Part shown: positions 1 to 64,000 of the stretch, one piece after another
Numbering within the stretch: position 1 is the stretch's first letter
How the letters are laid out: every line of letters starts with the position of its first letter
Source of the DNA: Minisyncoccota bacterium
GTDB lineage: Bacteria > Patescibacteriota > Minisyncoccia > UBA6257 > 2-01-FULL-56-20
Reading direction: 5' to 3'
Assembly (NCBI GenBank): GCA_025449695.1
Contig: JANWIW010000027.1
Location: 283-64,282, forward strand
Length of the DNA stretch: 64,000 nt
The notes under the pieces: generated by a model
The model's input: only the letters and a program-made list of their open reading frames with translations
Database searches by the model: none
Told to the model about the DNA's origin: nothing
Position numbers and translations under genes: made by a program

Positions 1-1131
1 TGGGCCTTTCATCTCGCGGACGAGTTGGCGCGCCACGGATACCTGGAACGCCTCATCACCTCTTATCCGAAGTTCGTACCGGTCAAGATGGGCGTGCCGC
101 GGGAGAAGATACGTTCGATCCTCATAAAAGAACTTCTGGAACGGGGCTGGCGGAAGATGCCGATGTTTCTCCAGAATCGCTTCGACCCTAAGGCTCCCAT
201 CACCGAACTCTACGACGCGCTGGCCCTGCGCAAGCTCGTTCCGTGCGATGTCCTGGACGGGTTCTCGAGCTTCTCTCTCCGCACCATGCGCGAGGCCAAG
301 CGCCGGTATGGCGCGGTGACGGTCATCGATCATGGCAGCGCGCACATACAGGCCCAGGAGTCGCTCATGGAGGAGGAATTTGCGCGCTGGAGCATGCCCC
401 GCATCCCATTCGAGCTGGCCAATAAGCGCATCGTCGAGAAGGAGCTCAAGGAATACGCGGAGGCGGACGCGATCGCGGTCCCGTCGCTTTTCTCGAAACG
501 GACGTTCCTCGAGCACGGCATCCCCGAATCGAAGCTGATCCATGTGCCGTATGGGGTGAACGCCGATCTCTTCCGGCCCGCGCCGAAGGAGGACAATGTG
601 TTCAGGGTGGTGTTCCGTGCCAACGTGACCCTGCGGAAGGGGATATTGTATCTTCTCCGGGCCTTCGCCGAGCTGAAGCTCAGGAATGCGGAGCTTCTCG
701 TGATCGGCGACATCGCTCCCTACATGCATCGGTTGCTGAAGCCTTATGCGGGCACCTTCATCCATGTCGGCCATCAATCCATGGAGGATCTCGCGAAGTC
801 CTACGTGCGCGGCTCGGTCTTCGTCCTGCCGACGGTCGAGGACGGCTTCGCTATGGTCCTGGTCCAGGCCATGGCGGCGGGACTGCCGGTCATCGCCACC
901 GTGAACAGCGGCGGGCCCGACCTCATCGAGGAGGGCAAACAGGGCTTCCTCGTACCCATCCGGGATGTGGACGCGCTGAAGGAAAAACTGCTCTACCTCT
1001 ACGAGCATCCCGAAGAACGCGCGGAGATGGGACGGGCGGCCGCGGCGCGGGTCGCGCAGGGGTTCACCTGGCACGATTATGGCGACGGGGTGATCGCCGC
1101 GTACGAGCGGCTGCTTGCCGCGCGCCACTAA
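1..1131 (+). CDS. glycosyltransferase family 4 (GT-B fold), 5'-truncated at window edge
   Basis: Frame is open from nt 1 with no upstream stop (track start 25 is TTG). C-terminal GT4 donor-binding motif EDGFAMVLVQAMAAGLPVIATVNSGGPDLIEEGKQGFLV. Confidence 0.8.
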   Translation, partial: WAFHLADELARHGYLERLITSYPKFVPVKMGVPREKIRSILIKELLERGWRKMPMFLQNRFDPKAPITELYDALALRKLVPCDVLDGFSSFSLRTMREAKRRYGAVTVIDHGSAHIQAQESLMEEEFARWSMPRIPFELANKRIVEKELKEYAEADAIAVPSLFSKRTFLEHGIPESKLIHVPYGVNADLFRPAPKEDNVFRVVFRANVTLRKGILYLLRAFAELKLRNAELLVIGDIAPYMHRLLKPYAGTFIHVGHQSMEDLAKSYVRGSVFVLPTVEDGFAMVLVQAMAAGLPVIATVNSGGPDLIEEGKQGFLVPIRDVDALKEKLLYLYEHPEERAEMGRAAAARVAQGFTWHDYGDGVIAAYERLLAARH

Positions 1132-1180
1132 GGTCCGGACTTCTTTACGGATGCCGCACGCGCCTCTACAATGACCCTCA

Positions 1181-1894
1181 ATGAAGGCCATTATCCAGGC
1201 TGGCGGCATGGGCACGCGCCTCAGGCCCGTCACCTACGAGATCCCGAAGCCCCTCCTGCCCGTCCACAAGCAGCCCATCATCAATCACCTGATCGAACTG
1301 TTCCTGAAGCACGGGATCAGGGAGGTAGCGCTCATTATTTCCACGCCTCACCGTGAGGATTTCGCCCGCTGGCAGAAGACCTGGGACGACGTGATTCCCA
1401 TGGACAAGGTGCACATCGTCTACGAGGAGAAGCCCCGGGGCACTTTCGGCGGCGTGGTGGACCTGAGGGACTGGCTTGGCGCGGAGGATTTCATCATGTC
1501 GCATGGCGATGAGCTGAAGGACTTTGATCTCACCGCCCTGGTGGAGTTCCACAAGAAGCAGGGAGCGGTGGGAACCATCGCTACAGTCCCGGTACCGGAT
1601 GCGCGTCCTTACGGCGTGCCGATGGTGGAGGGCGATGCCTCAGCCGGCTGGGTGACCGAGTTCCGGGAGAAACCGGAGAACCCTCCCTCGAACTTCGTGA
1701 ATTCGGGACTCTACGTCTTCTCTCCGAAGGTGTTCGAATACGTGGACCCGGCCCAGGAATCAATCATGACCGAATACCATGTCTTTCCCGAGCTGGCCAA
1801 AGCCAACAAGGTGGCGGCGATGCGGATGGAGAACGGGCGCTGGTACGATTGCGGCACGCTGGAGCGATGGGAGAAGGCGATGAACGAGTGGTGA
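1181..1894 (+). CDS. sugar-1-phosphate nucleotidyltransferase (thymidylyl/guanylyltransferase-like)
   Basis: N-terminal NTP-transferase signature MKAIIQAGGMGTRLRPVTYEIPKPLLPV. Lies inside the glycan cluster. Confidence 0.8.
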   Translation: MKAIIQAGGMGTRLRPVTYEIPKPLLPVHKQPIINHLIELFLKHGIREVALIISTPHREDFARWQKTWDDVIPMDKVHIVYEEKPRGTFGGVVDLRDWLGAEDFIMSHGDELKDFDLTALVEFHKKQGAVGTIATVPVPDARPYGVPMVEGDASAGWVTEFREKPENPPSNFVNSGLYVFSPKVFEYVDPAQESIMTEYHVFPELAKANKVAAMRMENGRWYDCGTLERWEKAMNEW

Positions 1895-1948
1895 GCTGGT
1901 TTTACGCGTTGTCACCGGCGCCTGGCTTTGGGATAATGAAGCCGTTCC

Positions 1949-3226
1949 ATGACGAAGCTATGGCGGCGGCTCGCCGCATATGACTGGTTCGCGCTCGGTC
2001 CCGCGGTACTCGCCTTCTACGCCGCGGATTTCTTTTTAGTACCCGTCCTCGCGCTCCTTGGCGTAAGAATCGGCTTCGCTCTTGAGGGATATGAGTTTTC
2101 CCTGCGTCCTCTTCTCATAGCCCTCCTTGGCGGGGCCGCCCTGGCTGCCGGCTATTGGCTTCTTCCGTTCCGCACCTTCGCCGCGCGCCTCCCGAATCCC
2201 TGGCGCGGGCCGTGGCACAAGGGCCGGGCCAAGTTCGTTTTCCTTGCCATCTTCGGCACGGGACTCGCGGTCAAGGTCATCAAGGTCCTGGCCGGGGGAT
2301 TCTCCCTTGTCCTGCCGAGCCCCTCCTTCATCGCTCATCCTTTCTACAGCACAGTGGGATTCCTGGACCAGGTGAACATCTTCGCGATCGCACTGGCCGC
2401 CGCCTTCGCGCTCCGCCCGCCCGCGGACGATCCCAAGGAGGCCAGGTTCTGGAGGATCGCCTCCCAGGTCGCGATCCTCACCGAGGTGGCATACAACTTC
2501 CCGACCTGCACCCGGACCGCCGTCGTAATACCCCTCCTCGTATGGATCATCGCGGAGTGGTATCTCGGCAAGCGCTCCTACAAGCCCATACTCGCCTTCG
2601 CCGTGGCGATGTGGTTCATCTTCAGCTGGGGCAGCGTGTGCCGTAATCCCCTAGGACTCAGGTCGTACAAGGTGCTGGACAGTTCCCTCGAGGTGCATGT
2701 GGAACATCTGCCGACCTTCGTGACTGATAATGTAGTGGGCCGTTTCAACCAGATGCGCGTCCTCGATCCCATCAGCCGGGACGTGGTCCCGCGCCGCGGT
2801 TTCGCATTCTTGGAGAACGTGCTGGTAAGTATGGGGCCGCCGCGCTTCCTCTGGCATTCCAAGCCGGCAATCAACGCGGATGGCCACGTGCTCGGGGTGA
2901 GGCTCGGTGCGCTCGCGCCTTCGGACACCGTTACTACCATTGGCGCGACCTGGGTCGGCGACTGGTACCTGGCGTTCGGCATATGGAGCGTAGTGATCGG
3001 CATGTTTCTGACCGGCGGCGTGCTGCGGCTTACTTACGAATATTTCATCTCGGCCACGCTCCGCGCCGCGACGGCGGTGGGCGCCTACGCCGCGCTATGG
3101 GTTTTCGTCCTCAGGAGCGTCGAGACGAGCCTCGCTCCCGCAATCGCCGGCAACCTCAAGCTTTTCATCGCGATGTTTCTCATCGCCCTTTTCGCGCGGG
3201 AGTGGCGCAGGACCCCGAAAGCCTGA
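1949..3226 (+). CDS. polytopic membrane protein, possible Wzy-like repeat-unit polymerase
   Basis: About 10 hydrophobic helices in 425 aa; glycan-cluster context; no diagnostic motif recognised. Confidence 0.4.
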   Translation: MTKLWRRLAAYDWFALGPAVLAFYAADFFLVPVLALLGVRIGFALEGYEFSLRPLLIALLGGAALAAGYWLLPFRTFAARLPNPWRGPWHKGRAKFVFLAIFGTGLAVKVIKVLAGGFSLVLPSPSFIAHPFYSTVGFLDQVNIFAIALAAAFALRPPADDPKEARFWRIASQVAILTEVAYNFPTCTRTAVVIPLLVWIIAEWYLGKRSYKPILAFAVAMWFIFSWGSVCRNPLGLRSYKVLDSSLEVHVEHLPTFVTDNVVGRFNQMRVLDPISRDVVPRRGFAFLENVLVSMGPPRFLWHSKPAINADGHVLGVRLGALAPSDTVTTIGATWVGDWYLAFGIWSVVIGMFLTGGVLRLTYEYFISATLRAATAVGAYAALWVFVLRSVETSLAPAIAGNLKLFIAMFLIALFAREWRRTPKA

Positions 3227-3380
3227 TTTGCGGGCGCGGCAGGAACTGCCATAATAACCGTCACGTGTCCCGTTTGAGACACCCTTACCATGCCCAGATT
3301 CTTTAATACAAAACTACCTGCTGGTGCGTCAGGTATGCCGGCAATTCACGGAAACGCTTGCGTTTCCGGTCTCTAACGGG

Positions 3381-4583
3381 ATGCGCATCCTGCACGTTTC
3401 GCCGACCTATCCTCCGGCGTACTACGGGGGAGCGATTGCGAGTGCTCATGCCGTGAACAAGTATCTGGTCCGTGCCGGGGCGGAGGTGGTCGTGTATACG
3501 ACCGCGGTGAACGGCGGCGCGGACCTGGACGTGCCGCTCGGCACGCCCCTCGACGTGGAAGGCGTGCAGGTGACGTATTTCAAGCCGGACTCTCCGCGGG
3601 CCTGGTTTTATTCCGGAGGTCTCCGCCGCGCGCTCTCCGCCGCCGCGCCCGGCTTCGATGCCCTCCACGAGACCTCCGTTTTTCTTTCCACGTCCTGGCT
3701 CACCGCGCGGGCGGCTGCGCGGAACCGCAAGCCTTACCTTATCTCCCCGCGAGGCGCTCTCATGCGCGCGCCGCTCCGGAGCAAGCAACTGAAGAAGGCG
3801 CTTTATATCGCCGCCATCGAGAAAAGAAATCTCAGGAACGCCACTGCCATCCATTTCACCGCCGCCATCGAGAAGGAGGAATACGATACGCTCGGGCTGC
3901 CCCGCCAGGGCAGCGTGCTCATCCCGAACGGGCTGGACACGGAGACGCTCGCGCCGGGCGACGGCACCGCCTTCCGGAAGCGGTTCGGCATCCGGCCGGA
4001 GCAAAAGGTAGTCTTGTTTCTCGGCCGTATCAGTTGGAAAAAGGGATTGGACACGCTCCTCGAGTCCTTCGGCGGGCTGGCGCGCGAGCTTCCGGATGCC
4101 GTGCTTGTGATCGCGGGCGGGGACGACGAAGGCTACATGCCCACGGTGCAAAAGCTGATCGCCGGGCAGGACATCTCCTCCCGGGTCGTCATGACCGGCA
4201 CCCTCCAGGGAGAGGACAGGTCGAATGCGTATGCCGCCGCGGATGTGTTCATCCTCGCTTCCTATGCCGAGAACTTCGGCAACTCCGTGGCGGAGGCCAT
4301 GCACTTCGGCGTGCCTGTGGTGATCACGGACGCGGTCGGCCTCGCGCCGCAGGTGCGTGCCGCGGAGGCGGGCTTCGTGACCCGCAAGGATCCGCTGGAG
4401 GTGAAGTTTGCGCTGTTCAAGCTCCTGCAGTCGCCGGCACTCCGCCGCGCGATGGGCGAGCATGGCCGGAGGCTGGTCAAGGAGGATCTCTCCTACACCG
4501 CCGTTGCCGGCAGGTTCCTGGAGGCATACACTCAATGCATTGCCGCGTACCGCACCGGCAGGACGCGCGCCATAGATCTATGA
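3381..4583 (+). CDS. glycosyltransferase family 4
   Basis: ATG at 3381 gives the GT4-typical start MRILHVSPTYPP (track start 3324 is an upstream GTG). C-terminal motif EDRSNAYAAADVFILASYAENFGNSVAEAMHFGVPVV. Confidence 0.8.
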   Translation: MRILHVSPTYPPAYYGGAIASAHAVNKYLVRAGAEVVVYTTAVNGGADLDVPLGTPLDVEGVQVTYFKPDSPRAWFYSGGLRRALSAAAPGFDALHETSVFLSTSWLTARAAARNRKPYLISPRGALMRAPLRSKQLKKALYIAAIEKRNLRNATAIHFTAAIEKEEYDTLGLPRQGSVLIPNGLDTETLAPGDGTAFRKRFGIRPEQKVVLFLGRISWKKGLDTLLESFGGLARELPDAVLVIAGGDDEGYMPTVQKLIAGQDISSRVVMTGTLQGEDRSNAYAAADVFILASYAENFGNSVAEAMHFGVPVVITDAVGLAPQVRAAEAGFVTRKDPLEVKFALFKLLQSPALRRAMGEHGRRLVKEDLSYTAVAGRFLEAYTQCIAAYRTGRTRAIDL

Positions 4584-5500
4584 GGATACTCATCACCGGC
4601 GGAGCGGGGTTCATCGGCAGCCATGTCACGGATGCATACGCGGCCAAAGGGCATAAGGTGACCGTGGTCGACAACCTCTCGAGCGGCACGCGAAAGAACG
4701 TGCCGCGCGCGGCCGGATTTTACCGGGCGGACATCCGGGACATCGGAGCGATGCGCAAGATAATGGCCAAAGAGCGGCCGGAGGTGGTGAGCCACCATGC
4801 GGCCATCATGGAGGTGGTGAAATCGGTTCGCGACCCGTTGGCCACGTTCGACGTGAACGTGCGGGGCACGCTGAACCTGCTCATGGCCTTCGGGGAAGAG
4901 GTTAGGGTGAAGCGCAAGCGGTACATCTTCGCTTCCTCCGGCGGGGCCATCTACGGCGACCCGCCCCGGCCGCCCGCCTCCGAAGCCGCCTTGCTCCGGC
5001 CGCTTTCCCCCTACGGCCATTCCAAGAAGCTCGGCGAGGAACTGGTGGAGTTCCATGCCCGATATTTCGGTTTCGACTATGTGAACCTGCGCTACGGCAA
5101 CGTGTTCGGCCCCCGGCAGAGCCCCCATGGAGCGGCAGGGGTCATCGCCATTTTCGGAGACCTGGTGAAGCAGGGGAAGCGTCCGACCATCTTCGGTGAC
5201 GGGTCCAAGACCCGGGATTATATATTCGTAGATGACGCGGTCGCGGCCAACCTCGCCGCGCTCCGCAAAGGAGGAGACATGACCTTCAACATAGGTTCGG
5301 GCAAGGGTACGTCCGATCAGGAGGTGTTCGAGGCCATCGCCGCGCGATATGGATATAAAGGGAAGGTCCGCTACGCGGCGCGGCGGAAGGGCGAGGTAAC
5401 CCATATTGTCCTCGACACCCGGCGCGCGAGGCGGATCCTCGGTTGGAAGTCCCGCACATCCTTCCGGGAAGGCGTCCGGCGTACTATGGACGCTCTATAA
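4580..5500 (+). CDS. NAD-dependent epimerase/dehydratase (UDP-sugar 4-epimerase-like)
   Basis: ATG at 4580 overlaps the preceding stop (ATGA) and gives the Rossmann start [16 protein letters not shown]; catalytic YxxxK region SPYGHSKK. Track ORF 4034-5500 is an unsupported upstream extension across the GT4 gene. Confidence 0.8.
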   Translation: MRILITGGAGFIGSHVTDAYAAKGHKVTVVDNLSSGTRKNVPRAAGFYRADIRDIGAMRKIMAKERPEVVSHHAAIMEVVKSVRDPLATFDVNVRGTLNLLMAFGEEVRVKRKRYIFASSGGAIYGDPPRPPASEAALLRPLSPYGHSKKLGEELVEFHARYFGFDYVNLRYGNVFGPRQSPHGAAGVIAIFGDLVKQGKRPTIFGDGSKTRDYIFVDDAVAANLAALRKGGDMTFNIGSGKGTSDQEVFEAIAARYGYKGKVRYAARRKGEVTHIVLDTRRARRILGWKSRTSFREGVRRTMDAL

Positions 5501-5514
5501 TAAGGGACATTGTC

Positions 5515-6387
5515 ATGAAACCCCTTCCGCTAAGCGCTATTGTCCTCACTTACAATGAGGAAGCGAACATAGAAGAGTGCCTGCAGAGCCTCGCCGGCCG
5601 GGTGGACGAGATATTTGTCGTGGACAGCGGCTCGACTGATGGCACTCTCGCGATCGCCAGGCGCTACACGTCCCATATCGCGGAGCATCCCTTCAGGAAC
5701 TGGGCGGACCAGTTCAACTGGGCCGCGGATACGCTGCCATTGAAACATCAGTGGATCATGCGCCTCGATGCCGACGAGCGCATGACGCCGGATGCGTGGC
5801 GGGAGCTCGGGGATCTCTGGCCGAATCTCGGCGAGGATGCCTCCGGCATCGCCATAATGAAAGAGTTCTACTTTATGGGACGGGTCATGAGGCATGGCGG
5901 GCATTTTCTGCCCTGGATACGCCTCTGGCGGCGGGACCGGGCGCATTTCGAGGAGAGGCCCATGGACGAGCATTTGATCTTTTCCTCGGGGCGAGTGACG
6001 ACCCTGAAACACCCTTTCCGGGAGGAGGATCGCAAGGGCTTCCGGGCCTGGCTCACGAAGCACGTGACCTACGCCGAGCGCGAGGTCCAGGCACTGACCG
6101 GTCCCGGCGGCGACCTGGTCGCGCCCGATCTCAAAGGTTCCGCCGTCGCGCGCAAGAAGTGGCTCAAGCAGAACGTGTACCAAAAGCTGCCCCTCTTCGT
6201 CCGTCCCTTCCTCTATTTCTTCTACCGCTACGTGGTGCAAAGGGGCTTCCTCGACGGCAAGGAGGGCTTCATCTTCCACTTCTTCCAGGGGCTCTGGTAC
6301 CGCATGCTTGTGGACGTGAAGCTGTACGAGCTAAGGAAGAATCGACCCTTCGATAAAGCTCAGGGTAAAGAATCGACCCTTCGATAA
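5515..6387 (+). CDS. glycosyltransferase family 2
   Basis: LSAIVLTYNEEANIEECLQSL ... VVDSGSTDGTLAIA (GT2 N-terminal motifs). ATG 5515 follows the epimerase stop. The 3' end contains a 31-bp tandem duplication. Confidence 0.8.
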   Translation: MKPLPLSAIVLTYNEEANIEECLQSLAGRVDEIFVVDSGSTDGTLAIARRYTSHIAEHPFRNWADQFNWAADTLPLKHQWIMRLDADERMTPDAWRELGDLWPNLGEDASGIAIMKEFYFMGRVMRHGGHFLPWIRLWRRDRAHFEERPMDEHLIFSSGRVTTLKHPFREEDRKGFRAWLTKHVTYAEREVQALTGPGGDLVAPDLKGSAVARKKWLKQNVYQKLPLFVRPFLYFFYRYVVQRGFLDGKEGFIFHFFQGLWYRMLVDVKLYELRKNRPFDKAQGKESTLR

Positions 6388-6408
6388 AGCTCAGGGTAAA
6401 GAATCGAG
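6338..6408 (+). repeat. 31-bp tandem duplication, 2.3 copies (AGAATCGACCCTTCGATAAAGCTCAGGGTAA)
   Basis: Exact copies at 6338-6368 and 6369-6399, partial third to 6408; shifts the frame at the GT2 C-terminus. Confidence 0.9.
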
Positions 6409-6498
6409 AATGAACGCGGGAGCTTTGCCGCGTGCCTTAGTTAACTGCGTAAAATGACGAGCGCCGAGCTAAGCTCGGCGTCGCATGTCTTCTCGCGC

Positions 6499-6840
6499 TC
6501 ACGGCGTGAGCAGTACGTTCTGGTGGGTAGAAGTGTACCAGGTCACGCTGGTGCCTTCATTGCCCGATGGTTGGAATTCGAAGCAGATGAACCCTTCGGG
6601 ATCCACGCCCACTTCGCAGGTGTGGCTGTGTGTGGGCAGATCTTCCGAGACTTCTTCGGCCTGGATGGTGCCCTGGGCCCACACTCCCTGACGGTCCGTG
6701 TCGAGGTGTGCCAGGTAGTTCCAATCCACCGAGCACGTGACCTCGAACTGCGCCGGATGCTTGTGCAGCAGGATCCTGCCGCTGGGGTACTGGTCGATCG
6801 TGATCGCGGTGACCGTGAACTGCCGCGTAGTAATGGTCAT
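6499..6840 (-). CDS. hypothetical protein, 113 aa
   Basis: High GC3 in the minus frame; the overlapping plus ORF 6454-6846 is Arg-rich and antisense-like. Contains HSHTCE, possibly metal-binding. No family recognised. Confidence 0.5.
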   Translation of the reverse strand: MTITTRQFTVTAITIDQYPSGRILLHKHPAQFEVTCSVDWNYLAHLDTDRQGVWAQGTIQAEEVSEDLPTHSHTCEVGVDPEGFICFEFQPSGNEGTSVTWYTSTHQNVLLTP

Positions 6841-6936
6841 CCTTGACTCCTCTCTGACGACATAGTGTAGTGGCTCGATTCCTGTCCGTCAACGGCAATT
6901 CCCATTTGGAAGTTTCGCGCTATACTACCAGCACTT

Positions 6937-8670
6937 ATGTTCATCCTGGGGCTGAACGCCTTCCACGGCGACTCTTCCGCCTGCATCGTGAAGGACGGGG
7001 AACTTTTGGCCGCCATCGAGGAGGAGCGCCTGCGCAGGGTAAAGCACTGGGCGGGATTGCCCGTCGAAGCGGTGAGGTTCTGCCTGGACCTCGCGGGCAT
7101 AACTCTGGACCAGGTGGATCGCATCGGCGTGTCGCGCGATCCCCGCGCGAACTTCTGGAAGAAGGTCGGTTTTGCGGTGACCCATGGCTTGAGCCCACGG
7201 GCGATGGCCGGCCGCGCGCGGAACCTCGGCAAAGTGAAAGGGGGAGTGGCGGAAGGTTTGGGCGCGGCGTTCGATATGTCGCCGGCCCTCCTTAGGAAAA
7301 AGATCGTGGGAGTGGAACATCACCGCGCGCACATCGCGAGCGCGTTCCTGGTGTCGCCGTTCGATGACGCCGCGGTGCTCTCGGTGGACGGGATGGGAGA
7401 CTTCGTGAGCACGATGTGGGGCGCGGGGCATGGGAACCGCATCCTTCCCGCCGCCACGGTGGAATATCCGCATTCGCTGGGATTCCTGTACACGGCACTC
7501 ACCCAGTATCTGGGATTCTGGAAGTATGGCGACGAGTACAAGGTGATGGGTCTCTCCGGTTTCGGCACGCCCCGGTTCCTGCCCGAGCTCCGCAAACTGA
7601 TCAGGCTCATGCCGGATGGCGGCTTCCAATTGAACCTGCGCTACTTTGCCCACCGCCGCGCGGTGGTCGGCATGTCCTGGGAAGGCGGCGAGCCGGTCAT
7701 CGGCCGCCTGTTCTCGGAAGAGCTGGAGCGTCTGCTCGGTCCCGCCCGCAGATATGAGGACCCTATTACCAGGGACCATGAGAATATCGCCGCATCGCTC
7801 CAGGCGCTCTACGAGGAGGTGTTCTTCCACATACTGGAAGACCTACACCGGCGGACCGGCTTAACCAAGCTCGCCTTCGCGGGCGGTTGCGCGCAGAACA
7901 GTCTCGCGAACGGCAGGATCTACGCGAATTCCGCGTTCCAAGAAGTGTACGTCCCGCCGGCGGGACATGACGCCGGTACGGCCATCGGCGCGGCTTTCTA
8001 TATCTGGAACCAGGTCCTCGGGAACCGGCGGGGTTTCGAGATGAGGAGTCCCTTCTGGGGCATGGAGTTCGGCGATGCGCAATGCAAGGCAGCGCTCGAC
8101 ACGGCGGGCCTCGCGCCGGAACATCTTGAGGACGACGAGCTCTTCCCGCGCGTCGCGAGGCTCGTCGCGGACGGGAACATCGTCGGTTGGTATCAGGGGC
8201 GCACGGAGTGGGGCCCCCGGGCGCTGGGCGACCGGAGTATCGTGGCCAATCCCGCTTTCCCGGAGATCAAGGAGCGCATGAACCTGAAGATCAAGAAGCG
8301 CGAGCCATTTCGTCCATTCGCGCCCTCCGTCCTTGAAGAGGCGGTGGGCGACTACTTCGAGTCGCACGGCCCCGTGCCGTTCATGGAGAAGGTATACGTT
8401 ATCCGTAAGGAGGTGCGCGATAAGATCCCCGCAGTGGTCCACGTGGACGGCACCGGCCGCCTGCAGACCGTGAGCCGGGATGTGAACCCGCGTTATCACC
8501 GCCTGATCGAAGCGGTCGGCAAGCTAACCGGCGTCCCTATGGTGTTGAACACCTCCTTCAACGAGAACGAGCCGATCGTGAACCGGCCGGAAGAGGCAAT
8601 AGACTGCTTCTTGCGCACCAAAATGGACGCGCTGGTGCTGGGAAACTACCTCGTTGAGCGAAAAACATAA
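6937..8670 (+). CDS. carbamoyltransferase, NodU/CmcH family
   Basis: MFILGLNAFHGDSSACIVKDGELLAAIEEERLRRVKH (Kae1/YgjD-like N-domain) plus a C-terminal carbamoyltransferase domain, 577 aa. Confidence 0.85.
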   Translation: MFILGLNAFHGDSSACIVKDGELLAAIEEERLRRVKHWAGLPVEAVRFCLDLAGITLDQVDRIGVSRDPRANFWKKVGFAVTHGLSPRAMAGRARNLGKVKGGVAEGLGAAFDMSPALLRKKIVGVEHHRAHIASAFLVSPFDDAAVLSVDGMGDFVSTMWGAGHGNRILPAATVEYPHSLGFLYTALTQYLGFWKYGDEYKVMGLSGFGTPRFLPELRKLIRLMPDGGFQLNLRYFAHRRAVVGMSWEGGEPVIGRLFSEELERLLGPARRYEDPITRDHENIAASLQALYEEVFFHILEDLHRRTGLTKLAFAGGCAQNSLANGRIYANSAFQEVYVPPAGHDAGTAIGAAFYIWNQVLGNRRGFEMRSPFWGMEFGDAQCKAALDTAGLAPEHLEDDELFPRVARLVADGNIVGWYQGRTEWGPRALGDRSIVANPAFPEIKERMNLKIKKREPFRPFAPSVLEEAVGDYFESHGPVPFMEKVYVIRKEVRDKIPAVVHVDGTGRLQTVSRDVNPRYHRLIEAVGKLTGVPMVLNTSFNENEPIVNRPEEAIDCFLRTKMDALVLGNYLVERKT

Positions 8671-8780
8671 TCGTGATATCTTTTTCTGTCGTCCTGAGGT
8701 ATTCCGAAGGACCTTCTGCCCCCGAAAAGAGAAGGTTCTTCGCCCGTCCGCTGGAGGGCTCAGAATGACAAACATTACAC

Positions 8781-9533
8781 ATGATCTCTTTACCCAAAGT
8801 AACCGTCATCACCGTGGTCCGGAACGGGCGCGAGTTCATTCGCGACTGCGTGGAGAGCGTTCTCGCGCAGGCCCATCCGGACATCGAGTACATCGTGAAG
8901 GACGCGGGCTCGACCGATGGCACGCTGGATATTCTCGCGGAATACGGAAACAGGCTAAAGGTCATATCCTCGCCGGACACCGGAATGTACGACGGCCTGA
9001 ACCAGGCGCTGGCCGCGGCGACGGGAAATATCGTCGCCACGCTGAACAGCGACGACATGTACACGACGCCGAAGGCGGTCGCCGGCATGGTCGCGAAGAT
9101 GGAAGAGAGCGGCGCGGACATGGGCTGGGGCGACCTGGTCATCGTGGATCGTGCCGACGTCTCCAGGGTGGTGCGCCGCTGGACCGCCGGGGCTTATATC
9201 CCGGGCAAGCTCCGCTGGGGGTGGCATCCGCCGCATCCCAGCACGTTCGTCCGCCGGAGCGCCTACGGGAAATACGGGGCCTTCCGTACGGACATGCGCA
9301 TCTCCGCAGATTACGAGCTCATGCTGCGCATGCTCGGCAGGCATCATATCGCTTCTTGTTACCTGCCCGAGACCCTGGTTACAATGAGGGCTGGCGGCGC
9401 CAGTAACCGGCCGCTCGCCGTTCTCTGGAAGTCGCGTGTGGAGGACGCACGGGCCTGGCGAGTGAACGGCATGGGTGGCGGATGGTTCACGGCGCTCGTT
9501 AAGCCATTCTCGAAATTACTCCAGCTGATATGA
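8781..9533 (+). CDS. glycosyltransferase family 2
   Basis: KVTVITVVRNGREFIRDCVESVLAQ ... VKDAGSTDGTLDIL. Confidence 0.8.
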   Translation: MISLPKVTVITVVRNGREFIRDCVESVLAQAHPDIEYIVKDAGSTDGTLDILAEYGNRLKVISSPDTGMYDGLNQALAAATGNIVATLNSDDMYTTPKAVAGMVAKMEESGADMGWGDLVIVDRADVSRVVRRWTAGAYIPGKLRWGWHPPHPSTFVRRSAYGKYGAFRTDMRISADYELMLRMLGRHHIASCYLPETLVTMRAGGASNRPLAVLWKSRVEDARAWRVNGMGGGWFTALVKPFSKLLQLI

Positions 9534-9534
9534 T

Positions 9535-10559
<1,025 letters not shown>

Positions 10560-10574
10560 TTTTAAAACGAGTCG

Positions 10575-10610
10575 AGGGCGCCTGCGAAAGGCGCCCTCTT
10601 TATTGTTTCT
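10575..10610. terminator. bidirectional rho-independent terminator
   Basis: GAGGGCGCC-TGCGAAA-GGCGCCCTC followed by TTTATTGTTTC. Confidence 0.75.
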
Positions 10611-10995
10611 AGAGCCGGACTCCCCATATCCGGTCCAGAATGAAGAACAGGTGGTCGGCTGCCTCCGGCGTCATAAGCGAGCCGGCGATCCATCCGCCCA
10701 GCAAGCAGATGCCGAAGCCGCTCAACACGAACATCGGCAGCACCACCCAGCGGATGCAGTTCTTCGGCCGCGACAGGCGGTAACCCTCAAAGGGTTGGTA
10801 GGCCGCCTTGTAATAGCCGAGAGCCAGAGCCGCGGCGACTAGTGCGGTCACCGATCCCTCATAAGAGAGGCCGGTCCAGCCGGTGCGTCCGAGAAGGGGA
10901 AGGAGAACTAATCCGACGATGGTGAGGCCGTCGGAGTTACGGAAGTATTTCCGCACGAGGGGGTAGTCCCAGGCGCGGAGCGCGAGAGCGTGCAT
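10609..10995 (-). CDS. small membrane protein, hypothetical
   Basis: 3-4 hydrophobic helices in 128 aa; converges on the bidirectional terminator shared with fcl. Confidence 0.45.
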   Translation of the reverse strand: MHALALRAWDYPLVRKYFRNSDGLTIVGLVLLPLLGRTGWTGLSYEGSVTALVAAALALGYYKAAYQPFEGYRLSRPKNCIRWVVLPMFVLSGFGICLLGGWIAGSLMTPEAADHLFFILDRIWGVRL

Positions 10996-11117
10996 CTAAA
11001 GCTCCTTTCGTCAGTTGCAGCTCCAAATGCCCTTACAAGGACGCTTGGAGCCGCAACCGACGGATTTCAAAATGCGCTTTCATTATAACACATAACTATA
11101 CAAAAAGCAAGTTTCTG

Positions 11118-12479
11118 TCAAGCCGTGGTCTGCTCGGATGGGACATGCTTGCCTGCTTCCACGTTCACGAAGAGGTACTTCGCCGTTTTCAGGATAATAG
11201 CCAGGTCCACCAGGAAGGAGCGGTTCTTCACGTAGTAGATGTCGTACTTCAGCTTCTCCCTGGCCTCGTCCAGGGAGGCGGAAGGCCGGAAATTTATCTG
11301 AGCCCAGCCGGTCAGGCCGGGTTTTACCACATGGCGGATGTTGTAGTAGGGAAAGGCCCGGTATTGCTCCACGAGTTCAACCCGTTCCGGCCGCGGGCCG
11401 GTGAAGGAGATGTCCCCGCGGACGACGTTCCAAAGCTGGGGGATCTCATCCAGATGGGTGAGCCTGAGGAGCTTGCCGAACGGCGTGACGCGCCGGTCGT
11501 TTTTCTCCGTCCAGGCGGGCGTGCCGTCGTTCCCGCCCTGCCAGGTGGTCATGGTGCGGAACTTGTAGAGCGTGAATGTCTCGTCGTTCTTGCCCACGCG
11601 CGCCTGCGCGAAGATGGCGGGGCCGCGTGAGGTGAGCTTGATGAGGAACGCGATGAGGAGGGTGAGGGGGATGAGCGCCACAGAGAACGCGACTCCCAGC
11701 ACGAAATCCACAAACCGCTTGACCAGGTCGTAACCCGGGCGGCGAGTCGTGACGTGCTCGAGGAACCAGCCCTCTTCCAGCTCGCCGAGCGGTACGCGCT
11801 CGAAGACCAATTCGTAGAAGTCGGTGAAGTTCACGATGGTCACCCCGAGCGGCAGGAGATCGTATAGGGCTCGTATGGCCGCCGGGTCCTTGGTGAGCGA
11901 AGGTTGGATGATGAGCGTATGCGCGCCGTGCTTCTCGATGAGCCGGGGCAGATCCTCCATTTGCAGGGGCCCGAACTCCTCAATCCATGCCGCCGCCTCG
12001 TAGCCGGCATGGGGATGCTTCTTCAGGAACTTCAGGAGCTCCTCGATCTCCGGAGAGCGGCCGATGACGATGGCGGGGGAGGGACGGAAGCGCGCCACCG
12101 CCAGAAAGGTGCTGCGGAATAAATACTCCCCGGCGATCACGACCGCCGCGAAAAGGAATAGGTTGGTCTTAGGGGTGAGCTGGAAGAGCGACTGGAAAAG
12201 ATAGAAAAGTACGATGGAGACCAGGGCGGCGATGCCCACCGCGGTCATGATCCGGTTCACGAGCGAGTTGTAGTTCACGAACGCCCGCTCGCGGTAGAGG
12301 TCCATGACCATGAATACGAAGAGCCACCCGATGAAGAGCAGGGAGAACGGCGCGAGGTGGATGCGCCAATAGTCCTCGAAATTACGGCCCTGATAGCGTA
12401 TCAAAAGCGTCGCGGCGAGCGCGGCGTAGAGTAATATCACGTCCCCGGCGAGCAGGACGAGCTTCTTTGTCCGGGACAT
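11118..12479 (-). CDS. polyprenyl-phosphate sugar phosphotransferase (Bac_transf; initiating enzyme, WbaP-type)
   Basis: SRGPAIFAQARVGKN ... YKFRTM ... DEIPQLWNVVRGDISFTGPRPERV ... KPGLTGWAQI, plus N-terminal TM helices. Confidence 0.9.
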   Translation of the reverse strand: MSRTKKLVLLAGDVILLYAALAATLLIRYQGRNFEDYWRIHLAPFSLLFIGWLFVFMVMDLYRERAFVNYNSLVNRIMTAVGIAALVSIVLFYLFQSLFQLTPKTNLFLFAAVVIAGEYLFRSTFLAVARFRPSPAIVIGRSPEIEELLKFLKKHPHAGYEAAAWIEEFGPLQMEDLPRLIEKHGAHTLIIQPSLTKDPAAIRALYDLLPLGVTIVNFTDFYELVFERVPLGELEEGWFLEHVTTRRPGYDLVKRFVDFVLGVAFSVALIPLTLLIAFLIKLTSRGPAIFAQARVGKNDETFTLYKFRTMTTWQGGNDGTPAWTEKNDRRVTPFGKLLRLTHLDEIPQLWNVVRGDISFTGPRPERVELVEQYRAFPYYNIRHVVKPGLTGWAQINFRPSASLDEAREKLKYDIYYVKNRSFLVDLAIILKTAKYLFVNVEAGKHVPSEQTTA

Positions 12480-12513
12480 CGTTCTTTATAGTAGCACTGG
12501 GAAACGCCCGGCG

Positions 12514-13983
12514 CTACGAGAATAGGCTGCGGGGATCGAGGTACCTCAAGAGTTCTTCGCGCATGGCGACGAGCGCCGCGCCGTAGACTGCGATGCCCGC
12601 CAGGATGGAAATAATGACGTGCACGCCCATCCGTTCCAGAACGAACACGAACGCTCCCATGAGGAGGCTCGCCGCGGCAATCTTCCCCAGATGCCGCAGC
12701 GTCTGGAAGGGAGCGACTCGCTTCAGTCTCCACCAGGTGAATCCGTTCGCGAGGATCTGCGCGAGGATGGTCGCGACAGCGGAGCCCGCGATCCCCCAGT
12801 GGGGGATGAGTAGGAAGTTGAAGAGCGCGTTGCCGAGGGTGCCTATCGCCAGGAACACGATGGCGCTTCGCTGTTCGTTCTTCGCGAAGATGCCGTTCGC
12901 GAGGAAGGAGGCGGGGAAATGCGTGAGGGCGGTGGCGAGAAGGATCAGGAAGGCCGGGGTCGCCGCCTCGTATTCAGCGCCGAAGAGGAGGACGATGATG
13001 TTCCTCCCGAGAACGAGACCGCCCACGAAGATGGGGATGGCGAGAAAGAAGGCGAAGCTCATGATCCTCTCCATGAGCATCCGGAAGCGATCGCCCTCGA
13101 GGATGGCCAGGCGAGACATGGCCGGGAAGAGGACCGTGGACAGGGTCTGCGGCACCATGTACAGGATGAAGATCGGCCGCTGGGCCGCGCTGTACAGGCC
13201 GAGGGCGGTGGCGTTCATATACCAGCCGAGCATCACGGTGTCCGTGTTCAGCATCAGGCTGCCGAGGAAGCCCATGAGACCGAACGGGATTCCCTCGACG
13301 AGAATCCGCCTCACAAGGCCCTTTTCGAAGTGCCGCCAGAAACCCCAAAAGTGCTTCCAGAGCATCGCATAGGCGAGCACCATGCCGCAGCCCGCGCCGA
13401 GGGTGTAGCCGATCATGAGCGCGAGCGGGCTCGGCTGGAGGATAAGAAGCCCCAGGCCGATGCCGGTGATAGCGACGTTCGTGAAGGTGATGATAAGAGC
13501 CTCGAGCTCCATCCGCTCCGAGGCGCGAGTGAGCGACGTCGTGAAATCCCTCAGGCCGTCGAAAGCGATGAGGAGCGCGGCCCACGGCAGGAGGGCCAGG
13601 GCGCCGCTGATGTTCGTGAAGAAAGGTACCACCGCGAAGAGGAGGATGGTGTTCGCGGCGACGAGTACGAGCTTAATGGCGAAAGACGTGCCCAAGTATG
13701 CGGGCAGCCGGGCGGGATTGCGCGCGCCCTCGCGGGTGAGGATTGAGCTTACCCCGATATCCGAAAAGAGAGAGAAAAAGCCGGCCAGTCCCACCGCGTA
13801 GGAGAACACGCCGTAGCCAGCCGCGCCGAGCACGCGCGCCGCGTAAATGAGAATAACGGCGCGGATGATCCGGCCGCCTATCGTGGACGCGGAGAGCCAA
13901 AAGGTGTTCTTGAACACGGTCTGGCGCATGGAGCTGTTCTCGAAGAGCAGGCTTTTCGCGCGGGGAAAAAATCCAGGCATCAT
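12514..13983 (-). CDS. polysaccharide flippase (Wzx, MOP superfamily)
   Basis: Many TM helices; region MRQTVFKNTFWLSASTIGGRIIRAV is typical of a Wzx N-terminus. Start uncertain: ATG candidates at 13983 and 13929, track start 14079. Confidence 0.75.
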   Translation of the reverse strand: MMPGFFPRAKSLLFENSSMRQTVFKNTFWLSASTIGGRIIRAVILIYAARVLGAAGYGVFSYAVGLAGFFSLFSDIGVSSILTREGARNPARLPAYLGTSFAIKLVLVAANTILLFAVVPFFTNISGALALLPWAALLIAFDGLRDFTTSLTRASERMELEALIITFTNVAITGIGLGLLILQPSPLALMIGYTLGAGCGMVLAYAMLWKHFWGFWRHFEKGLVRRILVEGIPFGLMGFLGSLMLNTDTVMLGWYMNATALGLYSAAQRPIFILYMVPQTLSTVLFPAMSRLAILEGDRFRMLMERIMSFAFFLAIPIFVGGLVLGRNIIVLLFGAEYEAATPAFLILLATALTHFPASFLANGIFAKNEQRSAIVFLAIGTLGNALFNFLLIPHWGIAGSAVATILAQILANGFTWWRLKRVAPFQTLRHLGKIAAASLLMGAFVFVLERMGVHVIISILAGIAVYGAALVAMREELLRYLDPRSLFS

Positions 13984-14071
13984 TTCCAAAATAGCTTGTC
14001 CGCGAGGCCGAGAACTGCGCCGTTCCCGCGCTGAGACTTGACTCGCCAACTCATGTTGATACGATTGTAGC

Positions 14072-14833
14072 ATGGACAATCAAAACAACCCCGCCTTCTT
14101 AGATAAATATTTGCTGCCCGCGTCGATCCTCGTCGCGGCGGTCCTCATCGCCGGTTCGGTGTTCTACTCCACTCAGCGCGGCTCCGTCACGAACGGCAAC
14201 AATGTCGCGGTGAATCCCGGTGACAACGGCGATAACGAGCCCGCCCCGGCCGCGCAGCTGCCTCCTATCGGCTCGAACGACGTGGTTCTCGGGCAGGCCA
14301 GCGCGCCGGTCTCGGTGATCGAGTACGGCGACTATCAGTGCCCCTGGTGCAGCAAGTTCTTCGTGGAAGTGGAACCGATGATCCGTAAAGAATTCATCGA
14401 TAAGGGCAAGGTGAAGATGGCCTTCCGCAGCTTTCAGTTTCTCGGTGCGGAATCAAAGCTCGCCGCGGAAGCGGTAGAGTGCGCGAAGGACCAGGGCAAG
14501 TTTTGGGAGTTCCACGATGCGATATACAACGCGGAACATGTCGACGGGCAGGAGAACAACGGCAACCTGGACAAGGCCCTGTTCATGAAGCTCGCAGGGG
14601 ACTTGAAGATGGATACAGGCCCTTTTGGCAGCTGTTTCGATTCGCATAAACACGCGGCCAAGGTGCAGAGCGATTATGCCGCCGCAGGCAGCGCCGGCGT
14701 GAACGGTACCCCCAGCGTGTTCGTGAACGGCAAGACCTTGGGGGCCTGGACCGCCCAGACCAACCCGTTCCAGTCCCCGGCCAACCTGGCTGCGGTACGC
14801 ACTTTCTTGAACGACGCATTGGCGGGCAACTAA
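14072..14833 (+). CDS. DsbA-family thiol:disulfide oxidoreductase, membrane-anchored
   Basis: N-terminal TM anchor, then a thioredoxin fold with the CPWC active site (EYGDYQCPWCSKF). Confidence 0.8.
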   Translation: MDNQNNPAFLDKYLLPASILVAAVLIAGSVFYSTQRGSVTNGNNVAVNPGDNGDNEPAPAAQLPPIGSNDVVLGQASAPVSVIEYGDYQCPWCSKFFVEVEPMIRKEFIDKGKVKMAFRSFQFLGAESKLAAEAVECAKDQGKFWEFHDAIYNAEHVDGQENNGNLDKALFMKLAGDLKMDTGPFGSCFDSHKHAAKVQSDYAAAGSAGVNGTPSVFVNGKTLGAWTAQTNPFQSPANLAAVRTFLNDALAGN

Positions 14834-14906
14834 GGGGCGACAACGGTGTGAAATGAACGAGGGCCGCGCGGTGCGGCCCCTTTGGGTTGGGATGCGCGGC
14901 GCCTTT

Positions 14907-15167
14907 CTAGCAACGCGCGAAGACGAAGTGAGGACGGCCGACGACGGTGGTGGCCCTCTCCTGTTTTCTTACCGTGGTGCTCCTGCCGTGTTTCATGATG
15001 ACCACGGCCTGGAAGACATCTTCTTCGTCCAGCGCCAGGGGATTCAGTCCCTTAGCGATGGCGATGTCTCCGGCCAGGCGCGGCCCGAGAATCGTCTTTC
15101 CGGGCGGCGGTAACGCGGCGAGCAGATCGGTGAAGCTGACGGTTGGTTTTGCAAATTGCGAGAACAT
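14907..15167 (-). CDS. hypothetical small protein, 86 aa
   Basis: ATG at 15167 is preceded 5 nt upstream by a perfect SD AAGGAGG; the track start 15308 is an upstream extension. Confidence 0.5.
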   Translation of the reverse strand: MFSQFAKPTVSFTDLLAALPPPGKTILGPRLAGDIAIAKGLNPLALDEEDVFQAVVIMKHGRSTTVRKQERATTVVGRPHFVFARC

Positions 15168-15243
15168 TCGAACCTCCTTGAAAGCATTTATATAAGTATA
15201 TGCGGCGGAAGTCAACTTTGCGCCCTTGCGACCCGGTATTGTT

Positions 15244-15357
15244 CTGTCATCCCGGCCTTGCGGTGTCCTTCGAAGCCTAGGCGAAGGAGGGAGCCGGGAT
15301 CCAGACAAGTCATACTGGATTCTGGATAGCTCTCCTGGGCTTCCGGAATGACAAACA
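15244..15357. repeat. TGTCATCCCGGC ... GGCTTCCGGAATGACAA repeat (subfamily 2); copies at 51145-51239, 19889-19927 (half, inverted) and 52485-52534 (partial)
   Basis: 15244-15357 and 51145-51239 align over about 95 bp, with an internal hairpin GCCGGGATCCAG/CTGGATTCCGG. Confidence 0.75.
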
Positions 15358-15462
15358 GGCCTGAAAATAAACCTTACCAGACCATCCTACTTGCGCCGCT
15401 GCCATCGCCAGAATAAAATGATGCCCTAGGGTCCGTTCGGTCAGCCAACCAATCATTTTTCC

Positions 15463-15705
15463 ATGCCCAAGACGGTAAAGATATATTCCACCCCCAGTTG
15501 TGTCTATTGCCGGATGGCGAAGGCGTTCTTCGTGGAGAAGAACGTGCCGTACGAGGAGTTCAACGTCCAGGAGGACATGAAGGCGCGCGAAGAGATGTTC
15601 TCCAAATCCCATCAGCTGGGAGTGCCCGTGATCGACGTCGAAGGGGAGATCTACGTGGGCTTCGACCGGAGCGCGATAGCGGAGGCGCTTGGGATCAGTC
15701 AATAG
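15463..15705 (+). CDS. glutaredoxin-like protein (Grx/NrdH family)
   Basis: 80 aa with N-terminal redox motif CVYC (KIYSTPSCVYCRMAK). Confidence 0.75.
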   Translation: MPKTVKIYSTPSCVYCRMAKAFFVEKNVPYEEFNVQEDMKAREEMFSKSHQLGVPVIDVEGEIYVGFDRSAIAEALGISQ

Positions 15706-15767
15706 GGGATAGGGTATGGGGTATGGAATCCCCGTCCCTAAACCCAATACCCTAAACCAATACCCTT

Positions 15768-16691
15768 ATGTATGACCTGATCATCATCGGTGGCGGGCCG
15801 GCGGCCGTTGCTGCAGGCGTCTACGCGGCTCGCAAGAAGATAAAGACCGCCGTGGTCGCGGAGGCTTTCGGCGGCCAATCGCTCGTGTCCGCCGACGTGC
15901 AGAACTGGATCGGCACGCCTTCTATTTCCGGCTTCGATCTAGCCGAGAATTTGAAGAAACACCTGTACGCGTACCGCGAGGGCGTCGATATTCTGGAGGG
16001 CGAGCTCGTGACTGGCATATCCAGGAAGGATGACGGGACCTTCAGCCTGGCGCTCCGGAACGGCAAGGAGATGGAAGCGAAGCATGTCCTTCTCGCGTCC
16101 GGCAGCCGGCGGAAAAAGCTCGAAGTTCCCGGCGAGCAGAAGTTCGAGGGCCGGGGCGTGGTTTACTGTTCCATCTGCGACGCGCCGCTCTTCGGCGATA
16201 AGGTGGTGGCCGTGGTCGGCGGCGGCAATGCCGGGCTTGAGGCCGTCATCGATCTGCTGCCCTACGCCTCTAAGATATACCTCCTCGTCCGTTCCGAGCC
16301 CAAGGGAGACGCGGTGACGCTGGAGAAGATCAAGAACGATCCCAAGGTGGAGATCCTCACCAACACCATCGTGGAATCCATCGAGGGGCAGGATCTTGTG
16401 ACTGGCGTGGTCGTGAAGGACACGCGGACCGGCGAGCCGCGCAAGATCGCTCTGGAAGGCGTTTTTGTGGAGATCGGCGCCCTGCCGAACTCCGAATTCG
16501 TGAAGGGTCTCGTCGAGTTGAACGGAGGGGGCGAAGTGACCGTTGACCACAAGACCCAGCGTTCTTCGGTGCCCGGGATATGGGCGGCGGGGGACGTCTC
16601 AGACGTCATTTACAAGCAAAACAACATCTCCGCAGGAGATGCGGTAAAGGCGGTGCTGAACATCTACGAAATGATGGTGAAAGGGAAATAG
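15768..16691 (+). CDS. trxB: thioredoxin-disulfide reductase
   Basis: FAD site LIIIGGGPAAVAAGVYAAR, redox CSIC, NAD(P) site AVVGGGNAGLEA; adjacent to grx. Confidence 0.8.
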   Translation: MYDLIIIGGGPAAVAAGVYAARKKIKTAVVAEAFGGQSLVSADVQNWIGTPSISGFDLAENLKKHLYAYREGVDILEGELVTGISRKDDGTFSLALRNGKEMEAKHVLLASGSRRKKLEVPGEQKFEGRGVVYCSICDAPLFGDKVVAVVGGGNAGLEAVIDLLPYASKIYLLVRSEPKGDAVTLEKIKNDPKVEILTNTIVESIEGQDLVTGVVVKDTRTGEPRKIALEGVFVEIGALPNSEFVKGLVELNGGGEVTVDHKTQRSSVPGIWAAGDVSDVIYKQNNISAGDAVKAVLNIYEMMVKGK

Positions 16692-16738
16692 AACTTTGCT
16701 TGCTCATGAAAACGCGAGCAGGGTGAGCCATTGCGGTC

Positions 16739-17464
16739 TCACCCTGTCGTTTGATGCCGTTCGTCGCATTCCGGTTCGATGAGCTGTACGTACCCGTGCG
16801 ACGTGATGCTGATCTTCGGCCAATGATCGGGATGTTCCTCGTACCAGGCCCTGATCCGCTTGATGAGTCCTTCGAGGGCATACTGCACTCTTGCTGGAGG
16901 CGACTTTCGAGGTACATAGCCGAACCGGCCTTGTAGTTCCGAACAGAGCTCGCGGAAGGGCAGCATCTTCCCTCGTCGAAGCCCCTCCGCGATGAGCGTG
17001 ATCAGCCCATTCCTGTCTACCCCGCCTGGAATGCTTGCAGGCAGGGCAGGTAGGGCCCGCACTACACGCTCCAGTTCTTGAGCCATCATCTCGAAATACT
17101 CGCTCCAGTGCGGCTCGCTGAATTCCAAGCGCCCGTGTGCCGTCATGCTGATTTGCGGCCTATGGCCGGGATGCTCTTCGTACCAGGCCCTGATCCGCTT
17201 ACGGAACTCATAGAGCGCGCTCACCACGCCTGCCGTACCGGAACGTCTCTTCGGCGCGTAACCGAACCGCTTTTGCAGCTCGGACGAGATCTCCGGGAGC
17301 GAAAGCATCTTGCCCTGCCGCAGGCTTTCGGCGACGACCGTGACGAGGCCCTTTTTGTCGATGCCGCCAGGAACGATGACGAGCGGCCTGCCCACGGCGT
17401 ACGACACCGCTTTCGCCACCCGCTCCAGTTCCTCGGCAAGCCGTTCAAAGTACTCATTGGCCAT
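16739..17464 (-). CDS. hypothetical protein built of two homologous ~115-aa halves
   Basis: EYFERLAEELERV..GGIDKKGLVT..IRAWYEEHPGH versus EYFEMMAQELERV..GGVDRNGLIT..IRAWYEEHPDH; high GC3. Confidence 0.55.
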   Translation of the reverse strand: MANEYFERLAEELERVAKAVSYAVGRPLVIVPGGIDKKGLVTVVAESLRQGKMLSLPEISSELQKRFGYAPKRRSGTAGVVSALYEFRKRIRAWYEEHPGHRPQISMTAHGRLEFSEPHWSEYFEMMAQELERVVRALPALPASIPGGVDRNGLITLIAEGLRRGKMLPFRELCSELQGRFGYVPRKSPPARVQYALEGLIKRIRAWYEEHPDHWPKISITSHGYVQLIEPECDERHQTTG

Positions 17465-17557
17465 AATCTCCCCCTTTTCAACCCCTGCACGAACCGGTGC
17501 TTACCATGTCATCTAAAAATGATTTTGTCAAAAAAGATGCGCGTGGCAGAGGCGGAA

Positions 17558-17586
17558 TTGACAGTCCTTCAAAGGGAAACTACAAT
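17558..17586 (+). promoter_or_regulatory. sigma70-type promoter of groES-groEL: TTGACA, 17-nt spacer, TACAAT
   Basis: -35 TTGACA at 17558-17563, exact 17-nt spacer, -10 TACAAT at 17581-17586, immediately upstream of CIRCE. Confidence 0.6.
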
Positions 17587-17588
17587 CT

Positions 17589-17616
17589 TTCAGCACTCCA
17601 TGGTCGGGAGTGCCAA
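17589..17616 (+). promoter_or_regulatory. CIRCE (HrcA) operator: TTcAGCACTC-N9-GAGTGCcAA
   Basis: Matches CIRCE consensus TTAGCACTC-N9-GAGTGCTAA with 2 mismatches; sits between the promoter and groES. Confidence 0.7.
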
Positions 17617-17749
17617 TTTAAAATGTTTTCGGTTTACCGTGAGAACCCATCTCAAAAATACCCTCGCGGCCGGCGGTACTTCTGAGATGAGTTCTAGTTT
17701 TAAGGGAAATTTAACTGGAGACTGTAAACTCAAAACTAATAAAAAATAA

Positions 17750-18037
17750 ATGATGATAAAACCATTGTCGAACCACATTCTCCTCGAACCCCAGGCGGAG
17801 GAGAAGACCACCAAGTCCGGCATCGTGATCCCGGACACCGCGGACAAGGAGCGCCCGACCCGCGGCACGGTAGTGGCGGTAGGGCCTGGCAAGTCGGAAG
17901 ACGGCAAAATAACTCCCATGTCGGTCAAGGTCGGCGACAGCGTTCTCTTCAAGAAGTACGGTCCGGACGAACTCGAGATCGACGGCAAGAAGTACCTCAT
18001 CGGTGACGAGGACGATATATTGGGCATCATAGAATAA
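17750..18037 (+). CDS. groES: co-chaperonin GroES
   Basis: MIKPLSNHILLEP..GIVIPDTA..GTVVAVGPG; the second ATG (17753) may be the true start. Confidence 0.9.
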   Translation: MMIKPLSNHILLEPQAEEKTTKSGIVIPDTADKERPTRGTVVAVGPGKSEDGKITPMSVKVGDSVLFKKYGPDELEIDGKKYLIGDEDDILGIIE

Positions 18038-19774
<1,737 letters not shown>

Positions 19775-19810
19775 TCGCTTCGCGACGTGGTAGCGTTGTA
19801 CTCGTTGGAT

Positions 19811-19843
19811 CGCCGCGCGCCCGTAAGGGCGCGCGGCTTGTTG
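19811..19843 (+). terminator. rho-independent terminator after groEL
   Basis: Hairpin CGCCGCGCGCCC-GTAA-GGGCGCGCGG followed by a CTTGTTG tail. Confidence 0.5.
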
Positions 19844-20016
19844 TAGGCGTTCGAATGCGCTTGCCGCTACCGTTATTATTCTTTTCAGTGTCATCCCGGA
19901 AGCCCAGCAGGGCTATCCGGGATCCAGCTGAGCGTGAGATGCTCCTCAAAGCATTGATTACCCAATGTTCCCCGCATTTGCGAAAGGCGTTTACCAAAAG
20001 GGGCTACTGGTCTACC

Positions 20017-21720
20017 ATGAGAGCCATGCAAACTCCGGAAGAGTTGCGCGACTACAAGCCCGACTTCGAACCGCACCATTGGACCGACGAGGACAGGCGG
20101 TATCTTTCGCCCTTCGTGACAAACGTGGATGGACTCGTCTCGGTCATCAGCCACAACCTGCCGCCGGAGATCACGGGAGCGCTCTGCTCCCGCGCAAGCC
20201 GCGCCACGGGTTCCCTCACGGAGGTTCTGCTCAAGGAATATATCAAGCCGATTCTGGAAGGGGAGGACAAAGAGCTTGCCGCCGAGTTGAACCGCACCAT
20301 CGAGTTCCTGGAGCGCGGCGGCTTCCGGAAAATCCTGAACAATCAGCGGGCGCAATCCTTCTACGCCCGTTGGCTCTCCCAATACGGCGACGACTCCATC
20401 GCCCAGCTCACCGGGACCCACGTAGTGCTCTGGGGCATCTCGCAGCTTGCCATGAAGTTTCTGGAGGACCGCCGCATTGGCCTGGAGCCCTTGGAGAAGT
20501 CGACCCGTTACGTTAATTTCAGCAACAAGGTCAACGGAAATTACCTGTACTACACCCCGAAGCCCGATCTGGAGAAACTGAACCTGCTTCAGGACTATCG
20601 AGCGACTCTCGACCATCTTTTCGATACGTATGCCGCGCTCTTGCCAAAGCTGCTCGAATGGCTGAAGGTCACCTTCGACGACAAAGAGTCGGTGCTGGAA
20701 AAAAAGGCTTTCGATACCCTGCGGGGTCTTTTACCCATGGCTACCCTCGGCCAGGTCGCATTCCGCGGGAATGCGCAGGCTTTCGAGTATGCCATCAACC
20801 GCATGGCAGGCAGCAATCTCGGCGAGTTCCGCTGGCTCGCCGCGTCTCTGAAGCAGGAATTAGACAAAGAGATCTACTCCCTGCTGCTGCGCCTGGAAGA
20901 CGAGAAAACCAAGCACTACCAGGAGTATCTCTCCCGCCGGCACGACAAGATCCGTGAGTTCATAGGGGAAAAGCAATGGGAAAAAGATGCGCCTGCGGCA
21001 AAGCCGGGCGTGCAGGAGGTCTTGCTTGCGGAATACACTCCCGATGCCGAGGAAAATATCATTGCAGGGATCCTCTTTCCCGAATTCCACGGTAGCTGGG
21101 CGGAGGCGCTGGCTCATGTGAAAAACTTGGATGAGGCCGGCCGCCGGGAGGTCATCAAGCGCTATCTGCCCGGACGGGAGCAGCGCTGGTACAAAGTGGG
21201 CCGGGCCTTCGAGAACGCGTATCTCCGGTTCGAGATCACTATGGACATCGGCGCCTACCGCGACGTCCAGCGCCACCGCATGATGACCCAGGACCGTCAG
21301 CGGTTCTCCACGCATCACGGCTATGCCGTCCCGGCGGAGCTGACCGGTGCCGGACTGGAAACTCCTTATCGCGAGGCGATGGACAAAGCAGCCGAGCTGT
21401 TCCGGAGACTCGAGGGAGCTGATCCCGACCTTGCTCAATATGTGGTGCCTCTCGGTTACCACATCCGTTTCTATCAATGGCAGAACTTCCGACAGTTCTT
21501 CTGGGAGGCCGAATTGCGGACCATCTCCCAAGGACATCCCGATTACCGGACCGTCGAGCAAAAGAAATATCTTCTGGTAAAAGAGAAGTTCCCGCTTCTC
21601 GCCGAGTTCATGCTGGTGGACATGAACGATTACGCCATCGCCCGCCGTGGCACCGAAGATAAGATCGTGGAGAAAGAGAAGAAGATACTGGAGCGGCTGC
21701 AGAATAAGGCCGGAAGCTAG
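20017..21720 (+). CDS. thyX: FAD-dependent thymidylate synthase ThyX-like, long form
   Basis: Thy1 motif RHRMMTQDRQRFS in the C-terminal half; long N-terminal extension as in long ThyX forms; folA directly downstream. Start uncertain (ATG 20017 or 19939; track 19855). Confidence 0.6.
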   Translation: MRAMQTPEELRDYKPDFEPHHWTDEDRRYLSPFVTNVDGLVSVISHNLPPEITGALCSRASRATGSLTEVLLKEYIKPILEGEDKELAAELNRTIEFLERGGFRKILNNQRAQSFYARWLSQYGDDSIAQLTGTHVVLWGISQLAMKFLEDRRIGLEPLEKSTRYVNFSNKVNGNYLYYTPKPDLEKLNLLQDYRATLDHLFDTYAALLPKLLEWLKVTFDDKESVLEKKAFDTLRGLLPMATLGQVAFRGNAQAFEYAINRMAGSNLGEFRWLAASLKQELDKEIYSLLLRLEDEKTKHYQEYLSRRHDKIREFIGEKQWEKDAPAAKPGVQEVLLAEYTPDAEENIIAGILFPEFHGSWAEALAHVKNLDEAGRREVIKRYLPGREQRWYKVGRAFENAYLRFEITMDIGAYRDVQRHRMMTQDRQRFSTHHGYAVPAELTGAGLETPYREAMDKAAELFRRLEGADPDLAQYVVPLGYHIRFYQWQNFRQFFWEAELRTISQGHPDYRTVEQKKYLLVKEKFPLLAEFMLVDMNDYAIARRGTEDKIVEKEKKILERLQNKAGS

Positions 21721-21722
21721 TC

Positions 21723-22262
21723 ATGCTTTCGATCGTCGTCGCTGTTTCCACGAACGGTGTCATCGGCCACCGCGGCCAATTGCCATGGCATCTTCCCGCC
21801 GACCTCAAGCATTTCAAGGACGTGACTGAGGGGCACGCCGTCATCATGGGACGGAAGACCTTCGAATCCATCGGCCGCCCCCTGCCGAACCGCCGCAACA
21901 TCGTAGTCACGCGGCAGGAAGACTACAAGCCCGCCTCCGCCGAGGCTTCGGTGGGCAAGCCCGCTGGCGTAGAGTTCGTGCATTCGATCGAAGAAGCTCT
22001 TGCCCTCTGTCATCCTGACCCCGCACTTGATGCGGGGGAAAGACCTTCTCCTGAAGTCTTTCTCATCGGCGGCGCGGAGCTCTACCGACAGATGTTCGAT
22101 CGCACGGACCGCATCTATCTCACCCGTATCCACGAGGATTTCGCGGGGGACGTCTTTTTTCCGGAGCTGGGCCCGGAATGGAAGGAGATATCGAAGCAAG
22201 AGGGGATAGTTGACGGGAAGAACGCATATCCCCATACTTTTCTTATCTACGAACGCAAATGA
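21723..22262 (+). CDS. folA: dihydrofolate reductase
   Basis: MLSIVVAVSTNGVIGHRGQLPWHLPADLKHFKDVTEGHAVIMGRKTFESIGRPLPNRRNIVVTRQ. Confidence 0.9.
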   Translation: MLSIVVAVSTNGVIGHRGQLPWHLPADLKHFKDVTEGHAVIMGRKTFESIGRPLPNRRNIVVTRQEDYKPASAEASVGKPAGVEFVHSIEEALALCHPDPALDAGERPSPEVFLIGGAELYRQMFDRTDRIYLTRIHEDFAGDVFFPELGPEWKEISKQEGIVDGKNAYPHTFLIYERK

Positions 22263-23020
22263 CCATTGTCGCGATCGCGGTCATCTTCATCTGCTTCCGC
22301 GTTCTCCAGGTGATCAACGGTTTCTTGTTCGCGCTCATTTTAGAGAACAAGACAGGGATATGGATAGTCATTGCAAGCGTCGCGATCATGGGAGGGCTCC
22401 ATCTTGTACGGGTTCTATTGCCAGAGAGCAAGGCTACGCGTGTCGCTGTGGTGGGTATCATGGCAATCGCCGGCGCAGCGTTATTAGCGGGACCACAATA
22501 TCTCGGAGGCTTCTTTTTCGCAGTTCTTTTTTATGTGCTGATCGGCGCGGAGCATAAGTTTTACGCCGCGCTTGAAGCCGTGGTGCGCCTGCCGGCATGG
22601 ACATCGAACCTCTTCGGTGCCGCGCTTTTCGTGCCGGCATGGTGGCTCGGTCGGTATCTCTCCCTGGATGTCGAGGCGGGGTATGTCGCCGTGTTCGCGG
22701 TGGCGGAGCTCGTCTTATTGATGCTTTGGATGCGGGAGGCCAAGGATCGTCCGGAGGATGACGGCCGCATGGACCCACCACTTTTCATGGCGCTGCCGTT
22801 TCTGGGATTTCCCATAGGTTTTTATTTCGCTTTCAAAGCGAATGGCCAGGATCTCCTAGAGGCTCCTTTGGTCTTGAACATCCTCGGAGCCCTGTATGTC
22901 GCGGGTATGATGATTGTGTATCTCGCCTTCTCGCGATGGGTGTTCGCGATTGGCAAGCGTCGTCAGAGCTCGTTTCTATCCCGCGTGGATACAGGACATC
23001 TTCATGCCGGACCGGATTGA
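22259..23020 (+). CDS. hypothetical membrane protein
   Basis: ATGA overlap with the folA stop; about 8 hydrophobic helices. Confidence 0.5.
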   Translation: MTIVAIAVIFICFRVLQVINGFLFALILENKTGIWIVIASVAIMGGLHLVRVLLPESKATRVAVVGIMAIAGAALLAGPQYLGGFFFAVLFYVLIGAEHKFYAALEAVVRLPAWTSNLFGAALFVPAWWLGRYLSLDVEAGYVAVFAVAELVLLMLWMREAKDRPEDDGRMDPPLFMALPFLGFPIGFYFAFKANGQDLLEAPLVLNILGALYVAGMMIVYLAFSRWVFAIGKRRQSSFLSRVDTGHLHAGPD

Positions 23021-23045
23021 CGGAGTGGATAAGGATACATATAAT
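23017..23045 (+). promoter_or_regulatory. near-consensus sigma70 promoter TTGACG-N17-TATAAT with no ORF downstream
   Basis: -35 at 23017-23022, 17-nt spacer, -10 at 23040-23045; nearest intrinsic terminator at 23219-23248. Confidence 0.5.
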
Positions 23046-23049
23046 CGTC

Positions 23050-23248
23050 CCACCTCTTTGAATTCAAGGTGTGGCGGCAGACCTGCCGGGTGTTTGTGGG
23101 ATCAGAAGGGCTGCCGGTTGAGTGTGAAGAGCGCTAATTGTCGGCCTTTGGAGTCTAGGGCTATGCGTTCAGCCTGGGGAAGCTAAGTCCTTTGCTTTGG
23201 CAACTCCGATCAGTCGCCACGGGCGCTTCCGAAGGGAAGCGCCTTTAT
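23050..23248 (+). ncRNA. candidate small non-coding RNA, about 200 nt, class unknown
   Basis: Bounded by a consensus promoter and a GC hairpin (GGCGCTTCC-GAAG-GGAAGCGCC) plus TTTATTC terminator; no credible ORF or SD within it. Confidence 0.35.
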
Positions 23249-23327
23249 TCATTGCGTGCAGTACGCCGTCCCCTATCCCTTGGACTATTTCTTTTAAATG
23301 AGGCTCGGTTGCGGTATAATAATCCTC

Positions 23328-23882
23328 ATGACGACGATCGGAATAGTGATCGCAGTAATAGTAGTGGTGGCCCTCTGGCTTATCGCGGTCTTCAACGGCC
23401 TGGTTCGCGCGCGTATGCGCGCGCGGGAGGCGATGTCGGACATCGACGTACAGACCAAGCGACGCTACGACCTCATCCCAAACTTGGTAGAGACTGTTAA
23501 AGGCTACGCGAAGCACGAGAGCGGCGTCTTCGAGCGGGTGACCGCGGCCCGCACCGCCGCCATGCAGGCGCCGATGGGCAATGCGAAGCTGGAGGCGGAG
23601 AACGCGCTTAGCGGGACCCTGAAATCGCTCTTTGCGGTGGCGGAGAACTACCCAGACCTCAAGGCGAACCAGAACTTCCTGCATCTCCAGCAGGAGCTCA
23701 CCGACACCGAGAACAAGATCCAGGCGTCGCGCCGCTTCTATAACTCGAATGTCATGGAGTTGAACACGAAGATCGAGACCTTCCCCACGAATCTCATCGC
23801 CGGCCCTTTCGGTTTCTCCAAGATGGAATTCTTCGAGGTTCAGAATGACGTTGAGCGCGCCCCGGTGCAGGTGAAGTTCTAG
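23328..23882 (+). CDS. lemA: LemA family protein
   Basis: N-terminal TM helix then the LemA domain (RRYDLIPNLVETVKGYAKHE ... NYPDLKANQNF ... RRFYN). ATG 23328 preferred over track start 23298. Confidence 0.8.
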   Translation: MTTIGIVIAVIVVVALWLIAVFNGLVRARMRAREAMSDIDVQTKRRYDLIPNLVETVKGYAKHESGVFERVTAARTAAMQAPMGNAKLEAENALSGTLKSLFAVAENYPDLKANQNFLHLQQELTDTENKIQASRRFYNSNVMELNTKIETFPTNLIAGPFGFSKMEFFEVQNDVERAPVQVKF

Positions 23883-23891
23883 TGCACAAGC

Positions 23892-23934
23892 GTTGTAGTT
23901 GTTCTAATCGTTCTACTCGTTGTAGCGTGGATGA
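23892..23934. repeat. same family, left arm flanking the four-helix-bundle gene (locus C-left)
   Basis: gttgta-gtt-gttcta-atc-gttcta-ctc-gttgta immediately upstream of the GTG start. Confidence 0.8.
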
Positions 23935-24321
23935 GTGGCAAAGCTGCTCTTCACCCGTTATAGATTTGAGGATCTGGAAGTATGGCAAGTCGCCCAATCT
24001 ATTGTGACGGAAACTTATAAACTCACGCGCAGCTTCCCGAGTGACGAGCGTTTTGGATTGACAAGTCAATTCAGAAGGGCCGCGATATCTATCTCTCTAA
24101 ACATCGCCGAAGGAAGCGGCCAGCAGAGTCCGAAAGGCTTTGCGAACTATGTAAATCGAGCAAAGGGCTCGTTGTTGGAATGCGTCGCGTGCGCTAGAAT
24201 TGCGGAACAGGAAGACTTCTCGCGCAACGACGATATGCGCACACTCGTCGTTTTGCTTGAGAAGGAGTATTTCAAACTGATTGCTTTAGAAAAGGCGCTA
24301 CGGAGCAGGATTCACGATTAA
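23935..24321 (+). CDS. four-helix-bundle protein (23S rRNA intervening-sequence protein family)
   Basis: DLEVWQVAQSIVTETYKLTRSFPSDERFGLTSQFRRAAISISLNIAEG matches the IVS four-helix-bundle family; GTG start; flanked by GTTCTA/TAGAAC dyad arrays. Confidence 0.8.
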   Translation: MAKLLFTRYRFEDLEVWQVAQSIVTETYKLTRSFPSDERFGLTSQFRRAAISISLNIAEGSGQQSPKGFANYVNRAKGSLLECVACARIAEQEDFSRNDDMRTLVVLLEKEYFKLIALEKALRSRIHD

Positions 24322-24336
24322 AACATTCGCATCGGT

Positions 24337-24351
24337 TACAACGATTAGAAC
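24337..24351. repeat. same family, right arm flanking the four-helix-bundle gene (locus C-right)
   Basis: tacaac-gat-tagaac between the IVS-protein stop and the htpX start. Confidence 0.7.
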
Positions 24352-24358
24352 ACTGCCC

Positions 24359-25261
24359 ATGGCCACCATCTACTCCCACAAGGACGCCAACGTACGCAAG
24401 ACCTGGTTCTTGTTTACAGGCTTCCTCGGCGTCGTCATCGCGCTCGGCTGGGTAATCTCCCAGTACTACGGCGATCCGTCCATCCTCCTCTTCGCGGTGA
24501 TCTTCTCGACGGTCATGAGCCTCGTGAGCTACTGGTATTCCGACAAGATCGTCCTCTCCATGGCCCACGCCAAGGAAGTGGACCTCAAGGCCAACCCGGA
24601 GCTCTACCGGATCGTGGAAAACCTCGCCATCACCGCCGGACTGCCCATGCCAAAGCTTTATATAGTACCCGAGGCGCAATTGAACGCCTTCGCGACCGGC
24701 AGGGACCCGAAGCATGCGGTCGTCGCCGTGACCGAAGGCCTGCTCGCGAAGCTCGATAAGACGGAGCTGGAGGGCGTCCTTGCCCATGAGATGTCGCACA
24801 TAGGGAACCGCGACATTCTGGTCAACACCATGGCGGTCATCTTGGTGGGTTTCATTTCCCTCGTCGCCGACATGTTCATGCGCTCCATCTTTTGGGGTTC
24901 CGGCAACCGCGACCGGGAGGGCGGGGGAGGAGCCATCGCCATCATCGGCCTCGCGCTCGCGATCCTCGCGCCCATCTCGGCCACGCTCCTCCAGCTGGCC
25001 ATTTCCCGCCGGCGCGAATCCCTGGCGGACGCCTCCGGCGCCCTCCTCACCCGTTACCCTCGGGGGCTTGCCTCTGCCCTGGAGAAAATCGCCCGGGACG
25101 TTACGCCCATGCGCCGCGCCCGGAATACCACCGCCCACCTTTGGATAGACGACCCTTTCACCGGCCAGCAGCGTACCGCCTGGTGGCACAAGGCATTCAT
25201 GACCCATCCTCCCATCGAGGAGCGCATCCGCGCATTGAGGGAAATGAGCTTGGGTGGATGA
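24359..25261 (+). CDS. htpX: protease HtpX (M48 family)
   Basis: N-terminal TM helices, HEMSH zinc motif (VLAHEMSHIGNRD), C-terminal TM helices. Confidence 0.9.
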   Translation: MATIYSHKDANVRKTWFLFTGFLGVVIALGWVISQYYGDPSILLFAVIFSTVMSLVSYWYSDKIVLSMAHAKEVDLKANPELYRIVENLAITAGLPMPKLYIVPEAQLNAFATGRDPKHAVVAVTEGLLAKLDKTELEGVLAHEMSHIGNRDILVNTMAVILVGFISLVADMFMRSIFWGSGNRDREGGGGAIAIIGLALAILAPISATLLQLAISRRRESLADASGALLTRYPRGLASALEKIARDVTPMRRARNTTAHLWIDDPFTGQQRTAWWHKAFMTHPPIEERIRALREMSLGG

Positions 25262-25294
25262 CCGCCATTCCGCCATTGCAGTATTCACTTACAA

Positions 25295-25342
25295 CCCTCG
25301 CCTTTCCTTAAAATGCGGCCGCATTTTAAGGAAAGGCGAGGG
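25295..25342. repeat. perfect 48-bp palindrome centred on GCGGCCGC; a degenerate second copy lies at 25433-25470
   Basis: CCCTCGCCTTTCCTTAAAATGCGGCCGCATTTTAAGGAAAGGCGAGGG; second copy CCCTTTCCTTAGGATGCGGCCGCATTTTAAGGAAAGGG. Confidence 0.8.
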
Positions 25343-25512
25343 CGTGAGAATCGCCGGTAGCAGGGTGCCACCCTGGAAAAAGCGAATACTTGGTGATATC
25401 CTTCCTCCTGTTCCCACGCCTTTCTTTCTGTCCCTTTCCTTAGGATGCGGCCGCATTTTAAGGAAAGGGAAGATGGAACAGTTGGAGATTTTCCCGGGCA
25501 ATGTAACCTGGA

Positions 25513-26214
25513 ATGAGTTCAAACATGCATCACAAATTCGGCAAGACAATCGTCATGGCCCTGGGTGGCTCTATCGTGTATCCCAGTGAGATCAATTCCC
25601 GGTTCATCCGGGATTTTAAGAGGTTCGTGGAGCGGTTCGTGAAAAAGGGCTACAAGTTCGTGATCGTGGTGGGTGGCGGGAGCATCTGCCGCGTCTATCA
25701 GAAGGCCGCGGCGGAGGTGGCACCTCTGACCGACGAAGACAAGGACTGGCTCGGCATCCACGTCACCCGCCTGAACGCGCACCTCATCCGCACCATCTTC
25801 CGTGACATCGCGAACCCGGTCGTCATAGACACGCGGGGCAAGATCAAGAAGCTGAACCATGCGGTCACCGTCGGCTCCGGCTGGCATCCCGGTTCGTCCA
25901 CCGACCACGTGGCGACCGCGCTCGCTTCCGATTTCAAGATTCCGGAGGTGGTGATCATAGGCAAGCCCGATCACGTCTACGACAAGGACCCCAACAAGTT
26001 CAAGGGCGCGAAGCCCCTGCCGCAGCTTTCCTGGAAGGCATACCGCAAGCTGATCCCTTCCGAATGGACGCCCGGTTTCCACTCGCCGGTGGACCCGCTC
26101 GCGGCGAGGTTCGGCCAGAAGGAAGGCATTGACGCCATCATCGTGAACGGAGACCTGAAGAACCTCCAGGCTCTCCTCGAAGGCAAGGAATTCAGGGGGA
26201 CCGTGATATCGTAG
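25513..26214 (+). CDS. pyrH: amino-acid-kinase family protein, UMP kinase-like
   Basis: KTIVMALGGSIV ... KFVIVVGGGSICR nucleotide-binding loops of the AAK fold; about 230 aa. Confidence 0.6.
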   Translation: MSSNMHHKFGKTIVMALGGSIVYPSEINSRFIRDFKRFVERFVKKGYKFVIVVGGGSICRVYQKAAAEVAPLTDEDKDWLGIHVTRLNAHLIRTIFRDIANPVVIDTRGKIKKLNHAVTVGSGWHPGSSTDHVATALASDFKIPEVVIIGKPDHVYDKDPNKFKGAKPLPQLSWKAYRKLIPSEWTPGFHSPVDPLAARFGQKEGIDAIIVNGDLKNLQALLEGKEFRGTVIS

Positions 26215-26226
26215 CCGCGTTCCGGC

Positions 26227-27147
26227 CTACGCCCCTGCGGTCCTCAGTGCCACTTTCGATTTCCAGAAGAAGAAGCCAATGGTCACGAAGGTCATGAACG
26301 GGGAAACCCAGCTCGGCACGTGAATGCCGAACGCGTCTATGATCATGATCGCGCCGAGGAAGAGGATGGAGTACATGGCGCCGTTCTTCAGATAGATATA
26401 TTTCTTGACCCGGTGGATGTTGCCGATGGTCATCTGCCGGACGACCAAGGCTCCGATGCCGTTCCCGATCAGGATGAGCGGCACGGCCATGGTGAATGCG
26501 AAGGCGCCGAGCACGCCGTCGATCGAGAACGTGGCGTCGATCACCTCGAGGTAGAGCAATTTGCTGAGGTCGGAGCGGTCCTTCGTGACCAAGTCCTTTT
26601 CCCGCGCTTCCGCGTTCTCCTTGAAGCCGTGGGTGATGAAGAAGACCGTCGAGCCTATGACCGCCCCGAAGGCCATAAGCTGATTCTGGGATAGGGAATA
26701 CCACACGAGCGCGGAGAGCACTATGGACACGATGGCGTAGAACCACACGCCGTTCCGCAGGAAGAACTGTTCCGTGCGCGGCAAGCCGAAGTGCTTTTCT
26801 TCCAGGAAGAGCCAATGGAAGAAGAGGAAGACCAGGAACACGCCGCCGCCCATGAGGAGGATGGGCGCCGACCTCTCGATGGATTCCATCACCGCCGGGT
26901 CGCTCGAGAAGGTGGCGGTTAGAGAGCCGAGGAGGCCAAGGGCGGGGTTGAACACCCATACGATGAGCCAGGGCAGGAGGCCTCGGATAAGGAATACGGC
27001 GATGAGCATTCCCCAAAACAGGAACCATTTCCTCGCTTTGGCGCCCATGGTGTTCAATACCTCTGCGTTGATGACGGCATTATCCACGCTCGAAACAGTC
27101 TCGAAGAGCGCGAGGCCGAGCGTGGTGATGATGAGCGACAGGATCAT
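26227..27147 (-). CDS. TerC family integral membrane protein
   Basis: Polytopic; NAVINAEVL and FSIDGVLGAFAFT motifs typical of TerC. Confidence 0.75.
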   Translation of the reverse strand: MILSLIITTLGLALFETVSSVDNAVINAEVLNTMGAKARKWFLFWGMLIAVFLIRGLLPWLIVWVFNPALGLLGSLTATFSSDPAVMESIERSAPILLMGGGVFLVFLFFHWLFLEEKHFGLPRTEQFFLRNGVWFYAIVSIVLSALVWYSLSQNQLMAFGAVIGSTVFFITHGFKENAEAREKDLVTKDRSDLSKLLYLEVIDATFSIDGVLGAFAFTMAVPLILIGNGIGALVVRQMTIGNIHRVKKYIYLKNGAMYSILFLGAIMIIDAFGIHVPSWVSPFMTFVTIGFFFWKSKVALRTAGA

Positions 27148-27226
27148 GGGATGGGTCTAATTATGCCACAGTCTAATTGCCCCTTCCTGTAAGTTGGGTT
27201 AAAATGACCCCGTTCGAAAATCCACA

Positions 27227-27311
27227 GGAGGGGTCGCATAGCGGTCTAGTGCGCACGCTTGGAAAGCGTGTGTACCGAAAGGTACCGAGGGTTCGAATCC
27301 CTCCCCCTCCG
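27227..27311 (+). tRNA. tRNA-Ser (anticodon GGA)
   Basis: Acceptor GGAGGGG/CCCCTCC, anticodon loop TTGGAAA, long variable arm, T-arm GAGGGTTCGAATCCCTC. Confidence 0.7.
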
Positions 27312-27457
27312 CGAGAAGGTCTTATGAGCGAAGCGAGCTAGGGCTTCTCGCGCCCCGCGCTGCGTCCCGCGAAGCTTTAGCGGAGTGGGATTGCTTTGTA
27401 GAACCTTCGTTCGTTGGGTAGTTTTATTTTTGTGGATTCTATGTTGTACTAAACGGT

Positions 27458-28591
27458 ATGATTGATGAGTGGCAGGAAGCCGAGTCTTTTGAAGGAAGCA
27501 CGCTTCATAGTGCGCTGGGAGGGCCCGCGGAGCATCCCGAGGCGAGCGCCAAAAGCGAGTTCGCAGAGACGATATCCCTTCTCAGGTTTTTGAACGAAGG
27601 GGCTCTTCGGGGCGTACTGACACAGTTTCTGACTCAGTTTCCCGGAAGTAGGGAAAGCATGGAGGCAGTCATAAAGAACGTGGCGCGACGCAAGATAGAG
27701 CAAAGGGATCCCGACGAGATAGACGCAATTCTTGATCAGGCTGACAAGAATGGAGCGAATCCCGAGGCGCTGGTACAAATGCTTATGCAGAGTATCTCGC
27801 TGGGTAATAGCAAATTGCGTAGGGACTGGAGTGTTTTCACGGGCGCGACCGCAAATGTACGTTTCGCGTTGTCACACGTAGAGAACGCGGAAGCCGACGT
27901 CGAGAGTGAGCTGAGAGCCCTCGCAAAGGAGAGGTCGGACCACACGGCCAGTATCACCTTTATGAAAAGACTTATACTGAAGAAGCTGCCGGACAGGGCT
28001 AAGGATATCAAAAGATTCTTCGAAGAATCTGATCTTGCGGCAGCGGAGGTTGATTACCGCGCGAGGATTTTCTTCTCTCATGGCCGCGCGGATCTCCATG
28101 ACGCTGGTCCGAAAGGAAAGCGGATGGAGGAGATACTTTCGACGCTGAAGCATGACAAGAAGGTGGAGGTGTGGCAGGACGTACAGGGCATACAAACAGC
28201 GGATGATTTTCAGGAGCGTATCTTAAACGCTATCATCCATTCCGACCGGGCAGTGGTAATGCTCGGCAACGCCTCCATTCGCAGCGAGTGGGTCTTCAGG
28301 GAAATACAGGCCTTTCAGCTTTATGGAATCGATATCGTGCCAATCCTTGTAGAGGATATTGTCCCGCCCGACCAAGAGAAAGAACCTGAAGCATGGGCCC
28401 GCTATCAGGAGATCCGAGAGCGTATAGGCGCACTCAATTATATTGACGTGCGCAAATTAGAACCCTTGCCCTCTGCCGGGAAGGAAAAAGCTTCGGAATC
28501 GGCGGCATTGCGCAAGAAGATCTCGGGCGATTTCGAGAGACTGCTCCCTTTGAACGATCAGGAGCGTTTCGATCGATTCTATAAAGTCTGA
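27458..28591 (+). CDS. TIR-domain protein (C-terminal TIR, N-terminal helical domain of unknown function)
   Basis: TIR box 1 RIFFSHGRAD and catalytic-Glu motif SIRSEWVFREIQ at about aa 205-340; gene is about 50% GC against about 62% in flanks and follows tRNA-Ser. Confidence 0.7.
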   Translation: MIDEWQEAESFEGSTLHSALGGPAEHPEASAKSEFAETISLLRFLNEGALRGVLTQFLTQFPGSRESMEAVIKNVARRKIEQRDPDEIDAILDQADKNGANPEALVQMLMQSISLGNSKLRRDWSVFTGATANVRFALSHVENAEADVESELRALAKERSDHTASITFMKRLILKKLPDRAKDIKRFFEESDLAAAEVDYRARIFFSHGRADLHDAGPKGKRMEEILSTLKHDKKVEVWQDVQGIQTADDFQERILNAIIHSDRAVVMLGNASIRSEWVFREIQAFQLYGIDIVPILVEDIVPPDQEKEPEAWARYQEIRERIGALNYIDVRKLEPLPSAGKEKASESAALRKKISGDFERLLPLNDQERFDRFYKV

Positions 28592-28627
28592 TCTTCAATA
28601 GAGTACCGCAAGGCCAAAATTTCAACA

Positions 28628-28659
28628 GCCGCTCCGTGAGGAGCGGCCGTCGATGTTTT
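28628..28659 (+). terminator. bidirectional terminator between the TIR gene and the convergent operon
   Basis: GCCGCTCC-GTGAG-GAGCGGC followed by CGTCGATGTTTTC. Confidence 0.5.
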
Positions 28660-28677
28660 CGCGATTGAGAATCACGA

Positions 28678-29223
28678 TCAGTTGATGCCGAGGAATCCGC
28701 CGTCGCCTGCGGTGCGGAAGAGGGTCTTCAAGATGTCGTGGGCGGCGAGCCAGTGCGTGGCATCGTCTCCGGTCATGACAGCCGTCACCTTTGCCGTAAG
28801 CGACTCACCCTCCATCTTCTCGATGGCGGCGAGGAGCTTGGCACAGGTGGCCCCCGCGATGACGACCGGCGTTCCATGATCTACCACGTCGATGGCGCGG
28901 ATGAAGGTGGAGAACGGCCGCCGCGTACGAAGCGCGTCCACGGTCGTGCCGCCTACCTTGGCGAGGCCCTCGAGCCACCACGTGGGGGCGCCACTCGGCC
29001 GACGATAGCTGACTCCCGCGCCGTTCTCCGCGACGTAGCAGCCGGATTCGATGCCCCGGCTGAAACCGCGGGTCTTCGTCGACGGGTACACGCCGAAGTG
29101 CTCCATCATGCAGAAGCCCTCGGCGTGGATCTCCCGGTCGCTCATCCTGCCGCCGCCCGGCTTCGGATGCACTTCGTGGGTCACGCGTTGGACGTTGCTC
29201 ATCGCTCGCATAACAATACTCAT
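28678..29223 (-). CDS. hypothetical protein, 181 aa
   Basis: High GC3 on minus; SD GAGAGGAAA upstream of ATG 29223; track start 29319 is an extension. No family recognised. Confidence 0.5.
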   Translation of the reverse strand: MSIVMRAMSNVQRVTHEVHPKPGGGRMSDREIHAEGFCMMEHFGVYPSTKTRGFSRGIESGCYVAENGAGVSYRRPSGAPTWWLEGLAKVGGTTVDALRTRRPFSTFIRAIDVVDHGTPVVIAGATCAKLLAAIEKMEGESLTAKVTAVMTGDDATHWLAAHDILKTLFRTAGDGGFLGIN

Positions 29224-29239
29224 CGTCGTTTCCTCTCTG

Positions 29240-29848
29240 TTACCGCTGGTAGTTCCTGAATTCGATGTCGAGCGTCCGACGGTCGATCCCGATCGCCACC
29301 GAGCCTTCGTCGCGCGCACCCTCGCCGCTTTTGAGGCGAGTGCCGTTCGGCGACAGGGTCATGCGGTCGTGGACGCTGATGTAGACCGTCGTGACGCCTT
29401 CCCGCTCCCACGCGTAATACTTGCAGGTCCAGTGGAACTGGAGCCGGCTCGTCATCCAGCGCGTTTCGATGACGCGCTCCTTGGTGTCGCGGCCGCAGAA
29501 AGATTCGAGGCGTCCTTCCACTTCGCGGATGTCCTTTGCGTCGCCGACGATCTTCTCGATCTCGTCGACTGCGGGAGCGATCTGCTGGCGGAACACGGCG
29601 CGCGTCTGGACGCAGATGAGAAGAATGAGAGCGAGAATTGCGAGAGCGGGCATGAAACCGATGCTGAGCAGACTGCCTGCAGTCGTGGGTTGTCTCGGGG
29701 TCGTGGTCGTCTGAGCTTTCACATTGCCTCCTGTTGTTGGTTGAACTGAAATTTCCTCGGTCGTATGGGCCGAGGACCGGGAAGAAGGCGAGTGAGCGCC
29801 CTCTTCCCGACCTCCGGCTATATCAAGAAGCGTTTCCATATTATACAA
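29240..29848 (-). CDS. hypothetical membrane-anchored protein (S/T/P-rich N-terminus, one TM)
   Basis: TM segment ALAILALILLICV; stop lies 17 nt upstream of the next gene's start (operon). Start may be ATG 29839 rather than TTG 29848. Confidence 0.5.
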   Translation of the reverse strand: MYNMETLLDIAGGREEGAHSPSSRSSAHTTEEISVQPTTGGNVKAQTTTTPRQPTTAGSLLSIGFMPALAILALILLICVQTRAVFRQQIAPAVDEIEKIVGDAKDIREVEGRLESFCGRDTKERVIETRWMTSRLQFHWTCKYYAWEREGVTTVYISVHDRMTLSPNGTRLKSGEGARDEGSVAIGIDRRTLDIEFRNYQR

Positions 29849-29985
29849 TATACACGGTAAATGTCAAAGCAGTGCATTGGATGTGCCCGGAGGTCGAATT
29901 TTGATATAAACTCGCGTGCTCGGCAGCATGCCTGTGGAAAGAGAACTGATCTGCGGGGGCTTCAACACCATCTCCCTATACCCCG

Positions 29986-31191
29986 GTGCTATACTTAGAC
30001 CATACGATGGCTGTTTCTTCTCATAAGGCTCAGAAGATCTATATCGGCGGCTGGTTCCAGCGCACCACCCTCCACCTTTCGGAGGTGTACGATTTCCTGA
30101 AGAGAGGGGAGTCGCCCTTGCCGCTCGACAAGGATAAGCTGAGGACGCTCCACCTGCAGGCGGACATTGCCTCGGTCGCGATGCATCCCGGGAGCCTCGA
30201 TCACATCGGCGTGCGCACGAACGCAGGTATCGAGATCAAGATATACGAAGACGGCCTCGTCCTCTTCAGTAAGGAGAACCTGACCTCCCTCGACGAGGAC
30301 ATCCACGACCTCACGAGTTATTACGAGGAAAAGCTCTCCCCGGGCATAGGCTACATCTTCAGCCTGGGCGCGCCGGTCCCAAAGGAACTCGCTAATATCA
30401 AGACGGTCTATCCGTATTTCATCGTCCTCCATCGCGGCACCCGCAAGGACGTCCAGGCCATCCTGGAGCATTTCCGCGAGGAGGAATACCTGGAGATACG
30501 CAAAAAAGAGTTCGAAATCTACCGGGGCAACAACGTCTATATAGTGAACAACATCTCCGAGCAGATGCCCCAGGTGGAGCGCCTGATCGAGGAGCAGGTC
30601 TTCATGCGCGAGTTCAAAGGCCAGCTCCACCGCTATCTGAACCTCCACCGCATCATCTGGGAGCGCATCGCCGAGGTGAAGGAGAAGGGAGAGATCAAGG
30701 GCGGAGAAGTGGGCGCGTTCAAGGAAAAGGTGGAGAGCTACGCGAAGACCATCAACCTCATCGAGGCGCGCATCGGCCAGATGGGCACGTATCTGCATAC
30801 CCGGGAGAAGATCGCCAGAGAAAGCAAGGATTTCGCGCGCCTCCTTACGGTGCTGGATTTCAAGCACGAGACCTTGTCCGACACGCTGGACTACGTGAAG
30901 GGCATCTGGGGGATGACCAAGAACTATGTGACCTCCACCCTCGATCTCTTTTCGAGCATCCAGGCCAAGAGCACCGAGGCTTCCGTGAAGAACCTGACCA
31001 TCATCACTTCCATGGGCGTCGCGGCGACCCTCGTGAACTTCGCCCAGAAGGTGCCCCAGTTCAACGGGGGCGGCCTGGTCTACGTGGCGATACTCGCCGC
31101 GGTCGGCTACTCCACTGACCGCATCCTGAAGACGATCTACAAACGCCGGATGTACAAGATCAAGGACACGAAGCTCGCGAAAGACCTCTGA
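29986..31191 (+). CDS. CorA-like divalent-cation transporter family protein, divergent (GMN replaced by LVN)
   Basis: N-terminal globular domain, long coiled-coil, two C-terminal TM helices with LTIITSMGVAATLVNFAQKVPQF resembling CorA LTIIS..YGMNF..MPEL. The antisense ORF 29995-30867 is L/D/A-rich and artefactual. Confidence 0.45.
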   Translation: MLYLDHTMAVSSHKAQKIYIGGWFQRTTLHLSEVYDFLKRGESPLPLDKDKLRTLHLQADIASVAMHPGSLDHIGVRTNAGIEIKIYEDGLVLFSKENLTSLDEDIHDLTSYYEEKLSPGIGYIFSLGAPVPKELANIKTVYPYFIVLHRGTRKDVQAILEHFREEEYLEIRKKEFEIYRGNNVYIVNNISEQMPQVERLIEEQVFMREFKGQLHRYLNLHRIIWERIAEVKEKGEIKGGEVGAFKEKVESYAKTINLIEARIGQMGTYLHTREKIARESKDFARLLTVLDFKHETLSDTLDYVKGIWGMTKNYVTSTLDLFSSIQAKSTEASVKNLTIITSMGVAATLVNFAQKVPQFNGGGLVYVAILAAVGYSTDRILKTIYKRRMYKIKDTKLAKDL

Positions 31192-31226
31192 ATCGGGTTA
31201 TGAGCGCGGCGGGACGGGCCGGGCGC

Positions 31227-31562
31227 CTACAAGCTCATAAGCACCGCCCCAATTACGGCGAGAATAATGCCTGCGCCCTTTACGGCGGATAGGCTTTCTT
31301 TGAATATAAGGATGCCGGATAGGACGCCTAGAATGGAGTAAAAGACGACGTAGAGGGTTGTGTAGATGGTCAGCTCTCCCTTATACACGAAGATATAGAT
31401 GGCGAAGAGAATCTGGACAAAGTAGAGGGCGTAAACCACGAGCATCCATGGATCCCGAAGCGCGTCCATGATCGTGCCGGAACTGACCTTCTTAATGATC
31501 GAATCTCCGACAATAACGGTGAGCGCGGAGAGGAAGATGAGCGCCGTCCCGGCTAGGTTCAT
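31227..31562 (-). CDS. SMR-like 4-TM small transporter (DMT superfamily)
   Basis: Four hydrophobic helices in 111 aa; internal Met (MNLAG) preferred over the non-ATG track start at 31613. Confidence 0.5.
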   Translation of the reverse strand: MNLAGTALIFLSALTVIVGDSIIKKVSSGTIMDALRDPWMLVVYALYFVQILFAIYIFVYKGELTIYTTLYVVFYSILGVLSGILIFKESLSAVKGAGIILAVIGAVLMSL

Positions 31563-31712
31563 GCCGTGATTATTCCATGAGCAGCAGAGAGTCACAATGC
31601 GTTCTATTGACAACTTCCTGCACGATGGTTTAATTTGGCCAGTCCACTAAACCCAACTGGATACGGTATCCGTGCTGCCCACGGACCTGAATCAGAGTAC
31701 TGACAGGAGTGT

Positions 31713-32267
31713 GTGATGACATCGGTTTGCAGAGAAGTGTTGCTTCAGAACGGCCAAGAGGCCCGCATCGTTATCCCCGAGAAAACACTCCGGCGACTGG
31801 ACACTACGTGTTTCCGCGGAGCGCACCTCGAGCTGGCGGGCAACTTCCACCGCTGGGAGTGGGCGGATGACTTCATGGACGATAAGTCCATCCTCGACCA
31901 GCTCACTATCCAGATCTCGGAGGCCTTGATCGCGGGCGATATTGGCACCAACAGCGTCACGCTCGCATACGGATCGGCCGTCGGCTGGGCAAGCACTTCT
32001 CCTCTGGCCGGGTTTCGTCCGGAGGATTTGGAAGCGTTCCAGCCGAACCGCAGGAGCACCGCGCTCCGCGTTCGTCCTGACCGTGTTCACCTGCGCGCTC
32101 CCCAGACCTCCGAGCTCACCGTGATCTTCGAGTTGAGGCTCGAAGAAGAGCGTCCCGTCGGCGTCGTCCACTCCATCTACCCCGGTCAAGACATCGGGGA
32201 ACTGAATGGTGACGTCAGCGCGAGGGAAGAGATCGCGTTCTTCGACTGGAAGCATCCCGGCGTCTAG
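31713..32267 (+). CDS. hypothetical protein, 184 aa
   Basis: High GC3 in the plus frame; the overlapping minus ORF is antisense-like. Confidence 0.5.
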   Translation: MMTSVCREVLLQNGQEARIVIPEKTLRRLDTTCFRGAHLELAGNFHRWEWADDFMDDKSILDQLTIQISEALIAGDIGTNSVTLAYGSAVGWASTSPLAGFRPEDLEAFQPNRRSTALRVRPDRVHLRAPQTSELTVIFELRLEEERPVGVVHSIYPGQDIGELNGDVSAREEIAFFDWKHPGV

Positions 32268-32362
32268 TCATCGATCGAGGGAGAGGGTCTCACCACCCTC
32301 TCCGCTCAACCCAAGCCCATGAACAATGGATTTAGGTTGGGGGCGTGGTATAAAGTAGGCAT

Positions 32363-34150
32363 ATGGGTCCGGAGACCCCTTCGACGGCTTCAATAAGTTC
32401 ACCGCAAGCAAGCTCAGGGCAAGACCGGGTATGCGCGAACTGCAAGGAACGGTTCACACTTGATCCGGATGATTTTTCTTTTTATCAAAAAATAGAGGTC
32501 CCGGCGCCTAGGTTCTGTCCCGCCTGCCGCAATCAGCGCCGGAGAGCATGGCGGAACGACATCTCTTTCTATAAAAGACAGTGCGATCTTTGCAAGAAGA
32601 ACATTGTCTCCCTCTACTCGCCGGACAAGACCCTTACCGTCTATTGCCAGAAATGCTGGTGGTCGGACGCTTGGGACCCGAAAGCTTACGGGCGAGATTT
32701 CGATTTCTCGCGGCCGTTTTTCGAGCAGTACCGCGAGCTTCAGAACGTGGTGCCCCTGATCGCGCTCATGAACGACGATGGGATAGGGAGCATCAACTGC
32801 GAATACACGCAGAACGTATCCTCGGCAAAGAACTGCTACATGGTGTCCTCTTCCTGGAAGAACGAGGAGTGCGCGTACGACATGCAAATATCCGGTCCGG
32901 AGCTTCGCGAGGTGTTCGATTCCCTGGATATCTTCCAGAAGTGCGAGATGGTGTACGACAGCATCTTTCTGGAGAGCTGTTACCGCGTACGAAACTGCTA
33001 CCGATCGTTCGCGCTCGTTGATTGCGCGTTTTGCCTGGAGTGCCGGGATTGCCAGGACTGCTTCATGTGCGTAGGGCTTCGCCGCAAGCGCTACTGTTTC
33101 AAGAACAAGCAGTATACGAAAGAGGAGTACGAGAAGATACTGGCGGAGTACAGGTTAGATACTTGGGACGGCAGGGAGCGCGCCCGGAAAGAATTCCAGG
33201 AGTTCATCCTGGAATATCCCCGCGAGTTCGCTATCCTCCGGAACTGCGTGAACTGTACGGGCGATCAGATGTTCAACTGCAAGAATATGAAGTATTCCTT
33301 CAATGTGCGGGGAAGCGAGGATACGGCATATTTCGAGAACGGTAATATCATCAAGACAGGATACGACATGGCGACAGGCGGCGAGAACGAAGAATGCTAC
33401 GAGGGCATCACTCCCGACAACGACTATCGGGCATTATTCACCATCTTCTCCTGGAAGAACTCGCATGCTGAGTATTGCGAGAATTGCCACTCTGGACAGA
33501 ATCTTTTCGGATGCTCCAGCCTGCGCGGCGCAAAGTACTGCATCTTGAACAAGGAATACACCAAAGAGGATTATCACGAGCTCCGCATCAGAATCGTCGA
33601 GCATATGAAGAAGACCGGGGAATATGGAGAGTTCTTCCCGGCGAAGCTCTCCCATTTTTGTTATAACGAGACCACTGCCCAGATGTATTTCCCGATCACC
33701 AAAGAAGAAGCACTGGCCAAAGGATATCGCTGGCAGGATAGCTTCCAGTTCACGACCGGCAAAGAGACGATCAAGGTAGAAGCTCTGCCCCAGACCATCG
33801 CGGAGGTGGGTGATGGCATTATGAAAGAGGTGCTTGCTTGTACTAACTGCAAACGTAATTACATCATCGTCCATCAGGAGCTCCAATTCTATCGGCGAAT
33901 GAACCTGCCTTTGCCGCGCCAATGTTTCTACTGCCGCAATGACGAGCGAATGCGTCTTCGGAACCCGTTCCGCCTTTGGCAGAGGCAGTGTGACTGCAAG
34001 GGCGCAGGATCGACTAACGGCATATATGCGAACGGAGAACCCCACTTCCACGGGGAAAAGGCATGTCCCAACACGTTCCAAACCCCCTATGCTCCCGAGC
34101 GCCCGGAGATAGTGTATTGTGAAGAATGCTATCAAGCCGAAGTCGTATGA
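32363..34150 (+). CDS. cysteine-rich multi-zinc-ribbon protein, paralog 1 of 4 (unknown function)
   Basis: 595 aa, about 8% Cys. N-terminal CxxC-x14-FYxK-x3-PxPxxCPxCRxQRR ribbon repeated near the C-terminus; central CxxCxDCxxC clusters each followed by YC(I/F)xNK(Q/E)YTKE(E/D)Y; conserved C-terminus PEIVYCExCYQAEVV. Confidence 0.7.
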   Translation: MGPETPSTASISSPQASSGQDRVCANCKERFTLDPDDFSFYQKIEVPAPRFCPACRNQRRRAWRNDISFYKRQCDLCKKNIVSLYSPDKTLTVYCQKCWWSDAWDPKAYGRDFDFSRPFFEQYRELQNVVPLIALMNDDGIGSINCEYTQNVSSAKNCYMVSSSWKNEECAYDMQISGPELREVFDSLDIFQKCEMVYDSIFLESCYRVRNCYRSFALVDCAFCLECRDCQDCFMCVGLRRKRYCFKNKQYTKEEYEKILAEYRLDTWDGRERARKEFQEFILEYPREFAILRNCVNCTGDQMFNCKNMKYSFNVRGSEDTAYFENGNIIKTGYDMATGGENEECYEGITPDNDYRALFTIFSWKNSHAEYCENCHSGQNLFGCSSLRGAKYCILNKEYTKEDYHELRIRIVEHMKKTGEYGEFFPAKLSHFCYNETTAQMYFPITKEEALAKGYRWQDSFQFTTGKETIKVEALPQTIAEVGDGIMKEVLACTNCKRNYIIVHQELQFYRRMNLPLPRQCFYCRNDERMRLRNPFRLWQRQCDCKGAGSTNGIYANGEPHFHGEKACPNTFQTPYAPERPEIVYCEECYQAEVV

Positions 34151-35901
34151 CCGAAACGCGCACTTGCGGTCATTGCCGGAGATCCTTTGTCGTGGAGGCG
34201 GACGATTTCTCGTTCTACGAAAAACTCAACGTGCCGCCTCCGACCTTCTGTCCGGATTGTCGCAAGCAGCGGCGGTTGGCATGGCGCAATGATAGTACGC
34301 TTTACTCAAGAGCTTGCGGTCTTTGCGATAAGAACACGATATCCATCTACGCGCCAAACGGCCCCATGCAGATCGTCTATTGCCAGAAGTGCTGGTGGTC
34401 CGACAAATGGGACCCCAAAGAGTACGGCGCAGAATACGATTTCTCCAAAACTTTCTTCGAGCAGTTTGCGGAACTTCAGCGGCGCGTTCCCGCACTCGCG
34501 ATGACCAATGACGACGGCATTAGCAGTGTCAATTCTGAATATACCCAGGATTTTGCGCGAGCAAAGAACTGCTACATGTGTTTCATCGGCTGGAAGGTGG
34601 AGGACTGCCTGTACGATTTCTACATCATAGGAGGTAAAGAGATAGTAGACGCGATCAACAGCATGGGGGAATGCGAGTACACTTATGAAACCGTCTATAC
34701 GGAGAAGTGCTATCAGAGCAGATATATCTACTCCTCGGTTTCCGTCTCCGACAGCGCTTTTTGTTATGATTGCAGGGACTGCACGGATTGTTTTATGTGC
34801 GTCGGTTTGCGGCACAAGCGGTATTGTTTCAAGAACAAGCAATACACCAAAGAAGAATACGAGAAAATACTTGCCGATTATCGCTTGGACACATACACCG
34901 GCGTGGAGCGTGCGAAGAAGGAGTTCGCGGACGTATTTTTCAGCAAGCCCAGGCGGTTCGCCATGCTCCGTAACTGCTTCAACTGCACTGGTGATGCGCT
35001 GATCAACGGCAAGAACTCAAAATACTGCTTTAACGTGCAGCGCCCCGAAGAAACCCGGTGGGTGGAGAATGGCGATACGCCGAAAGACAGCTACGATTTG
35101 AGCGTGGGAGGCGAGTTGCAGCAATGTTATGAAGGAATCACTCCGGACCATTCGTACCAAAGCCGCTTTGCCATATTTTCCTGGAGGAATACAGATGTTT
35201 CTTATGTCGACGGCTGTCATGCATCCGAACATCTTTTTGGATGTGCGGGCCTTAAGAAGGGACAGTACTGCATTTTCAACAGGCAATATCCGAAAGAGGA
35301 ATACGAGTCATTGGTAAAAAAGATAAAAGCGCAGATGGATGGTATGCCCTACGCCGACCGGCAAGGCATAAGCTACAAGTTTGGGGAGTTCTTCCCTGCG
35401 GAACTCTCCTATTTCCGATACAACGAGACCGTTGCACAGGAATCCTTCCCTCTTACCAAGGAGAAGGCCTCTGCGGAGGGATTGGATTGGCAGGAGCAAT
35501 TCCAGGTCACGATCGGGAAGGAGACGATCGATATCGCTAAGGTCCCCGATGCGATCGCCGACGTACCCGACTCCATAGTGGACGAGGTGCTTGCATGCGC
35601 AGGATGCGCGAGAAATTATCGCATAGTGCCTGCCGAGCTCAAGTTCTATCGCAGGATGAGGATCCCCCTTCCCCGGCGTTGTTTTTACTGTCGTCAGGCA
35701 GACCGGCTGAAATTCAAGAACCCCCATAAACTGTGGCACAGGCAGTGCCAATGCGCAGGAGAAAAGGAAAGCGGTTTCAAGAACACAGCAGCTCATTTCC
35801 ATGGCAAGAATTCTTGCCCCAATGAATTCGAAACCCCTTATGCTCCCGAGAGCCCCGAGATAGTGTATTGTGAACAGTGTTACCAAGCCGAAGTCGTATG
35901 A
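34147..35901 (+). CDS. cysteine-rich multi-zinc-ribbon protein, paralog 2
   Basis: Start MTETRTCGHC overlaps the paralog-1 stop (ATGA); same architecture. Confidence 0.7.
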   Translation: MTETRTCGHCRRSFVVEADDFSFYEKLNVPPPTFCPDCRKQRRLAWRNDSTLYSRACGLCDKNTISIYAPNGPMQIVYCQKCWWSDKWDPKEYGAEYDFSKTFFEQFAELQRRVPALAMTNDDGISSVNSEYTQDFARAKNCYMCFIGWKVEDCLYDFYIIGGKEIVDAINSMGECEYTYETVYTEKCYQSRYIYSSVSVSDSAFCYDCRDCTDCFMCVGLRHKRYCFKNKQYTKEEYEKILADYRLDTYTGVERAKKEFADVFFSKPRRFAMLRNCFNCTGDALINGKNSKYCFNVQRPEETRWVENGDTPKDSYDLSVGGELQQCYEGITPDHSYQSRFAIFSWRNTDVSYVDGCHASEHLFGCAGLKKGQYCIFNRQYPKEEYESLVKKIKAQMDGMPYADRQGISYKFGEFFPAELSYFRYNETVAQESFPLTKEKASAEGLDWQEQFQVTIGKETIDIAKVPDAIADVPDSIVDEVLACAGCARNYRIVPAELKFYRRMRIPLPRRCFYCRQADRLKFKNPHKLWHRQCQCAGEKESGFKNTAAHFHGKNSCPNEFETPYAPESPEIVYCEQCYQAEVV

Positions 35902-37580
35902 CCGAAACGCGCACTTGCCAGAACTGCAGCCAAGGGTTCTCCATAGAGGACGAGGACTTCAATTTCTACAAGAAGATAGAAGTGCCGCCGCCGACTCTCT
36001 GCCCCGACTGCCGCCAACAGCGTCGTATGGCTCATCGAGACAAAAACTATTTTCTAAGAAACTGCGACAAGTGCGGCAAAAGCTCCATTTCCATTTGGCA
36101 CCCCGACATTAAAGGCTATCTTTTTTATTGCAACGATTGCTGGTGGAAGGATGATTGGGATGCCTTCGAGTACGGGCGGGATTTCGACTTCTCTCGTCCG
36201 TTCTTCGAGCAATTCAACGAGCTGTACAAAGCCGTGCCGAAGCATATCTCGAACGCGATGCTTAATATGAAAAACTCCGACTACTGCATCAATGCCTCGC
36301 GGAGCAAAGACTGTTATATGGCTGACGAGATAGACGAATCAGAGCGTTGCGCCTACGGATACTGCGTCCAGAACTGCAAAGACTGCACAGATTGCCTCTA
36401 TGTCAACGAATGCGAGATAGGCTATGAGCTGGTGAAGTGCGATAACAACTATAAGGTTTTCTATGCCTACGATTCACACGCTTGTAATAACTCCGCGTTC
36501 CTGGCTCATTGTCGGGGCGTTTCAAATTCGCTGTTTTGCACCAATAAATACAACGTCACGAATTACTTGTTCAATGAACCCTCCACCGCAGAGGAAGTGA
36601 AGAAGGCCTGGGACGAAATCTTCTGTGGCAAAAACGGCAAACTCCAGGAGGCGCTCGCCAAGTACCAGGAGATCCTCAAGTCCTCCATCTCTCGTCCGCT
36701 TATCGGTACGAACGTCAAGAACTCATCGGGCAATTTTCTGGTTAACGTCCAGAATTGCAAAGACTGTTATTCGATAGACAACAGTATCAACTGTAAATAC
36801 TGCACGGACATCCATCATTCCAAAGACAGCATGGACGTGCATATTTACATCAGCGAACTGAGCTATGAGAGCCTTCACGCCTGGGGTTATAAACAGCTAT
36901 TCTCGCATCTCCTTTGGAACTGCTCCGATGCTACCTACGCCGACGAATGCCATAACAGCCAAGACCTCTTCGCCTGTTGCGGCCTCAAGAAAAAACAGTT
37001 CTGTATCCTCAACAAGCCTTATAGCAAGGAAGAATATCTGGAGTTGAAAGAAAAGATCATTGCCCACATGAAGCAGACCGGCGAGTACGGCGAATACTTT
37101 CCGGTTTCCATGTCGCCGCACGGCTACAACCACACCTTCGCGCAAGAGTTCTATCCGATGACCGAAGGAGAAGTAAAACAGCGCGGCTGGCAATGGCTTC
37201 CTGAAATCAACATCAGGGACAAGTACAAAGACAAAGTGATCACCCAGCTTCCTGATGATATCGCGGAAACCACACCCGCAATCTGTAATGAGATATTCGA
37301 GTGCGAAGCGAGTGGCAGGTTCTATCGGATAATTCCCGATGAGTACCAGTTTTATAAGAAGCACGGCTTGCCCCTGCCGCGTTTGTCGTCTCAAGAGCGC
37401 GACCATCTGCGTTGGGAGAAAACGAAGCCACGCCATCTATGGGACAGGGAATGTGCCTGTGCGAAGCAGTCCCACTTCCACGGGGCCAGCTCTTGCTCCA
37501 ATGCATTTAGGACCACACATGCTCCCGAGAGCCCCGAGATAGTGTATTGTGAGCAGTGTTACCAAGCTGAAGTCGTATGA
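35898..37580 (+). CDS. cysteine-rich multi-zinc-ribbon protein, paralog 3
   Basis: Start MTETRTCQNC overlaps the paralog-2 stop (ATGA); same architecture, more diverged middle. Confidence 0.7.
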   Translation: MTETRTCQNCSQGFSIEDEDFNFYKKIEVPPPTLCPDCRQQRRMAHRDKNYFLRNCDKCGKSSISIWHPDIKGYLFYCNDCWWKDDWDAFEYGRDFDFSRPFFEQFNELYKAVPKHISNAMLNMKNSDYCINASRSKDCYMADEIDESERCAYGYCVQNCKDCTDCLYVNECEIGYELVKCDNNYKVFYAYDSHACNNSAFLAHCRGVSNSLFCTNKYNVTNYLFNEPSTAEEVKKAWDEIFCGKNGKLQEALAKYQEILKSSISRPLIGTNVKNSSGNFLVNVQNCKDCYSIDNSINCKYCTDIHHSKDSMDVHIYISELSYESLHAWGYKQLFSHLLWNCSDATYADECHNSQDLFACCGLKKKQFCILNKPYSKEEYLELKEKIIAHMKQTGEYGEYFPVSMSPHGYNHTFAQEFYPMTEGEVKQRGWQWLPEINIRDKYKDKVITQLPDDIAETTPAICNEIFECEASGRFYRIIPDEYQFYKKHGLPLPRLSSQERDHLRWEKTKPRHLWDRECACAKQSHFHGASSCSNAFRTTHAPESPEIVYCEQCYQAEVV

Positions 37581-39286
37581 GCAACGAAACCAAAACCTGC
37601 CAAAACTGCAAGAAGGAGTTCGTTATCGAACCGGACAACGCCGCGTTCTGCGCGCACATGCAGGTGCCGCTCCCGACCTGGTGCCCGCCCTGCCGCCGCT
37701 TGCGGCGCATGGGCTGGACCGGCTACAGGATCCTCTATAAAAGGAAATGCGCCTACTCGGGGGAGGATATCATCACCTTCTACCATCCCAACGCTCCGTA
37801 TGTGATCTACAAGCAGGACATATGGTGGAGCGACAAGTGGGACCCCAAGAGCTACGGACGGGACTACGATTTCTCCAAGCCGTTCTTCCAGCAGTTCGAC
37901 GAGCTTCTGCGGTCGGTGCCCCTGCCCTCGCTCCATACGGAGTACACGACTCTCGTGAACAGCGACTACTGCAATGCCGTAGGGGGCCTGAAGAACTGCT
38001 ATCTGGTCTTCCAGTCCGGGGACGGGGCCTCGCATATAGGCCACGAGAATACGGCATACATGCACATGGTGGACGACACGAAGGACAGCATGGACATGTC
38101 CTTCTCCTCGAACTGCGAGCTTTGCTACGAGTGCGTGCGCTGCTTTGGATGCTTCCGGGCGCGCTGGTCCGCGAACTGCGACGAATGCCATAACGTCGCG
38201 TTTTGCCAGAGCTGCATTGGCTGTTCCGACTGCGTCGGCTGCGTGAATTTAAAGAACAAGTCGTATTGCATCTTCAACGAGCAGTATTCCAAGGAAGAGT
38301 ACGAGCGCAAGCTGAAGGAGCTCGATCTGGGATCCCGCGAAGGATTGGACAGGTTCGCGGTGGAATTCGCCAAGTTCGCGGAAAAGATGCCCCATCGCAT
38401 GTTCTACGGCCGGCACAACACTTCTACTTCCGGCGACTACATCTCCAATTCCAAGAACGTCCACGATTCCTACATCGTCCATGGCGCAGAGAACGTGCGC
38501 TACGGGCAGCTGCTGAGCGCGCCCGCGGCCAACGCCTACGACTACACGCTCTTCGGCACGTTTGCGGAGTGGATCTACGAATGCGCGTGGAATGGCTTGA
38601 GCAGCAACACGCTCAAGTTCTGCTTCTGGAACTACCACGCCCATCATCTTGATTACTCCCTCGGCTGCCACGGGTCGGAGAACCTGTTCGGCTGCGTGGG
38701 GGTTCGCAAGGGCTCCTATTGCATCTTGAACAAGCAATATTCCAGGGAGGAGTATCAGGAACTCGTCGCGGATATAAAACAGCAGATGGCGGAAATGCCC
38801 TACGTGGACCGCCTGGGCCGGAACTACTCGTACGGGGAGTTCTTCCCGCCGGAGATATCGCCCTGGACCTTCAACGAGTCTATGGCGTCCCTGGGCTTCC
38901 TCCCTTTGTCCCGCGAGGAAGCCCTGGCGCAGGGGTTTAACTGGCGCGAGGATGATGGCCGCCAGTATCGGGAGCCGACCGCGCCGGTACCGGCAAGTAT
39001 CAAGGATGTTCCCGAAGATTTCTCCAAGGAGATACTGAAGTGCGAGTATTGCGGTAAGAACTACCAGATCATCCCCATGGAATTGGATTTCTATCGCCAG
39101 TGGGACGTTCCCATCCCTTTGCGCTGCCCCTTGTGCAGGGAGAAAGACAGGGTCGCCAGCCTGAACCCCATGGCCATCTACGACCGGGAGTGCATGAAGT
39201 GCGGCAAGTCCATTCAAACCTCCTACGCGCCAGAAAGGAAAGAGATTGTATATTGCGAGACCTGCTATCAAAACGAAGTTGCATAG
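37577..39286 (+). CDS. cysteine-rich multi-zinc-ribbon protein, paralog 4
   Basis: Start MSNETKTCQNC overlaps the paralog-3 stop (ATGA); CIGCSDCVGCVNLKNKSYCIFNEQYSKEEYE; C-terminus IVYCETCYQNEVA. Confidence 0.7.
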   Translation: MSNETKTCQNCKKEFVIEPDNAAFCAHMQVPLPTWCPPCRRLRRMGWTGYRILYKRKCAYSGEDIITFYHPNAPYVIYKQDIWWSDKWDPKSYGRDYDFSKPFFQQFDELLRSVPLPSLHTEYTTLVNSDYCNAVGGLKNCYLVFQSGDGASHIGHENTAYMHMVDDTKDSMDMSFSSNCELCYECVRCFGCFRARWSANCDECHNVAFCQSCIGCSDCVGCVNLKNKSYCIFNEQYSKEEYERKLKELDLGSREGLDRFAVEFAKFAEKMPHRMFYGRHNTSTSGDYISNSKNVHDSYIVHGAENVRYGQLLSAPAANAYDYTLFGTFAEWIYECAWNGLSSNTLKFCFWNYHAHHLDYSLGCHGSENLFGCVGVRKGSYCILNKQYSREEYQELVADIKQQMAEMPYVDRLGRNYSYGEFFPPEISPWTFNESMASLGFLPLSREEALAQGFNWREDDGRQYREPTAPVPASIKDVPEDFSKEILKCEYCGKNYQIIPMELDFYRQWDVPIPLRCPLCREKDRVASLNPMAIYDRECMKCGKSIQTSYAPERKEIVYCETCYQNEVA

Positions 39287-39456
39287 GGTTGGTGTTACCG
39301 CGTCCTTCCGAAGCCTTGCAGCGTCCACCCGAAGCCTGGCGAAGGAGGAGCGAAGGAGGGTCAGGCGGAAGTCGCATAGCGCTTGCCATCCGGAGTGGCG
39401 CGCCGTATCCTGACGCGGTGAAAGAAAACTTCTGGTTGTATTTGAAGAGACCTATC

Positions 39457-40392
39457 ATGGCGCTTGCCCCGATGGCGAATGTGACCGACGCCGCGTTCCG
39501 GCGCCTTTTCGCCAAATACGGGAAACCGGACGTGACGTGGACCGAGTTCGTTTCCGTGGAAGGCCTGCTCTCCAAGGGGCGCGAGAAACTCCTTGTCGAT
39601 TTCTGGTTCACCGAAGCGGAGCGGCCCATCGTGGCGCAGATATTCGGCGGCAAGCCGGAACAGTTCGAGGAGATCGGCCCGCTCATCCGGGAGCTTGGTT
39701 TCGACGGCATAGATATCAATATGGGTTGCCCGGACCGGTCCATCGAGCGCTCCGGCGCGGCCGCCGCGCTCATCAAGGATCCCGCGCGCGCAAAGGAGAT
39801 CATCCGCGCCGCGAAGCGCGGCGCGGGCGGCCTGCCCGTTTCCGTGAAGACCCGCATCGGTTATAACAGGGACCAGACAGAGGACTGGATCCCCGCGCTC
39901 CTCGAAGAGGGCCTGGACGCGCTCTCCGTCCACCTCCGTACTCGCAAGGAGATGTCCGACGTCCCCGCGCGCTGGGAACTCGCGCCGCGGATAAGGGCGC
40001 TCCGGGACAAGCTTGCGCCGCAGACCCTGCTTTTGGGGAACGGCGATGTGGATTCGCTCGAGCTTGCCCGCTCAAGGACCGAGGCAAGCGGCTTCGACGG
40101 CGTGATGATCGGGCGCGGCATCTTCGGCAATCCCTGGTTCTTCTCCGGGCACGCGCCCTCCGTGGAGGAGAAGCTCGCGGTCATGATGGAACACACGGAA
40201 CTCTTCGAAGAACTGTTCGGATCGAACGGGCCGAAGCGCCTCAAGAACTTCGACGTCATGAAGAAGCACTACAAGGCGTATGCAAACGGCTTCGACGGTG
40301 CGAGAGACCTGCGCGCGAGGCTTATGGACGCGGGTGACGCGGCCGGGGTGCGCCGGATCACGGAGGAGTTCCTCGCCAGTCTGTCATCCTGA
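39457..40392 (+). CDS. dus: tRNA-dihydrouridine synthase
   Basis: MALAPMANVTDAAFRRL ... GIDINMGCP ... TIM-barrel Dus motifs; track start 39100 is an upstream extension. Confidence 0.85.
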   Translation: MALAPMANVTDAAFRRLFAKYGKPDVTWTEFVSVEGLLSKGREKLLVDFWFTEAERPIVAQIFGGKPEQFEEIGPLIRELGFDGIDINMGCPDRSIERSGAAAALIKDPARAKEIIRAAKRGAGGLPVSVKTRIGYNRDQTEDWIPALLEEGLDALSVHLRTRKEMSDVPARWELAPRIRALRDKLAPQTLLLGNGDVDSLELARSRTEASGFDGVMIGRGIFGNPWFFSGHAPSVEEKLAVMMEHTELFEELFGSNGPKRLKNFDVMKKHYKAYANGFDGARDLRARLMDAGDAAGVRRITEEFLASLSS

Positions 40393-40500
40393 GGTATTCC
40401 GAAGGTCCTTCGGCCACTGTTGTGGCCTCAGGATGACAGAGGGAAGAGACTTCCTAAGTCGCCCCTGAAGGGACTTCCTGCGGTCGCTCAGGGTGACAGA
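40381..40500. repeat. TGTCATCCTGAGG hairpin repeat (same superfamily); a related copy lies at 8686-8773
   Basis: CTGTCATCCTGAGGTATTCCGAAGG ... GCCTCAGGATGACAG; the first 12 nt encode the Dus C-terminus LSS*. The copy after the carbamoyltransferase shares 25 nt. Confidence 0.7.
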
Positions 40501-40519
40501 ATAGTGATATCATTTCCTC

Positions 40520-41098
40520 ATGCGTAAGATCATCCTTGCCTCCACTTCCCCGCGCCGCAGGGAGCTCATGGGTTTTTTGGGCATCCCGTTCCGCGTCGAG
40601 CCGGGGGATTTCGAGGAGACCATGGTGCCCGGCCTGGACGCTTTTTCTTTAGCCAAGGCGATGGCGCTCGGCAAGGCCAGGGCGGTCGCGAAAAAACATA
40701 AGGATGCGATCGTGATCGGCGCGGACACGGTGGTCGGGCTGGGCAGAAAAGTGTACGGTAAGCCGAGAGACGCGCGCGATGCGAAGCGCATATTGCGCGA
40801 GCTGTCCGGCAAGACGCAGATCGTCGCGACGGGCCTGGCCATCATCGATACCAGGACAAAGAAGACCATACTCCGCGGGTCGCGGCACAAAGTGTATTTC
40901 CGGAAGCTCTCGGCGCGGGAGATCGCGAGCTATGTGGCCTCCGGCGAGCCCATGGGTAAGGCAGGCGCATGGGCCATCCAGGGCAAGGGAACTTTGTTCA
41001 TAAAGAAGATTGAAGGAGATTACCCGGCCATCGTGGGATTGCCGGTCTTCACTCTGGCGAGGGAATTGGAGAAGCTGGGAATAAAATCGTGGAAGTAA
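40520..41098 (+). CDS. maf: Maf-like nucleoside triphosphate pyrophosphatase
   Basis: ILASTSPRRRELM ... IGADTVV ... full-length Maf fold, 192 aa. Confidence 0.9.
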   Translation: MRKIILASTSPRRRELMGFLGIPFRVEPGDFEETMVPGLDAFSLAKAMALGKARAVAKKHKDAIVIGADTVVGLGRKVYGKPRDARDAKRILRELSGKTQIVATGLAIIDTRTKKTILRGSRHKVYFRKLSAREIASYVASGEPMGKAGAWAIQGKGTLFIKKIEGDYPAIVGLPVFTLARELEKLGIKSWK

Positions 41099-41110
41099 CG
41101 CGCCGATCGC

Positions 41111-41560
41111 ATGCCGGAACCCCGCAAACAATGGAAAAAACAATCCTCCGCGGGCGGCCTTGTCCTGAGAGGCGAGGGGGACGACGCGTTCATCCTGATG
41201 ATCCGTCCGCGTCGCGAGGACGCAAAGACAATCTGGGGGTTTCCTAAAGGCATGGCCACGGACCACGCGGACGGTTCTCTCGAGGCTACGGCCCTGCGGG
41301 AAGTGCGCGAGGAGGGCGGGGTGCAGGCGAGCATTCTTAAATATTTAGGCGAGATCCACTACTTCTTTTCGTTCAGGGAAGAAAATATCTCGAAGACGGT
41401 GCATTATTTCCTTATGGAGTACCTGGACGGCGACACCAAGGATCATGATGAGGAGGTGGAAGAAGCGGTGTGGGTGCCGCTCGCCGAGGCCGGGTCCAGG
41501 CTCTCTTATAAGAACGACAGGGAGATGTTGGGGAAAGCCCTGCGTGGCCTGAATGTCTAG
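41111..41560 (+). CDS. NUDIX hydrolase
   Basis: Nudix box GFPKGMATDHADGSLEATALREVREEGGV. Confidence 0.8.
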   Translation: MPEPRKQWKKQSSAGGLVLRGEGDDAFILMIRPRREDAKTIWGFPKGMATDHADGSLEATALREVREEGGVQASILKYLGEIHYFFSFREENISKTVHYFLMEYLDGDTKDHDEEVEEAVWVPLAEAGSRLSYKNDREMLGKALRGLNV

Positions 41561-41667
41561 CGGTTTCGCCCTGTGTACAAGAGCGCTTGTACCGTCCTGG
41601 GGAGGGGGTAGTATTTAGATACAAACCAAGCTAACATAAACCCATGACCGGTTCCCACTAGTCTCCT

Positions 41668-41699
41668 AACCAAAAAGCCCCTTCGGGGGCTTTTTGGTT
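41668..41699. terminator. bidirectional rho-independent terminator
   Basis: AACCAAAAAGCCCCTTCGGGGGCTTTTTGGTT lies between the convergent NUDIX and ATP-grasp genes. Confidence 0.7.
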
Positions 41700-41869
41700 A
41701 GGAAGCATTTTGTCATTTTCTTTGACGCTGCATTTCTCTCCAGCGCGGAGCGCTAAGGCCGCTGCATATCCAGTAAGTCACGATCGTGAGTTACTGGATA
41801 TGCAGGGGATCTATTTTCCGTATCGCCCTACTGGGCCCCCTGGTTGGAATGACAGGGAACGATGCGGCC

Positions 41870-43093
41870 TTAGGAGGCCGAGGCGGGATAGATCATGTCC
41901 CAGATCGCGCCCGCCACGTTCCGCACCGGTCCTTCGAAGGGGAAATGATGGTTGCCGAGATGGGGGAGGCTATTCAATTCGATGACACCGCAGCGTTCCT
42001 GGTCCCGCCAGGAGCGAGAAATGTCCTCGATCATGAAATCGACGCCCACGATGTCGTCGTCCAGGTATTCGCCGATGTCCTCGAAGAGCTGAATCGTGTC
42101 CGGATGAACCTCCGGCGTGGCGTCCCTTGAGGTGCCGCCCACGCCCCAGTTCACTTTGAAGTGGAAGTAGACCACCCGGCCTTTCGCGGGGACGCTCTGG
42201 GGCGTGAGCTGCTGGCGCTCCAGCTCCGCGCGGCTGATCTTGGAATCCAAATTGATATCGGCGAACACCGGCCCGCGCCGTAGGGGGTTCACGTTTTCCC
42301 GTTCCACCAGCTCACGGATGCTCAACCTGCCGTCGCCCGTCACCTGCGGCGGGTCCCGCCTCAGAACGCCCGCCAGTTTGCGGTGGACCAGGGTGGCGCG
42401 GAAGACGGGACCGCGCAGTTCCTCTTCAACGATCACGAATGGGGATACGAGCCGCGCGTTTTCGAAGGCGGCCTTCAGTTTCTCCTCGGTATCTATATGC
42501 ACGGTAGTATGCCGTCCGCCGGAGCCCTCGTTCGGCTTCACGATAACCGGGGCCTCTAGCGAGCGGAAGAGCTTCTGCGCCTGCCCCCACGTACGGCACA
42601 ACCCTCCGTTCGCGACGGGGAAGCCGGCCTTGCGGAAACGCCTCTTCATTTCCGCCTTGTCGTCGATCCACATGAGGGACCTCTGCCAGTGAGTGAGTCG
42701 CGGCAATCCCTGGAACACCCACGGACGCCCGCCGTGGCGGGTGATGAAAAGGCTGCGCCGGAGGCCGAACGGCCGTATCTCATAGATCGCGATGCCCCTC
42801 TGTTCCGCCTCTCTCCACAGGGCAAGGGTCGTCTCAGAGGAGTTTGGGTCGAGCTCGTTCACGCGCATGGCGAGGCCCGCCTTCGCCATGCTGTTTAGAA
42901 AGAGGGGCCCGCCGAGATTCATGGCCCGGTCGGTGAGCGGCACCGCCCAGCTGATCAGGAAGCTGAAGGGACGGAAAAGGCGGCTGAAGACGAAGTCCAG
43001 CGCGAGCGAGGTGCGTTCCAGGCGGTGGTTCACCGGAGACATGCCGCACTCCTCGCAGGGAGCAACATTCAGCTCGGGGATTACGATCGCCAT
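41870..43093 (-). CDS. ATP-grasp domain protein (RimK/cyanophycin-synthetase-like ligase)
   Basis: ATP-grasp blocks KPNEGSGGRHTTV and IVGVDFMIED; 407 aa. Confidence 0.55.
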   Translation of the reverse strand: MAIVIPELNVAPCEECGMSPVNHRLERTSLALDFVFSRLFRPFSFLISWAVPLTDRAMNLGGPLFLNSMAKAGLAMRVNELDPNSSETTLALWREAEQRGIAIYEIRPFGLRRSLFITRHGGRPWVFQGLPRLTHWQRSLMWIDDKAEMKRRFRKAGFPVANGGLCRTWGQAQKLFRSLEAPVIVKPNEGSGGRHTTVHIDTEEKLKAAFENARLVSPFVIVEEELRGPVFRATLVHRKLAGVLRRDPPQVTGDGRLSIRELVERENVNPLRRGPVFADINLDSKISRAELERQQLTPQSVPAKGRVVYFHFKVNWGVGGTSRDATPEVHPDTIQLFEDIGEYLDDDIVGVDFMIEDISRSWRDQERCGVIELNSLPHLGNHHFPFEGPVRNVAGAIWDMIYPASAS

Positions 43094-43137
43094 GCCGAAA
43101 TTTTAACAGAAATAAGCACATGGCGGGAACGAAGGTT

Positions 43138-43393
43138 TGTCATCCCGAGCCCCTCGCCATACTCGGGGTAAACTCCGGCGAGGGACCTCTGAGCGATATC
43201 AAGGCATCATTGTTTGAGCGAGCGAAAAATGTGATTCGTGTCCGAGCCGGTTTATAAAGACTGACAAACTTCAGAAATACTTCTGCACTCAAAGCTTGCT
43301 ATAACATAGAGGTCCCTCGCCTGGGCTCGGGATGGCAGAGTGAGATCGCCGAAGTTAATCCCGTGTATGCCCGCAGGGCTCAAGATGACAGAG
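43138..43393. mobile_element. MITE-like element of the same family (TGTCATCCCGAGC ... GGCGAGGGACCTCTG // AGAGGTCCCTCGCC ... GCTCGGGATGGCAGAG)
   Basis: Same terminal and sub-terminal inverted repeats as 47256-47432 with a different core; sits in a divergent intergenic region. Confidence 0.65.
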
Positions 43394-43424
43394 TTAGTTC
43401 ATTTGTATTACTATTGGCCTATCT

Positions 43425-44363
43425 ATGAAAGTATTGGTTTCCGGCCTGGTGGCCTTCGACAAGGTCCTGAACTTTCCCGGAGTGTTCTCGGACCATATCC
43501 TGCCGAACAAGGTTCACGACCTGAACGTGAGCTTCGTGACGGAGAACATGTCCGAGCATTTCGGGGGGACGGGCGGGAACATCGCCTATAACCTTGCCAC
43601 GCTCGGCCTCGACCCCGTCCTTGTCGCATCGGCCGGGAGCGACTTCCAGACCTACCAGTACTGGCTGGAGACGAAGGGAGTGGACCTCTCCCTCGTCCGG
43701 ATCATCCCTGACAAGGTCACGGCTTTCGTGACGGTCATGACCGACCGCAAGGACAACCAGATCGCGGCGGCTTACTACGGCGCGGCGGACGAGGCTTGCG
43801 CATGGGAAGACCAACACATTCCCAAGGTGCCCTTGGCCATCGTCTCGCCGGGGAACGCCGACGATATGCGCCGCTTCCCGGCGCTCTTCCGCAAGCGGAA
43901 GACGCCTTTCATCTTCGATCCCGGCCAGCAGATACCCGCCCTCTCCGCCGACGACTTGAGGTCCGGCATGGAAGGGGCCCGGGTGCTGATCGCGAACGAT
44001 TACGAGCTTTCACTGGTCATGGAGAAGACCGGCTGGACGGAGGAGGAGATATTGAAACATGCGCATATGCTCGTTACCACTTTCGGAGAGGAGGGCTCGC
44101 GGGTGCGCACGGCTGACCGCACCTTAGACATACCCGCCGTGCGGACGCCGGATGTGAAGGATCCTACTGGAGCGGGTGACGCATATCGGTCGGGGCTTAT
44201 CTACGGCATGCTGAAAGAATGGCCGCTTGATATCGCCGGGCGCTTTGGCAGCGTGATGGCCGCGTACGCCGTGGAGGGGGTAGGTCCCCAGTTCCACGAA
44301 GTTTCGCTCCACGCCGCCCGCGCCCGGTACGCACGGAGTTTTGGAAAAGAGTTGCCCTCATAA
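43425..44363 (+). CDS. PfkB-family carbohydrate/nucleoside kinase, adenosine-kinase-like
   Basis: GGTGGNIAYNLA and DPTGAGDAYRSG PfkB motifs; lies upstream of ahcY. Confidence 0.8.
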   Translation: MKVLVSGLVAFDKVLNFPGVFSDHILPNKVHDLNVSFVTENMSEHFGGTGGNIAYNLATLGLDPVLVASAGSDFQTYQYWLETKGVDLSLVRIIPDKVTAFVTVMTDRKDNQIAAAYYGAADEACAWEDQHIPKVPLAIVSPGNADDMRRFPALFRKRKTPFIFDPGQQIPALSADDLRSGMEGARVLIANDYELSLVMEKTGWTEEEILKHAHMLVTTFGEEGSRVRTADRTLDIPAVRTPDVKDPTGAGDAYRSGLIYGMLKEWPLDIAGRFGSVMAAYAVEGVGPQFHEVSLHAARARYARSFGKELPS

Positions 44364-44409
44364 AAAGCAAAGGGGGCGCTCAGGGCGCCCCTATCTTGTC
44401 GTCGTTGCT

Positions 44410-44586
44410 CAGTCGGCAGCGAACTCGCTGAAGGCCATGACGTCGGCTGTCGGCAGCTTGGACTCGTGCCGGACTGTGGCGGTGACCTCCGTCAAGTTCG
44501 TTTTGCTGATCTCGTCTTCCCGGTCGATGACCAGGGTGCCGAAGCGGCCAGTCGGGGTCATGTAGGCGATAAGGTACTTATGCATA
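44410..44586 (-). CDS. small protein, 58 aa, missing from ORF track (below 60-aa cut-off)
   Basis: MHKYLIAYMTPTGRFGTLVIDREDEISKTNLTEVTATVRHESKLPTADVMAFSEFAAD; SD GGGAGGA 3 nt upstream of ATG; high GC3. Confidence 0.45.
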
Positions 44587-44618
44587 AGTCCTCCCTCATG
44601 CCTTTATGGCATGATTAG

Positions 44619-45962
<1,344 letters not shown>

Positions 45963-46029
45963 ATAGTTTTCAGTTGCAAGTTGTCAGTTGTTAGTGCATT
46001 CGGCTAAGAACTAAGAACTGTATCAGCTC

Positions 46030-47229
46030 ATGGATAACTTTAAAACCAGCTCCAAAGAAGGTTTCGGCAACGACGCGTTTGGCCCGGAGTACGTCGTGAA
46101 GGTATACGACCCCAAGCTGGACATGCAGGCATTCCTCGTGATCGACAATACCGTGATCGGGCTTGGCAAAGGCGGCATCCGCATGACCCCTACCGTGACC
46201 GAGGAAGAAGTACGGCGCCTGGCACGCGCCATGACCTGGAAGAACGCGCTCGCAGGGCTGCCCTTCGGCGGCGCCAAGGGCGGCATCGTTATGCCGAAGG
46301 AGGTGCTCCGGGACCGCGCACTCAAGAAAAAGTACGTGCAGTCTTTCGCTCGCGCCATCAAGCCCCTTTTGCTCGAGAAATACATTGCCGGTCCCGACGT
46401 GAACAACGGTGAGGCGGAGATGCAGTGGATCGCGGAAGCGGCGGGGGATTGGCGCGCCTCGACGGGCAAGCCCGTGAGCTACAAGCGCCGCGGCATGAAG
46501 AAGGGTTATTGGCGGGGCTTGCCGCACGAGCTGGGTTCCACCGGCTTCGGCGTCGCGCATTCGACCGCCGTCGCAGCCATGATGATAGGCCTGAACATCA
46601 AGGGCGCCCGCGTCGCCATCGAGGGTTTTGGCAACGTCGGTACGTTCGCGTTCAAGTTCCTGTCCGAGATGGGGGCCAAGGTGGTGGCCGTCGCTGACTC
46701 CAAAACCTGCGCGTACCTGCCGGCAGGCCTGGATTATAAGAAAGCGATGTCCGTGAAGAAGAAGACCGGTGCGGTCTCCGGATATCCCGGCGCGAAGGCG
46801 CTCCACCACGACGAGATATTCGGCCTGGAGGTCGACATCCTCATTCCCGCCGCAGTGACCGACGTCATCAACGATTCCAACAAGAACGATATCAGGGCGC
46901 GTCTTATCGTGGAGGGCGCAAACATCCCCATGCGCGAATCGATAGAGGACGAACTCTTCCGCCGCGGCATTTTCATAGTTCCCGACTTCGTGGCCAATGC
47001 GGGCGGGGTTATCTCCTCGTACGCCGAATACATGGGCTACGATCCCGAAACGATGTTCCGCATCGTGAAGCAAAAGATCATGAAGACTACGAAGGAAGTG
47101 GTCGAGCGGAGCCTCAAGGCCCGCAAGAACCCGCGCGTTACCGCAATCCGCCTGGCCATGGAGAAAGTGGCGAAGAAGGGAGGCGGCGTAGGCTTGTCCC
47201 GGCCTTTGAACCGGGATAGTAGGTCGTAG
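46030..47229 (+). CDS. gdh: Glu/Leu/Phe/Val dehydrogenase family (glutamate dehydrogenase-like)
   Basis: GLGKGGIRM and LPFGGAKGGIVMPKE catalytic glycine-rich motifs. Confidence 0.85.
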   Translation: MDNFKTSSKEGFGNDAFGPEYVVKVYDPKLDMQAFLVIDNTVIGLGKGGIRMTPTVTEEEVRRLARAMTWKNALAGLPFGGAKGGIVMPKEVLRDRALKKKYVQSFARAIKPLLLEKYIAGPDVNNGEAEMQWIAEAAGDWRASTGKPVSYKRRGMKKGYWRGLPHELGSTGFGVAHSTAVAAMMIGLNIKGARVAIEGFGNVGTFAFKFLSEMGAKVVAVADSKTCAYLPAGLDYKKAMSVKKKTGAVSGYPGAKALHHDEIFGLEVDILIPAAVTDVINDSNKNDIRARLIVEGANIPMRESIEDELFRRGIFIVPDFVANAGGVISSYAEYMGYDPETMFRIVKQKIMKTTKEVVERSLKARKNPRVTAIRLAMEKVAKKGGGVGLSRPLNRDSRS

Positions 47230-47255
47230 GATTTCCTTCACAGGCTCTCTTTTTC

Positions 47256-47432
47256 TGTCATCCCGAGCAGCGGCGAGGGACCTCTGTGCGAGCACAGCCT
47301 TTGAGTAGGGAACCTGTTTTTGGAGTTATCAAACTTGGTCAGCCGACTCGGACGCTAAGGACGTTCTCTGTATCATGGAACGTGAAGTATCGTTATTGCC
47401 GGGAGGTCCCTCGCCGCTGCTCGGGATGACAG
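47256..47432. mobile_element. MITE-like element with 29-bp terminal inverted repeats TGTCATCCCGAGCAGCGGCGAGGGACCTC
   Basis: Near-perfect TIRs flank a ~119-bp non-coding core; between gdh and the next gene. Confidence 0.7.
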
Positions 47433-47479
47433 ATTATATTACCCTACAACCTGTTAGCTAAAAGCGGTAAGCTATACGC

Positions 47480-47962
47480 ATGCGTTACGGGCATCTGATC
47501 GCCGTCATTCTTTTCGTGCTATGCGCGGCAGTGTTTGCCTTACTCTTCGTCACCCGGCCGCTATCCGGCCGCATTGGTGTCGCCGCGCCGCGCCCCAACC
47601 CCGGCGGCCAGGCCGCGACCGCCACCACTTCCGCAGGCCTCTTCTACACCGAGCCCCAGAGCTCGGAGATAAGGAACGTCATGTATACCGACAAGGGTTT
47701 TACCCCGCTCGCACTCACTGTGCCGGCCGGCACCACGGTGGTATTCCAAAACCGTTCCAGCCAGCCCTTTTGGCCCGCCTCCACGTCCACCGCCATCTAT
47801 CCCGACTACCCTGCGAAGGGCTCTTGCGGTGCCACCGCCTTCAATGCCTGCAGCGCCCTGCCTACCAATATGAGCTGGGCCTTCAAATTTGACACAATAG
47901 GAATATGGGCGTATGATGACATCCTAAATACAGGGCATACGGGCGTTATCATAGTCAAGTAA
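47480..47962 (+). CDS. membrane-anchored protein with a possible cupredoxin-like beta-sandwich domain
   Basis: N-terminal TM helix; segment YTDKGFTPLALTVPAGTTVVFQNRS resembles cupredoxin-like domains. Weak call. Confidence 0.35.
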   Translation: MRYGHLIAVILFVLCAAVFALLFVTRPLSGRIGVAAPRPNPGGQAATATTSAGLFYTEPQSSEIRNVMYTDKGFTPLALTVPAGTTVVFQNRSSQPFWPASTSTAIYPDYPAKGSCGATAFNACSALPTNMSWAFKFDTIGIWAYDDILNTGHTGVIIVK

Positions 47963-48039
47963 CCAGCCCGTTTTACCTAGGTTTTTCAGCCCTTCCGCCT
48001 CACCGTTTCTTCACCACAGAATGATAATCTCCTAAAACC

Positions 48040-48684
48040 ATGAAATACGCATCCGTCATCATTGGTGTTATCGTCCTCATTATTGTCCTTGGGGTGGTCT
48101 TCGCGGTCATGCCGAAGAACAATGCAGGCGTGGCATATAATACGTATCCCATCTATTCGGCGGGCCTGCCGGAGAACATCCCCGTGCGGAGCTATAACCT
48201 CCAGCCGGTCAACTACCAGGCTTCCGCGCTCGGTACCTACCAATCCGGCTATCAGCCCTACCAAGCCTCATATGGCTACCGTCCCTACCAGGCATCCGTC
48301 ATCAACGCCGTCCCGGTTTCGACCGGCGGGATCGTGACCAACATGGCGGTGAATGCCCCCGCGGCGGGCACCATAGTCGCGGCAGGCTATCCGTATCCCG
48401 GCAACACTTATGGCACGGTCCCGGCGGTGCCGGTCGTACCCGTCGTCTGGTACACCGCCCCGAGCGGCCCGTACACCATCTCCGTTCCCGCTTCCACGTA
48501 TTACTCCGCACAGTCGGGCGTGTACGCCAATCCTTCGTACAATTACTCTTCCCAGTACAGTACGGTTATCCCCGGCAACACCACGGTCACCCCGGGTGGG
48601 ACCAACGTATATAACTACAATACTCCCGGCTATTCGAACGGCATGCCCATCTATCAGACTGGCAACGGCCAGTGGTATCAGTAA
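48040..48684 (+). CDS. membrane-anchored low-complexity protein rich in Tyr/Gln/Pro/Ser/Asn
   Basis: N-terminal TM helix then YQ-rich repeats (YQSGYQPYQASYGYRPYQAS ...); strong terminator downstream. Confidence 0.5.
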   Translation: MKYASVIIGVIVLIIVLGVVFAVMPKNNAGVAYNTYPIYSAGLPENIPVRSYNLQPVNYQASALGTYQSGYQPYQASYGYRPYQASVINAVPVSTGGIVTNMAVNAPAAGTIVAAGYPYPGNTYGTVPAVPVVPVVWYTAPSGPYTISVPASTYYSAQSGVYANPSYNYSSQYSTVIPGNTTVTPGGTNVYNYNTPGYSNGMPIYQTGNGQWYQ

Positions 48685-48697
48685 ACGACATCGCATG

Positions 48698-48732
48698 AAA
48701 GGAAAACGCCCCGATGGGGCGTTTTCCTTTTG
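48698..48732 (+). terminator. rho-independent terminator
   Basis: GAAAGGAAAACGCCCC-GATG-GGGCGTTTTCCTTTT. Confidence 0.75.
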
Positions 48733-48888
48733 AGATACCCGTTAAGATCGCTTCGCGATACCCACGGACTGGACTCGAAGAGTTTCGCTCCCACGTAAAA
48801 CAAAAATCCCTGTTGGAAGGGATTTTGCCACATGGCGCTAGAAATGCTGGCCGCGCCGCGTGATGCGGCTCGTCCGCATTTTACGCGG

Positions 48889-48970
48889 TGCCCGGGGTGG
48901 GAGTCGAACCCACACGCCTTACGGCATTCGATCTTAAGTCGAACGCGGCTGCCAGTTACGCCACCCGGGC
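48889..48970 (-). tRNA. tRNA-Leu (anticodon TAA), provisional
   Basis: Reverse complement folds with acceptor GCCCGGG/CCCGGGC, anticodon loop CTTAAGA, extra arm, T-arm GTGGGTTCGACTCCCAC. Terminator hairpin CAAAATCCC-TTCCAACA-GGGATTTTG at about 48800-48828. Confidence 0.55.
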
Positions 48971-49019
48971 AAAAACAGCTTTCAGCTTATAGCTTAAAGC
49001 TGTCAGTTTCAATCACATG

Positions 49020-49092
49020 AGGCGCAGGAGGGATTCGCACCCTCGCATAGCGGTTTTGCAGACCGCCGCGTTTACTTCTTCGCCACTGCGCC
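49020..49092 (-). tRNA. tRNA-Cys (anticodon GCA)
   Basis: Reverse complement GGCGCAGTGGCGAAGAAGTAAACGCGGCGGTCTGCAAAACCGCTATGCGAGGGTGCGAATCCCTCCTGCGCC; anticodon loop CTGCAAA. Confidence 0.65.
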
Positions 49093-49126
49093 AATTCGGC
49101 AATTGTACTGCGGCAGACGTACTTTT

Positions 49127-49480
49127 TCAATTCGCTCCTTCGTCCTCGGGTGCGGGATGATCGAGCAGTTTCTTTTCCACGCGCGCCGCGTTCTCCGGCC
49201 CATGGTCCGGGAAGAAGTCGATCCGGGGCATAGGCCGGATGTTCAGTTTGTGGTTCAGGAGGCGCTGGAGCTGTCCCTGCGAGCGCTTGAGAACGGCCAT
49301 GGTCTCATCCGCCTTCTCGGAAGGGAAGACGGTCACGCCCACTTTGGCGAGCTCCAGCTTCTTGTTCACTTCCACGTCGGTCAGGGTGACCAAGGTGTCC
49401 GGGAACTCAAGCTCCCGCACGATAAGGAGGGAAAGTTCCTCCCGGATGAGGCTTGCAACGCGTTCGGGCCGGTGGTTCAT
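49127..49480 (-). CDS. rbfA: ribosome-binding factor A
   Basis: RVASLIREELSLLIVRELEFPDTLVTLTDVEV ... RbfA KH-like fold; downstream of infB. Confidence 0.85.
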   Translation of the reverse strand: MNHRPERVASLIREELSLLIVRELEFPDTLVTLTDVEVNKKLELAKVGVTVFPSEKADETMAVLKRSQGQLQRLLNHKLNIRPMPRIDFFPDHGPENAARVEKKLLDHPAPEDEGAN

Positions 49481-49494
49481 TGGATAGTTTGAGC

Positions 49495-49560
49495 GTTCAA
49501 ATCGTTCTATCCGTTGTATCGTTCGCCTAGAACGGATTGAACGGTGAGAACGATTACAAC
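49495..49560. repeat. same dyad array family (locus D), between infB and rbfA
   Basis: gttcaa-atc-gttcta-tcc-gttgta ... tagaac-gga-ttgaac-ggt-gagaac-gat-tacaac; the last unit overlaps the infB stop codon. Confidence 0.85.
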
Positions 49561-51086
49561 TTCTTCTCTTCGTCGAACACTAATAGATGGTCGCCTTTCT
49601 CGATCGTGATGGAGGCGCCGGCAAGCACGCCGCATTCGTAGCCCTCCGGCACGGAGGAAGTATCTTTCTTCTGGGCCTGGAGGTTCGTGACCCGGCCCTG
49701 GCCCACGATCTTGCCTTCGCCCTTGCCCTCCGCGCCTTCACTGCGTCCGTCCGAAGCCTGGGACGAAGAGGGAGCAGGGGAGAAGCGCATTATCTGGAAC
49801 GGAGCCTTCTTGAAGTTTCCGGAGACAACCCGGCCGCCCACCACCTGTTTGTCCAGCTTGGCCGAATTGAAGACCGCGAGGATCTCGAGCACTCCGGACG
49901 GGCCCGCGACCTGGAGCTCCTTCAGCTTCTTCTCGACCGCGATGATCAGGTCGTAAACGATGTCCGAACTCACGACCTCCGTGCCTTGAGCCTGGGCGAG
50001 GTTCCTGGCGGCCTTGTCCACGTTGCTCTTGAAGGCGACGATGAGGGCCTTGCCGGACACTGCGAGCTTCACGTCGTTCTCGCCCACATCTCCCACCCCT
50101 TCGGCAAGGAGCACGAGAGGCTGTTCCGCGCCGAGGGCATGCAATATCTGGGAGAGTACCTCCAGAGAACCCGCATCACCCGCCTTCAGGATGAGGTTCA
50201 GGGCATCTCCTTTGAGGGTAGGCATCTCCGCGCCGGCCACGGCGGTCTTGATCTGGGCGGTCTTGGCCTTCTCGCCGGTCGTGAAGGTCTCGCCCACCTG
50301 GGGCAGGGACTCCAGGCCGACGACGAGCGCCGGCGCGCCGGCCGGGACCTCGTTTGCCGCTTTGCCTAAGAAGTTCTCCAGCATCTTCGCCTTGCCTTTC
50401 GCGGTCGGGGTGGCGATGTCGTCGCCCCGGCGCAAGGTGCCCTCGCGCACGATGAGCGAGGCTTCCATGCCGCGGTTCTTGTTGGTGCGCGTCTCGAGGA
50501 TGAAGCCTTCCGCAGGAAGCGAGGGGTCGTAGCGCAGTTCCTCGAGTTCCGCCGCGAGGATCAGGAGGTCCAGCAGCTCGTTCACGCCCTCGCCGGTCTT
50601 CGAGGACACCGGCTGGTAGCTCGTGGAGCCGCCGTAACCCTCCAGGTAAACGCCGTTCGCGAGAAGGTCGTTCTTGACCCGGTCCACGTCCGCGCTCGGC
50701 TTGTCGATCTTCGTGAGAGCGACCACATAGGGCGTCTTGGCCTGCTCCAGGATCTGGATGGCTTCCTTGGTCTGCGGCTTCACCCCTTCTTCCGCAGCGA
50801 CCACGAGTACGGCCAGGTCGGCTGCGTCCGCTCCGCGGGAACGCATCTTGGTGAAGGCCTCGTGGCCGGGGGTATCTATGAAGGTAAGTTTCTTTGCCTG
50901 TGTTGAGCCCGTCGAAACGTGTTCGATCTCGTAAGCGCCGATGGCCTGGGTGATGCCGCCCGCTTCGCGTCCGGCGACGTTCGCCTTGCGGATGTAATCG
51001 AGGAGGGAGGTCTTGCCGTGGTCCACGTGGCCCATAACCACGATGACCGGCTGGCGCTCCTTCAAATTGTTGGGTTTGTCGGCCAT
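49554..51086 (-). CDS. infB: translation initiation factor IF-2, short form
   Basis: G-domain [24 protein letters not shown] ... 510 aa, lacking the long N-terminal domains. Confidence 0.9.
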
Positions 51087-51417
51087 GTTAGCCCGCCCAT
51101 GATATCAAAAGAACGGCATTCCGTCGAATTTGGCTGTCCGGGACCTGTCATCCCGGCCTTGAGCCGGGATCCAGGATAACAGGGAAATACTGGATTCCGG
51201 ATAGCCCTGCTGGGCTTCCGGAATGACAAGCGGGCCTATTCGCTTTGTTTTCCGGATAGTATCCGTTCGATTTGACACGCTTCTACATTTGGCGTTGAAT
51301 AAGCAATCGTCCCTTGATAAGCAGGTCCGGAAAACCCAAGGGCAGCTATCTGCGCTTGGGTTTTCCGGACCGAACGCCGAATGCATCCTAACGATGTTGA
51401 AACCTGTGGAGGGACCG

Positions 51418-51801
51418 ATGAACAAGAACATTCGAGACGATATCACCGTGCTCACCGACCTGGACGACACGGATTACGACCGCATGATAACGCGGTTATA
51501 CATCATGCTGACCGAAACTCCGCCGTCCAAGCTCGTGCTCGACGTCACCGCAATGCGTAGCGCCAGTAATGCCGTGGCAAGCACGATCTGGCTGCGTTGG
51601 ACCATGGTGAACCAGAACCGCGTGCTCGCGGTCGTAGTCACCAGGGAGCAGCGTACGCGCCTGGCAGCGAACCGCGTGGCCGAGCTCCTCAACACTTTCG
51701 ACGACGTTGAGGCGGCTGTCGCGGCTGTCACCGCGGGCACGGTGCCTCCGGTGACCGATTCCGTCGAACCACAACAGGTTCAAGAGGAGGTTGTGTCATG
51801 A
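51418..51801 (+). CDS. STAS-domain protein (anti-sigma-factor antagonist-like)
   Basis: ATG 51418 preceded by SD GGAGGG; LVLDVTAMRSASNAVASTIWLRW ... LLNTFDDVEAAV resembles SpoIIAA-like STAS. Track start 51223 is an extension. Confidence 0.5.
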   Translation: MNKNIRDDITVLTDLDDTDYDRMITRLYIMLTETPPSKLVLDVTAMRSASNAVASTIWLRWTMVNQNRVLAVVVTREQRTRLAANRVAELLNTFDDVEAAVAAVTAGTVPPVTDSVEPQQVQEEVVS

Positions 51802-52142
51802 AGACCTATGTGGAGCAGAGCGTCCTGGTCGTGGTCCTTGGTGACGGCGACTACGACGACTGGGACCGCACCATCGCCGCCCTCGAGCCGGCCTGTCTGG
51901 TCGTGCTCGATCTCCGGAGTAATCTGGATCCCGGAGAGTCGGTGCGGAGAGCGGTGTCGGCACAGCGGCACGTCCAGGCCCACCACGGTGCTATTGCCGT
52001 CGTCCTGTCACCGCAGCTCAGCCTCGACTTCGAAGCCGATCCGAGACTGGCTTCCAATTTCGCTTCGTACCCGGGCGTCGGCAGGGCGGTGGACGCGCTC
52101 CTCAACGGCGAGGTGCCGCAAGCCATGGCGGTGACAGTATGA
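51798..52142 (+). CDS. hypothetical protein, 114 aa, possibly a second STAS-like module
   Basis: ATGA overlap with the upstream gene; high GC3. Confidence 0.4.
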   Translation: MKTYVEQSVLVVVLGDGDYDDWDRTIAALEPACLVVLDLRSNLDPGESVRRAVSAQRHVQAHHGAIAVVLSPQLSLDFEADPRLASNFASYPGVGRAVDALLNGEVPQAMAVTV

Positions 52143-52653
52143 ACCGCCACCCTTGCCGCAGAAGACCGCGGGCGTGTCATGGCTGTGATGGGAGCGACGA
52201 CACATCGGCGTACAAGGGCAACTGCGCGTGCCCGCAGCGGCGGATTCAGAACGCGCAGATCGAATGACGAGCGACGGGAAACCGTCGCTTCGTTCGTTTT
52301 TAGGAATTCCTTTATCCAATTCTTCCAGTGCCCAGAGACTTTTTTCTAGCTCGGCTGGACGATGATCCAATGCGCCCATCCCCCTCGCATTCCTTGAAGT
52401 CCGTAGGCGCCTTGGAGCTTGAGAATCGGGACCGAATGGAATAAACTTACGCCGCGAGGCAATTACCTCAACCTTGTCATTCCCGCGCAGCGCCCTTCCG
52501 TAGCCTTGCGCGGAGGAGGGAAGGCGGGAATCCAGTAAGTCGAGATGCGCAGGTAGCTGAGCGCCAGGATTTTTTGGGACCCGCCAGTCCTTACAAATTC
52601 CACTCCCTTTAGGGATGGCCGACGGTGTCAGTAGTTGAAAACGCTAACAATAC

Positions 52654-52742
52654 GGAGAGGTGGCTGAGTGGTCGAAAGCGGCTCCTTGCTAAGGAGTTAG
52701 AGGGGTTAAACCCTCTCGTGGGTTCGAATCCCACCCTCTCCG
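52654..52742 (+). tRNA. tRNA-Ser (anticodon GCT)
   Basis: Acceptor GGAGAGG/CCTCTCC, anticodon loop TTGCTAA, long variable arm, T-arm GTGGGTTCGAATCCCAC. Confidence 0.75.
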
Positions 52743-52874
52743 CCTTCGCCCGACGTAGCTTTAGCGAAGTCGGGATTCGCTAAAGCCGTCGGGCTTCGGC
52801 GGACGCAGTCCGCTCTAAAGGACAGCTTCGCCGAACTTTATAAATAGCTGATAAAGCACCTTTAGCATAAGGAT

Positions 52875-53123
52875 GTGTTTTACGTTTACATCTTAAAATG
52901 TGCAGATGGCCACCTTTATACTGGATGTACGGAAAATCTAAAGGAACGCTTATCCCGACATCGGGCCGGCCACGTTCCGGCCACAGCTTCACGCCTGCCT
53001 GTTGAATTAATCTGCTATGTTGCTTTTCATGATAAATATATAGCATTCGCATTCGAGAAATATTTAAAATTTGGTTCAGGGAGAGCATTCTTAAAGAAAC
53101 ATCTAACTATAGGAAGCGCATAG
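52875..53123 (+). CDS. GIY-YIG nuclease family protein (small stand-alone form)
   Basis: MFYVYILKCADGHLYTGCTENLKERLSRH is the classic GIY-YIG N-terminus; 82 aa; lower-GC region after tRNA-Ser. Confidence 0.75.
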   Translation: MFYVYILKCADGHLYTGCTENLKERLSRHRAGHVPATASRLPVELICYVAFHDKYIAFAFEKYLKFGSGRAFLKKHLTIGSA

Positions 53124-53265
53124 TGCCTGCCTGCAGGACACGGCCATGCCACCCGCTCCGCTGTCAAGCACCGTGACATTTGAAAAACCAACCGCCAAAC
53201 CTGTTTTCTTCGAGATGTTGCCAAGGTGCTGATACACTGCGTTGTAGTTGATCGATATGGAAATT

Positions 53266-53345
53266 TTATGTTTAGATAACTCATCGATCTTTGAAAAGCT
53301 TGTGACACCAGAAAAGGCTTGTCAGACCTTTTCTGGCGTCACAAG
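53266..53345 (+). promoter_or_regulatory. conserved 30-nt leader motif plus long hairpin; paralogous copy at 57471-57564
   Basis: TTATGTTTAGATAACTCATCGATCTTTGAAA versus TTATGTTTAGATAATTCACCGATCATTGAAA, each followed by a 16-19-bp stem hairpin, then SD and gene start about 40-110 nt downstream. Confidence 0.5.
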
Positions 53346-53384
53346 ACAAAGCCAGCAAATCTAACGCGAAAAGGAGAACGACAA

Positions 53385-53750
53385 GTGCAACAGATTCTCG
53401 TCATCACCCACAACGGCCTCCCGCCGAGCCAGGGAGGCAAGCGCCTCGGTTACGTCTGCGGCGACCTCGCCTTCATGTTCGGTGGTCCACCGCAAGGCAT
53501 CTCCCTCTCACGCCTCCGCATGATTCGAGAAGAGGAAGAGAAGAAAGCCGTGCCCGTACCCCCGTCATCCTCGCCGCCAGTCACGATGGTGGTCTACAAC
53601 ACGTTGAAGGAGGCGCAGTATTCGGACGGCGAGTGCCCGCACTGCGGCAAGTACCCGAACCCGACGGTGGACCTTCTCACCACGACGGGTATGCGACGGG
53701 TCGTTCAATGCACGAAATGCAACGAGTTCGCCCGTCCGTACGGGACCTAA
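53385..53750 (+). CDS. hypothetical zinc-ribbon protein
   Basis: GTG start with SD AAGGAGA 7 nt upstream; CPHCG ... CTKCNEF pair of Cys dyads. Confidence 0.45.
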   Translation: MQQILVITHNGLPPSQGGKRLGYVCGDLAFMFGGPPQGISLSRLRMIREEEEKKAVPVPPSSSPPVTMVVYNTLKEAQYSDGECPHCGKYPNPTVDLLTTTGMRRVVQCTKCNEFARPYGT

Positions 53751-53843
53751 CAACTCATCACGGCTCCGTCAGGAGGCTTCGGCCCCTCACGGAGCCGAAG
53801 TCTTTTAATGATCAGGCAAAAGAAAGTCGCAAAACCTAGCTGC

Positions 53844-53861
53844 AGGTTCGAACGTCCTCCA
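53844..53861 (+). repeat. 18-bp direct repeat AGGTTCGAACGTCCTCCA; second copy at 56182-56199
   Basis: Exact copies bracket the small-membrane-protein plus lipase module (about 2.3 kb); sequence resembles a tRNA T-loop (GGTTCGAA). Confidence 0.8.
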
Positions 53862-53914
53862 ATAACCCCTGCGTCGTATCGCATTTGCATAGGACGGAGC
53901 TTGTTCTACAATAG

Positions 53915-54244
53915 TTGCATATGGCCGAGCCGCAGGTGGTTCACCGGGTCTTAAAAGGAAGGATGTTTTTAAGTATCTTCTGGGGCGTCCTTATAGTGCC
54001 GTCGTTATTCTTTTTCGTAATGTCCCTGTTCGCGTTCGATGGGAATGGCGCTGGGCAAAGCCCGCTCGTGTGGACGGCCTTCCTGACCTCCTTCACCCTG
54101 CCGCTCGTTCTTCTCATTTGTTGTGTCGGCGGGATCATAGTCTCGCGTGGTGTCCGCACGAAAAGTAAGGATCGCGTGGCGACTATTTTCAGTATCGTCC
54201 CTGTAATCGCGCTCCTCGGGGCCGCACTGATCTTCGTCATATGA
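53915..54244 (+). CDS. small membrane protein
   Basis: Three hydrophobic helices; stop overlaps the lipase start (ATGA). Confidence 0.45.
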   Translation: MHMAEPQVVHRVLKGRMFLSIFWGVLIVPSLFFFVMSLFAFDGNGAGQSPLVWTAFLTSFTLPLVLLICCVGGIIVSRGVRTKSKDRVATIFSIVPVIALLGAALIFVI

Positions 54245-56031
54245 AAAAGATGCTCTTGATCCAGAAAGTGATGATGGCCGCCGCCGCGCTCGGCGTGCTC
54301 TTGAGTCCTCTCACCACCTTCGCCCTGGTCAAGAACGTCGCGAACAGTCCCGCGGGTACCTACGGCGTCGTGGACAAGCGCGAGTACCCGATCATCTTCG
54401 TCCACGGCGCGGCGGGATCGGAATTGGACAGGGGTGGCACCAATCTTTGGCCGGGATACATCGGCGGCATTATCAACGATTCGGGAGCGGCGCAAATGGC
54501 GCTGAACTCCGACGGCAAGACGGATTGCTGCGGCAAGGTCACGGCGACCAAGGTCCTCCGGTACGGGGCGGGTTATGACATAGGCAGTTCCTGGATCAAC
54601 CCTCAGTTCGCGCCCGTGTACCAGGGCTTCTACGACTACATGACGGGGCAGGGTTTCGCGTACGAGAACCCCGGCGAGGATGGCAAGGTGTTCTACGATT
54701 TCGTCTACGACTGGCGCAAGGACAACCGCGCCTGGACGCCGGAGCTAGACCGCAAGGTCAACCAGGTTCTCAAGGAAACGAAAGCCGATAAAGTCATACT
54801 GGCCGGCCACTCCATGGGCGGCATCCAAGTCCGCCTCTATATGAACAACCCGGCGTACGCGAAGAAGGTCGCCGCCGTCATTTTCCTCGCGACGCCCCAT
54901 CATGGTGCTCCCCAGGTGCTCTGGGCCTACACCTACGGGTACAACTTCGGCAACTCCAAGGTGGGGGACACGCGCATGTGGGAAGTCATGAAGAACTGGC
55001 CTGCAGGCTACCAGTTGCTGCCGGATTACCCTTCGGTCCAGGACGACGAGACGGGTAAGTTCTGGACGATGGACCAGCTTCTGGCCGGACAATTCTACAG
55101 CCAACAGGAATACCAGCACACGCTCGATAGCGCGACGGGCAGGGGAGCGACCTATCTGCCGCACGCCGGCCTGCCCAACGCGACGTTCGCGAGGGATGCG
55201 CTCGCCTTCCACCAGAACGTGTTGGGCGATTCGGTGAAACAGTACCCAGGGGTCAAGTATTACATGGTCGCCGGCACGGGACAGGACACCGTCCAGTACT
55301 TCACCGGCAAGCTTGTGTCGCGGCCGGGGTTCACGTTGCCGATCCTGGAGCTGACCAAAGTGAAGAGCAAGAACGGCGACGGCACTGTGCCGACGGCCGG
55401 CGCGAAGATAAACGGCGTTGACGAATTCGTCACCGTCGTCGGCGAGCACGGTGCTATACCGTCCACGCCCGCCGCGCAAGTCCTCGTCACCAAGTTCAGG
55501 AAGACTACCAACGACGAAGACTTCCGTAAGAGCCTGGATACGGCGTTTGCGCGGTACGCGACGCAGAAACTGCCGGAGGCCGCGCGCATGAGAAACGCGG
55601 GCCTTAACCGGAAGGAAGGTTCGGACAGCAAGGATGACAACCTTGCTATGAGCATCCTCAGACTGCTTTTCTTCCCCATTCCCAATGAAGAGAAGATCAA
55701 GGAGCGCGACGCCATGCAGCGCGACGCGGCGCGCATCTTCGAGAATCAAAACGTGAATGTAGAAATAACCGCGAGCGGGGATAAAAGCGACGACACGCTC
55801 CACGCGGTCATCAGAAACTTCGAATTGGCCGCTCATGGTAACGGCGTGGTATCGCCCGCGCAGACCACGATCCACGTGCCGAGCTACGAGATATTCGACG
55901 CCATCGTGAGCGGGAAGCTGGATGGCTGGGAGGCCTACAAGAACGGCACTGTCACGATTACCGGGAACGGCCTCATTAACGGGTTGAGGATGCGGTTCGT
56001 GTCTTGGCTCTCGAAGTTCGCGGGCATGTAG
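54241..56031 (+). CDS. secreted alpha/beta-hydrolase lipase (LCAT/PGAP1-like) fused to a C-terminal SCP2-like lipid-binding domain
   Basis: Signal peptide MKKMLLIQKVMMAAAALGVLLSPLTTFA; nucleophile elbow LAGHSMGG; C-terminal FDAIVSGKLDGWEAYKNGTVTITGNGLINGLRMRF resembles SCP2. Confidence 0.7.
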   Translation: MKKMLLIQKVMMAAAALGVLLSPLTTFALVKNVANSPAGTYGVVDKREYPIIFVHGAAGSELDRGGTNLWPGYIGGIINDSGAAQMALNSDGKTDCCGKVTATKVLRYGAGYDIGSSWINPQFAPVYQGFYDYMTGQGFAYENPGEDGKVFYDFVYDWRKDNRAWTPELDRKVNQVLKETKADKVILAGHSMGGIQVRLYMNNPAYAKKVAAVIFLATPHHGAPQVLWAYTYGYNFGNSKVGDTRMWEVMKNWPAGYQLLPDYPSVQDDETGKFWTMDQLLAGQFYSQQEYQHTLDSATGRGATYLPHAGLPNATFARDALAFHQNVLGDSVKQYPGVKYYMVAGTGQDTVQYFTGKLVSRPGFTLPILELTKVKSKNGDGTVPTAGAKINGVDEFVTVVGEHGAIPSTPAAQVLVTKFRKTTNDEDFRKSLDTAFARYATQKLPEAARMRNAGLNRKEGSDSKDDNLAMSILRLLFFPIPNEEKIKERDAMQRDAARIFENQNVNVEITASGDKSDDTLHAVIRNFELAAHGNGVVSPAQTTIHVPSYEIFDAIVSGKLDGWEAYKNGTVTITGNGLINGLRMRFVSWLSKFAGM

Positions 56032-56230
56032 TCCCGGCGTAGTTCGGGTTGCCGCCCGAACCGACCGCAGCCGGGGCAGCGACCAGAAGCCGTACTGGCC
56101 GGAAAGCGACCTCGCATCGAACGAGCGGCAAGCAGGTCGGGGCGAGAAGTACTCCGTGGTCTTCCAGGACCAGAAGGTAAGAGGTTCGAACGTCCTCCAG
56201 GAGCCCTCGCGTGACAACTTTTTACCGGCG

Positions 56231-56434
56231 TTATTTTTCGTATTCTAAAATGTCCCCGGGCTGGCATTCTAAAGCTTTGCAGATAGCTTCCAAAGTTGAG
56301 AGGCGAATTGCTTTTGCCTTTCCGTTTTTCAACACGGAGATATTGGCTATCGTGATGCCGACCCTCCCAGCAAGCTCGGTAACGCTCATTTTTCGCTTCG
56401 CCAACATGACGTCGATGTTGATGATGATTGCCAT
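56231..56434 (-). CDS. XRE-family HTH transcriptional regulator (Cro/C1-type)
   Basis: MSVTELAGRVGITIANISVLKNGKAKAIRLSTLEAICKAL; SD AAGGAG; 67 aa. Confidence 0.8.
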   Translation of the reverse strand: MAIIINIDVMLAKRKMSVTELAGRVGITIANISVLKNGKAKAIRLSTLEAICKALECQPGDILEYEK

Positions 56435-56444
56435 GTTGGTCTCC

Positions 56445-56927
56445 TTATACCGTTAAATCGTTCTCGGATTTTATATCCACGGCGTTTTGCAAAATCCGTT
56501 CAAACACGGCCGCCGCTGTGCCGATAACAATAGAGGCGAAGATAGCTACGAGACCCATCATTACACCTCCCGCAATGTCGTCCTTGCCTCTGATAGCTAT
56601 GAATAGATAAGCTTCTGCCCCCACGATAAAACCCGCGGTAGCTAGTGCGCAATATTTTATAGTCCGTAAAGCGTTCACGGCCGCTTGCGAGAATACCTCG
56701 TTTTGTCCGGTATATTCCAACACCCTGAATGCCTGATAGAGCGCAACGAAAAACGGAATAGACGCTATATACATATACGCCAGAAACGGATCTTTGAAGT
56801 AGATTGCGAAGAGCGTGGCGTGCGCATTCCTGCCTTCGAGGCGGGGCTCCCAAAGCATGAGGCCAATAACGCCGATGCTTAGAGCCACAATGACTACCTG
56901 AAGAAATATCGTTGAGCTTTTTTTCAT
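56445..56927 (-). CDS. DUF2975-family membrane protein
   Basis: 4-TM, 160 aa, immediately upstream of the XRE regulator (the conserved DUF2975 plus HTH pair). Confidence 0.65.
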   Translation of the reverse strand: MKKSSTIFLQVVIVALSIGVIGLMLWEPRLEGRNAHATLFAIYFKDPFLAYMYIASIPFFVALYQAFRVLEYTGQNEVFSQAAVNALRTIKYCALATAGFIVGAEAYLFIAIRGKDDIAGGVMMGLVAIFASIVIGTAAAVFERILQNAVDIKSENDLTV

Positions 56928-57673
56928 AGGTGGTTCTTACAGATTCTTATAGTTTCAAGCTTAATTTAGTGGTTATCGTTTGTCAATATATATTTATCGT
57001 TACTAGCTACTCTCAATAATTGTCATCTTTTGTCCCTCATAGTTCAGCCTGCCTCAGTATCGGGCTTGACCCGAATGCTTATGATGGCAGAGGCGATCCG
57101 AGTATGTGTCTTGATATGCTAAGATCAAAATATTATGAGGATTCATCCAATTGTCCGCATCTTGGCAGGTATAGCTTTACTCGTCCTTATTTTTGTGGGC
57201 TTTGTAGCATGGCGCATGGGACTTCCGTCATTCCAGGGAACAGGAGGCGTGTTTGGTGCTTTAGCTGGGCTAGTGGGCGGTGTGATAGTCGTCTACATAC
57301 TGAATTGGTTTTGGAAAAACTATCGAAAATAGCTTGCGACCCACAAGGCTATTGTGCGAACTTTGCTGAGCCTAGAAAAATCCTGCTTTACCCTGTATCG
57401 ACTGGGGACTTAACTCACGTGGCCCGCTGGTGTAGAACGGCCTCGAACCTGTTTGACGAATCTGGATTATTTATGTTTAGATAATTCACCGATCATTGAA
57501 ATGAATTTATACGGAACTTGACCTGGAAGCCTAAGCGCAAAGACCGTTTAGGCTTCCAGGTCAGGAAAGACTACGTAAAGGAGGTTGGAACGATCGTGGA
57601 GCTTGAGACTGCGAGCGACGTGCATGTCGCTGGCTTGTGGTTGTTACCTTTGAACTGAGACGGAGGTTCTCCT

Positions 57674-59080
57674 ATGTTCAACGCTAAACTCGCCCTCATG
57701 GATTCCAGGGATCTCTGGCGAGAAAAATTACTCGCCCCTCTCATTGAGTTCGGGCGTATCCCGGGCATCTCGCCCGGCTATGCCCCGACCTGGGCCGCCG
57801 ACGGGCACATCCAGCGCACCGCCGAATTCATGGCGTCGTGGTGCAGGACGTTGCCCATCCGTGGACTCAAGGTGAAGATCATGCGCTCCGGCAAGAGGAC
57901 GCCGATGCTTCTCGTCACCGTCCGCGGCAAGGTGCGCGGCACAGTGGTCGGGTACGCACACGGCGACAAACAGCCGGTGCTCGAAGCCTGGCGCCGCGGT
58001 CTCGATCCGTGGACGCCTCTGCGGAGGGGCAGGAAGCTCTTCGGCCGGGGCCTGGCCGACGACGGCTACGGACTCTTCGCGCTCATGGGCGCGCTCATGA
58101 TCCTTCAGCAACAGGAGGTTGACCACCGTACCTGCGTCTGCATCATCGAGTTCTCCGAGGAATCGGGGAGCGTCGACCTGCCGGCGTATCTCAAGAAGCT
58201 GCGGCGCCAGCTCGCCAACCCGTCGCTCATCGTCTGTCTCGATTCCGGAGCAGGCGACTATGGTCATCTGTGGCTGACCGGCTCCCTGCGCGGCGTCGGC
58301 AACGGCTTCCTGGAAGTCAAAACGATGCTGACCGGCAAGCACTCTGGTGAAGGTACAAACATCGTGGCCGACACGTCGCGCATCACCCGCCACCTGCTTG
58401 ACCGCATCGAGGACTCCGCGACCGGCCGGATCATCATTCCCGGCGTCGACGTGGAGATTCCCGAGGACCGCATGGCGGAGCTCAGGGCGGCCGCGGAGGC
58501 CATGGGTGACAATGTGTGGAAGGATATGCCTCTCCTCCCCGGCGTGCGGCCGATGAGCGATGACCCGCTCGAGCTGCTTCTGAACCGCACCTGGCGCGCG
58601 GGCCTCACGCAGACCGGCATTGCCGGCATCCCCGGCCTTGACGGAGGCAACGTGCTCCGGCCGAGCACCACCACCAAGCTCTCTATGCGGTTCGCGCCGA
58701 CGGCCGACGCCCACGCCCTCATGGCGAGGATGAAAGAGATTCTCGAAGCGGATCCGCCGTACGGCGCGCAGGTCACCTTCACGCTGAGCCAGGTCGTCCA
58801 GGGCTGGACCGCCCCCGAGATGCCGGCATGGCTTGCGGCGAGCGCAGCCGAATCTTCCCAGGCCTTCTTCGGACGGCTGGTCAAGATCCTCGGCGAGGGC
58901 GGCTCGATCCCGTTCATGAAGATGATGAGCGACTACTTTCCCGGCTCGCCGCTCTTCATTACCGGTCTGCTCGGACCCGGAGCCAACGCTCACGCGCCGA
59001 ACGAGTCGCTCGACCTGCCGACGGTCGTGAAGCTCACGGCCACGATCGCCAAGCTGCTCGCGGACGACGCGCGCCGCTGA
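57674..59080 (+). CDS. M20-family metallopeptidase (dipeptidase/deacylase)
   Basis: HGDKQPV and GRGLADDG metal-binding motifs; SD GGAGG upstream. Confidence 0.8.
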   Translation: MFNAKLALMDSRDLWREKLLAPLIEFGRIPGISPGYAPTWAADGHIQRTAEFMASWCRTLPIRGLKVKIMRSGKRTPMLLVTVRGKVRGTVVGYAHGDKQPVLEAWRRGLDPWTPLRRGRKLFGRGLADDGYGLFALMGALMILQQQEVDHRTCVCIIEFSEESGSVDLPAYLKKLRRQLANPSLIVCLDSGAGDYGHLWLTGSLRGVGNGFLEVKTMLTGKHSGEGTNIVADTSRITRHLLDRIEDSATGRIIIPGVDVEIPEDRMAELRAAAEAMGDNVWKDMPLLPGVRPMSDDPLELLLNRTWRAGLTQTGIAGIPGLDGGNVLRPSTTTKLSMRFAPTADAHALMARMKEILEADPPYGAQVTFTLSQVVQGWTAPEMPAWLAASAAESSQAFFGRLVKILGEGGSIPFMKMMSDYFPGSPLFITGLLGPGANAHAPNESLDLPTVVKLTATIAKLLADDARR

Positions 59081-59279
59081 TCTACCTTCGTACGCAGTCT
59101 TTTCGGGAAGCAATCATGTCCCGGCGGATGGCAGCCCGAACTGCCATCCGCCACTTACAAACACCTTCGCAATGGTGTTTTGTCGTTTTATGGCAGCGAA
59201 TTGCTTCTCTAGCGGTTCGAACATGTTCCAGGAACCCCGCGGCGAAAACCTGTCGAGCGCGATAGGGTATACTCAAAAA

Positions 59280-59939
59280 ATGACCGTACCGGCAGCAGTG
59301 ACCGCACAGTCACTATACGACCGTTTTTCGGTGCCTCCGAACCTCCAGGAGCATATGCTGCGGGTCGCCGCCGTGGCCGAGATTATTGCCGGACGGTGCG
59401 CGGGGGTGACGGTAGACTTTTCCAGCCTCATGTCCGCCTGCCTCCTCCATGACCTTGGGAATATCGTCAAATTCGAGATCGACAAGTACCCTCACTATCT
59501 GGGCGCGGAAGTGGTTCGCCGCGATTATTGGGAAGGCGTCCAGCGCGATATGATCGAACGGTACGGGACGGATGATCACGCGGTTACCGCCGTGATGCTC
59601 GAAGAAGCGGGCATCCCCGTCGTCGTGAGGCGGTTGATAGACTCAAAGAGCTTTCCCCATGCCATAGAGATAGCCGATGGAACGGACTGGACCCGCAAGA
59701 TCTTCCTCTATTCCGATCTGCGCGTTGCGCCGCTCGGCATCGTCTCCTTGGATGAGCGCCTGGACGAGGCGCTGGCCCGGTTGGAGAAATACCGGGGACG
59801 CGCCGATTTGGCGGATGCGGCCCGGCGTATCGAAAGCCAACTCGCCTCGGTTTCTTCTCCGCTCCTCACCGATGCCGATTCAGGGGTCATCGATAGCCGT
59901 ATCCCGGAGCTACGCAAGTTTCCTCTCCCCGGCGGTTAA
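59280..59939 (+). CDS. HD-domain phosphohydrolase
   Basis: H..HD motif in LLHDLGN; ATG 59280 preferred (track start 59172). Confidence 0.65.
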   Translation: MTVPAAVTAQSLYDRFSVPPNLQEHMLRVAAVAEIIAGRCAGVTVDFSSLMSACLLHDLGNIVKFEIDKYPHYLGAEVVRRDYWEGVQRDMIERYGTDDHAVTAVMLEEAGIPVVVRRLIDSKSFPHAIEIADGTDWTRKIFLYSDLRVAPLGIVSLDERLDEALARLEKYRGRADLADAARRIESQLASVSSPLLTDADSGVIDSRIPELRKFPLPGG

Positions 59940-59963
59940 ACCGCCGCGCTATACACTACGCGC

Positions 59964-60437
59964 ATGCAGCCGAATATCACTTTCTCGTCCACCACCAATA
60001 TGCTTCTCATGAGAGAAGGGAAGATACTTCTCTTAAAGAGGAGCGATGCCAAGACATTTTCCGGCCGGTATATGCTTCCGGGAGGGAAGCAACACGAGAA
60101 CGAAACCCTCGAGGAAGCCGCTATTCGGGAAACCTTCGAGGAGACCGGCCTCAAAGTATCCGATGCTTCTTTGAGGGTCGTCTCTACCAACTATCATGAA
60201 TACAAAGCGAGGGTATACCTCGTGCACATCTTTACGTCCTCGAAGTTCGCGGGGTCGCTCACCGGCTCCCGAGAAGGGACCTTGGAGTGGGTTGGTACAA
60301 AAGATGCCCTTGCCAATCCCATGCTCTATCCCGACCTCAAGCGGCACATTCAGTTTATTCTCGACCCCAAGTCTCCAAACCTCGCCTTCACTTATCACAA
60401 GTTCAACGAGGCGCTCGAAATCACGGAGTCTAGGTAA
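59964..60437 (+). CDS. NUDIX hydrolase
   Basis: Nudix box GGKQHENETLEEAAIRETFEETGL. Confidence 0.8.
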   Translation: MQPNITFSSTTNMLLMREGKILLLKRSDAKTFSGRYMLPGGKQHENETLEEAAIRETFEETGLKVSDASLRVVSTNYHEYKARVYLVHIFTSSKFAGSLTGSREGTLEWVGTKDALANPMLYPDLKRHIQFILDPKSPNLAFTYHKFNEALEITESR

Positions 60438-61101
60438 ATTTTTCGGATTTCACGTTCGCTTCAAGAGCTCCCAGCTCCAGGACATTATCGACCATCTCAT
60501 CGATAAAGCCGTCCGGTCCGCAGATGTAGAAAAGAGCCTGTGGGTTCTTGGCCAGTGCGCCGACGGGATCTTTGAGGAAGCCCAGATCAATCCTCTCTTC
60601 GGTGGCGGTAAAGCGGGTGATCAAAATGTCCTTCAGGGCATCATAGTGCATGATGCGGGAGGCGTCCTTCGCGCTCATCACGAACGCGCAGGTGCCATGA
60701 GGATACTTGAAGCGATAAGCGCGATAGATAGACAGCAGGGGAGTGATGCCCGAACCGGCTCCGAGGAGCACGAGCGGCCCGGAAGCGTCGGCGTCCCAGA
60801 CGAAAGATTCGCCGAGCGGTCCGCGGATCTCGATCTCGCTGCCCTCCGCGAGGCCCCAAAGCTGGGGGGATAACACCCCGTTCCGGATCAGCTGGACCCC
60901 GAACTCCAGGCTGTCTCCCGGCTCGTACGGACTGGATGCGATGGAGTACTTCCGGGAGATGTCGCTTCCCGGCATGCGCAGTTCATAGTGCTGGCCGGCC
61001 CTGTAGGGGATGTAGGACTCGGGCTTCAGAACGAGAGACCTGATATCGAAAGAGGCGGGAGCGCTCTTCACGATCTTTGCTTTTTGCCAGGAAGGGTTCA
61101 T
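60430..61101 (-). CDS. FNR-like FAD/NAD(P)-binding oxidoreductase
   Basis: RxYS FAD motif (RKYSIAS) and GAGSGITP NAD(P) motif; ATGA-coupled to the MOSC gene. Confidence 0.7.
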   Translation of the reverse strand: MNPSWQKAKIVKSAPASFDIRSLVLKPESYIPYRAGQHYELRMPGSDISRKYSIASSPYEPGDSLEFGVQLIRNGVLSPQLWGLAEGSEIEIRGPLGESFVWDADASGPLVLLGAGSGITPLLSIYRAYRFKYPHGTCAFVMSAKDASRIMHYDALKDILITRFTATEERIDLGFLKDPVGALAKNPQALFYICGPDGFIDEMVDNVLELGALEANVKSEKFT

Positions 61102-61904
61102 AGCAGTTCAACCGGGTCGCCGACGGCAATGGTGCCCGGACCTTCATGGGCGAGGTTCTGGCCGAACATGATGCCTTTGGGCTTGGTGCGATAGGTGCCG
61201 AGCGTCTCCAGCGGTTCTATGCCTTTTTCGCCGGTCGCCTGGTCCACGGTCGTGATCTCGCAGCGGGAACAGGGTTTCGCGGCGCGAAGCACCACGTCGC
61301 CGATCTTTATCTTTTGCCATGCGTCTTCCTGATACGGCGTTCCTCCGGCGACGACTATGTTCGGCCGGAACCTGTTCATAGGGAGCTTCTCCGCCAATCT
61401 CGAATTGAGGTCTTCCAAAGACGCTTCCGAGATCAGCAAAAACGGGAAGCCGTCCGCGAAGCCGACTACCTCCTTCTTTTCGGACTGGTATTTCTCTTTG
61501 ACCGGCCGCTTGAAATCCGGGGCCATGCGGATGAGGCGGGCCTGCCTGCCCATAAAATCGGTAAGCCAGCTCTCTACGCTTTCACCCTGGTCTATGCCGA
61601 TACAAGGGCTTTCCCAGACCTCGGTTTGGATGCGTGTTCCTTCTATCAAGATCGGTACGTCGAGAGGCGATCTCCCTTCGGCCGCGAGCCGGACCCCTCC
61701 GGGAAAAAGAATTACGCTGACCAATGCCAGCTTGGGGTGTTGGCGCTGGGTAATGAAATTTCCTTCGCCGTCTACGATCATCCACTCCCGGTCATGCTCG
61801 AACCCCGTATCAACCACCCTGCCGGACGTGAGCGCGATGCCGGCGCACGATTTCACCGGATAGATGTTGACCTCGGAAACCCTCAAGTTATTCAATCCCT
61901 CCAT
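61098..61904 (-). CDS. MOSC-domain protein (YcbX-like)
   Basis: YPVKSCAG ... RPNIVV ... KPCSRCEITTVDQATG; internal ATG 61904 preferred over track start 62003. Confidence 0.8.
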   Translation of the reverse strand: MEGLNNLRVSEVNIYPVKSCAGIALTSGRVVDTGFEHDREWMIVDGEGNFITQRQHPKLALVSVILFPGGVRLAAEGRSPLDVPILIEGTRIQTEVWESPCIGIDQGESVESWLTDFMGRQARLIRMAPDFKRPVKEKYQSEKKEVVGFADGFPFLLISEASLEDLNSRLAEKLPMNRFRPNIVVAGGTPYQEDAWQKIKIGDVVLRAAKPCSRCEITTVDQATGEKGIEPLETLGTYRTKPKGIMFGQNLAHEGPGTIAVGDPVELL

Positions 61905-62120
61905 GGTCCTCATAATACCTCGTGAGGCAAAGGTTCGTAATCCCATCCGCATCCGATACAGTAAGACGGAGATAGCAAGCGAGGACAGTTTGGAAATTGA
62001 CAAATTATCCTATTTTGTGTTTCATAGAGTATGATCTTTGATGCTTCAATACGTAAGTTGATTCGGGAACCTAAGTGCCCGCAAGGCCTTTAGGTTCCCG
62101 AATCAAAAGAGGAGGACTTT

Positions 62121-62330
62121 GTGGAACAGGCAGCACTCGTGACAAGTCTCCAAGGCTTCAAGGGCCAGATCGTAAACCTCGCCTTCAACAACGGCGATGA
62201 GTTGTTGGGTTGCTTTGTGTGCGCCGTGTTCAAAAGCGTTGCGCGTCCAGGCGCCTGGGTCGTGATCATCGACAACGGCAAGCAACAGAGCCTCGACATT
62301 GCGACCATCAAAGATGTCCAGTCCGTATAG
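62121..62330 (+). CDS. hypothetical small protein, 69 aa
   Basis: GTG start with strong SD AAGAGGAGG 4 nt upstream; preceded by a long hairpin. Confidence 0.5.
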   Translation: MEQAALVTSLQGFKGQIVNLAFNNGDELLGCFVCAVFKSVARPGAWVVIIDNGKQQSLDIATIKDVQSV

Positions 62331-62693
62331 CGAGGCGTCGAGAAAATGACTGAACAGCCAGTACTAAGGCTGCGGAATGGGACGGCTTCGGCCTCGCCCG
62401 CCGCAGCCTCTCATTTTTCATGATCGAGTTGAGCAATGCGGACGTATTGGATCAATGAAAGAATAAAATGGTGTTGTGCGTGGCGCGGGCCACGCACAAC
62501 ACCATGAGGATTGAAAGAGCGAGGAGCGCTTTATTGCGAATACGCATGCCTCCATGATCAGACAGGGGAATTGGGGCAAACCGAACCGTGGACAGGTACT
62601 TACCACACCACTTATTACAAAAAAAGCAAGTGACTACCACAGTGAGGGTTTTCCGTGTATATTCAATGCAATATAAAAATCAACCTAAAACAC

Positions 62694-62948
62694 ATGGCCA
62701 AAGAAAATTCCGCATTCATGAAGCCGATGAACATAAGCGCCGACCTCGCGGCCGTCATTGGCAAAGGTCCCATGCCGAGAGCGCAGGTCGTGAAGAAGCT
62801 CTGGGAGTACATCAAAAAGAATAACCTGCAGGACGCGAAGAATAAGCGGAACATCAATGCCGACGAGAACCTGAAGAAGGTCTTTGACGGCAAGGCGACG
62901 GTGAACATGTTCGAAATGACGAAGCTCGTCTCGAAGCATCTTTCCTAG
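62694..62948 (+). CDS. SWIB/MDM2-domain protein
   Basis: SADLAAVIGKGPMPRAQVVKKLWEYIKKNNLQD ... VNMFEMTKLVSKHL matches the SWIB fold. Confidence 0.7.
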   Translation: MAKENSAFMKPMNISADLAAVIGKGPMPRAQVVKKLWEYIKKNNLQDAKNKRNINADENLKKVFDGKATVNMFEMTKLVSKHLS

Positions 62949-63024
62949 GAGACCGTTGCCTGCGAACGCGAAGCTGCATCCGCCGTAAGGCGGGTTTAGC
63001 TTTAGCGAACCTGCGCGCATGCCG

Positions 63025-63927
63025 CTACTGCACGAAGAAGCCGCCGATCGCGAGCAGCGCGATGCCGCCCAGTTTGAAGGCAAGCCGCTTGCCGGAGAAC
63101 TCCTCTTCCGCCTTGAACCCGAGCTCCTGCTGCAGGACGAACACGACGCCGAGCAGGATGACGGGATAGAGCGCGCTCAGGGCCTGGACCTGAGAGATCG
63201 TCGCGAGGATCATCGCGCGAAGCCAGAGGAGCGACGCCAGGGCATCGAACCCTTTGCTGATCGTCACGTTCCACAAATAGTGCTTCTCCCGCGCCACGCG
63301 CCAGAGCGCCGCATGGTCCTTCTTGATGATGAGCGGCGGCAGAAAAGCGATCATCATGATGATCCACAGGCTGAAGTAAAAGCTCGGCTCGTTCAAGCCC
63401 TGGCCCTGGAAGTGATACTTGAACCCATAGTATTCGACGACGCCCAGCGCGAAGTTGTAGAGGAAGATCCCCCAGACCAGCGGGGTGAACTCCTTCCGGA
63501 AGCGGAACTTGCCGGGCACGACGACGAACATGAGGCCGCCCGTGACGAGAAGGAGGATGCCGAGCATCTGGAGCGTGGTGAGTCCGAGATGCAGTATTAC
63601 CACGTCGATCAGGAGGTAGAGGAACGGGGCGGCATATGAGATCGCCGCCTCGCTCGTGATCTCGATGCGCTTCAGGAGATAGGTGTAAAAGATGGCGTTG
63701 CCGGTCCAGAGGATGCCTATGACGACCATGAGAGGGGAGAAAGAGACTTCGATCGTCCCGAAAAGGCCAACGAGGCCGAACGCGCCGATCCACAGGCCCC
63801 ACACGAAATTGCGCCATATGGTGGCGGCGAGCGTATCTATCGCCTTGTCGCTTACTACTACGATCTTGTCCACGGTGTCCCCGAAAGCGCCGAGGACGAG
63901 CGATCCCGCTGCCAATAGCGACCACAT
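63025..63927 (-). CDS. EamA/DMT-family transporter, 10 TM
   Basis: Two EamA-like 5-TM repeats; internal ATG preferred (track 63966). Confidence 0.65.
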   Translation of the reverse strand: MWSLLAAGSLVLGAFGDTVDKIVVVSDKAIDTLAATIWRNFVWGLWIGAFGLVGLFGTIEVSFSPLMVVIGILWTGNAIFYTYLLKRIEITSEAAISYAAPFLYLLIDVVILHLGLTTLQMLGILLLVTGGLMFVVVPGKFRFRKEFTPLVWGIFLYNFALGVVEYYGFKYHFQGQGLNEPSFYFSLWIIMMIAFLPPLIIKKDHAALWRVAREKHYLWNVTISKGFDALASLLWLRAMILATISQVQALSALYPVILLGVVFVLQQELGFKAEEEFSGKRLAFKLGGIALLAIGGFFVQ

Positions 63928-64000
63928 GTCCTTTATTGTATCCTTTTTAGCAAGGTTAGGTTTCAATGAATTGTCCCCATTGACACCTCGCCGGAGTTTG

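Follow-up and report, generated by a model that had tools for sequence, protein, structure and literature searches.

A resident four-helix-bundle gene between lemA and htpX in a member of the Patescibacteria, bracketed by inverted short-word arrays that also occur without a gene

A gene for a four-helix-bundle (4HB) protein is situated between two stress genes, lemA and htpX, at positions 23883-24358 of the window, by which is meant here the whole stretch of 64,000 nucleotides that was analysed. It is bounded on either side by a tandem array of a short word, and arrays of the same kind occur elsewhere in the window with no gene between them. The locus raises the question of how gene and arrays are related to one another, and of how they came to lie in a protein-coding operon. 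The first-pass annotation had taken the segment for an element of the kind found as intervening sequences (IVSs) in 23S rRNA, inserted here and perhaps mobile.

Only one ORF was found between lemA and htpX. It is intact, begins with GTG and encodes 128 aa (23935-24321(+)). Profile matches of this ORF to PF05635 and TIGR02436, and of its neighbours to PF04011 and PF01435, confirm that a four-helix-bundle gene lies between lemA and htpX, as had been annotated. The features of the locus are as follows.

23298..23882, + strand: lemA, the upstream cistron (PF04011 LemA, E 2.3e-60)
23892..23924, + strand: left arm, GTTGTA-GTTCTA-GTTCTA-GTTGTA in a 9-nt phase, ending 10 nt upstream of the 4HB start codon
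23935..24321, + strand: 4HB gene (PF05635/TIGR02436; XCC0516/S23p/Avd-like fold), identified by profile matches, alignment, AF2 and Foldseek
24319..24351, + strand: right arm, TAAAAC, CGCATC, TACAAC and TAGAAC in one 9-nt phase, the reverse complement of the left word
24359..25261, + strand: htpX (M48 protease), the downstream cistron (PF01435 Peptidase_M48, E 3e-34)

The TAG stop codon of lemA (23880-23882) is overlapped by a further GTTCTA that is out of phase with the left arm (23876-23881), and the true start of lemA may be the ATG at 23330. No Shine-Dalgarno (SD) sequence precedes the start of htpX. Genes for DHFR, ThyX and an amino-acid kinase are found farther out. Neither the cassette nor the dyads matched any Rfam covariance model when the window was scanned.

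The 4HB protein was matched by PF05635 23S_rRNA_IVP with an E value of 3.5e-29 (101.6 bits; cut-off 33.8) and by TIGR02436 'four helix bundle protein' with an E value of 1.2e-25 (89.9 bits; cut-off 24). It aligns with its homologues from end to end, with 27 invariant columns, and the residues R48, S52, N56 and E59 (R-x3-S-x3-N-x2-E) are present and invariant in that alignment. The family motif was published as GxxRxxxSxxxNxxE (PMC3936711); its leading G is replaced by Q45 throughout the 4HB clade of the window. The AF2 model consists of four helices (pLDDT 91), and the closest structure by Foldseek was XCC0516 (2GSC; TM 0.86/0.94, rmsd 0.8 Å, 38% identity), followed by BT_0352 (2RLD) and then by DGR Avd. 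2GSC was also the match of a sequence-profile search of the PDB (E 2e-22). Both 2GSC and 2RLD contain five chains per entry, and the 4HB protein of the window is assumed to form a pentameric ring, as its homologues do. Its pI is approximately 8.6 (clade median 8.7-8.9), and the net charge is modest, at +2 to +5 per monomer. PF05635 was the only domain detected: Pfam and TIGR profiles revealed no nuclease, recombinase, HUH/Y1 transposase or other second domain. A defence gene was considered and rejected, as no family among the PADLOC defence models was matched at E <= 0.01.

The designation '23S-IVS-type' is correct insofar as the protein belongs to the S23p/IVP family (PF05635), but the name is a historical one. 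None of the 56 related loci scanned for it lies in an rRNA gene, and the window contains no rRNA gene, only four tRNAs in it reaching the Rfam gathering score. The family itself is large: clustered at 50% identity, it comprises 27,044 clusters with a threshold of E <= 0.001 and 8,931 with one of E <= 1e-10. Although two crystal structures have been available since 2006-2007, we know of no function assigned to any S23p/IVP protein other than DGR Avd.

The left arm consists of four hexamers, GTTGTA at 23892, GTTCTA at 23901, GTTCTA at 23910 and GTTGTA at 23919, in a phase of exactly 9 nt. The right arm begins with TAAAAC at 24319, which contains the TAA stop codon of the 4HB gene, continues with the decayed unit CGCATC at 24328, TACAAC at 24337 and TAGAAC at 24346, and stops 7 nt upstream of the htpX ATG. 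The arrays had been annotated as a four-unit GTTGTA/GTTCTA array on the left and a TACAAC/TAGAAC array on the right. The left-hand description stands, and so do the right-hand words, but given the decayed unit at 24328 and the TAAAAC at 24319, only two of the four units on that side are good. Two inverted repeats were detected across the filled region, one of 23 nt (83%) and one of 15 nt (93%). There were 13 matches of the pattern GTTSTAN3GTTSTA in the window, where 100 shuffles gave an expectation of 0.00, and 25 of GTTNTAN3GTTNTA with at most one mismatch, where 0.78 were expected. Three further dyads, all empty of any ORF, were found at other intercistronic sites with the same hexamer and phase, as the first-pass annotation had stated.

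9535..9617, no strand assigned: empty dyad A, 4 GTTNTA and 4 TANAAC units on either side of a 17-nt loop; RNA fold -26.9 kcal/mol, z -3.9
18039..18123, no strand assigned: empty dyad B, 4+5 units, filling the space between groES and groEL; RNA fold -30.3 kcal/mol, z -6.5
49495..49560, no strand assigned: empty dyad D, 3+4 units, infB / tRNA-Cys; RNA fold -25.3 kcal/mol, z -4.1

Dyad A occupies the gap between a GT2 glycosyltransferase gene (stop at 9533) and an NAD-epimerase gene (ATG at 9624). The final unit of dyad B overlaps the groEL ATG at 18122, and the stop codon of infB, which is on the minus strand, lies inside a unit of dyad D. What the four dyads of the window have in common is the hexamer and its phase alone; their spacers and loops differ, and no two are near-identical copies. 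Intrinsic terminators were rejected as an identification, there being no U-tract 3' of any dyad, and so was an integron cassette with attC, as arrays are present on both sides and an integrase is absent. The segment is a resident '4HB cassette', made up of a PF05635 gene that lacks a promoter and lies in sense between inverted GTT[C/G]TA arrays with 2-3 nt spacing.

The dyads are fitted closely to the gaps between genes. Empty dyads begin 1-5 nt past a stop codon, which is often contained in the first unit, and end 0-17 nt before the next start, and 8 of the 10 that could be classified are flanked by co-directional genes. In the related loci, described below, the upstream neighbour has the same orientation as the 4HB gene in 56 of 64 cases and the downstream neighbour in 49 of 61, mostly at no more than 200 nt from it; an exception is the Nostoc edaphicum cassette, which lies between nrdB and nrdA, antisense to both. 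An SD-like tetramer was found ahead of 8 of the 58 genes in the window. This is taken to be close to background, and the window genome to be essentially SD-free, so that the region of the right arm is the only upstream context that the downstream cistron has.

The closest homologues of the 4HB protein are at most 64% identical to it and derive from Patescibacteria (Kaiserbacteria, Harrisonbacteria, Paceibacteria). In a Kaiserbacteria contig (L001), the order lemA-4HB-htpX is kept, with 4 GTTNTA units to the left and 5 TANAAC units to the right, while the HtpX and 4HB proteins are only 54% and 55% identical, respectively, to those of the window. The same cassette with its arrays is present in a Saccharibacteria contig (L009). 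At this locus, the gene has the same kind of flanks in these distant genomes as in the window. A metagenome scan with the 4HB alignment as query yielded 80 loci, in approximately 20 of which the 4HB gene and its arrays lie upstream of HtpX. Nearly all of the close 4HB homologues (50-64% identity) were directly upstream of an HtpX 53-66% identical to that of the window, and in several of the metagenome loci a tRNA-Ser(GGA) follows the cassette, as it does in the window.

In relatives whose HtpX is closer, at 73-82% identity (five contigs from four sources), the gap between lemA and htpX contains neither a 4HB gene nor GTTSTA arrays, and the order groEL, thymidylate synthase gene, DHFR, lemA, htpX, amino-acid kinase is retained in all five. 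Two of these relatives (L125, L127-129) have lemA and htpX adjacent, 40-77 nt apart; the other three have unrelated ORFs in the gap. No GTTSTA array was found in approximately 63 kb of these relatives, which lack the 4HB gene at the site, but only about 4 would be expected from the density in the window, and other words are possible. The groES-groEL spacer of one of them (L211) contains a CTAATTA/TAATTAG dyad instead. The absence of the arrays where the 4HB gene is absent from the site is thus suggestive only.

By these comparisons of sequence and gene order, the cassette is orthologous across Patescibacteria, and gene and arrays have been gained or lost together, and cleanly, in some lineages. 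That the two form one unit, as had been supposed, is well supported, since both occur in the window and in distant Patescibacteria and both are missing from the gap in closer relatives. Since the cassette is syntenic with HtpX in distant Patescibacteria and the two proteins have diverged alike, no recent insertion is indicated, and the cassette is read as old and vertically inherited, with occasional loss of the whole unit.

These results bear directly on a mobile origin, in which the filled copy would be an autonomous element and the empty dyads MITE- or REPIN-like non-autonomous copies spreading in intercistronic spacers. A gene inside its own inverted repeats, together with dispersed copies that lack the ORF, does parallel RAYT/REPIN. 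4HB clades are, moreover, found at many sites, namely beside htpX, rplK and an epimerase gene, in tRNA clusters, in cas operons and in rRNA (PMC3936711; PMC11270868): IVP genes have been reported wedged between cas genes (PMC3936711), and IVP ORFs in insertions of CPR 16S and 23S rRNA (PMC11270868). The lemA-htpX gap of the relatives also holds other inserted genes. Against this stand the synteny over deep divergence, with the identities of the 4HB proteins (50-64%) tracking those of HtpX (53-66%), and the finding that no dyad is a copy of another. No target-site duplication was found at the ends of the arms and no nuclease or recombinase domain in the protein, and there is a strong tendency for cassettes to share the orientation of the operons that host them. 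An insertion that spreads, as first annotated, is not borne out, and a mobile element is judged very improbable. A MITE or TIR transposon as such was rejected, for near-identical copies and target-site duplications were not found.

There is nonetheless a likeness to REP/REPIN-RAYT systems in population structure: in both, a vertically inherited gene sits in its own inverted repeats, palindromic copies without the ORF lie in mostly co-transcribed spacers, and the repeat is specific to the lineage. In the cassette, however, the protein is a four-helix bundle that lacks HUH and nuclease motifs. The repeats, too, are built differently, from a word of 6-7 nt with unconstrained spacers and in non-identical copies, rather than as conserved palindromes of approximately 25-35 nt.

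It is apparent from the 80 related loci that the arrangement is not peculiar to htpX. Almost every PF05635 gene among them has a short tandem array on its left and the reverse complement of that array on its right. For 64 non-redundant PF05635 loci, the 110 nt upstream of the gene was compared with the reverse complement of the 110 nt downstream. The two flanks shared a median of 10 six-mers, compared with 4 for control ORFs of the same loci (Mann-Whitney p 2.6e-15) and approximately 3 by chance. In direct orientation there was no excess of shared six-mers at these 64 loci, and the tandem periodicity of their flanks was enriched (p ~1e-14). The periods are 7 (the commonest), 8 and 9, and the modal number of units per arm is 4.

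The word differs by lineage. It is GTTSTA+N2-3 in the htpX clade, AGACTTY in a nusG-4HB-rplK clade and CAACCTT in a clade upstream of an epimerase gene, and GTAGACA, GGACTAC, GTCGAG and TAGCTAG were among those found in other lineages. On cyanobacterial plasmids, heptamer arrays flank 3 of 4 PF05635 genes on both sides; the 4HB gene is flanked by TCAGGAG x5 / CTCCTGA in Nostoc punctiforme and by GTAGGGA x8 / TCCCTAC x5 in N. edaphicum. These tandem heptamers we take to be repeats in the style of STRRs (short tandemly repeated repetitive sequences). They flank the cyanobacterial PF05635 genes in the same style as the arrays described here, but the period in the window is 9 nt, and the link between STRRs and 4HB genes is a putative one, for which no paper was found in the open-access search. 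Two 4HB paralogues on one contig (L173) carry two words, CGTNTCGAT and GGTTCAA, and paralogues that share a contig likewise differ in their words in three further cases (L131, L080 and L091). The word is therefore tied to the gene. Inverted short tandem arrays with a lineage-specific word emerge from these comparisons as a rule for the family as a whole. This rule, together with the dyads that lack an ORF, appears to be new, as no paper describing either was found among the open-access papers and preprints searched.

Empty GTTGTA/TACAAC dyads in a 9-nt phase were also found in genomes of Bacteroidota. Among the matches listed in a scan of contigs with GTTSTAN3GTTSTAN3GTTSTA, most were chance or coding repeats and a few were true dyads, from Bacteroidota and CPR. 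No GTTGTA-flanked 4HB gene was found beside the Bacteroidota dyads within the 8-kb loci. Half arrays, of TACAAC only, occur upstream of genes in two contigs (L057, L024).

Such observations would be accommodated if the arrays were cis-elements of the host, read by a factor unrelated to the 4HB protein, for instance a CA-rich TACAAC sequence that enhances translation of internal cistrons where SD sites are lacking, or, at groEL and htpX, a thermosensor or masked enhancer, with 4HB genes merely persisting among them. The GTTGTA/TACAAC word does occur in two SD-poor phyla, Patescibacteria and Bacteroidota, and the window genome is itself SD-poor. The right arm always abuts a start codon, the half arrays lie ahead of genes, and 2 of the 4 sites in the window precede heat-shock genes. 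Other 4HB lineages, however, have the same architecture with words that are not CA-rich (GTAGACA, GGTTCAA, CGTNTCGAT, TCAGGAG), paralogues on one contig differ in their word, and gene and arrays are jointly missing from the lemA-htpX gap of close relatives. Host elements of this kind are accordingly regarded as improbable.

It was also asked what is conserved in the arms. For this, the two arms of 19 GTTNTA-class dyads were compared, with expectations obtained by permutation. Spacers matched between arms at 79 of 159 positions, compared with 83.4 expected, and position 4 of the hexamer at 36 of 72, compared with 38.7 expected; neither reveals covariation. Words are separated by 3 nt in 73 cases and by 2 nt in 16, and the two lengths may occur together in a single array or differ among orthologous cassettes. 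As the variable positions do not covary between arms, selection appears to act on the word and its 2-3-nt spacing and not on base pairs, and the flexible spacer length favours recognition on a single strand over rigid duplex DNA. A conserved word with near-fixed but slightly flexible spacing is the signature of a reader acting in trans, rather than of a compensated stem or of recent copies.

The arms can nevertheless pair. The empty dyads are predicted to form stable hairpins (-25 to -30 kcal/mol, z -3.9 to -6.5), and the minimum free energy (MFE) fold of 23876-24364 pairs the outer arms over approximately 400 nt, although this fold is only marginally more stable than those of shuffled sequences (z -1.9). 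The proposal of an IVS-like hairpin that hosts the ORF thus agrees with the predicted fold, in which the arms do pair, but the lack of covariation speaks against a stem maintained by pairing alone.

In its purely structural form, this proposal would have the arms do nothing but pair: RNase III would cut the stem, free the ORF segment and separate the lemA and htpX mRNAs, and the 4HB protein would not be a reader at all. The downstream gene may thereby be given a short-leader or leaderless 5' end, and the empty dyads would represent the same kind of processing site, with no gene carried along. The inverted arms, the pairing of the outer arms in the MFE fold and the stability of the empty dyads are all in agreement with this. 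The Coxiella IVS offers a precedent, since its excision by RNase III has been shown and three tandem heptamers lie just upstream of its S23p start codon (PMC4990558). The right arm also comes to within 0-8 nt of the next ATG, and many genes of the window look leaderless or SD-less. The variable positions of the arms, however, have no compensatory pattern, and with spacers and hexamer position 4 matching only about half of the time the stem would be broken every 9 nt. Nor does pairing alone explain why the dyads of a genome use one word, and it is insufficient to account for a word kept over approximately 55% protein divergence while spacers drift and paralogues differ in their words. The fold of the filled region is, moreover, the marginal one. 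A purely structural element is considered unlikely. With the rRNA IVSs of Leptospira, Coxiella, Xanthomonas and CPR, the cassette shares the protein family, an ORF in sense within the host transcript and inverted repeats able to form a long stem; it differs in lying between protein-coding genes, in its phased arms of one word without covariation and in having versions without an ORF in other gaps.

The reading preferred here, held with a little less than even confidence, is that a pentameric 4HB protein recognises its own repeats in single-stranded RNA and influences a hairpin between cistrons. The arrays would be the recognition sites of the 4HB protein itself, a proposal based on the association of gene and repeat. 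A single strand, most likely that of the operon mRNA, would be bound with one word to each subunit. The two arms can also pair, imperfectly, in a hairpin that would occlude the stretch immediately ahead of the following start codon, and protein bound to one arm would set the balance between the hairpin and the open form. On this balance would depend how the downstream cistron (htpX, groEL or the epimerase gene) is processed and translated in a genome without SD sites. Since the 4HB gene is located between its own putative sites, autoregulation is also proposed.

The TRAP ring wraps repeated RNA triplets that are separated by spacers of 2-3 nt. The cassette resembles that system in its short words and 2-3-nt spacers, in its 4-5 words, to be compared with homologues that are pentamers, and in the position of its arrays beside a start codon and within an alternative hairpin. 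The folds are unrelated, however, the arrays of the cassette come in inverted pairs with the gene between the putative sites, and binding by the 4HB protein is inferred. DGR Avd has the same fold as the 4HB protein (TM 0.72-0.79 to 4DWL/8UB7) and is pentameric, basic and RNA-binding: a positively charged pentameric barrel with a defined Avd-binding RNA element has been described (bioRxiv 10.1101/2023.10.23.563531). The two proteins are only ~10-12% identical, and neither a reverse transcriptase nor a template/variable repeat lies beside the 4HB gene. Identity with DGR Avd itself was rejected, as no RT is nearby and the neighbours are lemA and htpX.

The anatomy and statistics of the arrays, the joint gain or loss of gene and arrays, the rule for the family, the pairing of word and gene, the conservation of word and phase without covariation and the flexible spacer were counted in favour of the proposed mechanism, as were the pentamers formed by homologues, RNA binding by Avd, the basic pI, the co-orientation with neighbours, the position of most empty dyads between co-directional genes, the SD-poor genome and the stable folds of the dyads. 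The half arrays, the modest charge and the Bacteroidota dyads for which no GTTGTA-flanked 4HB gene was found were counted against it. It must also be said that the link between protein and repeat is drawn from guilt by association, and that conservation of the word could result from concerted evolution among the repeats or from a different host factor. A model acting strictly at the level of mRNA is weakened by those cassettes that are antisense to their neighbours.

The cassette is an IVS-like element in protein-coding operons, with gene-less relatives, and as such it is statistically solid. Cognate pairing of protein and repeat, for which the confidence falls somewhat short of even, is a more interesting reading than the mobile element, which is quite doubtful and only partly right. 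Lineage-specific words that bracket the gene, gene-less arrays that occupy exact stop-to-start gaps and conservation of word and spacing lead to a testable hypothesis of protein-repeat recognition for a large family. The layout may, in addition, account for the handling of internal cistrons in SD-less bacteria. It is possible, and is put forward tentatively, that PF05635 proteins recognise short tandem repeats in a sequence-specific manner, with a 6-7-nt word peculiar to each lineage. In combination with the ORF-less dyads, they would then constitute a widespread and undescribed cis/trans system that organises intercistronic regions, in processing and in translation start, in SD-poor Patescibacteria, Bacteroidota and Cyanobacteria, and of which the rRNA IVSs and the STRR heptamers would be special cases.

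Besides the dyads, inverted arrays of GTTNTA units followed by TANAAC units in a 9-nt phase, several other repeats and hairpins were present in the window:

45965-46020, small dyad, period 7 nt, AGTTGCA AGTTGTC AGTTGTT then CTAAGAA CTAAGAA
19795-19854, GC-rich hairpin after the groEL stop codon, CCGCGCGCCC-GTAA-GGGCGCGCGG
6337-6407, perfect tandem repeat with a 31-nt unit, AAGAATCGACCCTTCGATAAAGCTCAGGGTA, 2.3 copies, score 142
25295-25342, palindrome 1, CCCTCGCCTTTCCTTAAAATGCGG|CCGCATTTTAAGGAAAGGCGAGGG, 24+24 nt, perfect, centre GCGGCCGC
25431-25470, palindrome 2, 20+20 nt at 90%, centre GCGGCCGC

The small dyad, which follows the stop codon of the ORF at 44625-45962, has the appearance of a GTTNTA/TANAAC dyad in shortened form. 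GTTGTA-N3-GTT units lie on either side of the groEL hairpin, in direct rather than inverted orientation. The two palindromes, both situated in the gap downstream of htpX, are long and near-identical, with approximately 110 nt between them, and are devoid of a U-tract. They constitute a separate repeat family of their own.

A third repeat family, with a unit of approximately 40-45 nt (TGTCATYCCGGAAGCCCAGCAGGGCTATCCGGRATCCAG), is represented by three copies in the window, one of which falls within the annotated 5′ end of a long thyX ORF:

15310-15350 (-), repeat copy
19887-19930 (+), repeat copy
51190-51232 (-), repeat copy
19855-21720, thyX ORF, 621 aa, unusually long, with two Thy1-matching stretches

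A 17-mer core is identical in two of the three copies (0.01 expected). The location of the copy within thyX suggests that the true start of that gene is downstream of the annotated one. The length of the ORF and its two Thy1-matching stretches may have arisen by duplication within the gene, or the start may have been set incorrectly. As for translation starts across the whole window, Shine-Dalgarno sites appear to be missing from this genome, an SD-like tetramer being observed in 8 of 58 genes. TATAAT-like words (tatact, tataaa, tactat) were found at about -7 to -12 of many starts, which suggests that leaderless or very short-leader mRNAs are frequent.

In L202, L203, L208 and L209, a four-helix-bundle (4HB) gene of a different clade, with CAACCTT-type arrays, is situated immediately 5′ of an NAD-epimerase gene. 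The epimerases of these loci are 54-61% identical to that of the window, which has an ORF-less dyad (dyad A, within the interval 9535-9623) in front of it where its counterparts have the 4HB gene. tRNA genes (Met/His, Asn, Pro) flank or adjoin some 4HB cassettes (L143, 2840-3500; L153, 3404; L186, 3428; L160, 3763-3968), and a group I intron match was observed approximately 400 nt downstream of one of these. Half arrays of three or four TACAAC-N3 units, without a GTTGTA partner arm, were located upstream of gene starts in two other contigs:

L057, 2776-2808, TACAAC-N3 units
L024, 1038-1061, TACAAC-N3 units

The groES-groEL spacer of L211 (HtpX identity 73%) contains a tandem-unit dyad (4173-4281) whose word, CTAATTA ... 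TAATTAG, is unlike that of the window; in its sister contig, L210, the spacer is just 5 nt. This site is reused by dyads, and the word changes between lineages. In the lemA-htpX gap of three relatives, the 4HB gene is replaced by other ORFs:

L126, 1786-3960, 724-aa DUF2339 protein
L211, 9557-9994, 145-aa ORF, predicted membrane protein
L210, 9179-9863, three small ORFs on the reverse strand

The lemA-htpX gap is a repeatedly used landing place for extra genes.

Follow-up and report, generated by a model that had tools for sequence, protein, structure and literature searches.

What does a gene for a TIR-domain protein, lying directly downstream of a tRNA gene and lower in GC than its surroundings, contribute to the bacterium that carries it? 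The gene lies in a stretch of 64 kb (64,000 nt; hereafter the window) from a Paceibacteria/Minisyncoccia (CPR, Patescibacteria) MAG, the closest public relatives of which are ~69% identical in a neighbouring protein and not syntenic with it. An earlier note on this DNA had read the locus as a candidate defence island. We find that the gene is not part of such an island, and tentatively favour, at a little below an even chance, a stand-alone, SpbK-like sensor-plus-TIR NADase, that is, a one-gene anti-phage module.

Layout and composition of the locus

The 377-aa ORF and the adjoining tRNA-Ser(GGA) are both present as initially described, and the features of the locus are arranged as follows (window coordinates).

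27227–27312, + strand: tRNA-Ser(GGA) (ARAGORN; Rfam RF00005, 57 bits)
27313–27457, + strand: intergenic leader that separates the TIR gene from the tRNA, 51% GC, with an AT-rich stretch preceding the ATG
~27310–27352, + strand: post-tRNA hairpin within the leader, fold no better than shuffles (z = −0.6)
27458–28591, + strand: gene for the TIR-domain protein, 377 aa, ATG start, TGA stop (ORF list)
27458–28057, + strand: N-terminal orphan region, aa 1–200 (AlphaFold secondary structure)
28058–28462, + strand: TIR domain, aa 201–335, with predicted strands at 202–207, 236–240, 264–269 and 292–297
28067–28093, + strand: beta-A motif IFFSHGRAD, aa 204–212
28178–28180, + strand: codon for D241 (WQD; 42-sequence TIR alignment)
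28283–28303, + strand: alpha-C motif S276-E-W278-V-F-R-E282, with E282 the putative catalytic glutamate
28463–28588, + strand: C-terminal tail, aa 336–377, two predicted helices (AlphaFold pLDDT 63–80)
28623–28652, no strand assigned: GC-rich hairpin (core 28628–28647) in the gap between the TIR gene and its convergent neighbour at 28678–29319

The start codon predicted at 27458 is without a clear Shine–Dalgarno sequence, and a second ATG, at codon 68 (27659), is preceded by a AGGGAAAG motif, so that the true start may lie there. A consensus scan called no promoter in 27313–27457. At the other end, the hairpin that had been taken for the gene's own terminator is present on the + strand (fold z = −2.9), but folds better on the − strand (z = −4.6), where a 14-bp stem is followed by AAAUUUUGG, and is therefore common to, or a property of, the opposing operon; the consensus terminator scan called no + strand terminator at 28628–28647. 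This element is probably a bidirectional or opposing-strand terminator.

The compositional contrast, previously put at ~50% GC against ~62% in the flanks, is borne out in that the TIR gene deviates from its surroundings, but is smaller than stated: 52.6% against 58.2% in the left flank (25513–27226), 62.3% in the right flank (28678–29848) and a window mean of 58.2%. Third-position GC provides the clearer signal, with a GC3 of 0.60 in the TIR gene (~0.6 evenly across the whole ORF) compared with 0.80–0.86 in the adjacent genes and a window median of 0.79. At z = −1.5, this value is the fifth lowest among 61 window ORFs, and several further genes deviate likewise; the anomaly is real yet modest. 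The low-GC block begins at the 3′ end of the tRNA and reaches as far as the intergenic hairpin (27313–28677).

A block that begins precisely at the 3′ end of a tRNA could conceivably be an assembly or binning artefact, whereby a foreign 1.4-kb low-GC fragment was joined at a conserved sequence. Transfer RNAs are conserved and assemblies can switch templates there, and this very tRNA occurs in other organisms: a metagenome scan with its 3′ half recovered two contigs from distant genomes (L088 and L089) that carry this tRNA or a close variant of it, identical over all 86 nt in L088, followed by unrelated genes. However, an artefact would require the template to switch precisely twice, at sites 1.4 kb from each other, the second not at a repeat; both flanks fit a single Paceibacteria genome, and the GC3 of the gene greatly exceeds what the low-GC contigs with similar tRNAs or TIRs show (41%–51% GC). 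We consider this explanation extremely unlikely.

The TIR domain and the N-terminal region

The C-terminal part of the protein can be confidently assigned as a TIR domain. Alignment to TIR profiles, which the earlier note had proposed as a check, is clear: Pfam TIR_2 (PF13676) covers residues 222–332 with E = 2.6e-12 and 47.7 bits, against a gathering cut-off of 28, and both of the motifs that had been pointed out, box-1 IFFSHGRAD (aa 204–212) and the catalytic-glutamate motif SEWVFRE (aa 276–282), are in place. In the AlphaFold model, the domain (pLDDT ~90) adopts the flavodoxin-like alternating beta/alpha TIR fold, and its top structural matches are all TIR domains, with BtpA/TcpB and AbTir among the Foldseek matches (7uxu, 4lzp).

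In an alignment of 42 TIR sequences, D241 and E282 are invariant, whereas F205, S207, S276 and P295 are nearly so. Judging by the sequence, the putative active site is complete (S207/H208, D241, S276, W278 and E282), with the presumptive catalytic glutamate in helix alpha-C and the Ser, Asp and Trp pocket residues present. HMMER aligns D241, S276 and E282 with D33, S68 and E74 of Cat1, motif resemblance suggests that S207/H208 correspond to Cat1 S7/H8, and W278 is located four residues ahead of E282, the spacing of W204/E208 in AbTir. In Cat1, S7/H8 line the NADase pocket, the D33A mutant is defective, S68 and E74 are needed for activity, and alanine mutants of D33, S68 and E74 lose function (PMC12162218); in AbTir, the E208A substitution abolishes activity, and cyclisation of ADPR depends on W204 (bioRxiv 10.1101/2022.05.07.491051). 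Conservation of these residues suggests that the TIR domain is competent as an NADase. A large number of TIR_2 proteins await characterisation, and some TIR domains serve as scaffolds.

The region preceding the TIR domain had been described as ~200 aa, all-alpha and unrecognisable, and it is indeed both. AlphaFold places ~9 helices after an acidic, probably disordered segment of the first ~27 aa, and the region is all-alpha in both runs. It contains no transmembrane segment (maximum Kyte–Doolittle 19-residue window of 1.26) and carries a net charge of −10. Pfam yielded nothing significant for residues 1–201 at E <= 10 and PHROG no relatives, in both cases only noise; exhaustive HMMER found no match to residues 1–195 among 1.84 billion representatives, and phmmer of the N-terminal region against the 185 proteins matched by HMMER (see below) gave nothing significant. 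Neither Pfam nor HMMER detects a fused nucleotide-sensor or APAZ domain in residues 1–200. The C-terminal tail (aa 336–377) similarly has no relatives among the 1.84 billion representatives (HMMER). Structure prediction, which had been proposed as a way to tell a sensor from an oligomerisation domain, delivered the helices at low confidence (pLDDT mostly <60; the single-sequence run had a pLDDT of 45), so this region is perhaps not a folded sensor domain.

At full length, the protein stands as a singleton among 5.8 billion clusters. Word-indexed searches with the full protein and with a 3-sequence TIR profile returned the query itself as the sole match, and tblastn found no match in phage and plasmid collections. 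The exhaustive HMMER search of 1.84 billion proteins produced 185 matches, all via the TIR domain. The closest TIR relative, P0049 (512 aa, from a metagenome; 28% identity), is likewise the product of a TIR gene that stands alone amid housekeeping genes. P0049 and P0118 (536 aa, also metagenomic), both uncharacterised, come nearest in the details of their motifs: they have in common with our protein the FFSH-x-R-x-D motif and an insert of 8–17 residues after beta-A (between beta-A and alpha-A) at 28%–30% identity, whereas N-terminally both are longer than our protein and unrelated to it (hhalign probability 0.8%), and the word-indexed search did not retrieve them as a coherent family.

A singleton that lacks relatives with its architecture and has a low-confidence N-terminal model and a housekeeping neighbourhood (see below) could also be a non-defence or decaying accessory gene, that is, a lineage-specific ORFan TIR with another role (in NAD/nucleotide metabolism, as the toxin of an unrecognised toxin–antitoxin pair or as a scaffold) or a gene drifting to loss after transfer; ORFans are common in CPR genomes. 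Nevertheless, the 1134-nt ORF is intact and uniform in codon-position composition along its length, no residue that TIR NADase chemistry is known to require has been lost, and the profile assignment is to TIR_2 rather than to deoxyribosyltransferases. Such a reading appears unlikely to us, if worth keeping in view.

The architecture also invites comparison with AbTir, BtTir and TcpB, which combine a helical N-terminus with a C-terminal TIR domain and the W-x3-E arrangement in helix alpha-C (W278/E282 here, W204/E208 in AbTir). AbTir consists of a coiled coil and a TIR domain, and an integrase adjoins its gene (bioRxiv 10.1101/2022.05.07.491051); by contrast, no integrase is adjacent here, sequence similarity is confined to the TIR domain, and the biological role of these proteins is itself unsettled. 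A Tcp/AbTir-like symbiosis effector, namely, an NADase with which a CPR episymbiont, by delivery or exposure, would kill or manipulate competitors or the bacterium that hosts it, would agree with this layout, with the BtpA/TcpB and AbTir structural matches and with the origin of the genome, given that cultivated Patescibacteria are episymbionts. Yet the protein has no signal peptide or transmembrane segment, Pfam reveals no secretion-system or toxin-delivery domain, no immunity gene is adjacent, and the likeness to Tcp proteins goes no further than the TIR fold, which makes this role very unlikely.

Neighbourhood of the gene and comparison of tRNA-Ser loci

The genes surrounding the locus encode GroEL, ThyX, DHFR, LemA, HtpX, an amino-acid kinase, DUF475, Maf and NUDIX proteins. 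PADLOC, run over the 64 window ORFs, reported PDC-S07 in two of them and an orphan methyltransferase in one, and nothing else, with no match at E <= 1e-5 to any of the four genes in 27458–31191. Hence, with no known defence family near the gene in the PADLOC results and with neighbours that are housekeeping or lineage-conserved, the earlier proposal of a defence island is not supported: low GC and adjacency to a tRNA are insufficient to call one. The flanking genes, which had been suspected of being unrelated to the TIR gene, are probably native and unrelated, both downstream and divergent (for the 401-aa neighbour, 2777 relatives are spread over Paceibacteria), but the label ‘CorA-like’ given to the gene at 29986–31191 was not upheld, as this gene has no CorA match in Pfam and only a sub-threshold XaxA-like match.

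The claim that the gene was inserted at the tRNA fares no better. The tRNA 3′ end, searched for as a direct repeat with <=3 mismatches across the 64 kb, matched elsewhere only an unrelated tRNA-Ser(GCT), no att-like repeats flank the TIR gene, and no integrase, transposase or recombinase domain is encoded by the ORFs from 16.7 to 41.6 kb (~10 kb on each side). Thus, among the features expected of a tRNA-associated island, the locus displays a distinct, if modestly so, composition, and neither an integrase nor a boundary repeat; no mechanism of insertion is visible. The poorly conserved spot next to tRNA-Ser and the atypical codon composition fit a foreign or fast-evolving accessory gene.

Related genomes were compared through the neighbouring genes. 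A scan of a genome collection with the DUF475 neighbour recovered 80 CPR loci at 66%–74% identity, none of which adjoins tRNA-Ser(GGA) or contains a TIR match, and these loci are therefore too distant for synteny. Around the genes for the two nearest homologues of the 401-aa protein, only a divergent arrangement and two upstream genes of similar size have been kept; these two genes have no tblastn similarity to the pair in the window, and the homologue contexts contain neither the tRNA nor a TIR gene.

The TIR protein as a candidate stand-alone NADase

The protein has the features of none of the TIR-SAVED, TIR-STING, Pycsar TIR, CARF-TIR or SPARTA TIR-APAZ groups, and no cyclase, CRISPR locus or pAgo is found among the Pfam and PADLOC matches listed for the window. 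Its best sequence match among solved structures is Cat1, a CARF-TIR protein of type III CRISPR systems (E = 0.022), in which the TIR domain is N-terminal; here, it is C-terminal, with neither a CARF domain nor a nearby CRISPR locus.

With Thoeris ThsB, the protein shares the TIR fold and a weak profile similarity that stays below every curated cut-off, including that of the ThsB family model: PF08937 scores 20.6 bits (cut-off 21.2) and NF058526 23.9 against 220 bits, PADLOC matches to the TIR protein are all sub-threshold (PDC-S66, E = 1.2e-4; ThsB models, E = 1.2e-3 to 2.5e-2), and the NCBIfam Thoeris type III ThcB4 model matches with E = 1.6e-5. These signals, along with the location of W278 at a position linked to cyclase activity, and the precedent of SpbK, which also yields N1-cADPR without a known receptor, raise the prospect of a ThsB-like signal generator in a split or non-canonical Thoeris system, in which, once infection is sensed, the TIR domain would make a cyclic ADPR-type messenger read by an effector encoded elsewhere in the genome or of an unrecognised type. 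However, Thoeris genes are normally adjacent, and the ThsA-like SIR2/SLOG partner that had been suggested as a search target did not turn up: no ThsA-like protein, whether of the SIR2, SLOG, Macro or transmembrane type, is present among the matches listed for the 64 window ORFs (PADLOC; the top 25 of 67 Pfam families by frequency). Furthermore, ThsB normally lacks an N-terminal extension of 200 aa. On balance, we regard a Thoeris-type generator as rather improbable.

The closest functional parallel is SpbK, a single-gene TIR abortive-infection protein of Bacillus subtilis encoded on ICEBs1. SpbK is sufficient alone for defence, binds a phage portal through its N-terminal domain, which clusters the TIR domains, and makes N1-cADPR, the receptor of which is unknown (PMC12847820). 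It is this portal-triggered clustering that serves as the template of the mechanism proposed here. The parallel has limits: the N-terminal region of SpbK is an unrelated 94-aa 4-helix bundle, as opposed to the ~200 aa of orphan helices in our protein, the TIR domains are only ~13% identical, SpbK resides on a defined mobile element whereas none is recognisable here, and SpbK acts in defence, whereas an anti-phage role of our protein would follow from analogy.

With these differences in mind, the one-gene anti-phage reading can be spelled out. The protein would be soluble and cytoplasmic, combining a lineage-specific helical N-terminal region of ~200 aa with a catalytically competent TIR domain, and, at rest, its TIR domains would be held apart or inactive. 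Recognition of a trigger, most plausibly a phage protein, by the N-terminal region would cause the protein to cluster, with head-to-tail TIR contacts forming composite active sites in which E282 would cleave NAD+ into nicotinamide and ADP-ribose and/or a cyclic ADPR isomer, W278 favouring cyclisation. The infected cell would then arrest, as expected of a one-gene abortive-infection module of the SpbK kind. Consistent with stand-alone action, no partner genes were detected in the window among the matches listed. We infer the sensor role of the N-terminal region and activation by oligomerisation, and family precedent is what suggests the anti-phage role. CPR bacteria have been reported to possess dense defence repertoires (PMC12259885). 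Against a defence role stand the location of the gene outside any defence island and the lack of a homologue of the same architecture from which context could be read and of a recognisable mobile element.

As it stands, the protein is one more divergent member of TIR_2. If active, it would provide a CPR bacterium with an immune module in minimal form, a single protein acting by NAD depletion; CPR genomes are tiny and their NAD metabolism is limited, and NAD depletion could therefore be especially costly for these cells. In that case, the orphan region preceding the TIR domain would amount to a new module for recognising the trigger. A bolder version, in our estimation a long shot, is that this region exemplifies a new class of phage-sensing or oligomerising modules and that, with P0049 and other lone TIRs of loose kinship, it makes up a family of one-gene TIR immune sensors of ultrasmall, host-dependent bacteria, or else is part of an NADase turned on the host cell.

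The TIR gene and the adjacent serine tRNA

The TIR gene lies on the 3' side of a serine tRNA gene, and the features concerned are as follows.

27227-27312, + strand: tRNA-Ser(GGA), called by ARAGORN with Rfam in agreement
27458-28591, + strand: TIR gene, a 377-aa ORF, 145 nt 3' of tRNA-Ser(GGA)
28628-28647, between convergent genes: core of an intergenic hairpin

The tRNA, the ORF, a Pfam TIR_2 match in its C-terminal part (E=2.6e-12; 47.7 bits vs a cut-off of 28) and both motifs described in the earlier note, IFFSHGRAD (residues 204-212) and SEWVFRE (residues 276-282), were all recovered, and the original observation is therefore correct. The putative start at 27458 has no clear ribosome-binding site; an ATG at codon 68 is preceded by a AGGGAAAG motif. 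The GC content of the gene (52.6%) is indeed lower than that of the left flank (58.2%, equal to the window mean) and the right flank (62.3%), but the difference is not as large as the 50 vs 62 estimated previously. The more telling signal is third-position GC (GC3), which is 0.60 in the TIR gene vs 0.80-0.86 in the genes on both sides, the fifth lowest among 61 ORFs (z = -1.5). GC3 is uniform along the entire ORF, and the N-terminal and TIR parts therefore form one unit. The low-GC block extends from the tRNA end to the hairpin, which had been taken for the gene's own terminator. The hairpin is present, but this designation is only partly right, because it lies between convergent genes, forms the stronger fold when read on the opposite strand (z = -4.6 vs -2.9 on the + strand) and is accompanied by no consensus call of a + strand terminator after the TIR gene.

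The TIR domain and the N-terminal region

Given an alignment of 42 TIR segments, AlphaFold modelled residues 201-340 with a pLDDT of about 90. At E <= 1e-3, Foldseek searches against the PDB retrieved TIR domains only (RPPT-TIR, SPARTA TIR-APAZ, RPP1, RPS4, SNC1 and BtpA), with AbTir (E = 1.6e-3) and ThsB (E = 2.2e-3) just past this threshold. D241 and E282 are invariant in the 42-sequence alignment, and F205, S207, S276 and P295 nearly so. HMMER pairs D241, S276 and E282 with D33, S68 and E74 of Cat1, the solved structure that it matches best in sequence; in Cat1 these residues line the NADase pocket and alanine mutants lose function (PMC12162218). W278 stands four residues before E282, a spacing identical to that of W204/E208 in AbTir, where the E208A mutant has no activity and ADPR cyclisation requires the tryptophan (bioRxiv 10.1101/2022.05.07.491051). 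Judging from these conserved pocket residues and the correspondence with Cat1 and AbTir, the domain holds everything known to be necessary for NAD+ cleavage; we infer that the protein has this activity, and its residues perhaps provide for cyclase chemistry as well.

Residues 1-200, predicted with low confidence to be helical, are acidic (net charge -10) and lack a membrane segment. This region had been considered unrecognisable and has proved so: it has no match in Pfam at permissive thresholds, in PHROGs or among 1.84 billion representative proteins searched exhaustively with HMMER, where all 185 matches were confined to about residues 200-346. In a collection of 5.8 billion clusters, the full-length protein forms a singleton. 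The nearest TIR domains in motif detail belong to two uncharacterised metagenomic proteins, P0049 and P0118 (28-30% identity), which have FFSHxRxD and an insertion following strand beta-A in common with the TIR protein; their N-termini are unrelated to its residues 1-200. P0049 is likewise encoded by a lone TIR gene amid housekeeping genes (contig L087, 41.6% GC, 8001-9539, flanked by an ABC-F ATPase gene and an 8xMP gene); this 512-aa protein has a C-terminal TIR domain of the FFSHxRxD subtype and, near its N-terminus, a segment that by eye resembles a degenerate second TIR.

The best-supported reading, which we hold tentatively, is that of a sensor-plus-TIR NADase that stands alone, for which Bacillus SpbK is the nearest working model known: there the N-terminal four-helix bundle binds the phage portal, the TIR domains cluster and NAD+ cleavage is switched on, one gene being enough for abortive infection (PMC12847820). 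A non-defence or decaying ORFan is distinctly less probable, and a ThsB-like protein producing a signal for an unlinked receptor slightly less probable again, as every ThsB score is under threshold and the window contains no ThsA; the Pfam families listed for the window include no SIR2, SLOG or Macro family, hence no ThsA-like SIR2/SLOG partner of the kind envisaged in the earlier note. Still less probable is a Tcp/AbTir-like effector serving an episymbiotic lifestyle, given that the protein has no secretion signal. An assembly chimera at the tRNA is highly improbable. TIR_2 proteins whose N-terminal region varies are a kind already known, of which this protein is a new and very divergent member. 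What makes it mildly interesting is that its N-terminal region is an orphan and its host a CPR bacterium; a single sequence in an uninformative context would not surprise a specialist.

Gene neighbourhood and the defence-island question

The host genome belongs to Patescibacteria (CPR), within the Paceibacteria/Minisyncoccia group. Within about 10 kb on the tRNA side lie genes for GroEL, a ThyX fusion, DHFR, LemA, a 23S-IVP-type protein, HtpX, an amino-acid kinase and a DUF475 protein (66-74% identity to proteins in many CPR MAGs). Beyond the tRNA and TIR gene, again within about 10 kb, come two unassigned convergent genes, a conserved 401-aa protein, two small unassigned genes, four Cys-rich paralogues, Maf and NUDIX. 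The 401-aa protein (29986-31191, +), previously called CorA-like, has no CorA match, and that label is rejected. It is a hypothetical membrane protein conserved in Paceibacteria, with 2777 relatives (the best 69% identical, from Minisyncoccia); over residues 243-334 it resembles alpha-xenorhabdolysin subunit A, at a sub-threshold score only.

No integrase, transposase or recombinase was found within about 10 kb either side of the TIR gene, the 3' end of the tRNA is not duplicated, and there are no flanking repeats. PADLOC, which gives counts rather than positions, reported only two PDC-S07 and one orphan methyltransferase among 64 window ORFs, and phage and plasmid collections hold no relatives. 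The locus is therefore not the defence island proposed at first, and the supposed insertion at the tRNA bears no hallmark of site-specific integration.

In none of 80 DUF475 loci does tRNA-Ser(GGA) adjoin the gene, and none contains a TIR match. The closest relatives of the 401-aa gene retain only a divergent arrangement with two similar-sized upstream genes, which have no detectable similarity to the pair in the window. Two metagenome contigs carry tRNA-Ser(GGA) (100% and 94% identical) in lower-GC genomes, with unrelated genes downstream. The TIR gene is thus absent from every other sampled genome, which fits an accessory or fast-evolving gene but does not demonstrate insertion at this site.

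Other compositional outliers and repeats

Another compositional outlier, at a distance of 3 kb from the TIR locus, encodes the 23S rRNA intervening-sequence family protein (23935-24321, +; PF05635, four-helix bundle, E=3.5e-29; GC3 0.55), a family that takes in DGR accessory (Avd-like) proteins. The 621-aa ThyX ORF (19855-21720, +), directly followed by DHFR, has its ThyX domain at residues 392-580 only; the N-terminal extension that precedes it, about 390 aa long, matches no Pfam family. The Cys-rich paralogues (about 570-595 aa) form a tandem array at 32363-39286 (+), with lowered GC3 (0.63-0.69) in three of the four; the sole Pfam family among them is a treble-clef zinc finger, with which the fourth ends. 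In four Paceibacteria loci (L037, L041, L052 and L061) such arrays adjoin the DUF475 gene on the opposite strand, upstream of its start; in the window a 5.2-kb block comprising tRNA-Ser, the TIR gene and five other genes separates the two.

By composition and repeats, the better island candidate lies just downstream of a second serine tRNA, tRNA-Ser(GCT) (52654-52744), where a 49-nt direct repeat (53248-53296 and 57453-57501, 80% identical) encloses 4.2 kb. Inside this segment or next to it are the window's lowest-GC ORFs (52780-53088, GC3 0.38; 56445-56927, DUF2975, 0.53; 57020-57484, 0.41); the segment also encodes an LCAT/lipase-like hydrolase (54241-56031), and no integrase was found. A 51-nt repeat with 90% identity, ATACTGGATTCTGGATAGCTCTCCTGGGCTTCCGGAATGACAAACAGGCCT, occurs at 15312-15362 and 51187-51237, 36 kb apart, and may be a regulatory or RNA element.

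Follow-up and report, generated by a model that had tools for sequence, protein, structure and literature searches.

A coupled array of four diverged zinc-ribbon paralogs in a Patescibacteria contig: possible adaptors or clients of soluble TrwB/VirD4-like ATPases

The domains closest to the terminal modules of the proteins described here are two small ribbon families. zf_Tbcl (PF13451), annotated as a "probable treble clef", has two CxxC pairs separated by approximately 24 residues and then a basic helix, and is a Pfam family without known function; zf_Tbcl_2 or CxxC-x17-CxxC (PF23477, TIGR04272) likewise has no demonstrated function. The closest structure for the central part is the secreted antifreeze protein of Tenebrio molitor (PDB 1ezg), a right-handed beta-helix with a 12-residue coil period and Cys at fixed inward positions, of which two per coil, six residues apart, form disulfides. 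The ATPases encoded beside many homologues resemble VirD4/TrwB coupling proteins (T4CPs). Patescibacterial genomes carry about two T4CPs each, orphan T4CPs are abundant in Patescibacteria and possibly exapted, only 148 of 5,713 patescibacterial T4CPs lie near virB4, and relaxases are rare (PMC12102498).

The window (the whole 64-kb stretch of DNA analyzed) contains four co-directional ORFs on the + strand, g1 (32363–34150), g2 (34147–35901), g3 (35898–37580) and g4 (37577–39286), encoding products of 595, 584, 560 and 569 aa. With their ATG starts, the products are identical to the proteins recorded for the 68.7-kb NCBI contig, in agreement with the four tandem genes proposed in an earlier sequence-only reading. 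The genes are true paralogs, with identities to g1 of 56% (g2), 38% (g3) and 37% (g4), and no fifth copy is present within the window. All three junctions consist of GTCGTATGA, within which start and stop codons overlap as ATGA (34147–34150 for g1/g2, 35898–35901 for g2/g3 and 37577–37580 for g3/g4), and the translational coupling proposed earlier holds at each of them. Synonymous-codon identity is higher in the last 40 codons, in g1–g3 only. No TM-like segment was found in g1–g4 (19-residue hydropathy windows, maximum 1.32) and a CxxC ribbon lies right at the N-terminus of each, which bears out the lack of a signal peptide; the family proteins are soluble and cytoplasmic. HMM searches of Pfam, NCBIfam, PHROGs and PADLOC gave no match above cut-off for g1–g4, nor does any PDB family claim them, as expected of the unrecognised family that had been suspected.

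Upstream of g1, a TG-extended -10-like box, TGGTATAAA (TGgTATAAA), is located at 32346–32354 on the + strand, and its hexamer TATAAA (32349–32354) ends 8 nt before the ATG. Though a consensus sigma-70 scan calls no promoter at this box, 21 of the 70 homologues that lead arrays elsewhere have a -10-like hexamer ending 6–9 nt before the ATG, over a flat background. Because the same -10 position recurs in these homologues, the near-leaderless start context noted earlier is comparatively supported. Judged from its sequence, the TATAAA box likely drives transcription of the operon as a leaderless or near-leaderless mRNA.

An internal duplication underlies each protein, whose modules run ribbon A, ribbon B, S1, S2, M, ribbon A', ribbon B'. 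In g2, our reference for the domain map and models, ribbon A (C7, C10, C35, C38; zf_Tbcl-like, basic) and ribbon B (C57, C60, C79, C82; CxxC-x17-CxxC-like) occupy residues 1–100 (34147–34446, + strand), and the pair A' (C484, C487, C512, C515) and B' (C534, C557, C575, C578) occupies residues 478–584 (35578–35898, + strand). The two pairs are homologous (hhalign probability 99.8, E 6e-28). M (residues 401–477; 35347–35577, + strand) is an acidic, highly conserved domain with the motif YGEFFP..S.F.YNET.AQ..FPL and no detectable relative. In most members the first ribbon begins 2–9 residues after the Met, and g1 carries a 17-residue N-terminal extension. The C-terminus is fixed, at exactly 6 residues past the last CxxC in g2 and in 95% of family members.

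Among 483 aligned sequences, the Cys quartet of ribbon A is complete in 451 and otherwise mostly lost all together; ribbon B is complete in 323 and lost in 145 (about 30% of members), and A' and B' are complete in 414 and 464, respectively. Since retention or loss affects all four Cys of a quartet together, the quartets have the behaviour of structural Zn(Cys)4 sites, with zinc assigned from conservation patterns only. The homology of the two pairs and this block-wise retention confirm the view that the terminal modules are zinc ribbons, duplicated at both ends. The architecture is not the same in all four genes, as had been supposed: g1 and g2 have all ribbons intact (type ABab), g3 has lost the Cys of A' (type AB-b) and g4 those of B (type A-ab). 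Arrays contain both complete and ribbon-degenerate members. Further details were amended: the Cys content is 6.0–6.6%, not about 8%; the YC(I/F)xNK(Q/E)YTKE(E/D)YE tail, thought to follow every Cys cluster, is not universal, its first copy (YCxxNKQY.KEEY) being degenerate in g3; and g4 ends in KEIVYCETCYQNEVA, not in the shared PEIVYCE(Q/E)CYQAEVV.

Ribbons A and A' show the two CxxC pairs and following basic helix of zf_Tbcl and match residues 4–44 of its 48-residue model, at scores below the gathering cut-off (24 bits): ribbon A of g2 reaches 19.4 bits (E 1.1e-3), and PF13451 matches at E < 0.01 occur in 14 of 36 members, none reported above cut-off. Ribbons B and B' show homology with zf_Tbcl_2 and have the ..VYC..C signature in common with it, but the family scores below the cut-offs of PF23477 (27 bits) and TIGR04272 (36 bits); B' of g4 gives 24.3 bits (E 2.5e-5) and 19.5 bits, respectively, and the other paralogs were not reported. 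In further contrast to zf_Tbcl_2, B is frequently lost and B' has a variable insertion with extra Cys/His. No match to the DnaJ-type Cys-rich zinc finger (DnaJ_CXXCXGXG) was found in any paralog, and CxxCxGxG is absent from the alignment.

S1 of g2 (residues 115–245; 34489–34881, + strand) comprises about eight 12-residue coils and ends with a CxxCxxCxxC coil (C209, C212, C215, C218) and the YCFKNKQYTKEEYE cap. S2 (residues 270–400; 34954–35346, + strand) is its duplicate (hhalign probability 99.95, E 5e-38). The coils follow the motif K[ND]C[YV]x(C)xx(C)xxx; Cys autocorrelation has maxima at lags 3, 6, 9 and 12, and hydrophobic autocorrelation at lag 12. The AlphaFold models, on which the fold assignment rests, predict both segments to be narrow right-handed beta-helices, built of 12-residue coils as in the Tenebrio antifreeze protein. 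The pLDDT was 85 in a fragment model of the helices, and only about 60–66 in the helix region of the first model, made from 36 sequences. There is no sequence relationship with 1ezg (E 6.6). The family lacks the TCTxSxxCxxAx motif and the Thr ice-binding ladder, its Cys are often replaced by S/V/L where the antifreeze protein has its disulfide pairs, and unlike the secreted insect protein it is bacterial and cytoplasmic, without signal peptide, with the helix embedded between zinc ribbons. Pentapeptide-repeat proteins, bactofilins and hexapeptide left-handed beta-helices differ from it in coil length (12 versus 18–20 residues), handedness or cross-section, and motifs, and gave no Pfam match.

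The family is large, uncharacterised and found almost only in Patescibacteria (CPR). More than 5,347 word-index matches were obtained, and clustering at 50% identity yielded 4,998 clusters at E ≤ 1e-3 and 2,146 at E ≤ 1e-30; the best 150 clusters listed span 433–612 aa and are nearly all matched full-length. At least 575 loci are present in GTDB species genomes, and among the 80 loci listed every titled record leads to Patescibacteria, save one 2.6-kb contig labelled Ignavibacteria. The family was not found in phages, plasmids or IMG/VR. Arrays hold from one to at least 12 copies in tandem, and in four of them CutA1 genes lie among the family genes.

Every paralog is more similar to a protein of another genome (77%, 69%, 61% and 48% identity) than to any member of its own array. 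Between paralogs, S1/L/S2 are 16–37% identical and the ribbons 33–72%; between orthologues, S1/S2 are 71–87% identical and the ribbons 59–90%. The helices are thus the most divergent part among paralogs and the most conserved among orthologues, and as their surfaces differ between paralogs and are conserved between orthologues, we infer that each paralog is a rigid binder of its own target. The four genes are accordingly anciently diverged, specialised family members, and the proposed diversifying cassette set was abandoned.

Gene neighbourhoods were surveyed in the 80 loci listed of at least 575 (1.28 Mb in all), with T4CP-like ORFs counted from 380 aa upwards. Such an ATPase is present in 26 of the 80 loci, and 32 ORFs were seen where about 3 are expected, assuming genomes of approximately 0.9 Mb with about two T4CPs each (PMC12102498). 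In 18 loci the ATPase gene directly neighbours family genes on the same strand, and in 11 it has family genes on both sides. No T4CP-like gene occurs anywhere in the window, nor within 10 kb in 54 of the 80 loci; the association recurs but is not obligatory. The neighbour ATPases match TrwB_AAD_bind, T4SS-DNA_transf, TraG-D_C and DUF87 in Pfam and VirD4-like/TraD models in NCBIfam, but hydropathy reveals no TM segment, and so they lack the membrane anchor of the VirD4/TrwB coupling proteins. Long ATPases carry zf_Tbcl_2 (41.8–55.8 bits in Pfam), which is homologous to ribbon B (hhalign probability 96.2, E 2e-9) and B' (93.4, E 2.6e-7) of the family. A reverse look-up from the ATPase side returned the order T4CP-long, two family genes, T4CP-short in two of two loci. 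Apart from the ATPases, the neighbourhoods are heterogeneous.

We assign a probability of roughly 0.4 to the reading that the array is one operon of four diverged paralogs whose products are paralog-specific adaptors or clients of soluble TrwB/VirD4-like ATPases. The four genes would share a leaderless mRNA, on which translation would re-initiate at each ATGA overlap. The helices would make each paralog a rigid binder for its own target, and the conserved ends (ribbons A and B', domain M and the fixed C-terminus) may attach every paralog to one shared partner. That partner would most likely be the soluble, hexameric TrwB/VirD4-like ATPase that flanks or interrupts arrays and bears a B-type ribbon in its long form, and the family would then be a set of specificity adaptors, or clients, of an ATPase machine. 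It is possible, if doubtful, that the family and the short and long soluble ATPases, joined in some lineages by the unannotated membrane proteins TM450 and c15, constitute an unrecognised, Patescibacteria-specific ATP-driven machine, with the paralogs as interchangeable cargo-selecting modules for the hexameric motor or as the cargo itself. If true, this would explain the purpose of thousands of patescibacterial "orphan T4CPs".

We regard it as unlikely that the paralogs instead build a hetero-oligomeric structural assembly, stacking through their beta-helix ends like bactofilin- or curli-like solenoids into a complex or cytoplasmic filament, with the operon setting the stoichiometry. ATGA coupling at all three junctions, the tight packing of family genes elsewhere (39 of 165 consecutive pairs overlap and 59 are spaced by 1–100 nt) and the mixture of complete and ribbon-degenerate members would suit such a structure. 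However, arrays are not made up of the same members everywhere: in relatives, the g2 orthologue has no other family gene in its locus, and the g1 orthologue forms a pair with another, non-orthologous family member. This weakens the obligate four-subunit form of the stoichiometric complex suggested earlier. Copy number also varies, from one to at least 12, and other domains cap both helix ends, which would hinder end-to-end stacking.

A role in nucleic-acid binding also has a low probability; here the basic treble-clef ribbons would contact DNA or RNA, and the proteins would either pass it on to an FtsK/HerA/TrwB-type nucleic-acid pump or regulate that pump, for example when these bacteria, which are auxotrophic for nucleotides, take up or process DNA. 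Basic pI values are indeed seen for ribbons A and A' (median 8.5 and 9.5), a B-type ribbon is fused to ATPases matching the Pfam "coupling protein DNA-binding domain", and ribbons of the TIGR04272 type also occur C-terminal to DEAD-box helicases. Against this, the protein taken in full is acidic (median pI 6.1, net charge -6), as are the helices and M, domain searches detect no nucleic-acid-binding domain, and relaxases are rare in Patescibacteria.

Some neighbourhoods point to proteostasis or export, where the proteins would be holdases or substrate adaptors working with DnaK/DnaJ/GrpE or a Sec-proximal ATPase module. Family genes and both ATPases lie inside grpE-dnaK-dnaJ at L085/L086 and L056/L060/L065/L066, and a secDF-sigma-TM450-c15-T4CP-family block occurs in 10–11 loci. 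The dnaK context amounts to approximately one evolutionary observation, because these loci belong to one closely related lineage (ATPases 88–95% identical). Neighbours are unrelated in the window and around close relatives of g1 and g2, the g2 orthologue lying among enolase, DoxX and VKOR genes and the present array beside Dus, Maf and NUDIX genes. The family has no similarity to any chaperone domain, and we consider such a role quite improbable.

Still less credit is given to secretion or surface display, as type-IV-dependent effectors or antigenically varying cassettes held by extracellular disulfides as in the insect antifreeze fold. VirD4-like coupling proteins adjoin arrays, the C-terminus is strictly conserved and type IV secretion signals are typically C-terminal; the closest structure is disulfide-stabilised, and DoxX-VKOR lies beside the g2 orthologue. 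But the proteins have neither signal peptide nor TM segment, the neighbour ATPases are themselves without TM segment, and the same ribbon types are fused to these cytoplasmic enzymes. Loss of Cys quartets in fours fits zinc rather than paired disulfides, and the helices are conserved between orthologues, not hypervariable. Known T4CP adaptors, relaxases and effectors show no resemblance to the family, no virB4 or channel genes were noticed beside the ATPases among clustered neighbours in the loci seen, and few patescibacterial T4CPs lie near virB4 at all.

Most helix Cys columns are only 30–65% Cys, with S/V/I/L/T as substitutes. C209, C212, C215 and C218 are each 76–95% conserved, yet no more than 267 of 483 sequences have the full set, CCC.,.CCC and C.CC being frequent, and only three equivalent positions are kept in S2. 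The spacing differs from Fe-S motifs (CxxCxxCxxxCP, CxxxCxxC), with CxxC recurring regularly in phase with the coils, and Fer4, Radical_SAM and SPASM gave no match at E ≤ 1 for g1–g4 in Pfam and NCBIfam. Single replacement by Ser, Val, Ile or Leu, the 3/12-residue periodicity and the antifreeze-like helix core in the model argue against the Fe-S/redox sites once envisaged; the "CxxCxxC" cysteines line the helix core, where other residues can take their place, and do not ligate Fe-S clusters. That the central runs hold Fe-S clusters or store metal is highly improbable, the conservation of the C209–C218 set and the CutA1 genes within four arrays being set against the common single losses, substitutes other than His/Asp, the incomplete S2 set, the lack of Fe-S domain matches and a Cys content (6%) far under that of metallothioneins. 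The paralog g4, in which the S1 helix is most Cys-rich, has among its best matches in the fetched loci L003_12296 and L060_8188, two genes that abut long T4CP ATPases.

The cysteine-rich genes g1 to g4 lie in tandem on the forward strand of the window and encode, counted from an ATG, 595 (g1, 32363–34150), 584 (g2, 34147–35901), 560 (g3, 35898–37580) and 569 residues (g4, 37577–39286). Their products align over the whole length, with g2, g3 and g4 sharing 56, 38 and 37% identity with g1. They are identical to database proteins of a 68.7-kb NCBI contig, each of which is a singleton at 90% identity without a name. A fifth copy of the family was not found in the window. Start and stop codons overlap at all three junctions (sequence GTCGTATGA), and no 19-residue segment of g1–g4 reaches the hydropathy of a signal peptide or a transmembrane helix. 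The open reading frames, the alignment and the database proteins bear out the sequence-only reading of four co-directional paralogs of these lengths, as do the junctions its overlapping codons and the hydropathy its lack of a signal peptide. Cysteine makes up 6.0–6.6% of the residues, less than the 8% or so claimed before. The architecture described as shared by all four genes holds in the whole-length alignment, except that the second N-terminal ribbon (B) of g4 and the first C-terminal ribbon (A′) of g3 lack their cysteines. Likewise, the tail motif said to follow the clusters (YCxxNKQY.KEEY) is missing in its first copy from g3, and the supposedly common C-terminal end is replaced by a variant tail in g4. 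These results show that g1–g4 truly form a tandem operon of four genes from a very large, uncharacterized family.

Searches of g1–g4 against Pfam, NCBIfam, PHROGs and PADLOC gave nothing above cut-off and, besides a weak PHROG match in g3 and g4, only sub-threshold ribbon matches, in line with the earlier failure to recognize a family. A sequence profile search of the PDB yielded no significant match (LIM, E 0.013; 1ezg, E 6.6), a Foldseek search of the PDB with the full-length model no match, and the phage, plasmid and IMG/VR collections no family member. Literature searches yielded nothing on either the family or the Pfam models of its ribbons, and we found no library model, solved structure or publication that covers it.

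A word-index search with g2 retrieved more than 5,347 matches, named only as hypothetical or after a ribbon; all named sources belong to the Patescibacteria/CPR (e.g., Paceibacterota, Nomura-, Sung-, Azam-, Portnoy- and Staskawiczbacteria). An exhaustive profile search of 1.84 billion representatives matched 4,998 clusters at 50% identity (E ≤ 1e-3), 2,146 of them at E ≤ 1e-30; the best 150 of the 4,998 measure 433–612 aa and match nearly all at full length. Scanning a single genome for each GTDB species identified at least 575 loci. We fetched 80 homologous loci from other genomes (L001–L080), and among those listed the titled records all point to Patescibacteria (Parcubacteria orders, Peregrini- and Peribacteria), with the exception of one Ignavibacteria-labelled contig of 2.6 kb (L011, JBHEKU010000072.1) that is probably mis-binned. 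The family was found almost only in Patescibacteria. Many other loci bear "uncultured Candidatus Saccharibacteria" titles from an automated pipeline, and taxon names on such MAG records call for caution. Family genes in the 80 loci form tandem same-strand arrays that range from one copy to 12 within at most 22 kb. The array of L042, with 12, continues past both locus ends, L051 and L047 have nine each, and L022 has 11 of about 1.7 kb within a 21.7-kb locus, so that up to about 3% of its 621-kb contig is taken up by the family. Consecutive family genes overlap in 39 of 165 pairs and are 1–100 nt apart in another 59. A large part of bacterial diversity belongs to the Patescibacteria, whose genomes measure about 1 Mb and whose dependence on hosts works through mostly unknown mechanisms; a family of thousands of sequence clusters without name or model represents a considerable part of their core biology that still lacks an explanation.

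Profile–profile comparison of sub-alignments revealed homology between the N-terminal 100 residues (ribbons A and B) and the C-terminal 107 (A′ and B′; probability 99.8, E 6e-28), and likewise between the first central predicted β-helix (S1, residues 115–245) and the second (S2, 265–400; probability 99.95, E 5e-38). S2 is followed by a strongly conserved acidic domain (M, 401–477). At the profile level, these comparisons show a double internal duplication in the order A-B-S1-S2-M-A′-B′. A and A′ are of the zf_Tbcl type (E < 0.01 in 14 of 36 members, under the gathering score) and B and B′ of the CxxC-x17-CxxC type (zf_Tbcl_2; 24.3 bits for g4 B′ against a cut-off of 27), which supports membership in these two families for the ribbons only and at profile level only. 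Among 483 non-identical full-length members, the cysteine quartet is complete in 451 for A, 323 for B (wholly or largely lost in 145), 414 for A′ and 464 for B′, making A and B′ near-universal and B and A′ dispensable. Members that keep all four quartets account for 57%, those that lack B for 20% and those that lack both B and A′ for 7%. The C-terminus lies exactly six residues beyond the last CxxC in 95% of members. Whole quartets are retained or lost together, as would be expected for a zinc site with four ligands, and the ribbon cysteines are probably structural zinc ligands, the metal being suggested by this conservation.

The central cysteines behave differently. In the S domains, cysteine frequency is autocorrelated at lags 3, 6, 9 and 12 and hydrophobicity at lag 12, and stacking by twelves gives a coil motif, K[ND]C[YV]x(C)xx(C)xxx, with about eight coils per domain. 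Most cysteine columns of the coils are only 30–65% Cys, with Ser, Val, Ile, Leu or Thr as substitutes, and the full set of C209/212/215/218, from the coil conserved best, is present in only 267 of the 483 members, single losses being frequent. This evidence is independent of the structural model and accords with the β-helix. From the periodicity, the replacements and the single losses we conclude that the central cysteines would line the core of the predicted helix rather than serve as obligate Fe-S or zinc ligands. The Fe-S or redox scaffold proposed from the CxxC clusters was rejected on the same substitution pattern. The domain map thereby separates probable structural zinc ligands from cysteines that merely line a β-helix core. 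These helices resemble the Tenebrio-type beetle antifreeze protein in fold, without belonging to its family; the 12-residue β-helix so far known from that protein would gain a cytoplasmic bacterial counterpart, apparently independent of disulfides. The S1 stretches of g3 (gene 35898–37577; residues 125–241) and g4 (37577–39283; residues 174–241) weakly match phrog_15341, a phage family of unknown function (E about 1e-4), and a similar Cys-rich β-helix may be present in phages.

The closest relatives of g1, g2, g3 and g4 in other genomes share 77, 69, 61 and 48% identity, in each case above that of the nearest relative within the array (32–55% between the window paralogs). Between paralogs, S1, the linker and S2 are the least conserved parts (16–37%, ribbons 33–72%), whereas between orthologues (g2 against 30, g1 against two) they are the most conserved (71–87%, ribbons 59–90%). 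Purifying selection on paralog-specific surfaces leaves just this pattern, which points to many distinct, stable targets. By these identities g1–g4 appear to be old, specialized paralogs; the diversifying cassette set suggested earlier was rejected on the conservation of the helices among orthologues. A 68% orthologue of g2 is solitary, between enolase and DoxX-VKOR-EamA, and a 74% orthologue of g1 is followed by a non-orthologous family member. Array composition and synteny are thus not conserved, which weakens the proposed stoichiometric complex, and an obligate g1–g4 assembly was counted out on this ground. DoxX, VKOR (disulfide-bond formation) and EamA directly follow the g2 orthologue at L081 11778–13107 and also in L082 and L083; the window has an EamA-like small membrane ORF upstream of g1 (31227–31613, reverse strand).

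Upstream of g1, a TATAAA hexamer (32349–32354) ends 8 nt ahead of the ATG and no Shine-Dalgarno sequence was found. A strict two-hexamer sigma-70 scan called no promoter at this TATAAA, and an intrinsic terminator scan found none following g4; generic signals of either kind were rejected, as both scans were at or below shuffle expectation. We surveyed 70 array-leading homologues in L001–L080, each preceded by a spacer of over 60 nt, for matches to TATAAT at five or more of six positions. The hexamer ends 6–9 nt ahead of the ATG in 21 of the 70, with 0–1 cases at most other distances; only 12 of the 70 have an SD-like motif. The recurrent spacing supports leaderless or near-leaderless transcription, as read for g1 from its sequence, and suggests that it may be widespread for family genes and perhaps for Patescibacteria genes generally. 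The 138-nt junction stretches (34030–34167, 35781–35918 and 37460–37597) have DNA identities of 81 and 65%. At identical residues, synonymous-codon identity is 68–79% in the last 40 codons of g1–g3, 42–49% in the rest and 35–44% at the 3′ end of g4, which fits either gene conversion centered on the junctions or mRNA selection for ATGA re-initiation.

When every ORF of the 80 loci was clustered, the sole common neighbor was an ATPase matching TrwB_AAD_bind, T4SS-DNA_transf, TraG-D_C and DUF87, with weak matches to VirD4-like/TraD NCBIfam models and to TrwB in the PDB. This T4CP-like ATPase was detected in 26 of the 80 loci, and the 1.28 Mb contain 32 such ORFs of 380 aa or longer; about three would be expected from the rate of roughly two per Patescibacteria genome (PMC12102498), assuming genomes of ~0.9 Mb. 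In 18 loci it has a family gene next to it on the same strand, no more than 400 nt away; in 11 it interrupts a run of family genes, and it often flanks arrays on both sides (L003, L039, L056, L058, L060 and L078). Short (~485–508 aa) and long (613–866 aa) classes can be distinguished, almost none with a TM-like segment. The long form carries a bona fide zf_Tbcl_2 ribbon (41.8–55.8 bits) that is homologous to family ribbons B (probability 96.2, E 2e-9) and B′ (93.4, E 2.6e-7); comparison with A and A′ detected no homology. Its identity of 88–95% over the best 120 clusters of a search from the ATPase side far exceeds the conservation of the family.

Two gene orders recur. In both loci inspected from the ATPase side, the order is rpsI-grpE-family(1–2)-PaaX-dnaK-T4CPlong-family-family-T4CPshort-dnaJ, which places family genes and two TrwB-like ATPases within a grpE-dnaK-dnaJ locus (L085 3175–17853, L086 1042–17117), directly downstream of the ribosomal operon rpsK-rpoA-rplQ-rplM-rpsI. 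The second block is secDF-sigma70-TM450-c15-T4CPshort-family(n), seen ahead of the arrays of L029, L030, L033, L039, L041, L045, L048, L051, L052, L054 and L078. TM450 (~450 aa, hydrophobic and TM-like near its N-terminus) and the membrane protein c15 (~174 aa) had no significant match in Pfam, NCBIfam or the PDB, and may be membrane partners of the short ATPase. CutA1 (divalent-ion tolerance, PF03091, E 2e-24) is encoded within or beside arrays in L003 (7554–7859), L030, L051 and L078, and an unannotated cluster of ~97 aa (c40) is interspersed in those of L034, L051, L054 and L080.

Adjacency, bracketing and the ribbon in common make the soluble TrwB-like ATPases the best candidate partner. 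The helices would act as paralog-specific binding surfaces and the conserved ends, together with the M domain, would dock on a common partner. We give the model in which the family works with these ATPases as adaptor or client a probability of about 40%. Its rivals are a structural hetero-oligomer, nucleic-acid binding, an accessory role in proteostasis, secreted effectors and the Fe-S scaffold; secretion was rejected on the lack of a signal peptide or TM segment and on the block-wise loss of the cysteine quartets. The role of the orphan VirD4-like ATPases of Patescibacteria was left open by a 2025 survey (PMC12102498). The arrays are tied to these ATPases by genome position and a common domain, and, if the link is functional, the ATPases would gain a candidate partner and a new system would emerge. 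Small recognizable ribbons form part of the family, but its overall architecture is new, as are its cytoplasmic 12-residue helix lined with cysteines and its association with orphan T4CP-like ATPases in a candidate system. The ATPase link does not hold in the window.

In the window, tblastn with T4CP, TM450, c15, CutA1, sigma, SecDF and other neighbor clusters gave no match, and the array is bordered by unannotated genes on one side and Dus/Maf/NUDIX on the other. Two of the best matches of g4 among the fetched loci (L003_12296 and L060_8188) adjoin a long ATPase. The window also encodes a 377-aa protein (27458–28591, forward strand) with a C-terminal TIR_2 domain (PF13676, E 2.6e-12) and a weak ThsB_TIR match, a possible defence gene, which lies 3.8 kb upstream of the array and just after a tRNA-Ser gene (27227–27312).

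Follow-up and report, generated by a model that had tools for sequence, protein, structure and literature searches.

Interlocus (ectopic) gene conversion and concerted evolution are known in bacteria from duplicated tuf genes, rRNA operons and tandem families of surface proteins. In antigenic-variation cassettes, such as Neisseria pilE/pilS, Borrelia vlsE and Anaplasma msp2, variable interiors are enclosed by conserved ends, which anchor the recombination. In operons, ATGA stop/start overlaps couple the translation of adjacent genes. Here we describe a tandem array of four paralogous genes that is like such cassettes in having conserved ends and variable interiors, with recombination that would be anchored in the ends, and that is like coupled operons in having an ATGA overlap at all three of its internal junctions. 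The array lies in a window of 64,000 nt (the whole stretch of DNA analysed) on contig JANWIW010000027.1 of a Minisyncoccota bacterium, which is probably a metagenome-assembled contig. Its gene junctions are marked by blocks of near-identical nucleotides, and we consider it likely that these blocks arose through short-tract (~60-80 nt) gene conversion between the paralogs, i.e., by non-reciprocal homologous recombination. Although the gene family is uncharacterised, the process at work is most likely a known, textbook one rather than a new regulatory element.

A tandem array of zinc-finger-rich genes

The four paralogs (p1 to p4) are encoded on the same strand and span positions 32363-39286 of the window. 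All four are full-length open reading frames with start and stop codons, and they are chained via ATGA overlaps at 34147, 35898 and 37577. The genes, the junction blocks (J1 to J3) and a promoter-like sequence are as follows:

32349-32354, + strand: TATAAA with TGn in front of it, its last base separated from the p1 ATG by 8 nt (from reading the sequence only)
32363-34150, + strand: p1, 595 aa, first gene of the array, with a long N-terminus of its own
34088-34167, + strand: J1 (p1 tail, ATGA, p2 head), 74/80 nt identical to J2
34147-35901, + strand: p2, 584 aa, its start ATG overlapping the p1 stop codon (ATGA)
35839-35918, + strand: J2 (p2 tail, ATGA, p3 head), 80 nt in common with J1
35898-37580, + strand: p3, 560 aa, the most divergent copy, with 38% aa identity to p2
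37519-37580, + strand: J3 (p3 tail up to the ATGA), 60/62 nt identical to J2
37577-39286, + strand: p4, 569 aa, last gene of the array

The TATAAA sequence is a candidate extended -10 box, from which the operon could be transcribed with no leader or almost none. When the array was scanned for promoters and terminators, the signals did not exceed those expected from shuffled sequence. A Shine-Dalgarno-like sequence is absent from all three internal ATGA junctions, and the genes in the window are generally without one. The ATGA overlaps probably couple translation, for which only a few bases are required. Protein identity among the paralogs ranges from 33 to 56% (p1-p2, 55%), and the nucleotide identity of their interiors is ~45-50%. 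The heavy divergence of the interiors that had been claimed in the original prediction was observed, and with interior synonymous sites saturated, p1 to p4 are judged to be ancient, highly diverged tandem copies.

The encoded proteins belong to a large, uncharacterised and zinc-finger-rich family, for which >5,300 homologs were detected and whose arrays contain 1-9 copies across genomes. The N-terminus is a zinc ribbon with the conserved motif M-x-ET-x-x-C, while the conserved C-terminal motif is a treble-clef zinc finger (YAPExPEIVYCExCYQxEVV) that ranks with the best-conserved regions of the family. Three of the four Cys residues of zinc module 3 are lost in p3, and three of the four Cys residues of zinc module 2 are lost in p4. 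Searches of p1 to p4 against Pfam, NCBIfam, PADLOC and the sequences in PDB yielded only sub-threshold zinc-finger matches, namely to Pfam zf_Tbcl / zf_Tbcl_2 at the N-terminus of p2 (19.4 bits; cutoff, 24) and at the C-terminus of p4 (24.3 bits; cutoff, 27). No Pfam or NCBIfam model covered the family at its curated threshold, and PADLOC gave no match. The termini resemble a treble-clef zinc finger in that the CxxC...CxxC spacing is kept, at scores below the Pfam gathering threshold. When the AlphaFold2 model of p2 (pLDDT 81.8, pTM 0.84) was compared with PDB using Foldseek, no match was obtained at E <= 0.001. In addition, p1 to p4 have no hydrophobic segment (maximum Kyte-Doolittle 19-residue mean, 1.32); the proteins, being rich in zinc fingers and without a signal peptide or membrane segment, are presumably cytoplasmic. 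Orthologs of p2 in other Patescibacteria genomes share 60-69% aa identity with it; the nearest homolog is 69% identical, and no strain-level relatives of the genome were found. No relevant paper, either on this family or on gene conversion in Patescibacteria, was found in a literature search.

Nucleotide identity at the gene junctions

J2 and J3 (35840-35901 versus 37519-37580) differ only at offsets -28 and -13. In the flanks of this block, the identity is ~53% just upstream and ~35% just downstream; it stops exactly at the stop codon, and the head of p4 is unrelated at the nucleotide level. J1 and J2 share an exact run of 35 nt (34133-34167 = 35884-35918) that crosses the stop and start codons. 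Furthermore, a 32-nt cassette core occurs only twice in the window, in the tails of p2 and p3, with 0 occurrences expected, while the p4 tail encodes the same motif with codons that are not homogenised. These results confirm that near-identical cassettes lie at the paralog boundaries, with corrections to their extent. The original prediction had described the last ~60 nt of the first three paralogs as almost identical and had given a consensus for them; both statements hold for p2 and p3, but p1 does not fit the consensus and differs at 6/62 positions from p2 and at 8/62 from p3 (about 87-89% identical). The heads of p2 and p3 are indeed identical, over 21 nt rather than the ~25 nt proposed.

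One explanation for this identity is that it follows from amino-acid conservation of the C-terminal zinc finger plus codon bias only, so that it would be chance given the protein. The tail motif is highly conserved in the family and two-fold degenerate residues (C, Y, E and Q) are common in it, and neither the p1-p3 tail (12/17 codons identical) nor the p1-p2 tail by itself (P = 0.27 after scan correction) is significant after correction; the latter result also counts against gene conversion. For p2-p3, however, 17 of the 19 conserved codons in the tail are identical compared to 85/187 (45%) in the interior (binomial P 8e-5; codon-usage null P = 1e-5; scan-corrected P 0.014), and the dS of the tail is 0.19 while the interior synonymous sites are saturated (pS 0.79). 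The last 60 nt match at 57/60 positions in p2-p3 versus a maximum of 54/60 among 21,242 between-genome pairs, many of which have 19-20 identical residues. The exact 35-nt run of J1 and J2 passes the stop codon into a poorly conserved N-terminal stretch and falls in a class of exact runs (at least 34 nt) that is found in 0.1% of between-genome family pairs. Exact matches of at least 34 nt occur at 0.065 per pair within arrays versus 0.001 per pair between genomes, and 17 of the 27 within-array matches of at least 30 nt lie at gene termini.

Controls of similar protein conservation gave lower values. Between p1 and p2, an interior block of 95% aa identity is only 80-82% identical in nucleotides, with 9/19 codons the same, and in the p4 tail, which serves as an internal control with the same motif, only 4-6 of 14-16 codons are identical to those of the other tails. 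Orthologs in other genomes also encode the motif with different codons. Moreover, p2 and p3 share a rare Ser (AGC) in ESP, where the family has R. These nulls and between-genome pairs refute protein constraint and codon bias as the sole cause of the p2-p3 identity and of the J1/J2 run, and as an account of the junctions we hold them to be extremely improbable. Taken together, the claim that the identity exceeds what the protein requires was borne out for p2-p3, also when synonymous divergence was compared between junction and interior.

Origin of the junction identity

With 60-69% identity, its orthologs from other genomes are closer to p2 than are p3 (38%) and p1 (55%), and the history of the tract is therefore discordant with that of the genes. 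The tracts lie in the gene ends, where alone the conserved protein sequence maintains a high nucleotide similarity, and they are able to run across the ATGA overlap. Ongoing homogenisation between copies, as originally proposed, is supported by the finding that synonymous near-identity occurs only in sharply bounded patches and that p4 and the orthologs use other codons. In the mechanism that we favor, the conserved termini would supply enough local identity to seed recombination, and the ~45-50% identical interiors would block the extension of heteroduplex, so that only the gene ends would be overwritten. A minimum of two events would be needed: one may have produced the young patch at the ends of p2 and p3, in which 2 of 62 nt differ, and another the junction-spanning patch in which the p1 tail and p2 head equal the p2 tail and p3 head (exact over 35 nt). 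For the head, p2 would be the likelier donor since TETRTC is also encoded, through different codons, by the nearest ortholog of p2. In this view, the identity would be a by-product of recombination; as a substrate for unequal crossing-over at these blocks, it could in turn lead to whole gene units being deleted, duplicated or rearranged.

Alternatively, each internal junction could harbour a cis-acting element (RNA or DNA) under selection, e.g., for termination-reinitiation at the ATGA, whose nucleotides would be kept identical through purifying selection or selected spread; a conserved RNA element controlling re-initiation had been put forward in the original prediction. Since all internal junctions are ATGA overlaps without a Shine-Dalgarno-like sequence, translation of p2 to p4 is plausibly dependent on coupling, and the only non-homogenised tail is that of p4, which has no downstream family gene. 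Because p4 is both the sole unconverted and the sole terminal tail, gene conversion and selection for a junction function predict the same pattern within the window. However, the folds of the junction RNAs are no more stable than those of shuffled sequences (z = 0.05, 0.58 and 0.43) and include three different minimum-free-energy structures, Rfam gave no match at the gathering score or at E <= 1, and J3 has only the upstream half of the block in common with J2. Across the family, internal and terminal tails show no difference (Mann-Whitney U P = 0.36; residuals P = 0.95). Synonymous divergence is not reduced in the tails of 104 ortholog pairs (synonymous codon identity, 0.508 in the tail versus 0.542 in the interior), i.e., tail constraint is absent, and in the closest ortholog pairs divergence is higher in the tail than in the body, which fits with tails being overwritten. 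In addition, the junction patches in other genomes are lineage-specific, with unrelated sequences at variable positions. The RNA element found no support in these data, and a selected junction element of any kind appears very unlikely.

Reciprocal unequal crossing-over or partial tandem duplication with breakpoints in the conserved termini would yield chimeric genes whose shared ends were inherited from one parent copy. The range of copies per array would be in line with such exchanges, as would one swapped tail and spacer (see below) and the order and membership of arrays, which differ between related genomes and break at gene junctions; for the J1/J2 patch, the data fit crossing-over and conversion alike. 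However, p3 equals p2 at head and tail but shows no relation to it at the synonymous sites of the body, and a duplication would have copied a body too. As p3 matches p2 at both ends only, two exchanges flanking the body are needed, which is formally a conversion-like double event. Crossing-over or duplication as the source of the shared ends is thus unlikely in our judgement, and gene conversion remains the reading that we prefer.

Other candidate causes were considered and rejected. Antisense open reading frames overlap the three junctions inconsistently; among overlapping frames, a possible 7-codon upstream extension of p2 and p3 accounts for only 21 nt, and a stop codon closes its frame at J3; and for programmed frameshifting, neither a slippery heptamer at GTCGTATGACC nor a downstream structure was found.

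Comparison with other arrays and known systems

Junction patches were also observed in other Patescibacteria arrays, where ATGA overlaps are present at many family junctions. An exact match of 106 nt extends across tail, spacer and head in one array (L029), another contains patches of 68 and 74 nt (L017), and a third has 37 nt at the gene heads (L074). In one pair of related genomes, the body of a gene at 11668-13453 in L018 is orthologous to the gene at 6174-7995 in L023 (90.6% nt), while its last ~30 nt, together with the stop codon and the spacer, correspond to the junction at another L023 gene, 10008-11766 (56/60). Judged by these alignments, the L018 gene has a chimeric (swapped) junction. 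The cassette shuffling suggested in the original prediction draws indirect support from other lineages, through changes of order and this one swapped junction, and nothing of the kind was detected in the window.

If the conversion reading is correct, the striking identity at the junctions is recombinational homogenisation and not a new regulatory RNA, which is mainly a clarification for this locus; the gene termini should therefore be masked in annotation and phylogeny of the family. It would also mean that small Patescibacteria genomes keep dynamic tandem arrays that are reshaped at gene boundaries by homologous recombination, and the family is a candidate for studying gene-family dynamics in CPR bacteria. 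A further reading, which we offer tentatively and hold to be doubtful, is that the identical termini act as recombination anchors through which whole units or variable interiors are swapped, duplicated or deleted within arrays. The differences in array order and content between related genomes, which fall at junctions, and the one swap caught are compatible with it. If it were true, Patescibacteria would possess a fast-evolving repertoire drawn from a lineage-specific zinc-finger-rich protein family (1-9 copies per array), which might be linked to host or episymbiont interaction or to nucleic-acid recognition.

Compared to antigenic-variation cassettes, the array consists of four complete, coupled open reading frames and not of one expression site with silent cassettes, its products are presumably cytoplasmic, and it exchanges the conserved ends and not the variable middles. 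ATGA coupling in operons needs the overlap and a few adjacent bases, which leaves 62-80 nt of synonymous identity unexplained. Unlike in the usual cases of concerted evolution, the paralogs share only 33-56% of their amino acids, the homogenised parts are terminal patches of ~20-100 nt and not whole genes, the tracts can bridge the stop/start overlap of adjacent genes, and the host is a reduced Patescibacteria genome with an uncharacterised family. The locus is nevertheless like interlocus gene conversion in its sharply bounded near-identity, which includes synonymous sites, between otherwise diverged paralogs, in the conflict between tract and gene history, in the position of the tracts where prior similarity was highest, and in the lineage-specific distribution of the patches.

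Layout of the array and its gene family

The four paralogs (p1-p4) lie in tandem on a contig that is probably metagenome-assembled, and ATGA stop/start overlaps join p1 to p2 (junction J1), p2 to p3 (J2) and p3 to p4 (J3).

Paralogs of the array
32363-34150, + strand, p1, 595 aa
34147-35901, + strand, p2, 584 aa
35898-37580, + strand, p3, 560 aa
37577-39286, + strand, p4, 569 aa

Between copies, protein identity is 33-56% and nucleotide identity 46-62%, and in the interiors the same codon is used at only about half of the identical residues. p2 is 60-69% identical to its orthologs in other genomes versus 55% to p1 and 38% to p3; thus, the duplications are old. The adjoining genes are housekeeping genes (Dus, Maf, NUDIX), and the context varies between genomes. 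Elsewhere in the window, a 377-aa ORF (27458-28591) directly downstream of tRNA-Ser (27227-27312) carries a C-terminal TIR domain (PF13676, E = 2.6e-12) with a weak ThsB-like match, and may be a gene or island related to defence.

More than 5,300 homologs of p2 were found (E <= 1e-5), the nearest non-self one 69% identical. They are annotated as hypothetical, and virtually every one comes from Patescibacteria (CPR) genomes or metagenomes, to which the family is apparently restricted. For comparison we assembled 85 sequences, namely the window and 84 loci (80 from GTDB species-representative genomes and 4 from contigs encoding two close p2 homologs). At least two same-strand family genes were present in 57 of the 85, with a maximum of nine copies within 18 kb and frequent ATGA overlaps. 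Such arrays of 2-9 copies are common and occupy a considerable part of genomes this small.

Family proteins have about 570-600 aa and 34-39 cysteines. p1-p4 matched no Pfam or NCBIfam family at threshold and nothing in PADLOC or among PDB sequences, and no membrane or signal segment was found. The fairly confident AlphaFold2 model of p2 (pLDDT 81.8, pTM 0.84) matched no PDB fold. The conserved cysteines form four CxxC...CxxC modules (7/10/35/38, 57/60/79/82, 484/487/512/515 and 534/557/575/578, p2 numbering). p3 has lost the module 3 cysteines at 487, 512 and 515, and p4 those of module 2 at 60, 79 and 82; different paralogs have thus lost different zinc modules, and the terminal modules, inside the converted patches, are whole in all copies. 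A YC(I/F)xNKxY(T/S)KEEYE motif occurs twice each in p1, p2 and p4, spaced 444-453 nt, and was detected once in p3. An ancient intragenic duplication may therefore lie at the origin of the family.

Positions of the YC(I/F)xNKxY(T/S)KEEYE motif
33092-33139 and 33536-33583, p1
34822-34869 and 35266-35313, p2
36999-37046, p3
38264-38311 and 38717-38764, p4

Nucleotide identity at the junctions

The final 62 nt of p2 (35840-35901) and p3 (37519-37580) are identical at 60 positions, and both differences are synonymous; identity is about 53% directly upstream of this block and about 35% directly past the stop. J1 (34088-34167) and J2 (35839-35918) have an 80-nt block in common (74/80), including an exact 35-nt run across the stop/start overlap (34133-34167 and 35884-35918). 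The 32-nt core of the cassette is found in the window only at its 2 expected sites, with 0 expected by chance. The original prediction of a tail consensus in p1, p2 and p3 holds for p2 and p3 but not for p1, which differs from p2 at 6 and from p3 at 8 of 62 positions. The heads of p2 and p3 do match exactly, over 21 nt rather than about 25. p4 also encodes the C-terminal motif YAPERKEIVYCETCYQNEVA, using other codons.

Over the 20 C-terminal codons of p2 and p3, 17/19 conserved codons were identical compared to 85/187 in the interior (binomial P = 8e-5; codon-usage null P = 1e-5; scan-corrected permutation P = 0.014). Synonymous divergence (dS) in this tail was 0.19, while interior synonymous sites were saturated. 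An interior block of p1-p2 at 95% amino-acid identity, which serves as an internal control, reached only 80-82% nucleotide identity (9/19 codons identical), and the p4 tail has only 4-6 of 14-16 codons in common with the other tails. All 6 codons after the ATG are identical in the p2 and p3 heads (probability about 0.0025, calculated from tabulated codon usage). The p1-p2 tail alone (15/18 codons) fell short of significance once scan-corrected (P = 0.27). Identity beyond what the protein requires was confirmed for p2-p3 and the J1/J2 run.

Among 21,242 between-genome tail pairs, the last 60 nt matched at 54/60 at most, though many pairs encode 19-20 identical residues; p2-p3, at 57/60, is joint top among 286 within-array pairs. 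Exact matches of at least 34 nt numbered 0.065 per pair within arrays versus 0.001 between genomes, and 17 of the 27 within-array matches of at least 30 nt lay at gene termini.

Gene starts and probable translational coupling

The ATGA overlaps of p2-p4 and the lack of Shine-Dalgarno-like sequences suggest translation by termination-reinitiation, which would need only the overlap itself. Of 24 gene starts inspected across the window, about 10 lack a Shine-Dalgarno-like sequence and have a TATAAT-like box that ends 6-12 nt upstream of the ATG; this suggests that leaderless or near-leaderless mRNAs are widespread in this genome. If so, ATGA coupling would matter for internal operon genes.

Examples of TATAAT-like boxes
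32349-32354, before p1
upstream of 40520, 1949, 6937 and 48040
upstream of 12479, 43093 and 51086, - strand

In-frame upstream starts, ATG at 34126 (34126-34146) for p2 and GTG at 35877 (35877-35897) for p3, could add 7 residues, (M/V)L(S/P)SRSR, overlapping the preceding gene's tail in a different frame; at J3, a change from GCC to GCT puts a TGA into that frame. Alignments of the family speak for the ATGA starts.

Exchange between copies or a conserved RNA element

Junction patches also occur in other arrays of the family, and their sequence and tract position are particular to each lineage, which fits sporadic conversion and is contrary to what a conserved element predicts.

Patches at loci from other genomes (own coordinates)
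L029, 6500-6610 versus 8275-8385, 106-nt exact block through tail, stop, spacer and next head, in genes 42-45% identical
L017, 6170-6255 versus 7930-8015, junction-spanning; exact blocks of 68 nt and 74 nt at differing offsets, likewise in genes 42-45% identical and, as in L029, longer than the exact run of the window
L074, identical heads
L009, 36-nt tail block
L018, 13300-13510 versus L023, 7845-8055 and 11616-11826, chimeric junction

Arrays in the related genomes of L014, L018 and L023 (orthologs at 80-94% nucleotide identity) are not the same in gene order or content, and the breakpoints fall at gene junctions. L018 gene 11668-13453 has a body orthologous to L023 gene 6174-7995 (90.6% nt); its last ~30 nt, stop and 27-nt spacer match the junction of a different paralog, L023 10008-11766 (56/60). 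In this chimera, genome comparison gives direct evidence of an exchanged junction, in a lineage other than that of the window. Separately, L077 holds a 565-nt exact repeat within two copies (411-976 versus 2743-3308), which reflects a very recent conversion or duplication, or else a problem of assembly.

The original prediction gave a conserved RNA element controlling coupled re-initiation as an alternative source of the identity, and if the window is taken by itself, p4, with its unconverted tail, is also the only paralog lacking a downstream copy. Family-wide, however, tails with a downstream copy were no more alike than terminal tails (P = 0.36; residuals P = 0.95). The J1, J2 and J3 RNAs were no more stably folded than shuffled sequences (z = 0.05, 0.58 and 0.43) and gave differing structures, and Rfam gave no match at the gathering score or at E <= 1. 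Furthermore, synonymous codon identity in 104 ortholog-like between-genome pairs was 0.508 for tails versus 0.542 for interiors; therefore, the tail is under no nucleotide-level constraint. An RNA element is thus not supported. Homogenisation between copies, in contrast, was borne out: the patches are real, exceed protein and codon-bias expectation, disagree with gene history, are lineage-specific and are unconstrained in orthologs. Among the closest ortholog pairs, tails have diverged further than bodies (13/17 versus 473/501 and 6/12 versus 404/490), the signature expected if paralogs overwrite tails.

We infer that short-tract homologous recombination (gene conversion) between paralogs produced the patches. 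It would be seeded where conserved treble-clef-like zinc-finger motifs hold local nucleotide similarity highest, and interiors only about 45-50% identical would cut tracts short. Even pairs that show no conversion, such as p3-p4, are most alike in the heads, a motif about 100 codons in, and the tails. The window patches would need at least two events. p2 is the likelier head donor, since its nearest ortholog also encodes TETRTC, in other codons. In ESP, p2 and p3 both carry a rare Ser (AGC) in place of the family's Arg, which points to common descent of their tails. The data here do not separate conversion from a double crossover. Gene conversion is a known process; what is new is its setting, a tandem gene family that is uncharacterised and spread across the Patescibacteria.
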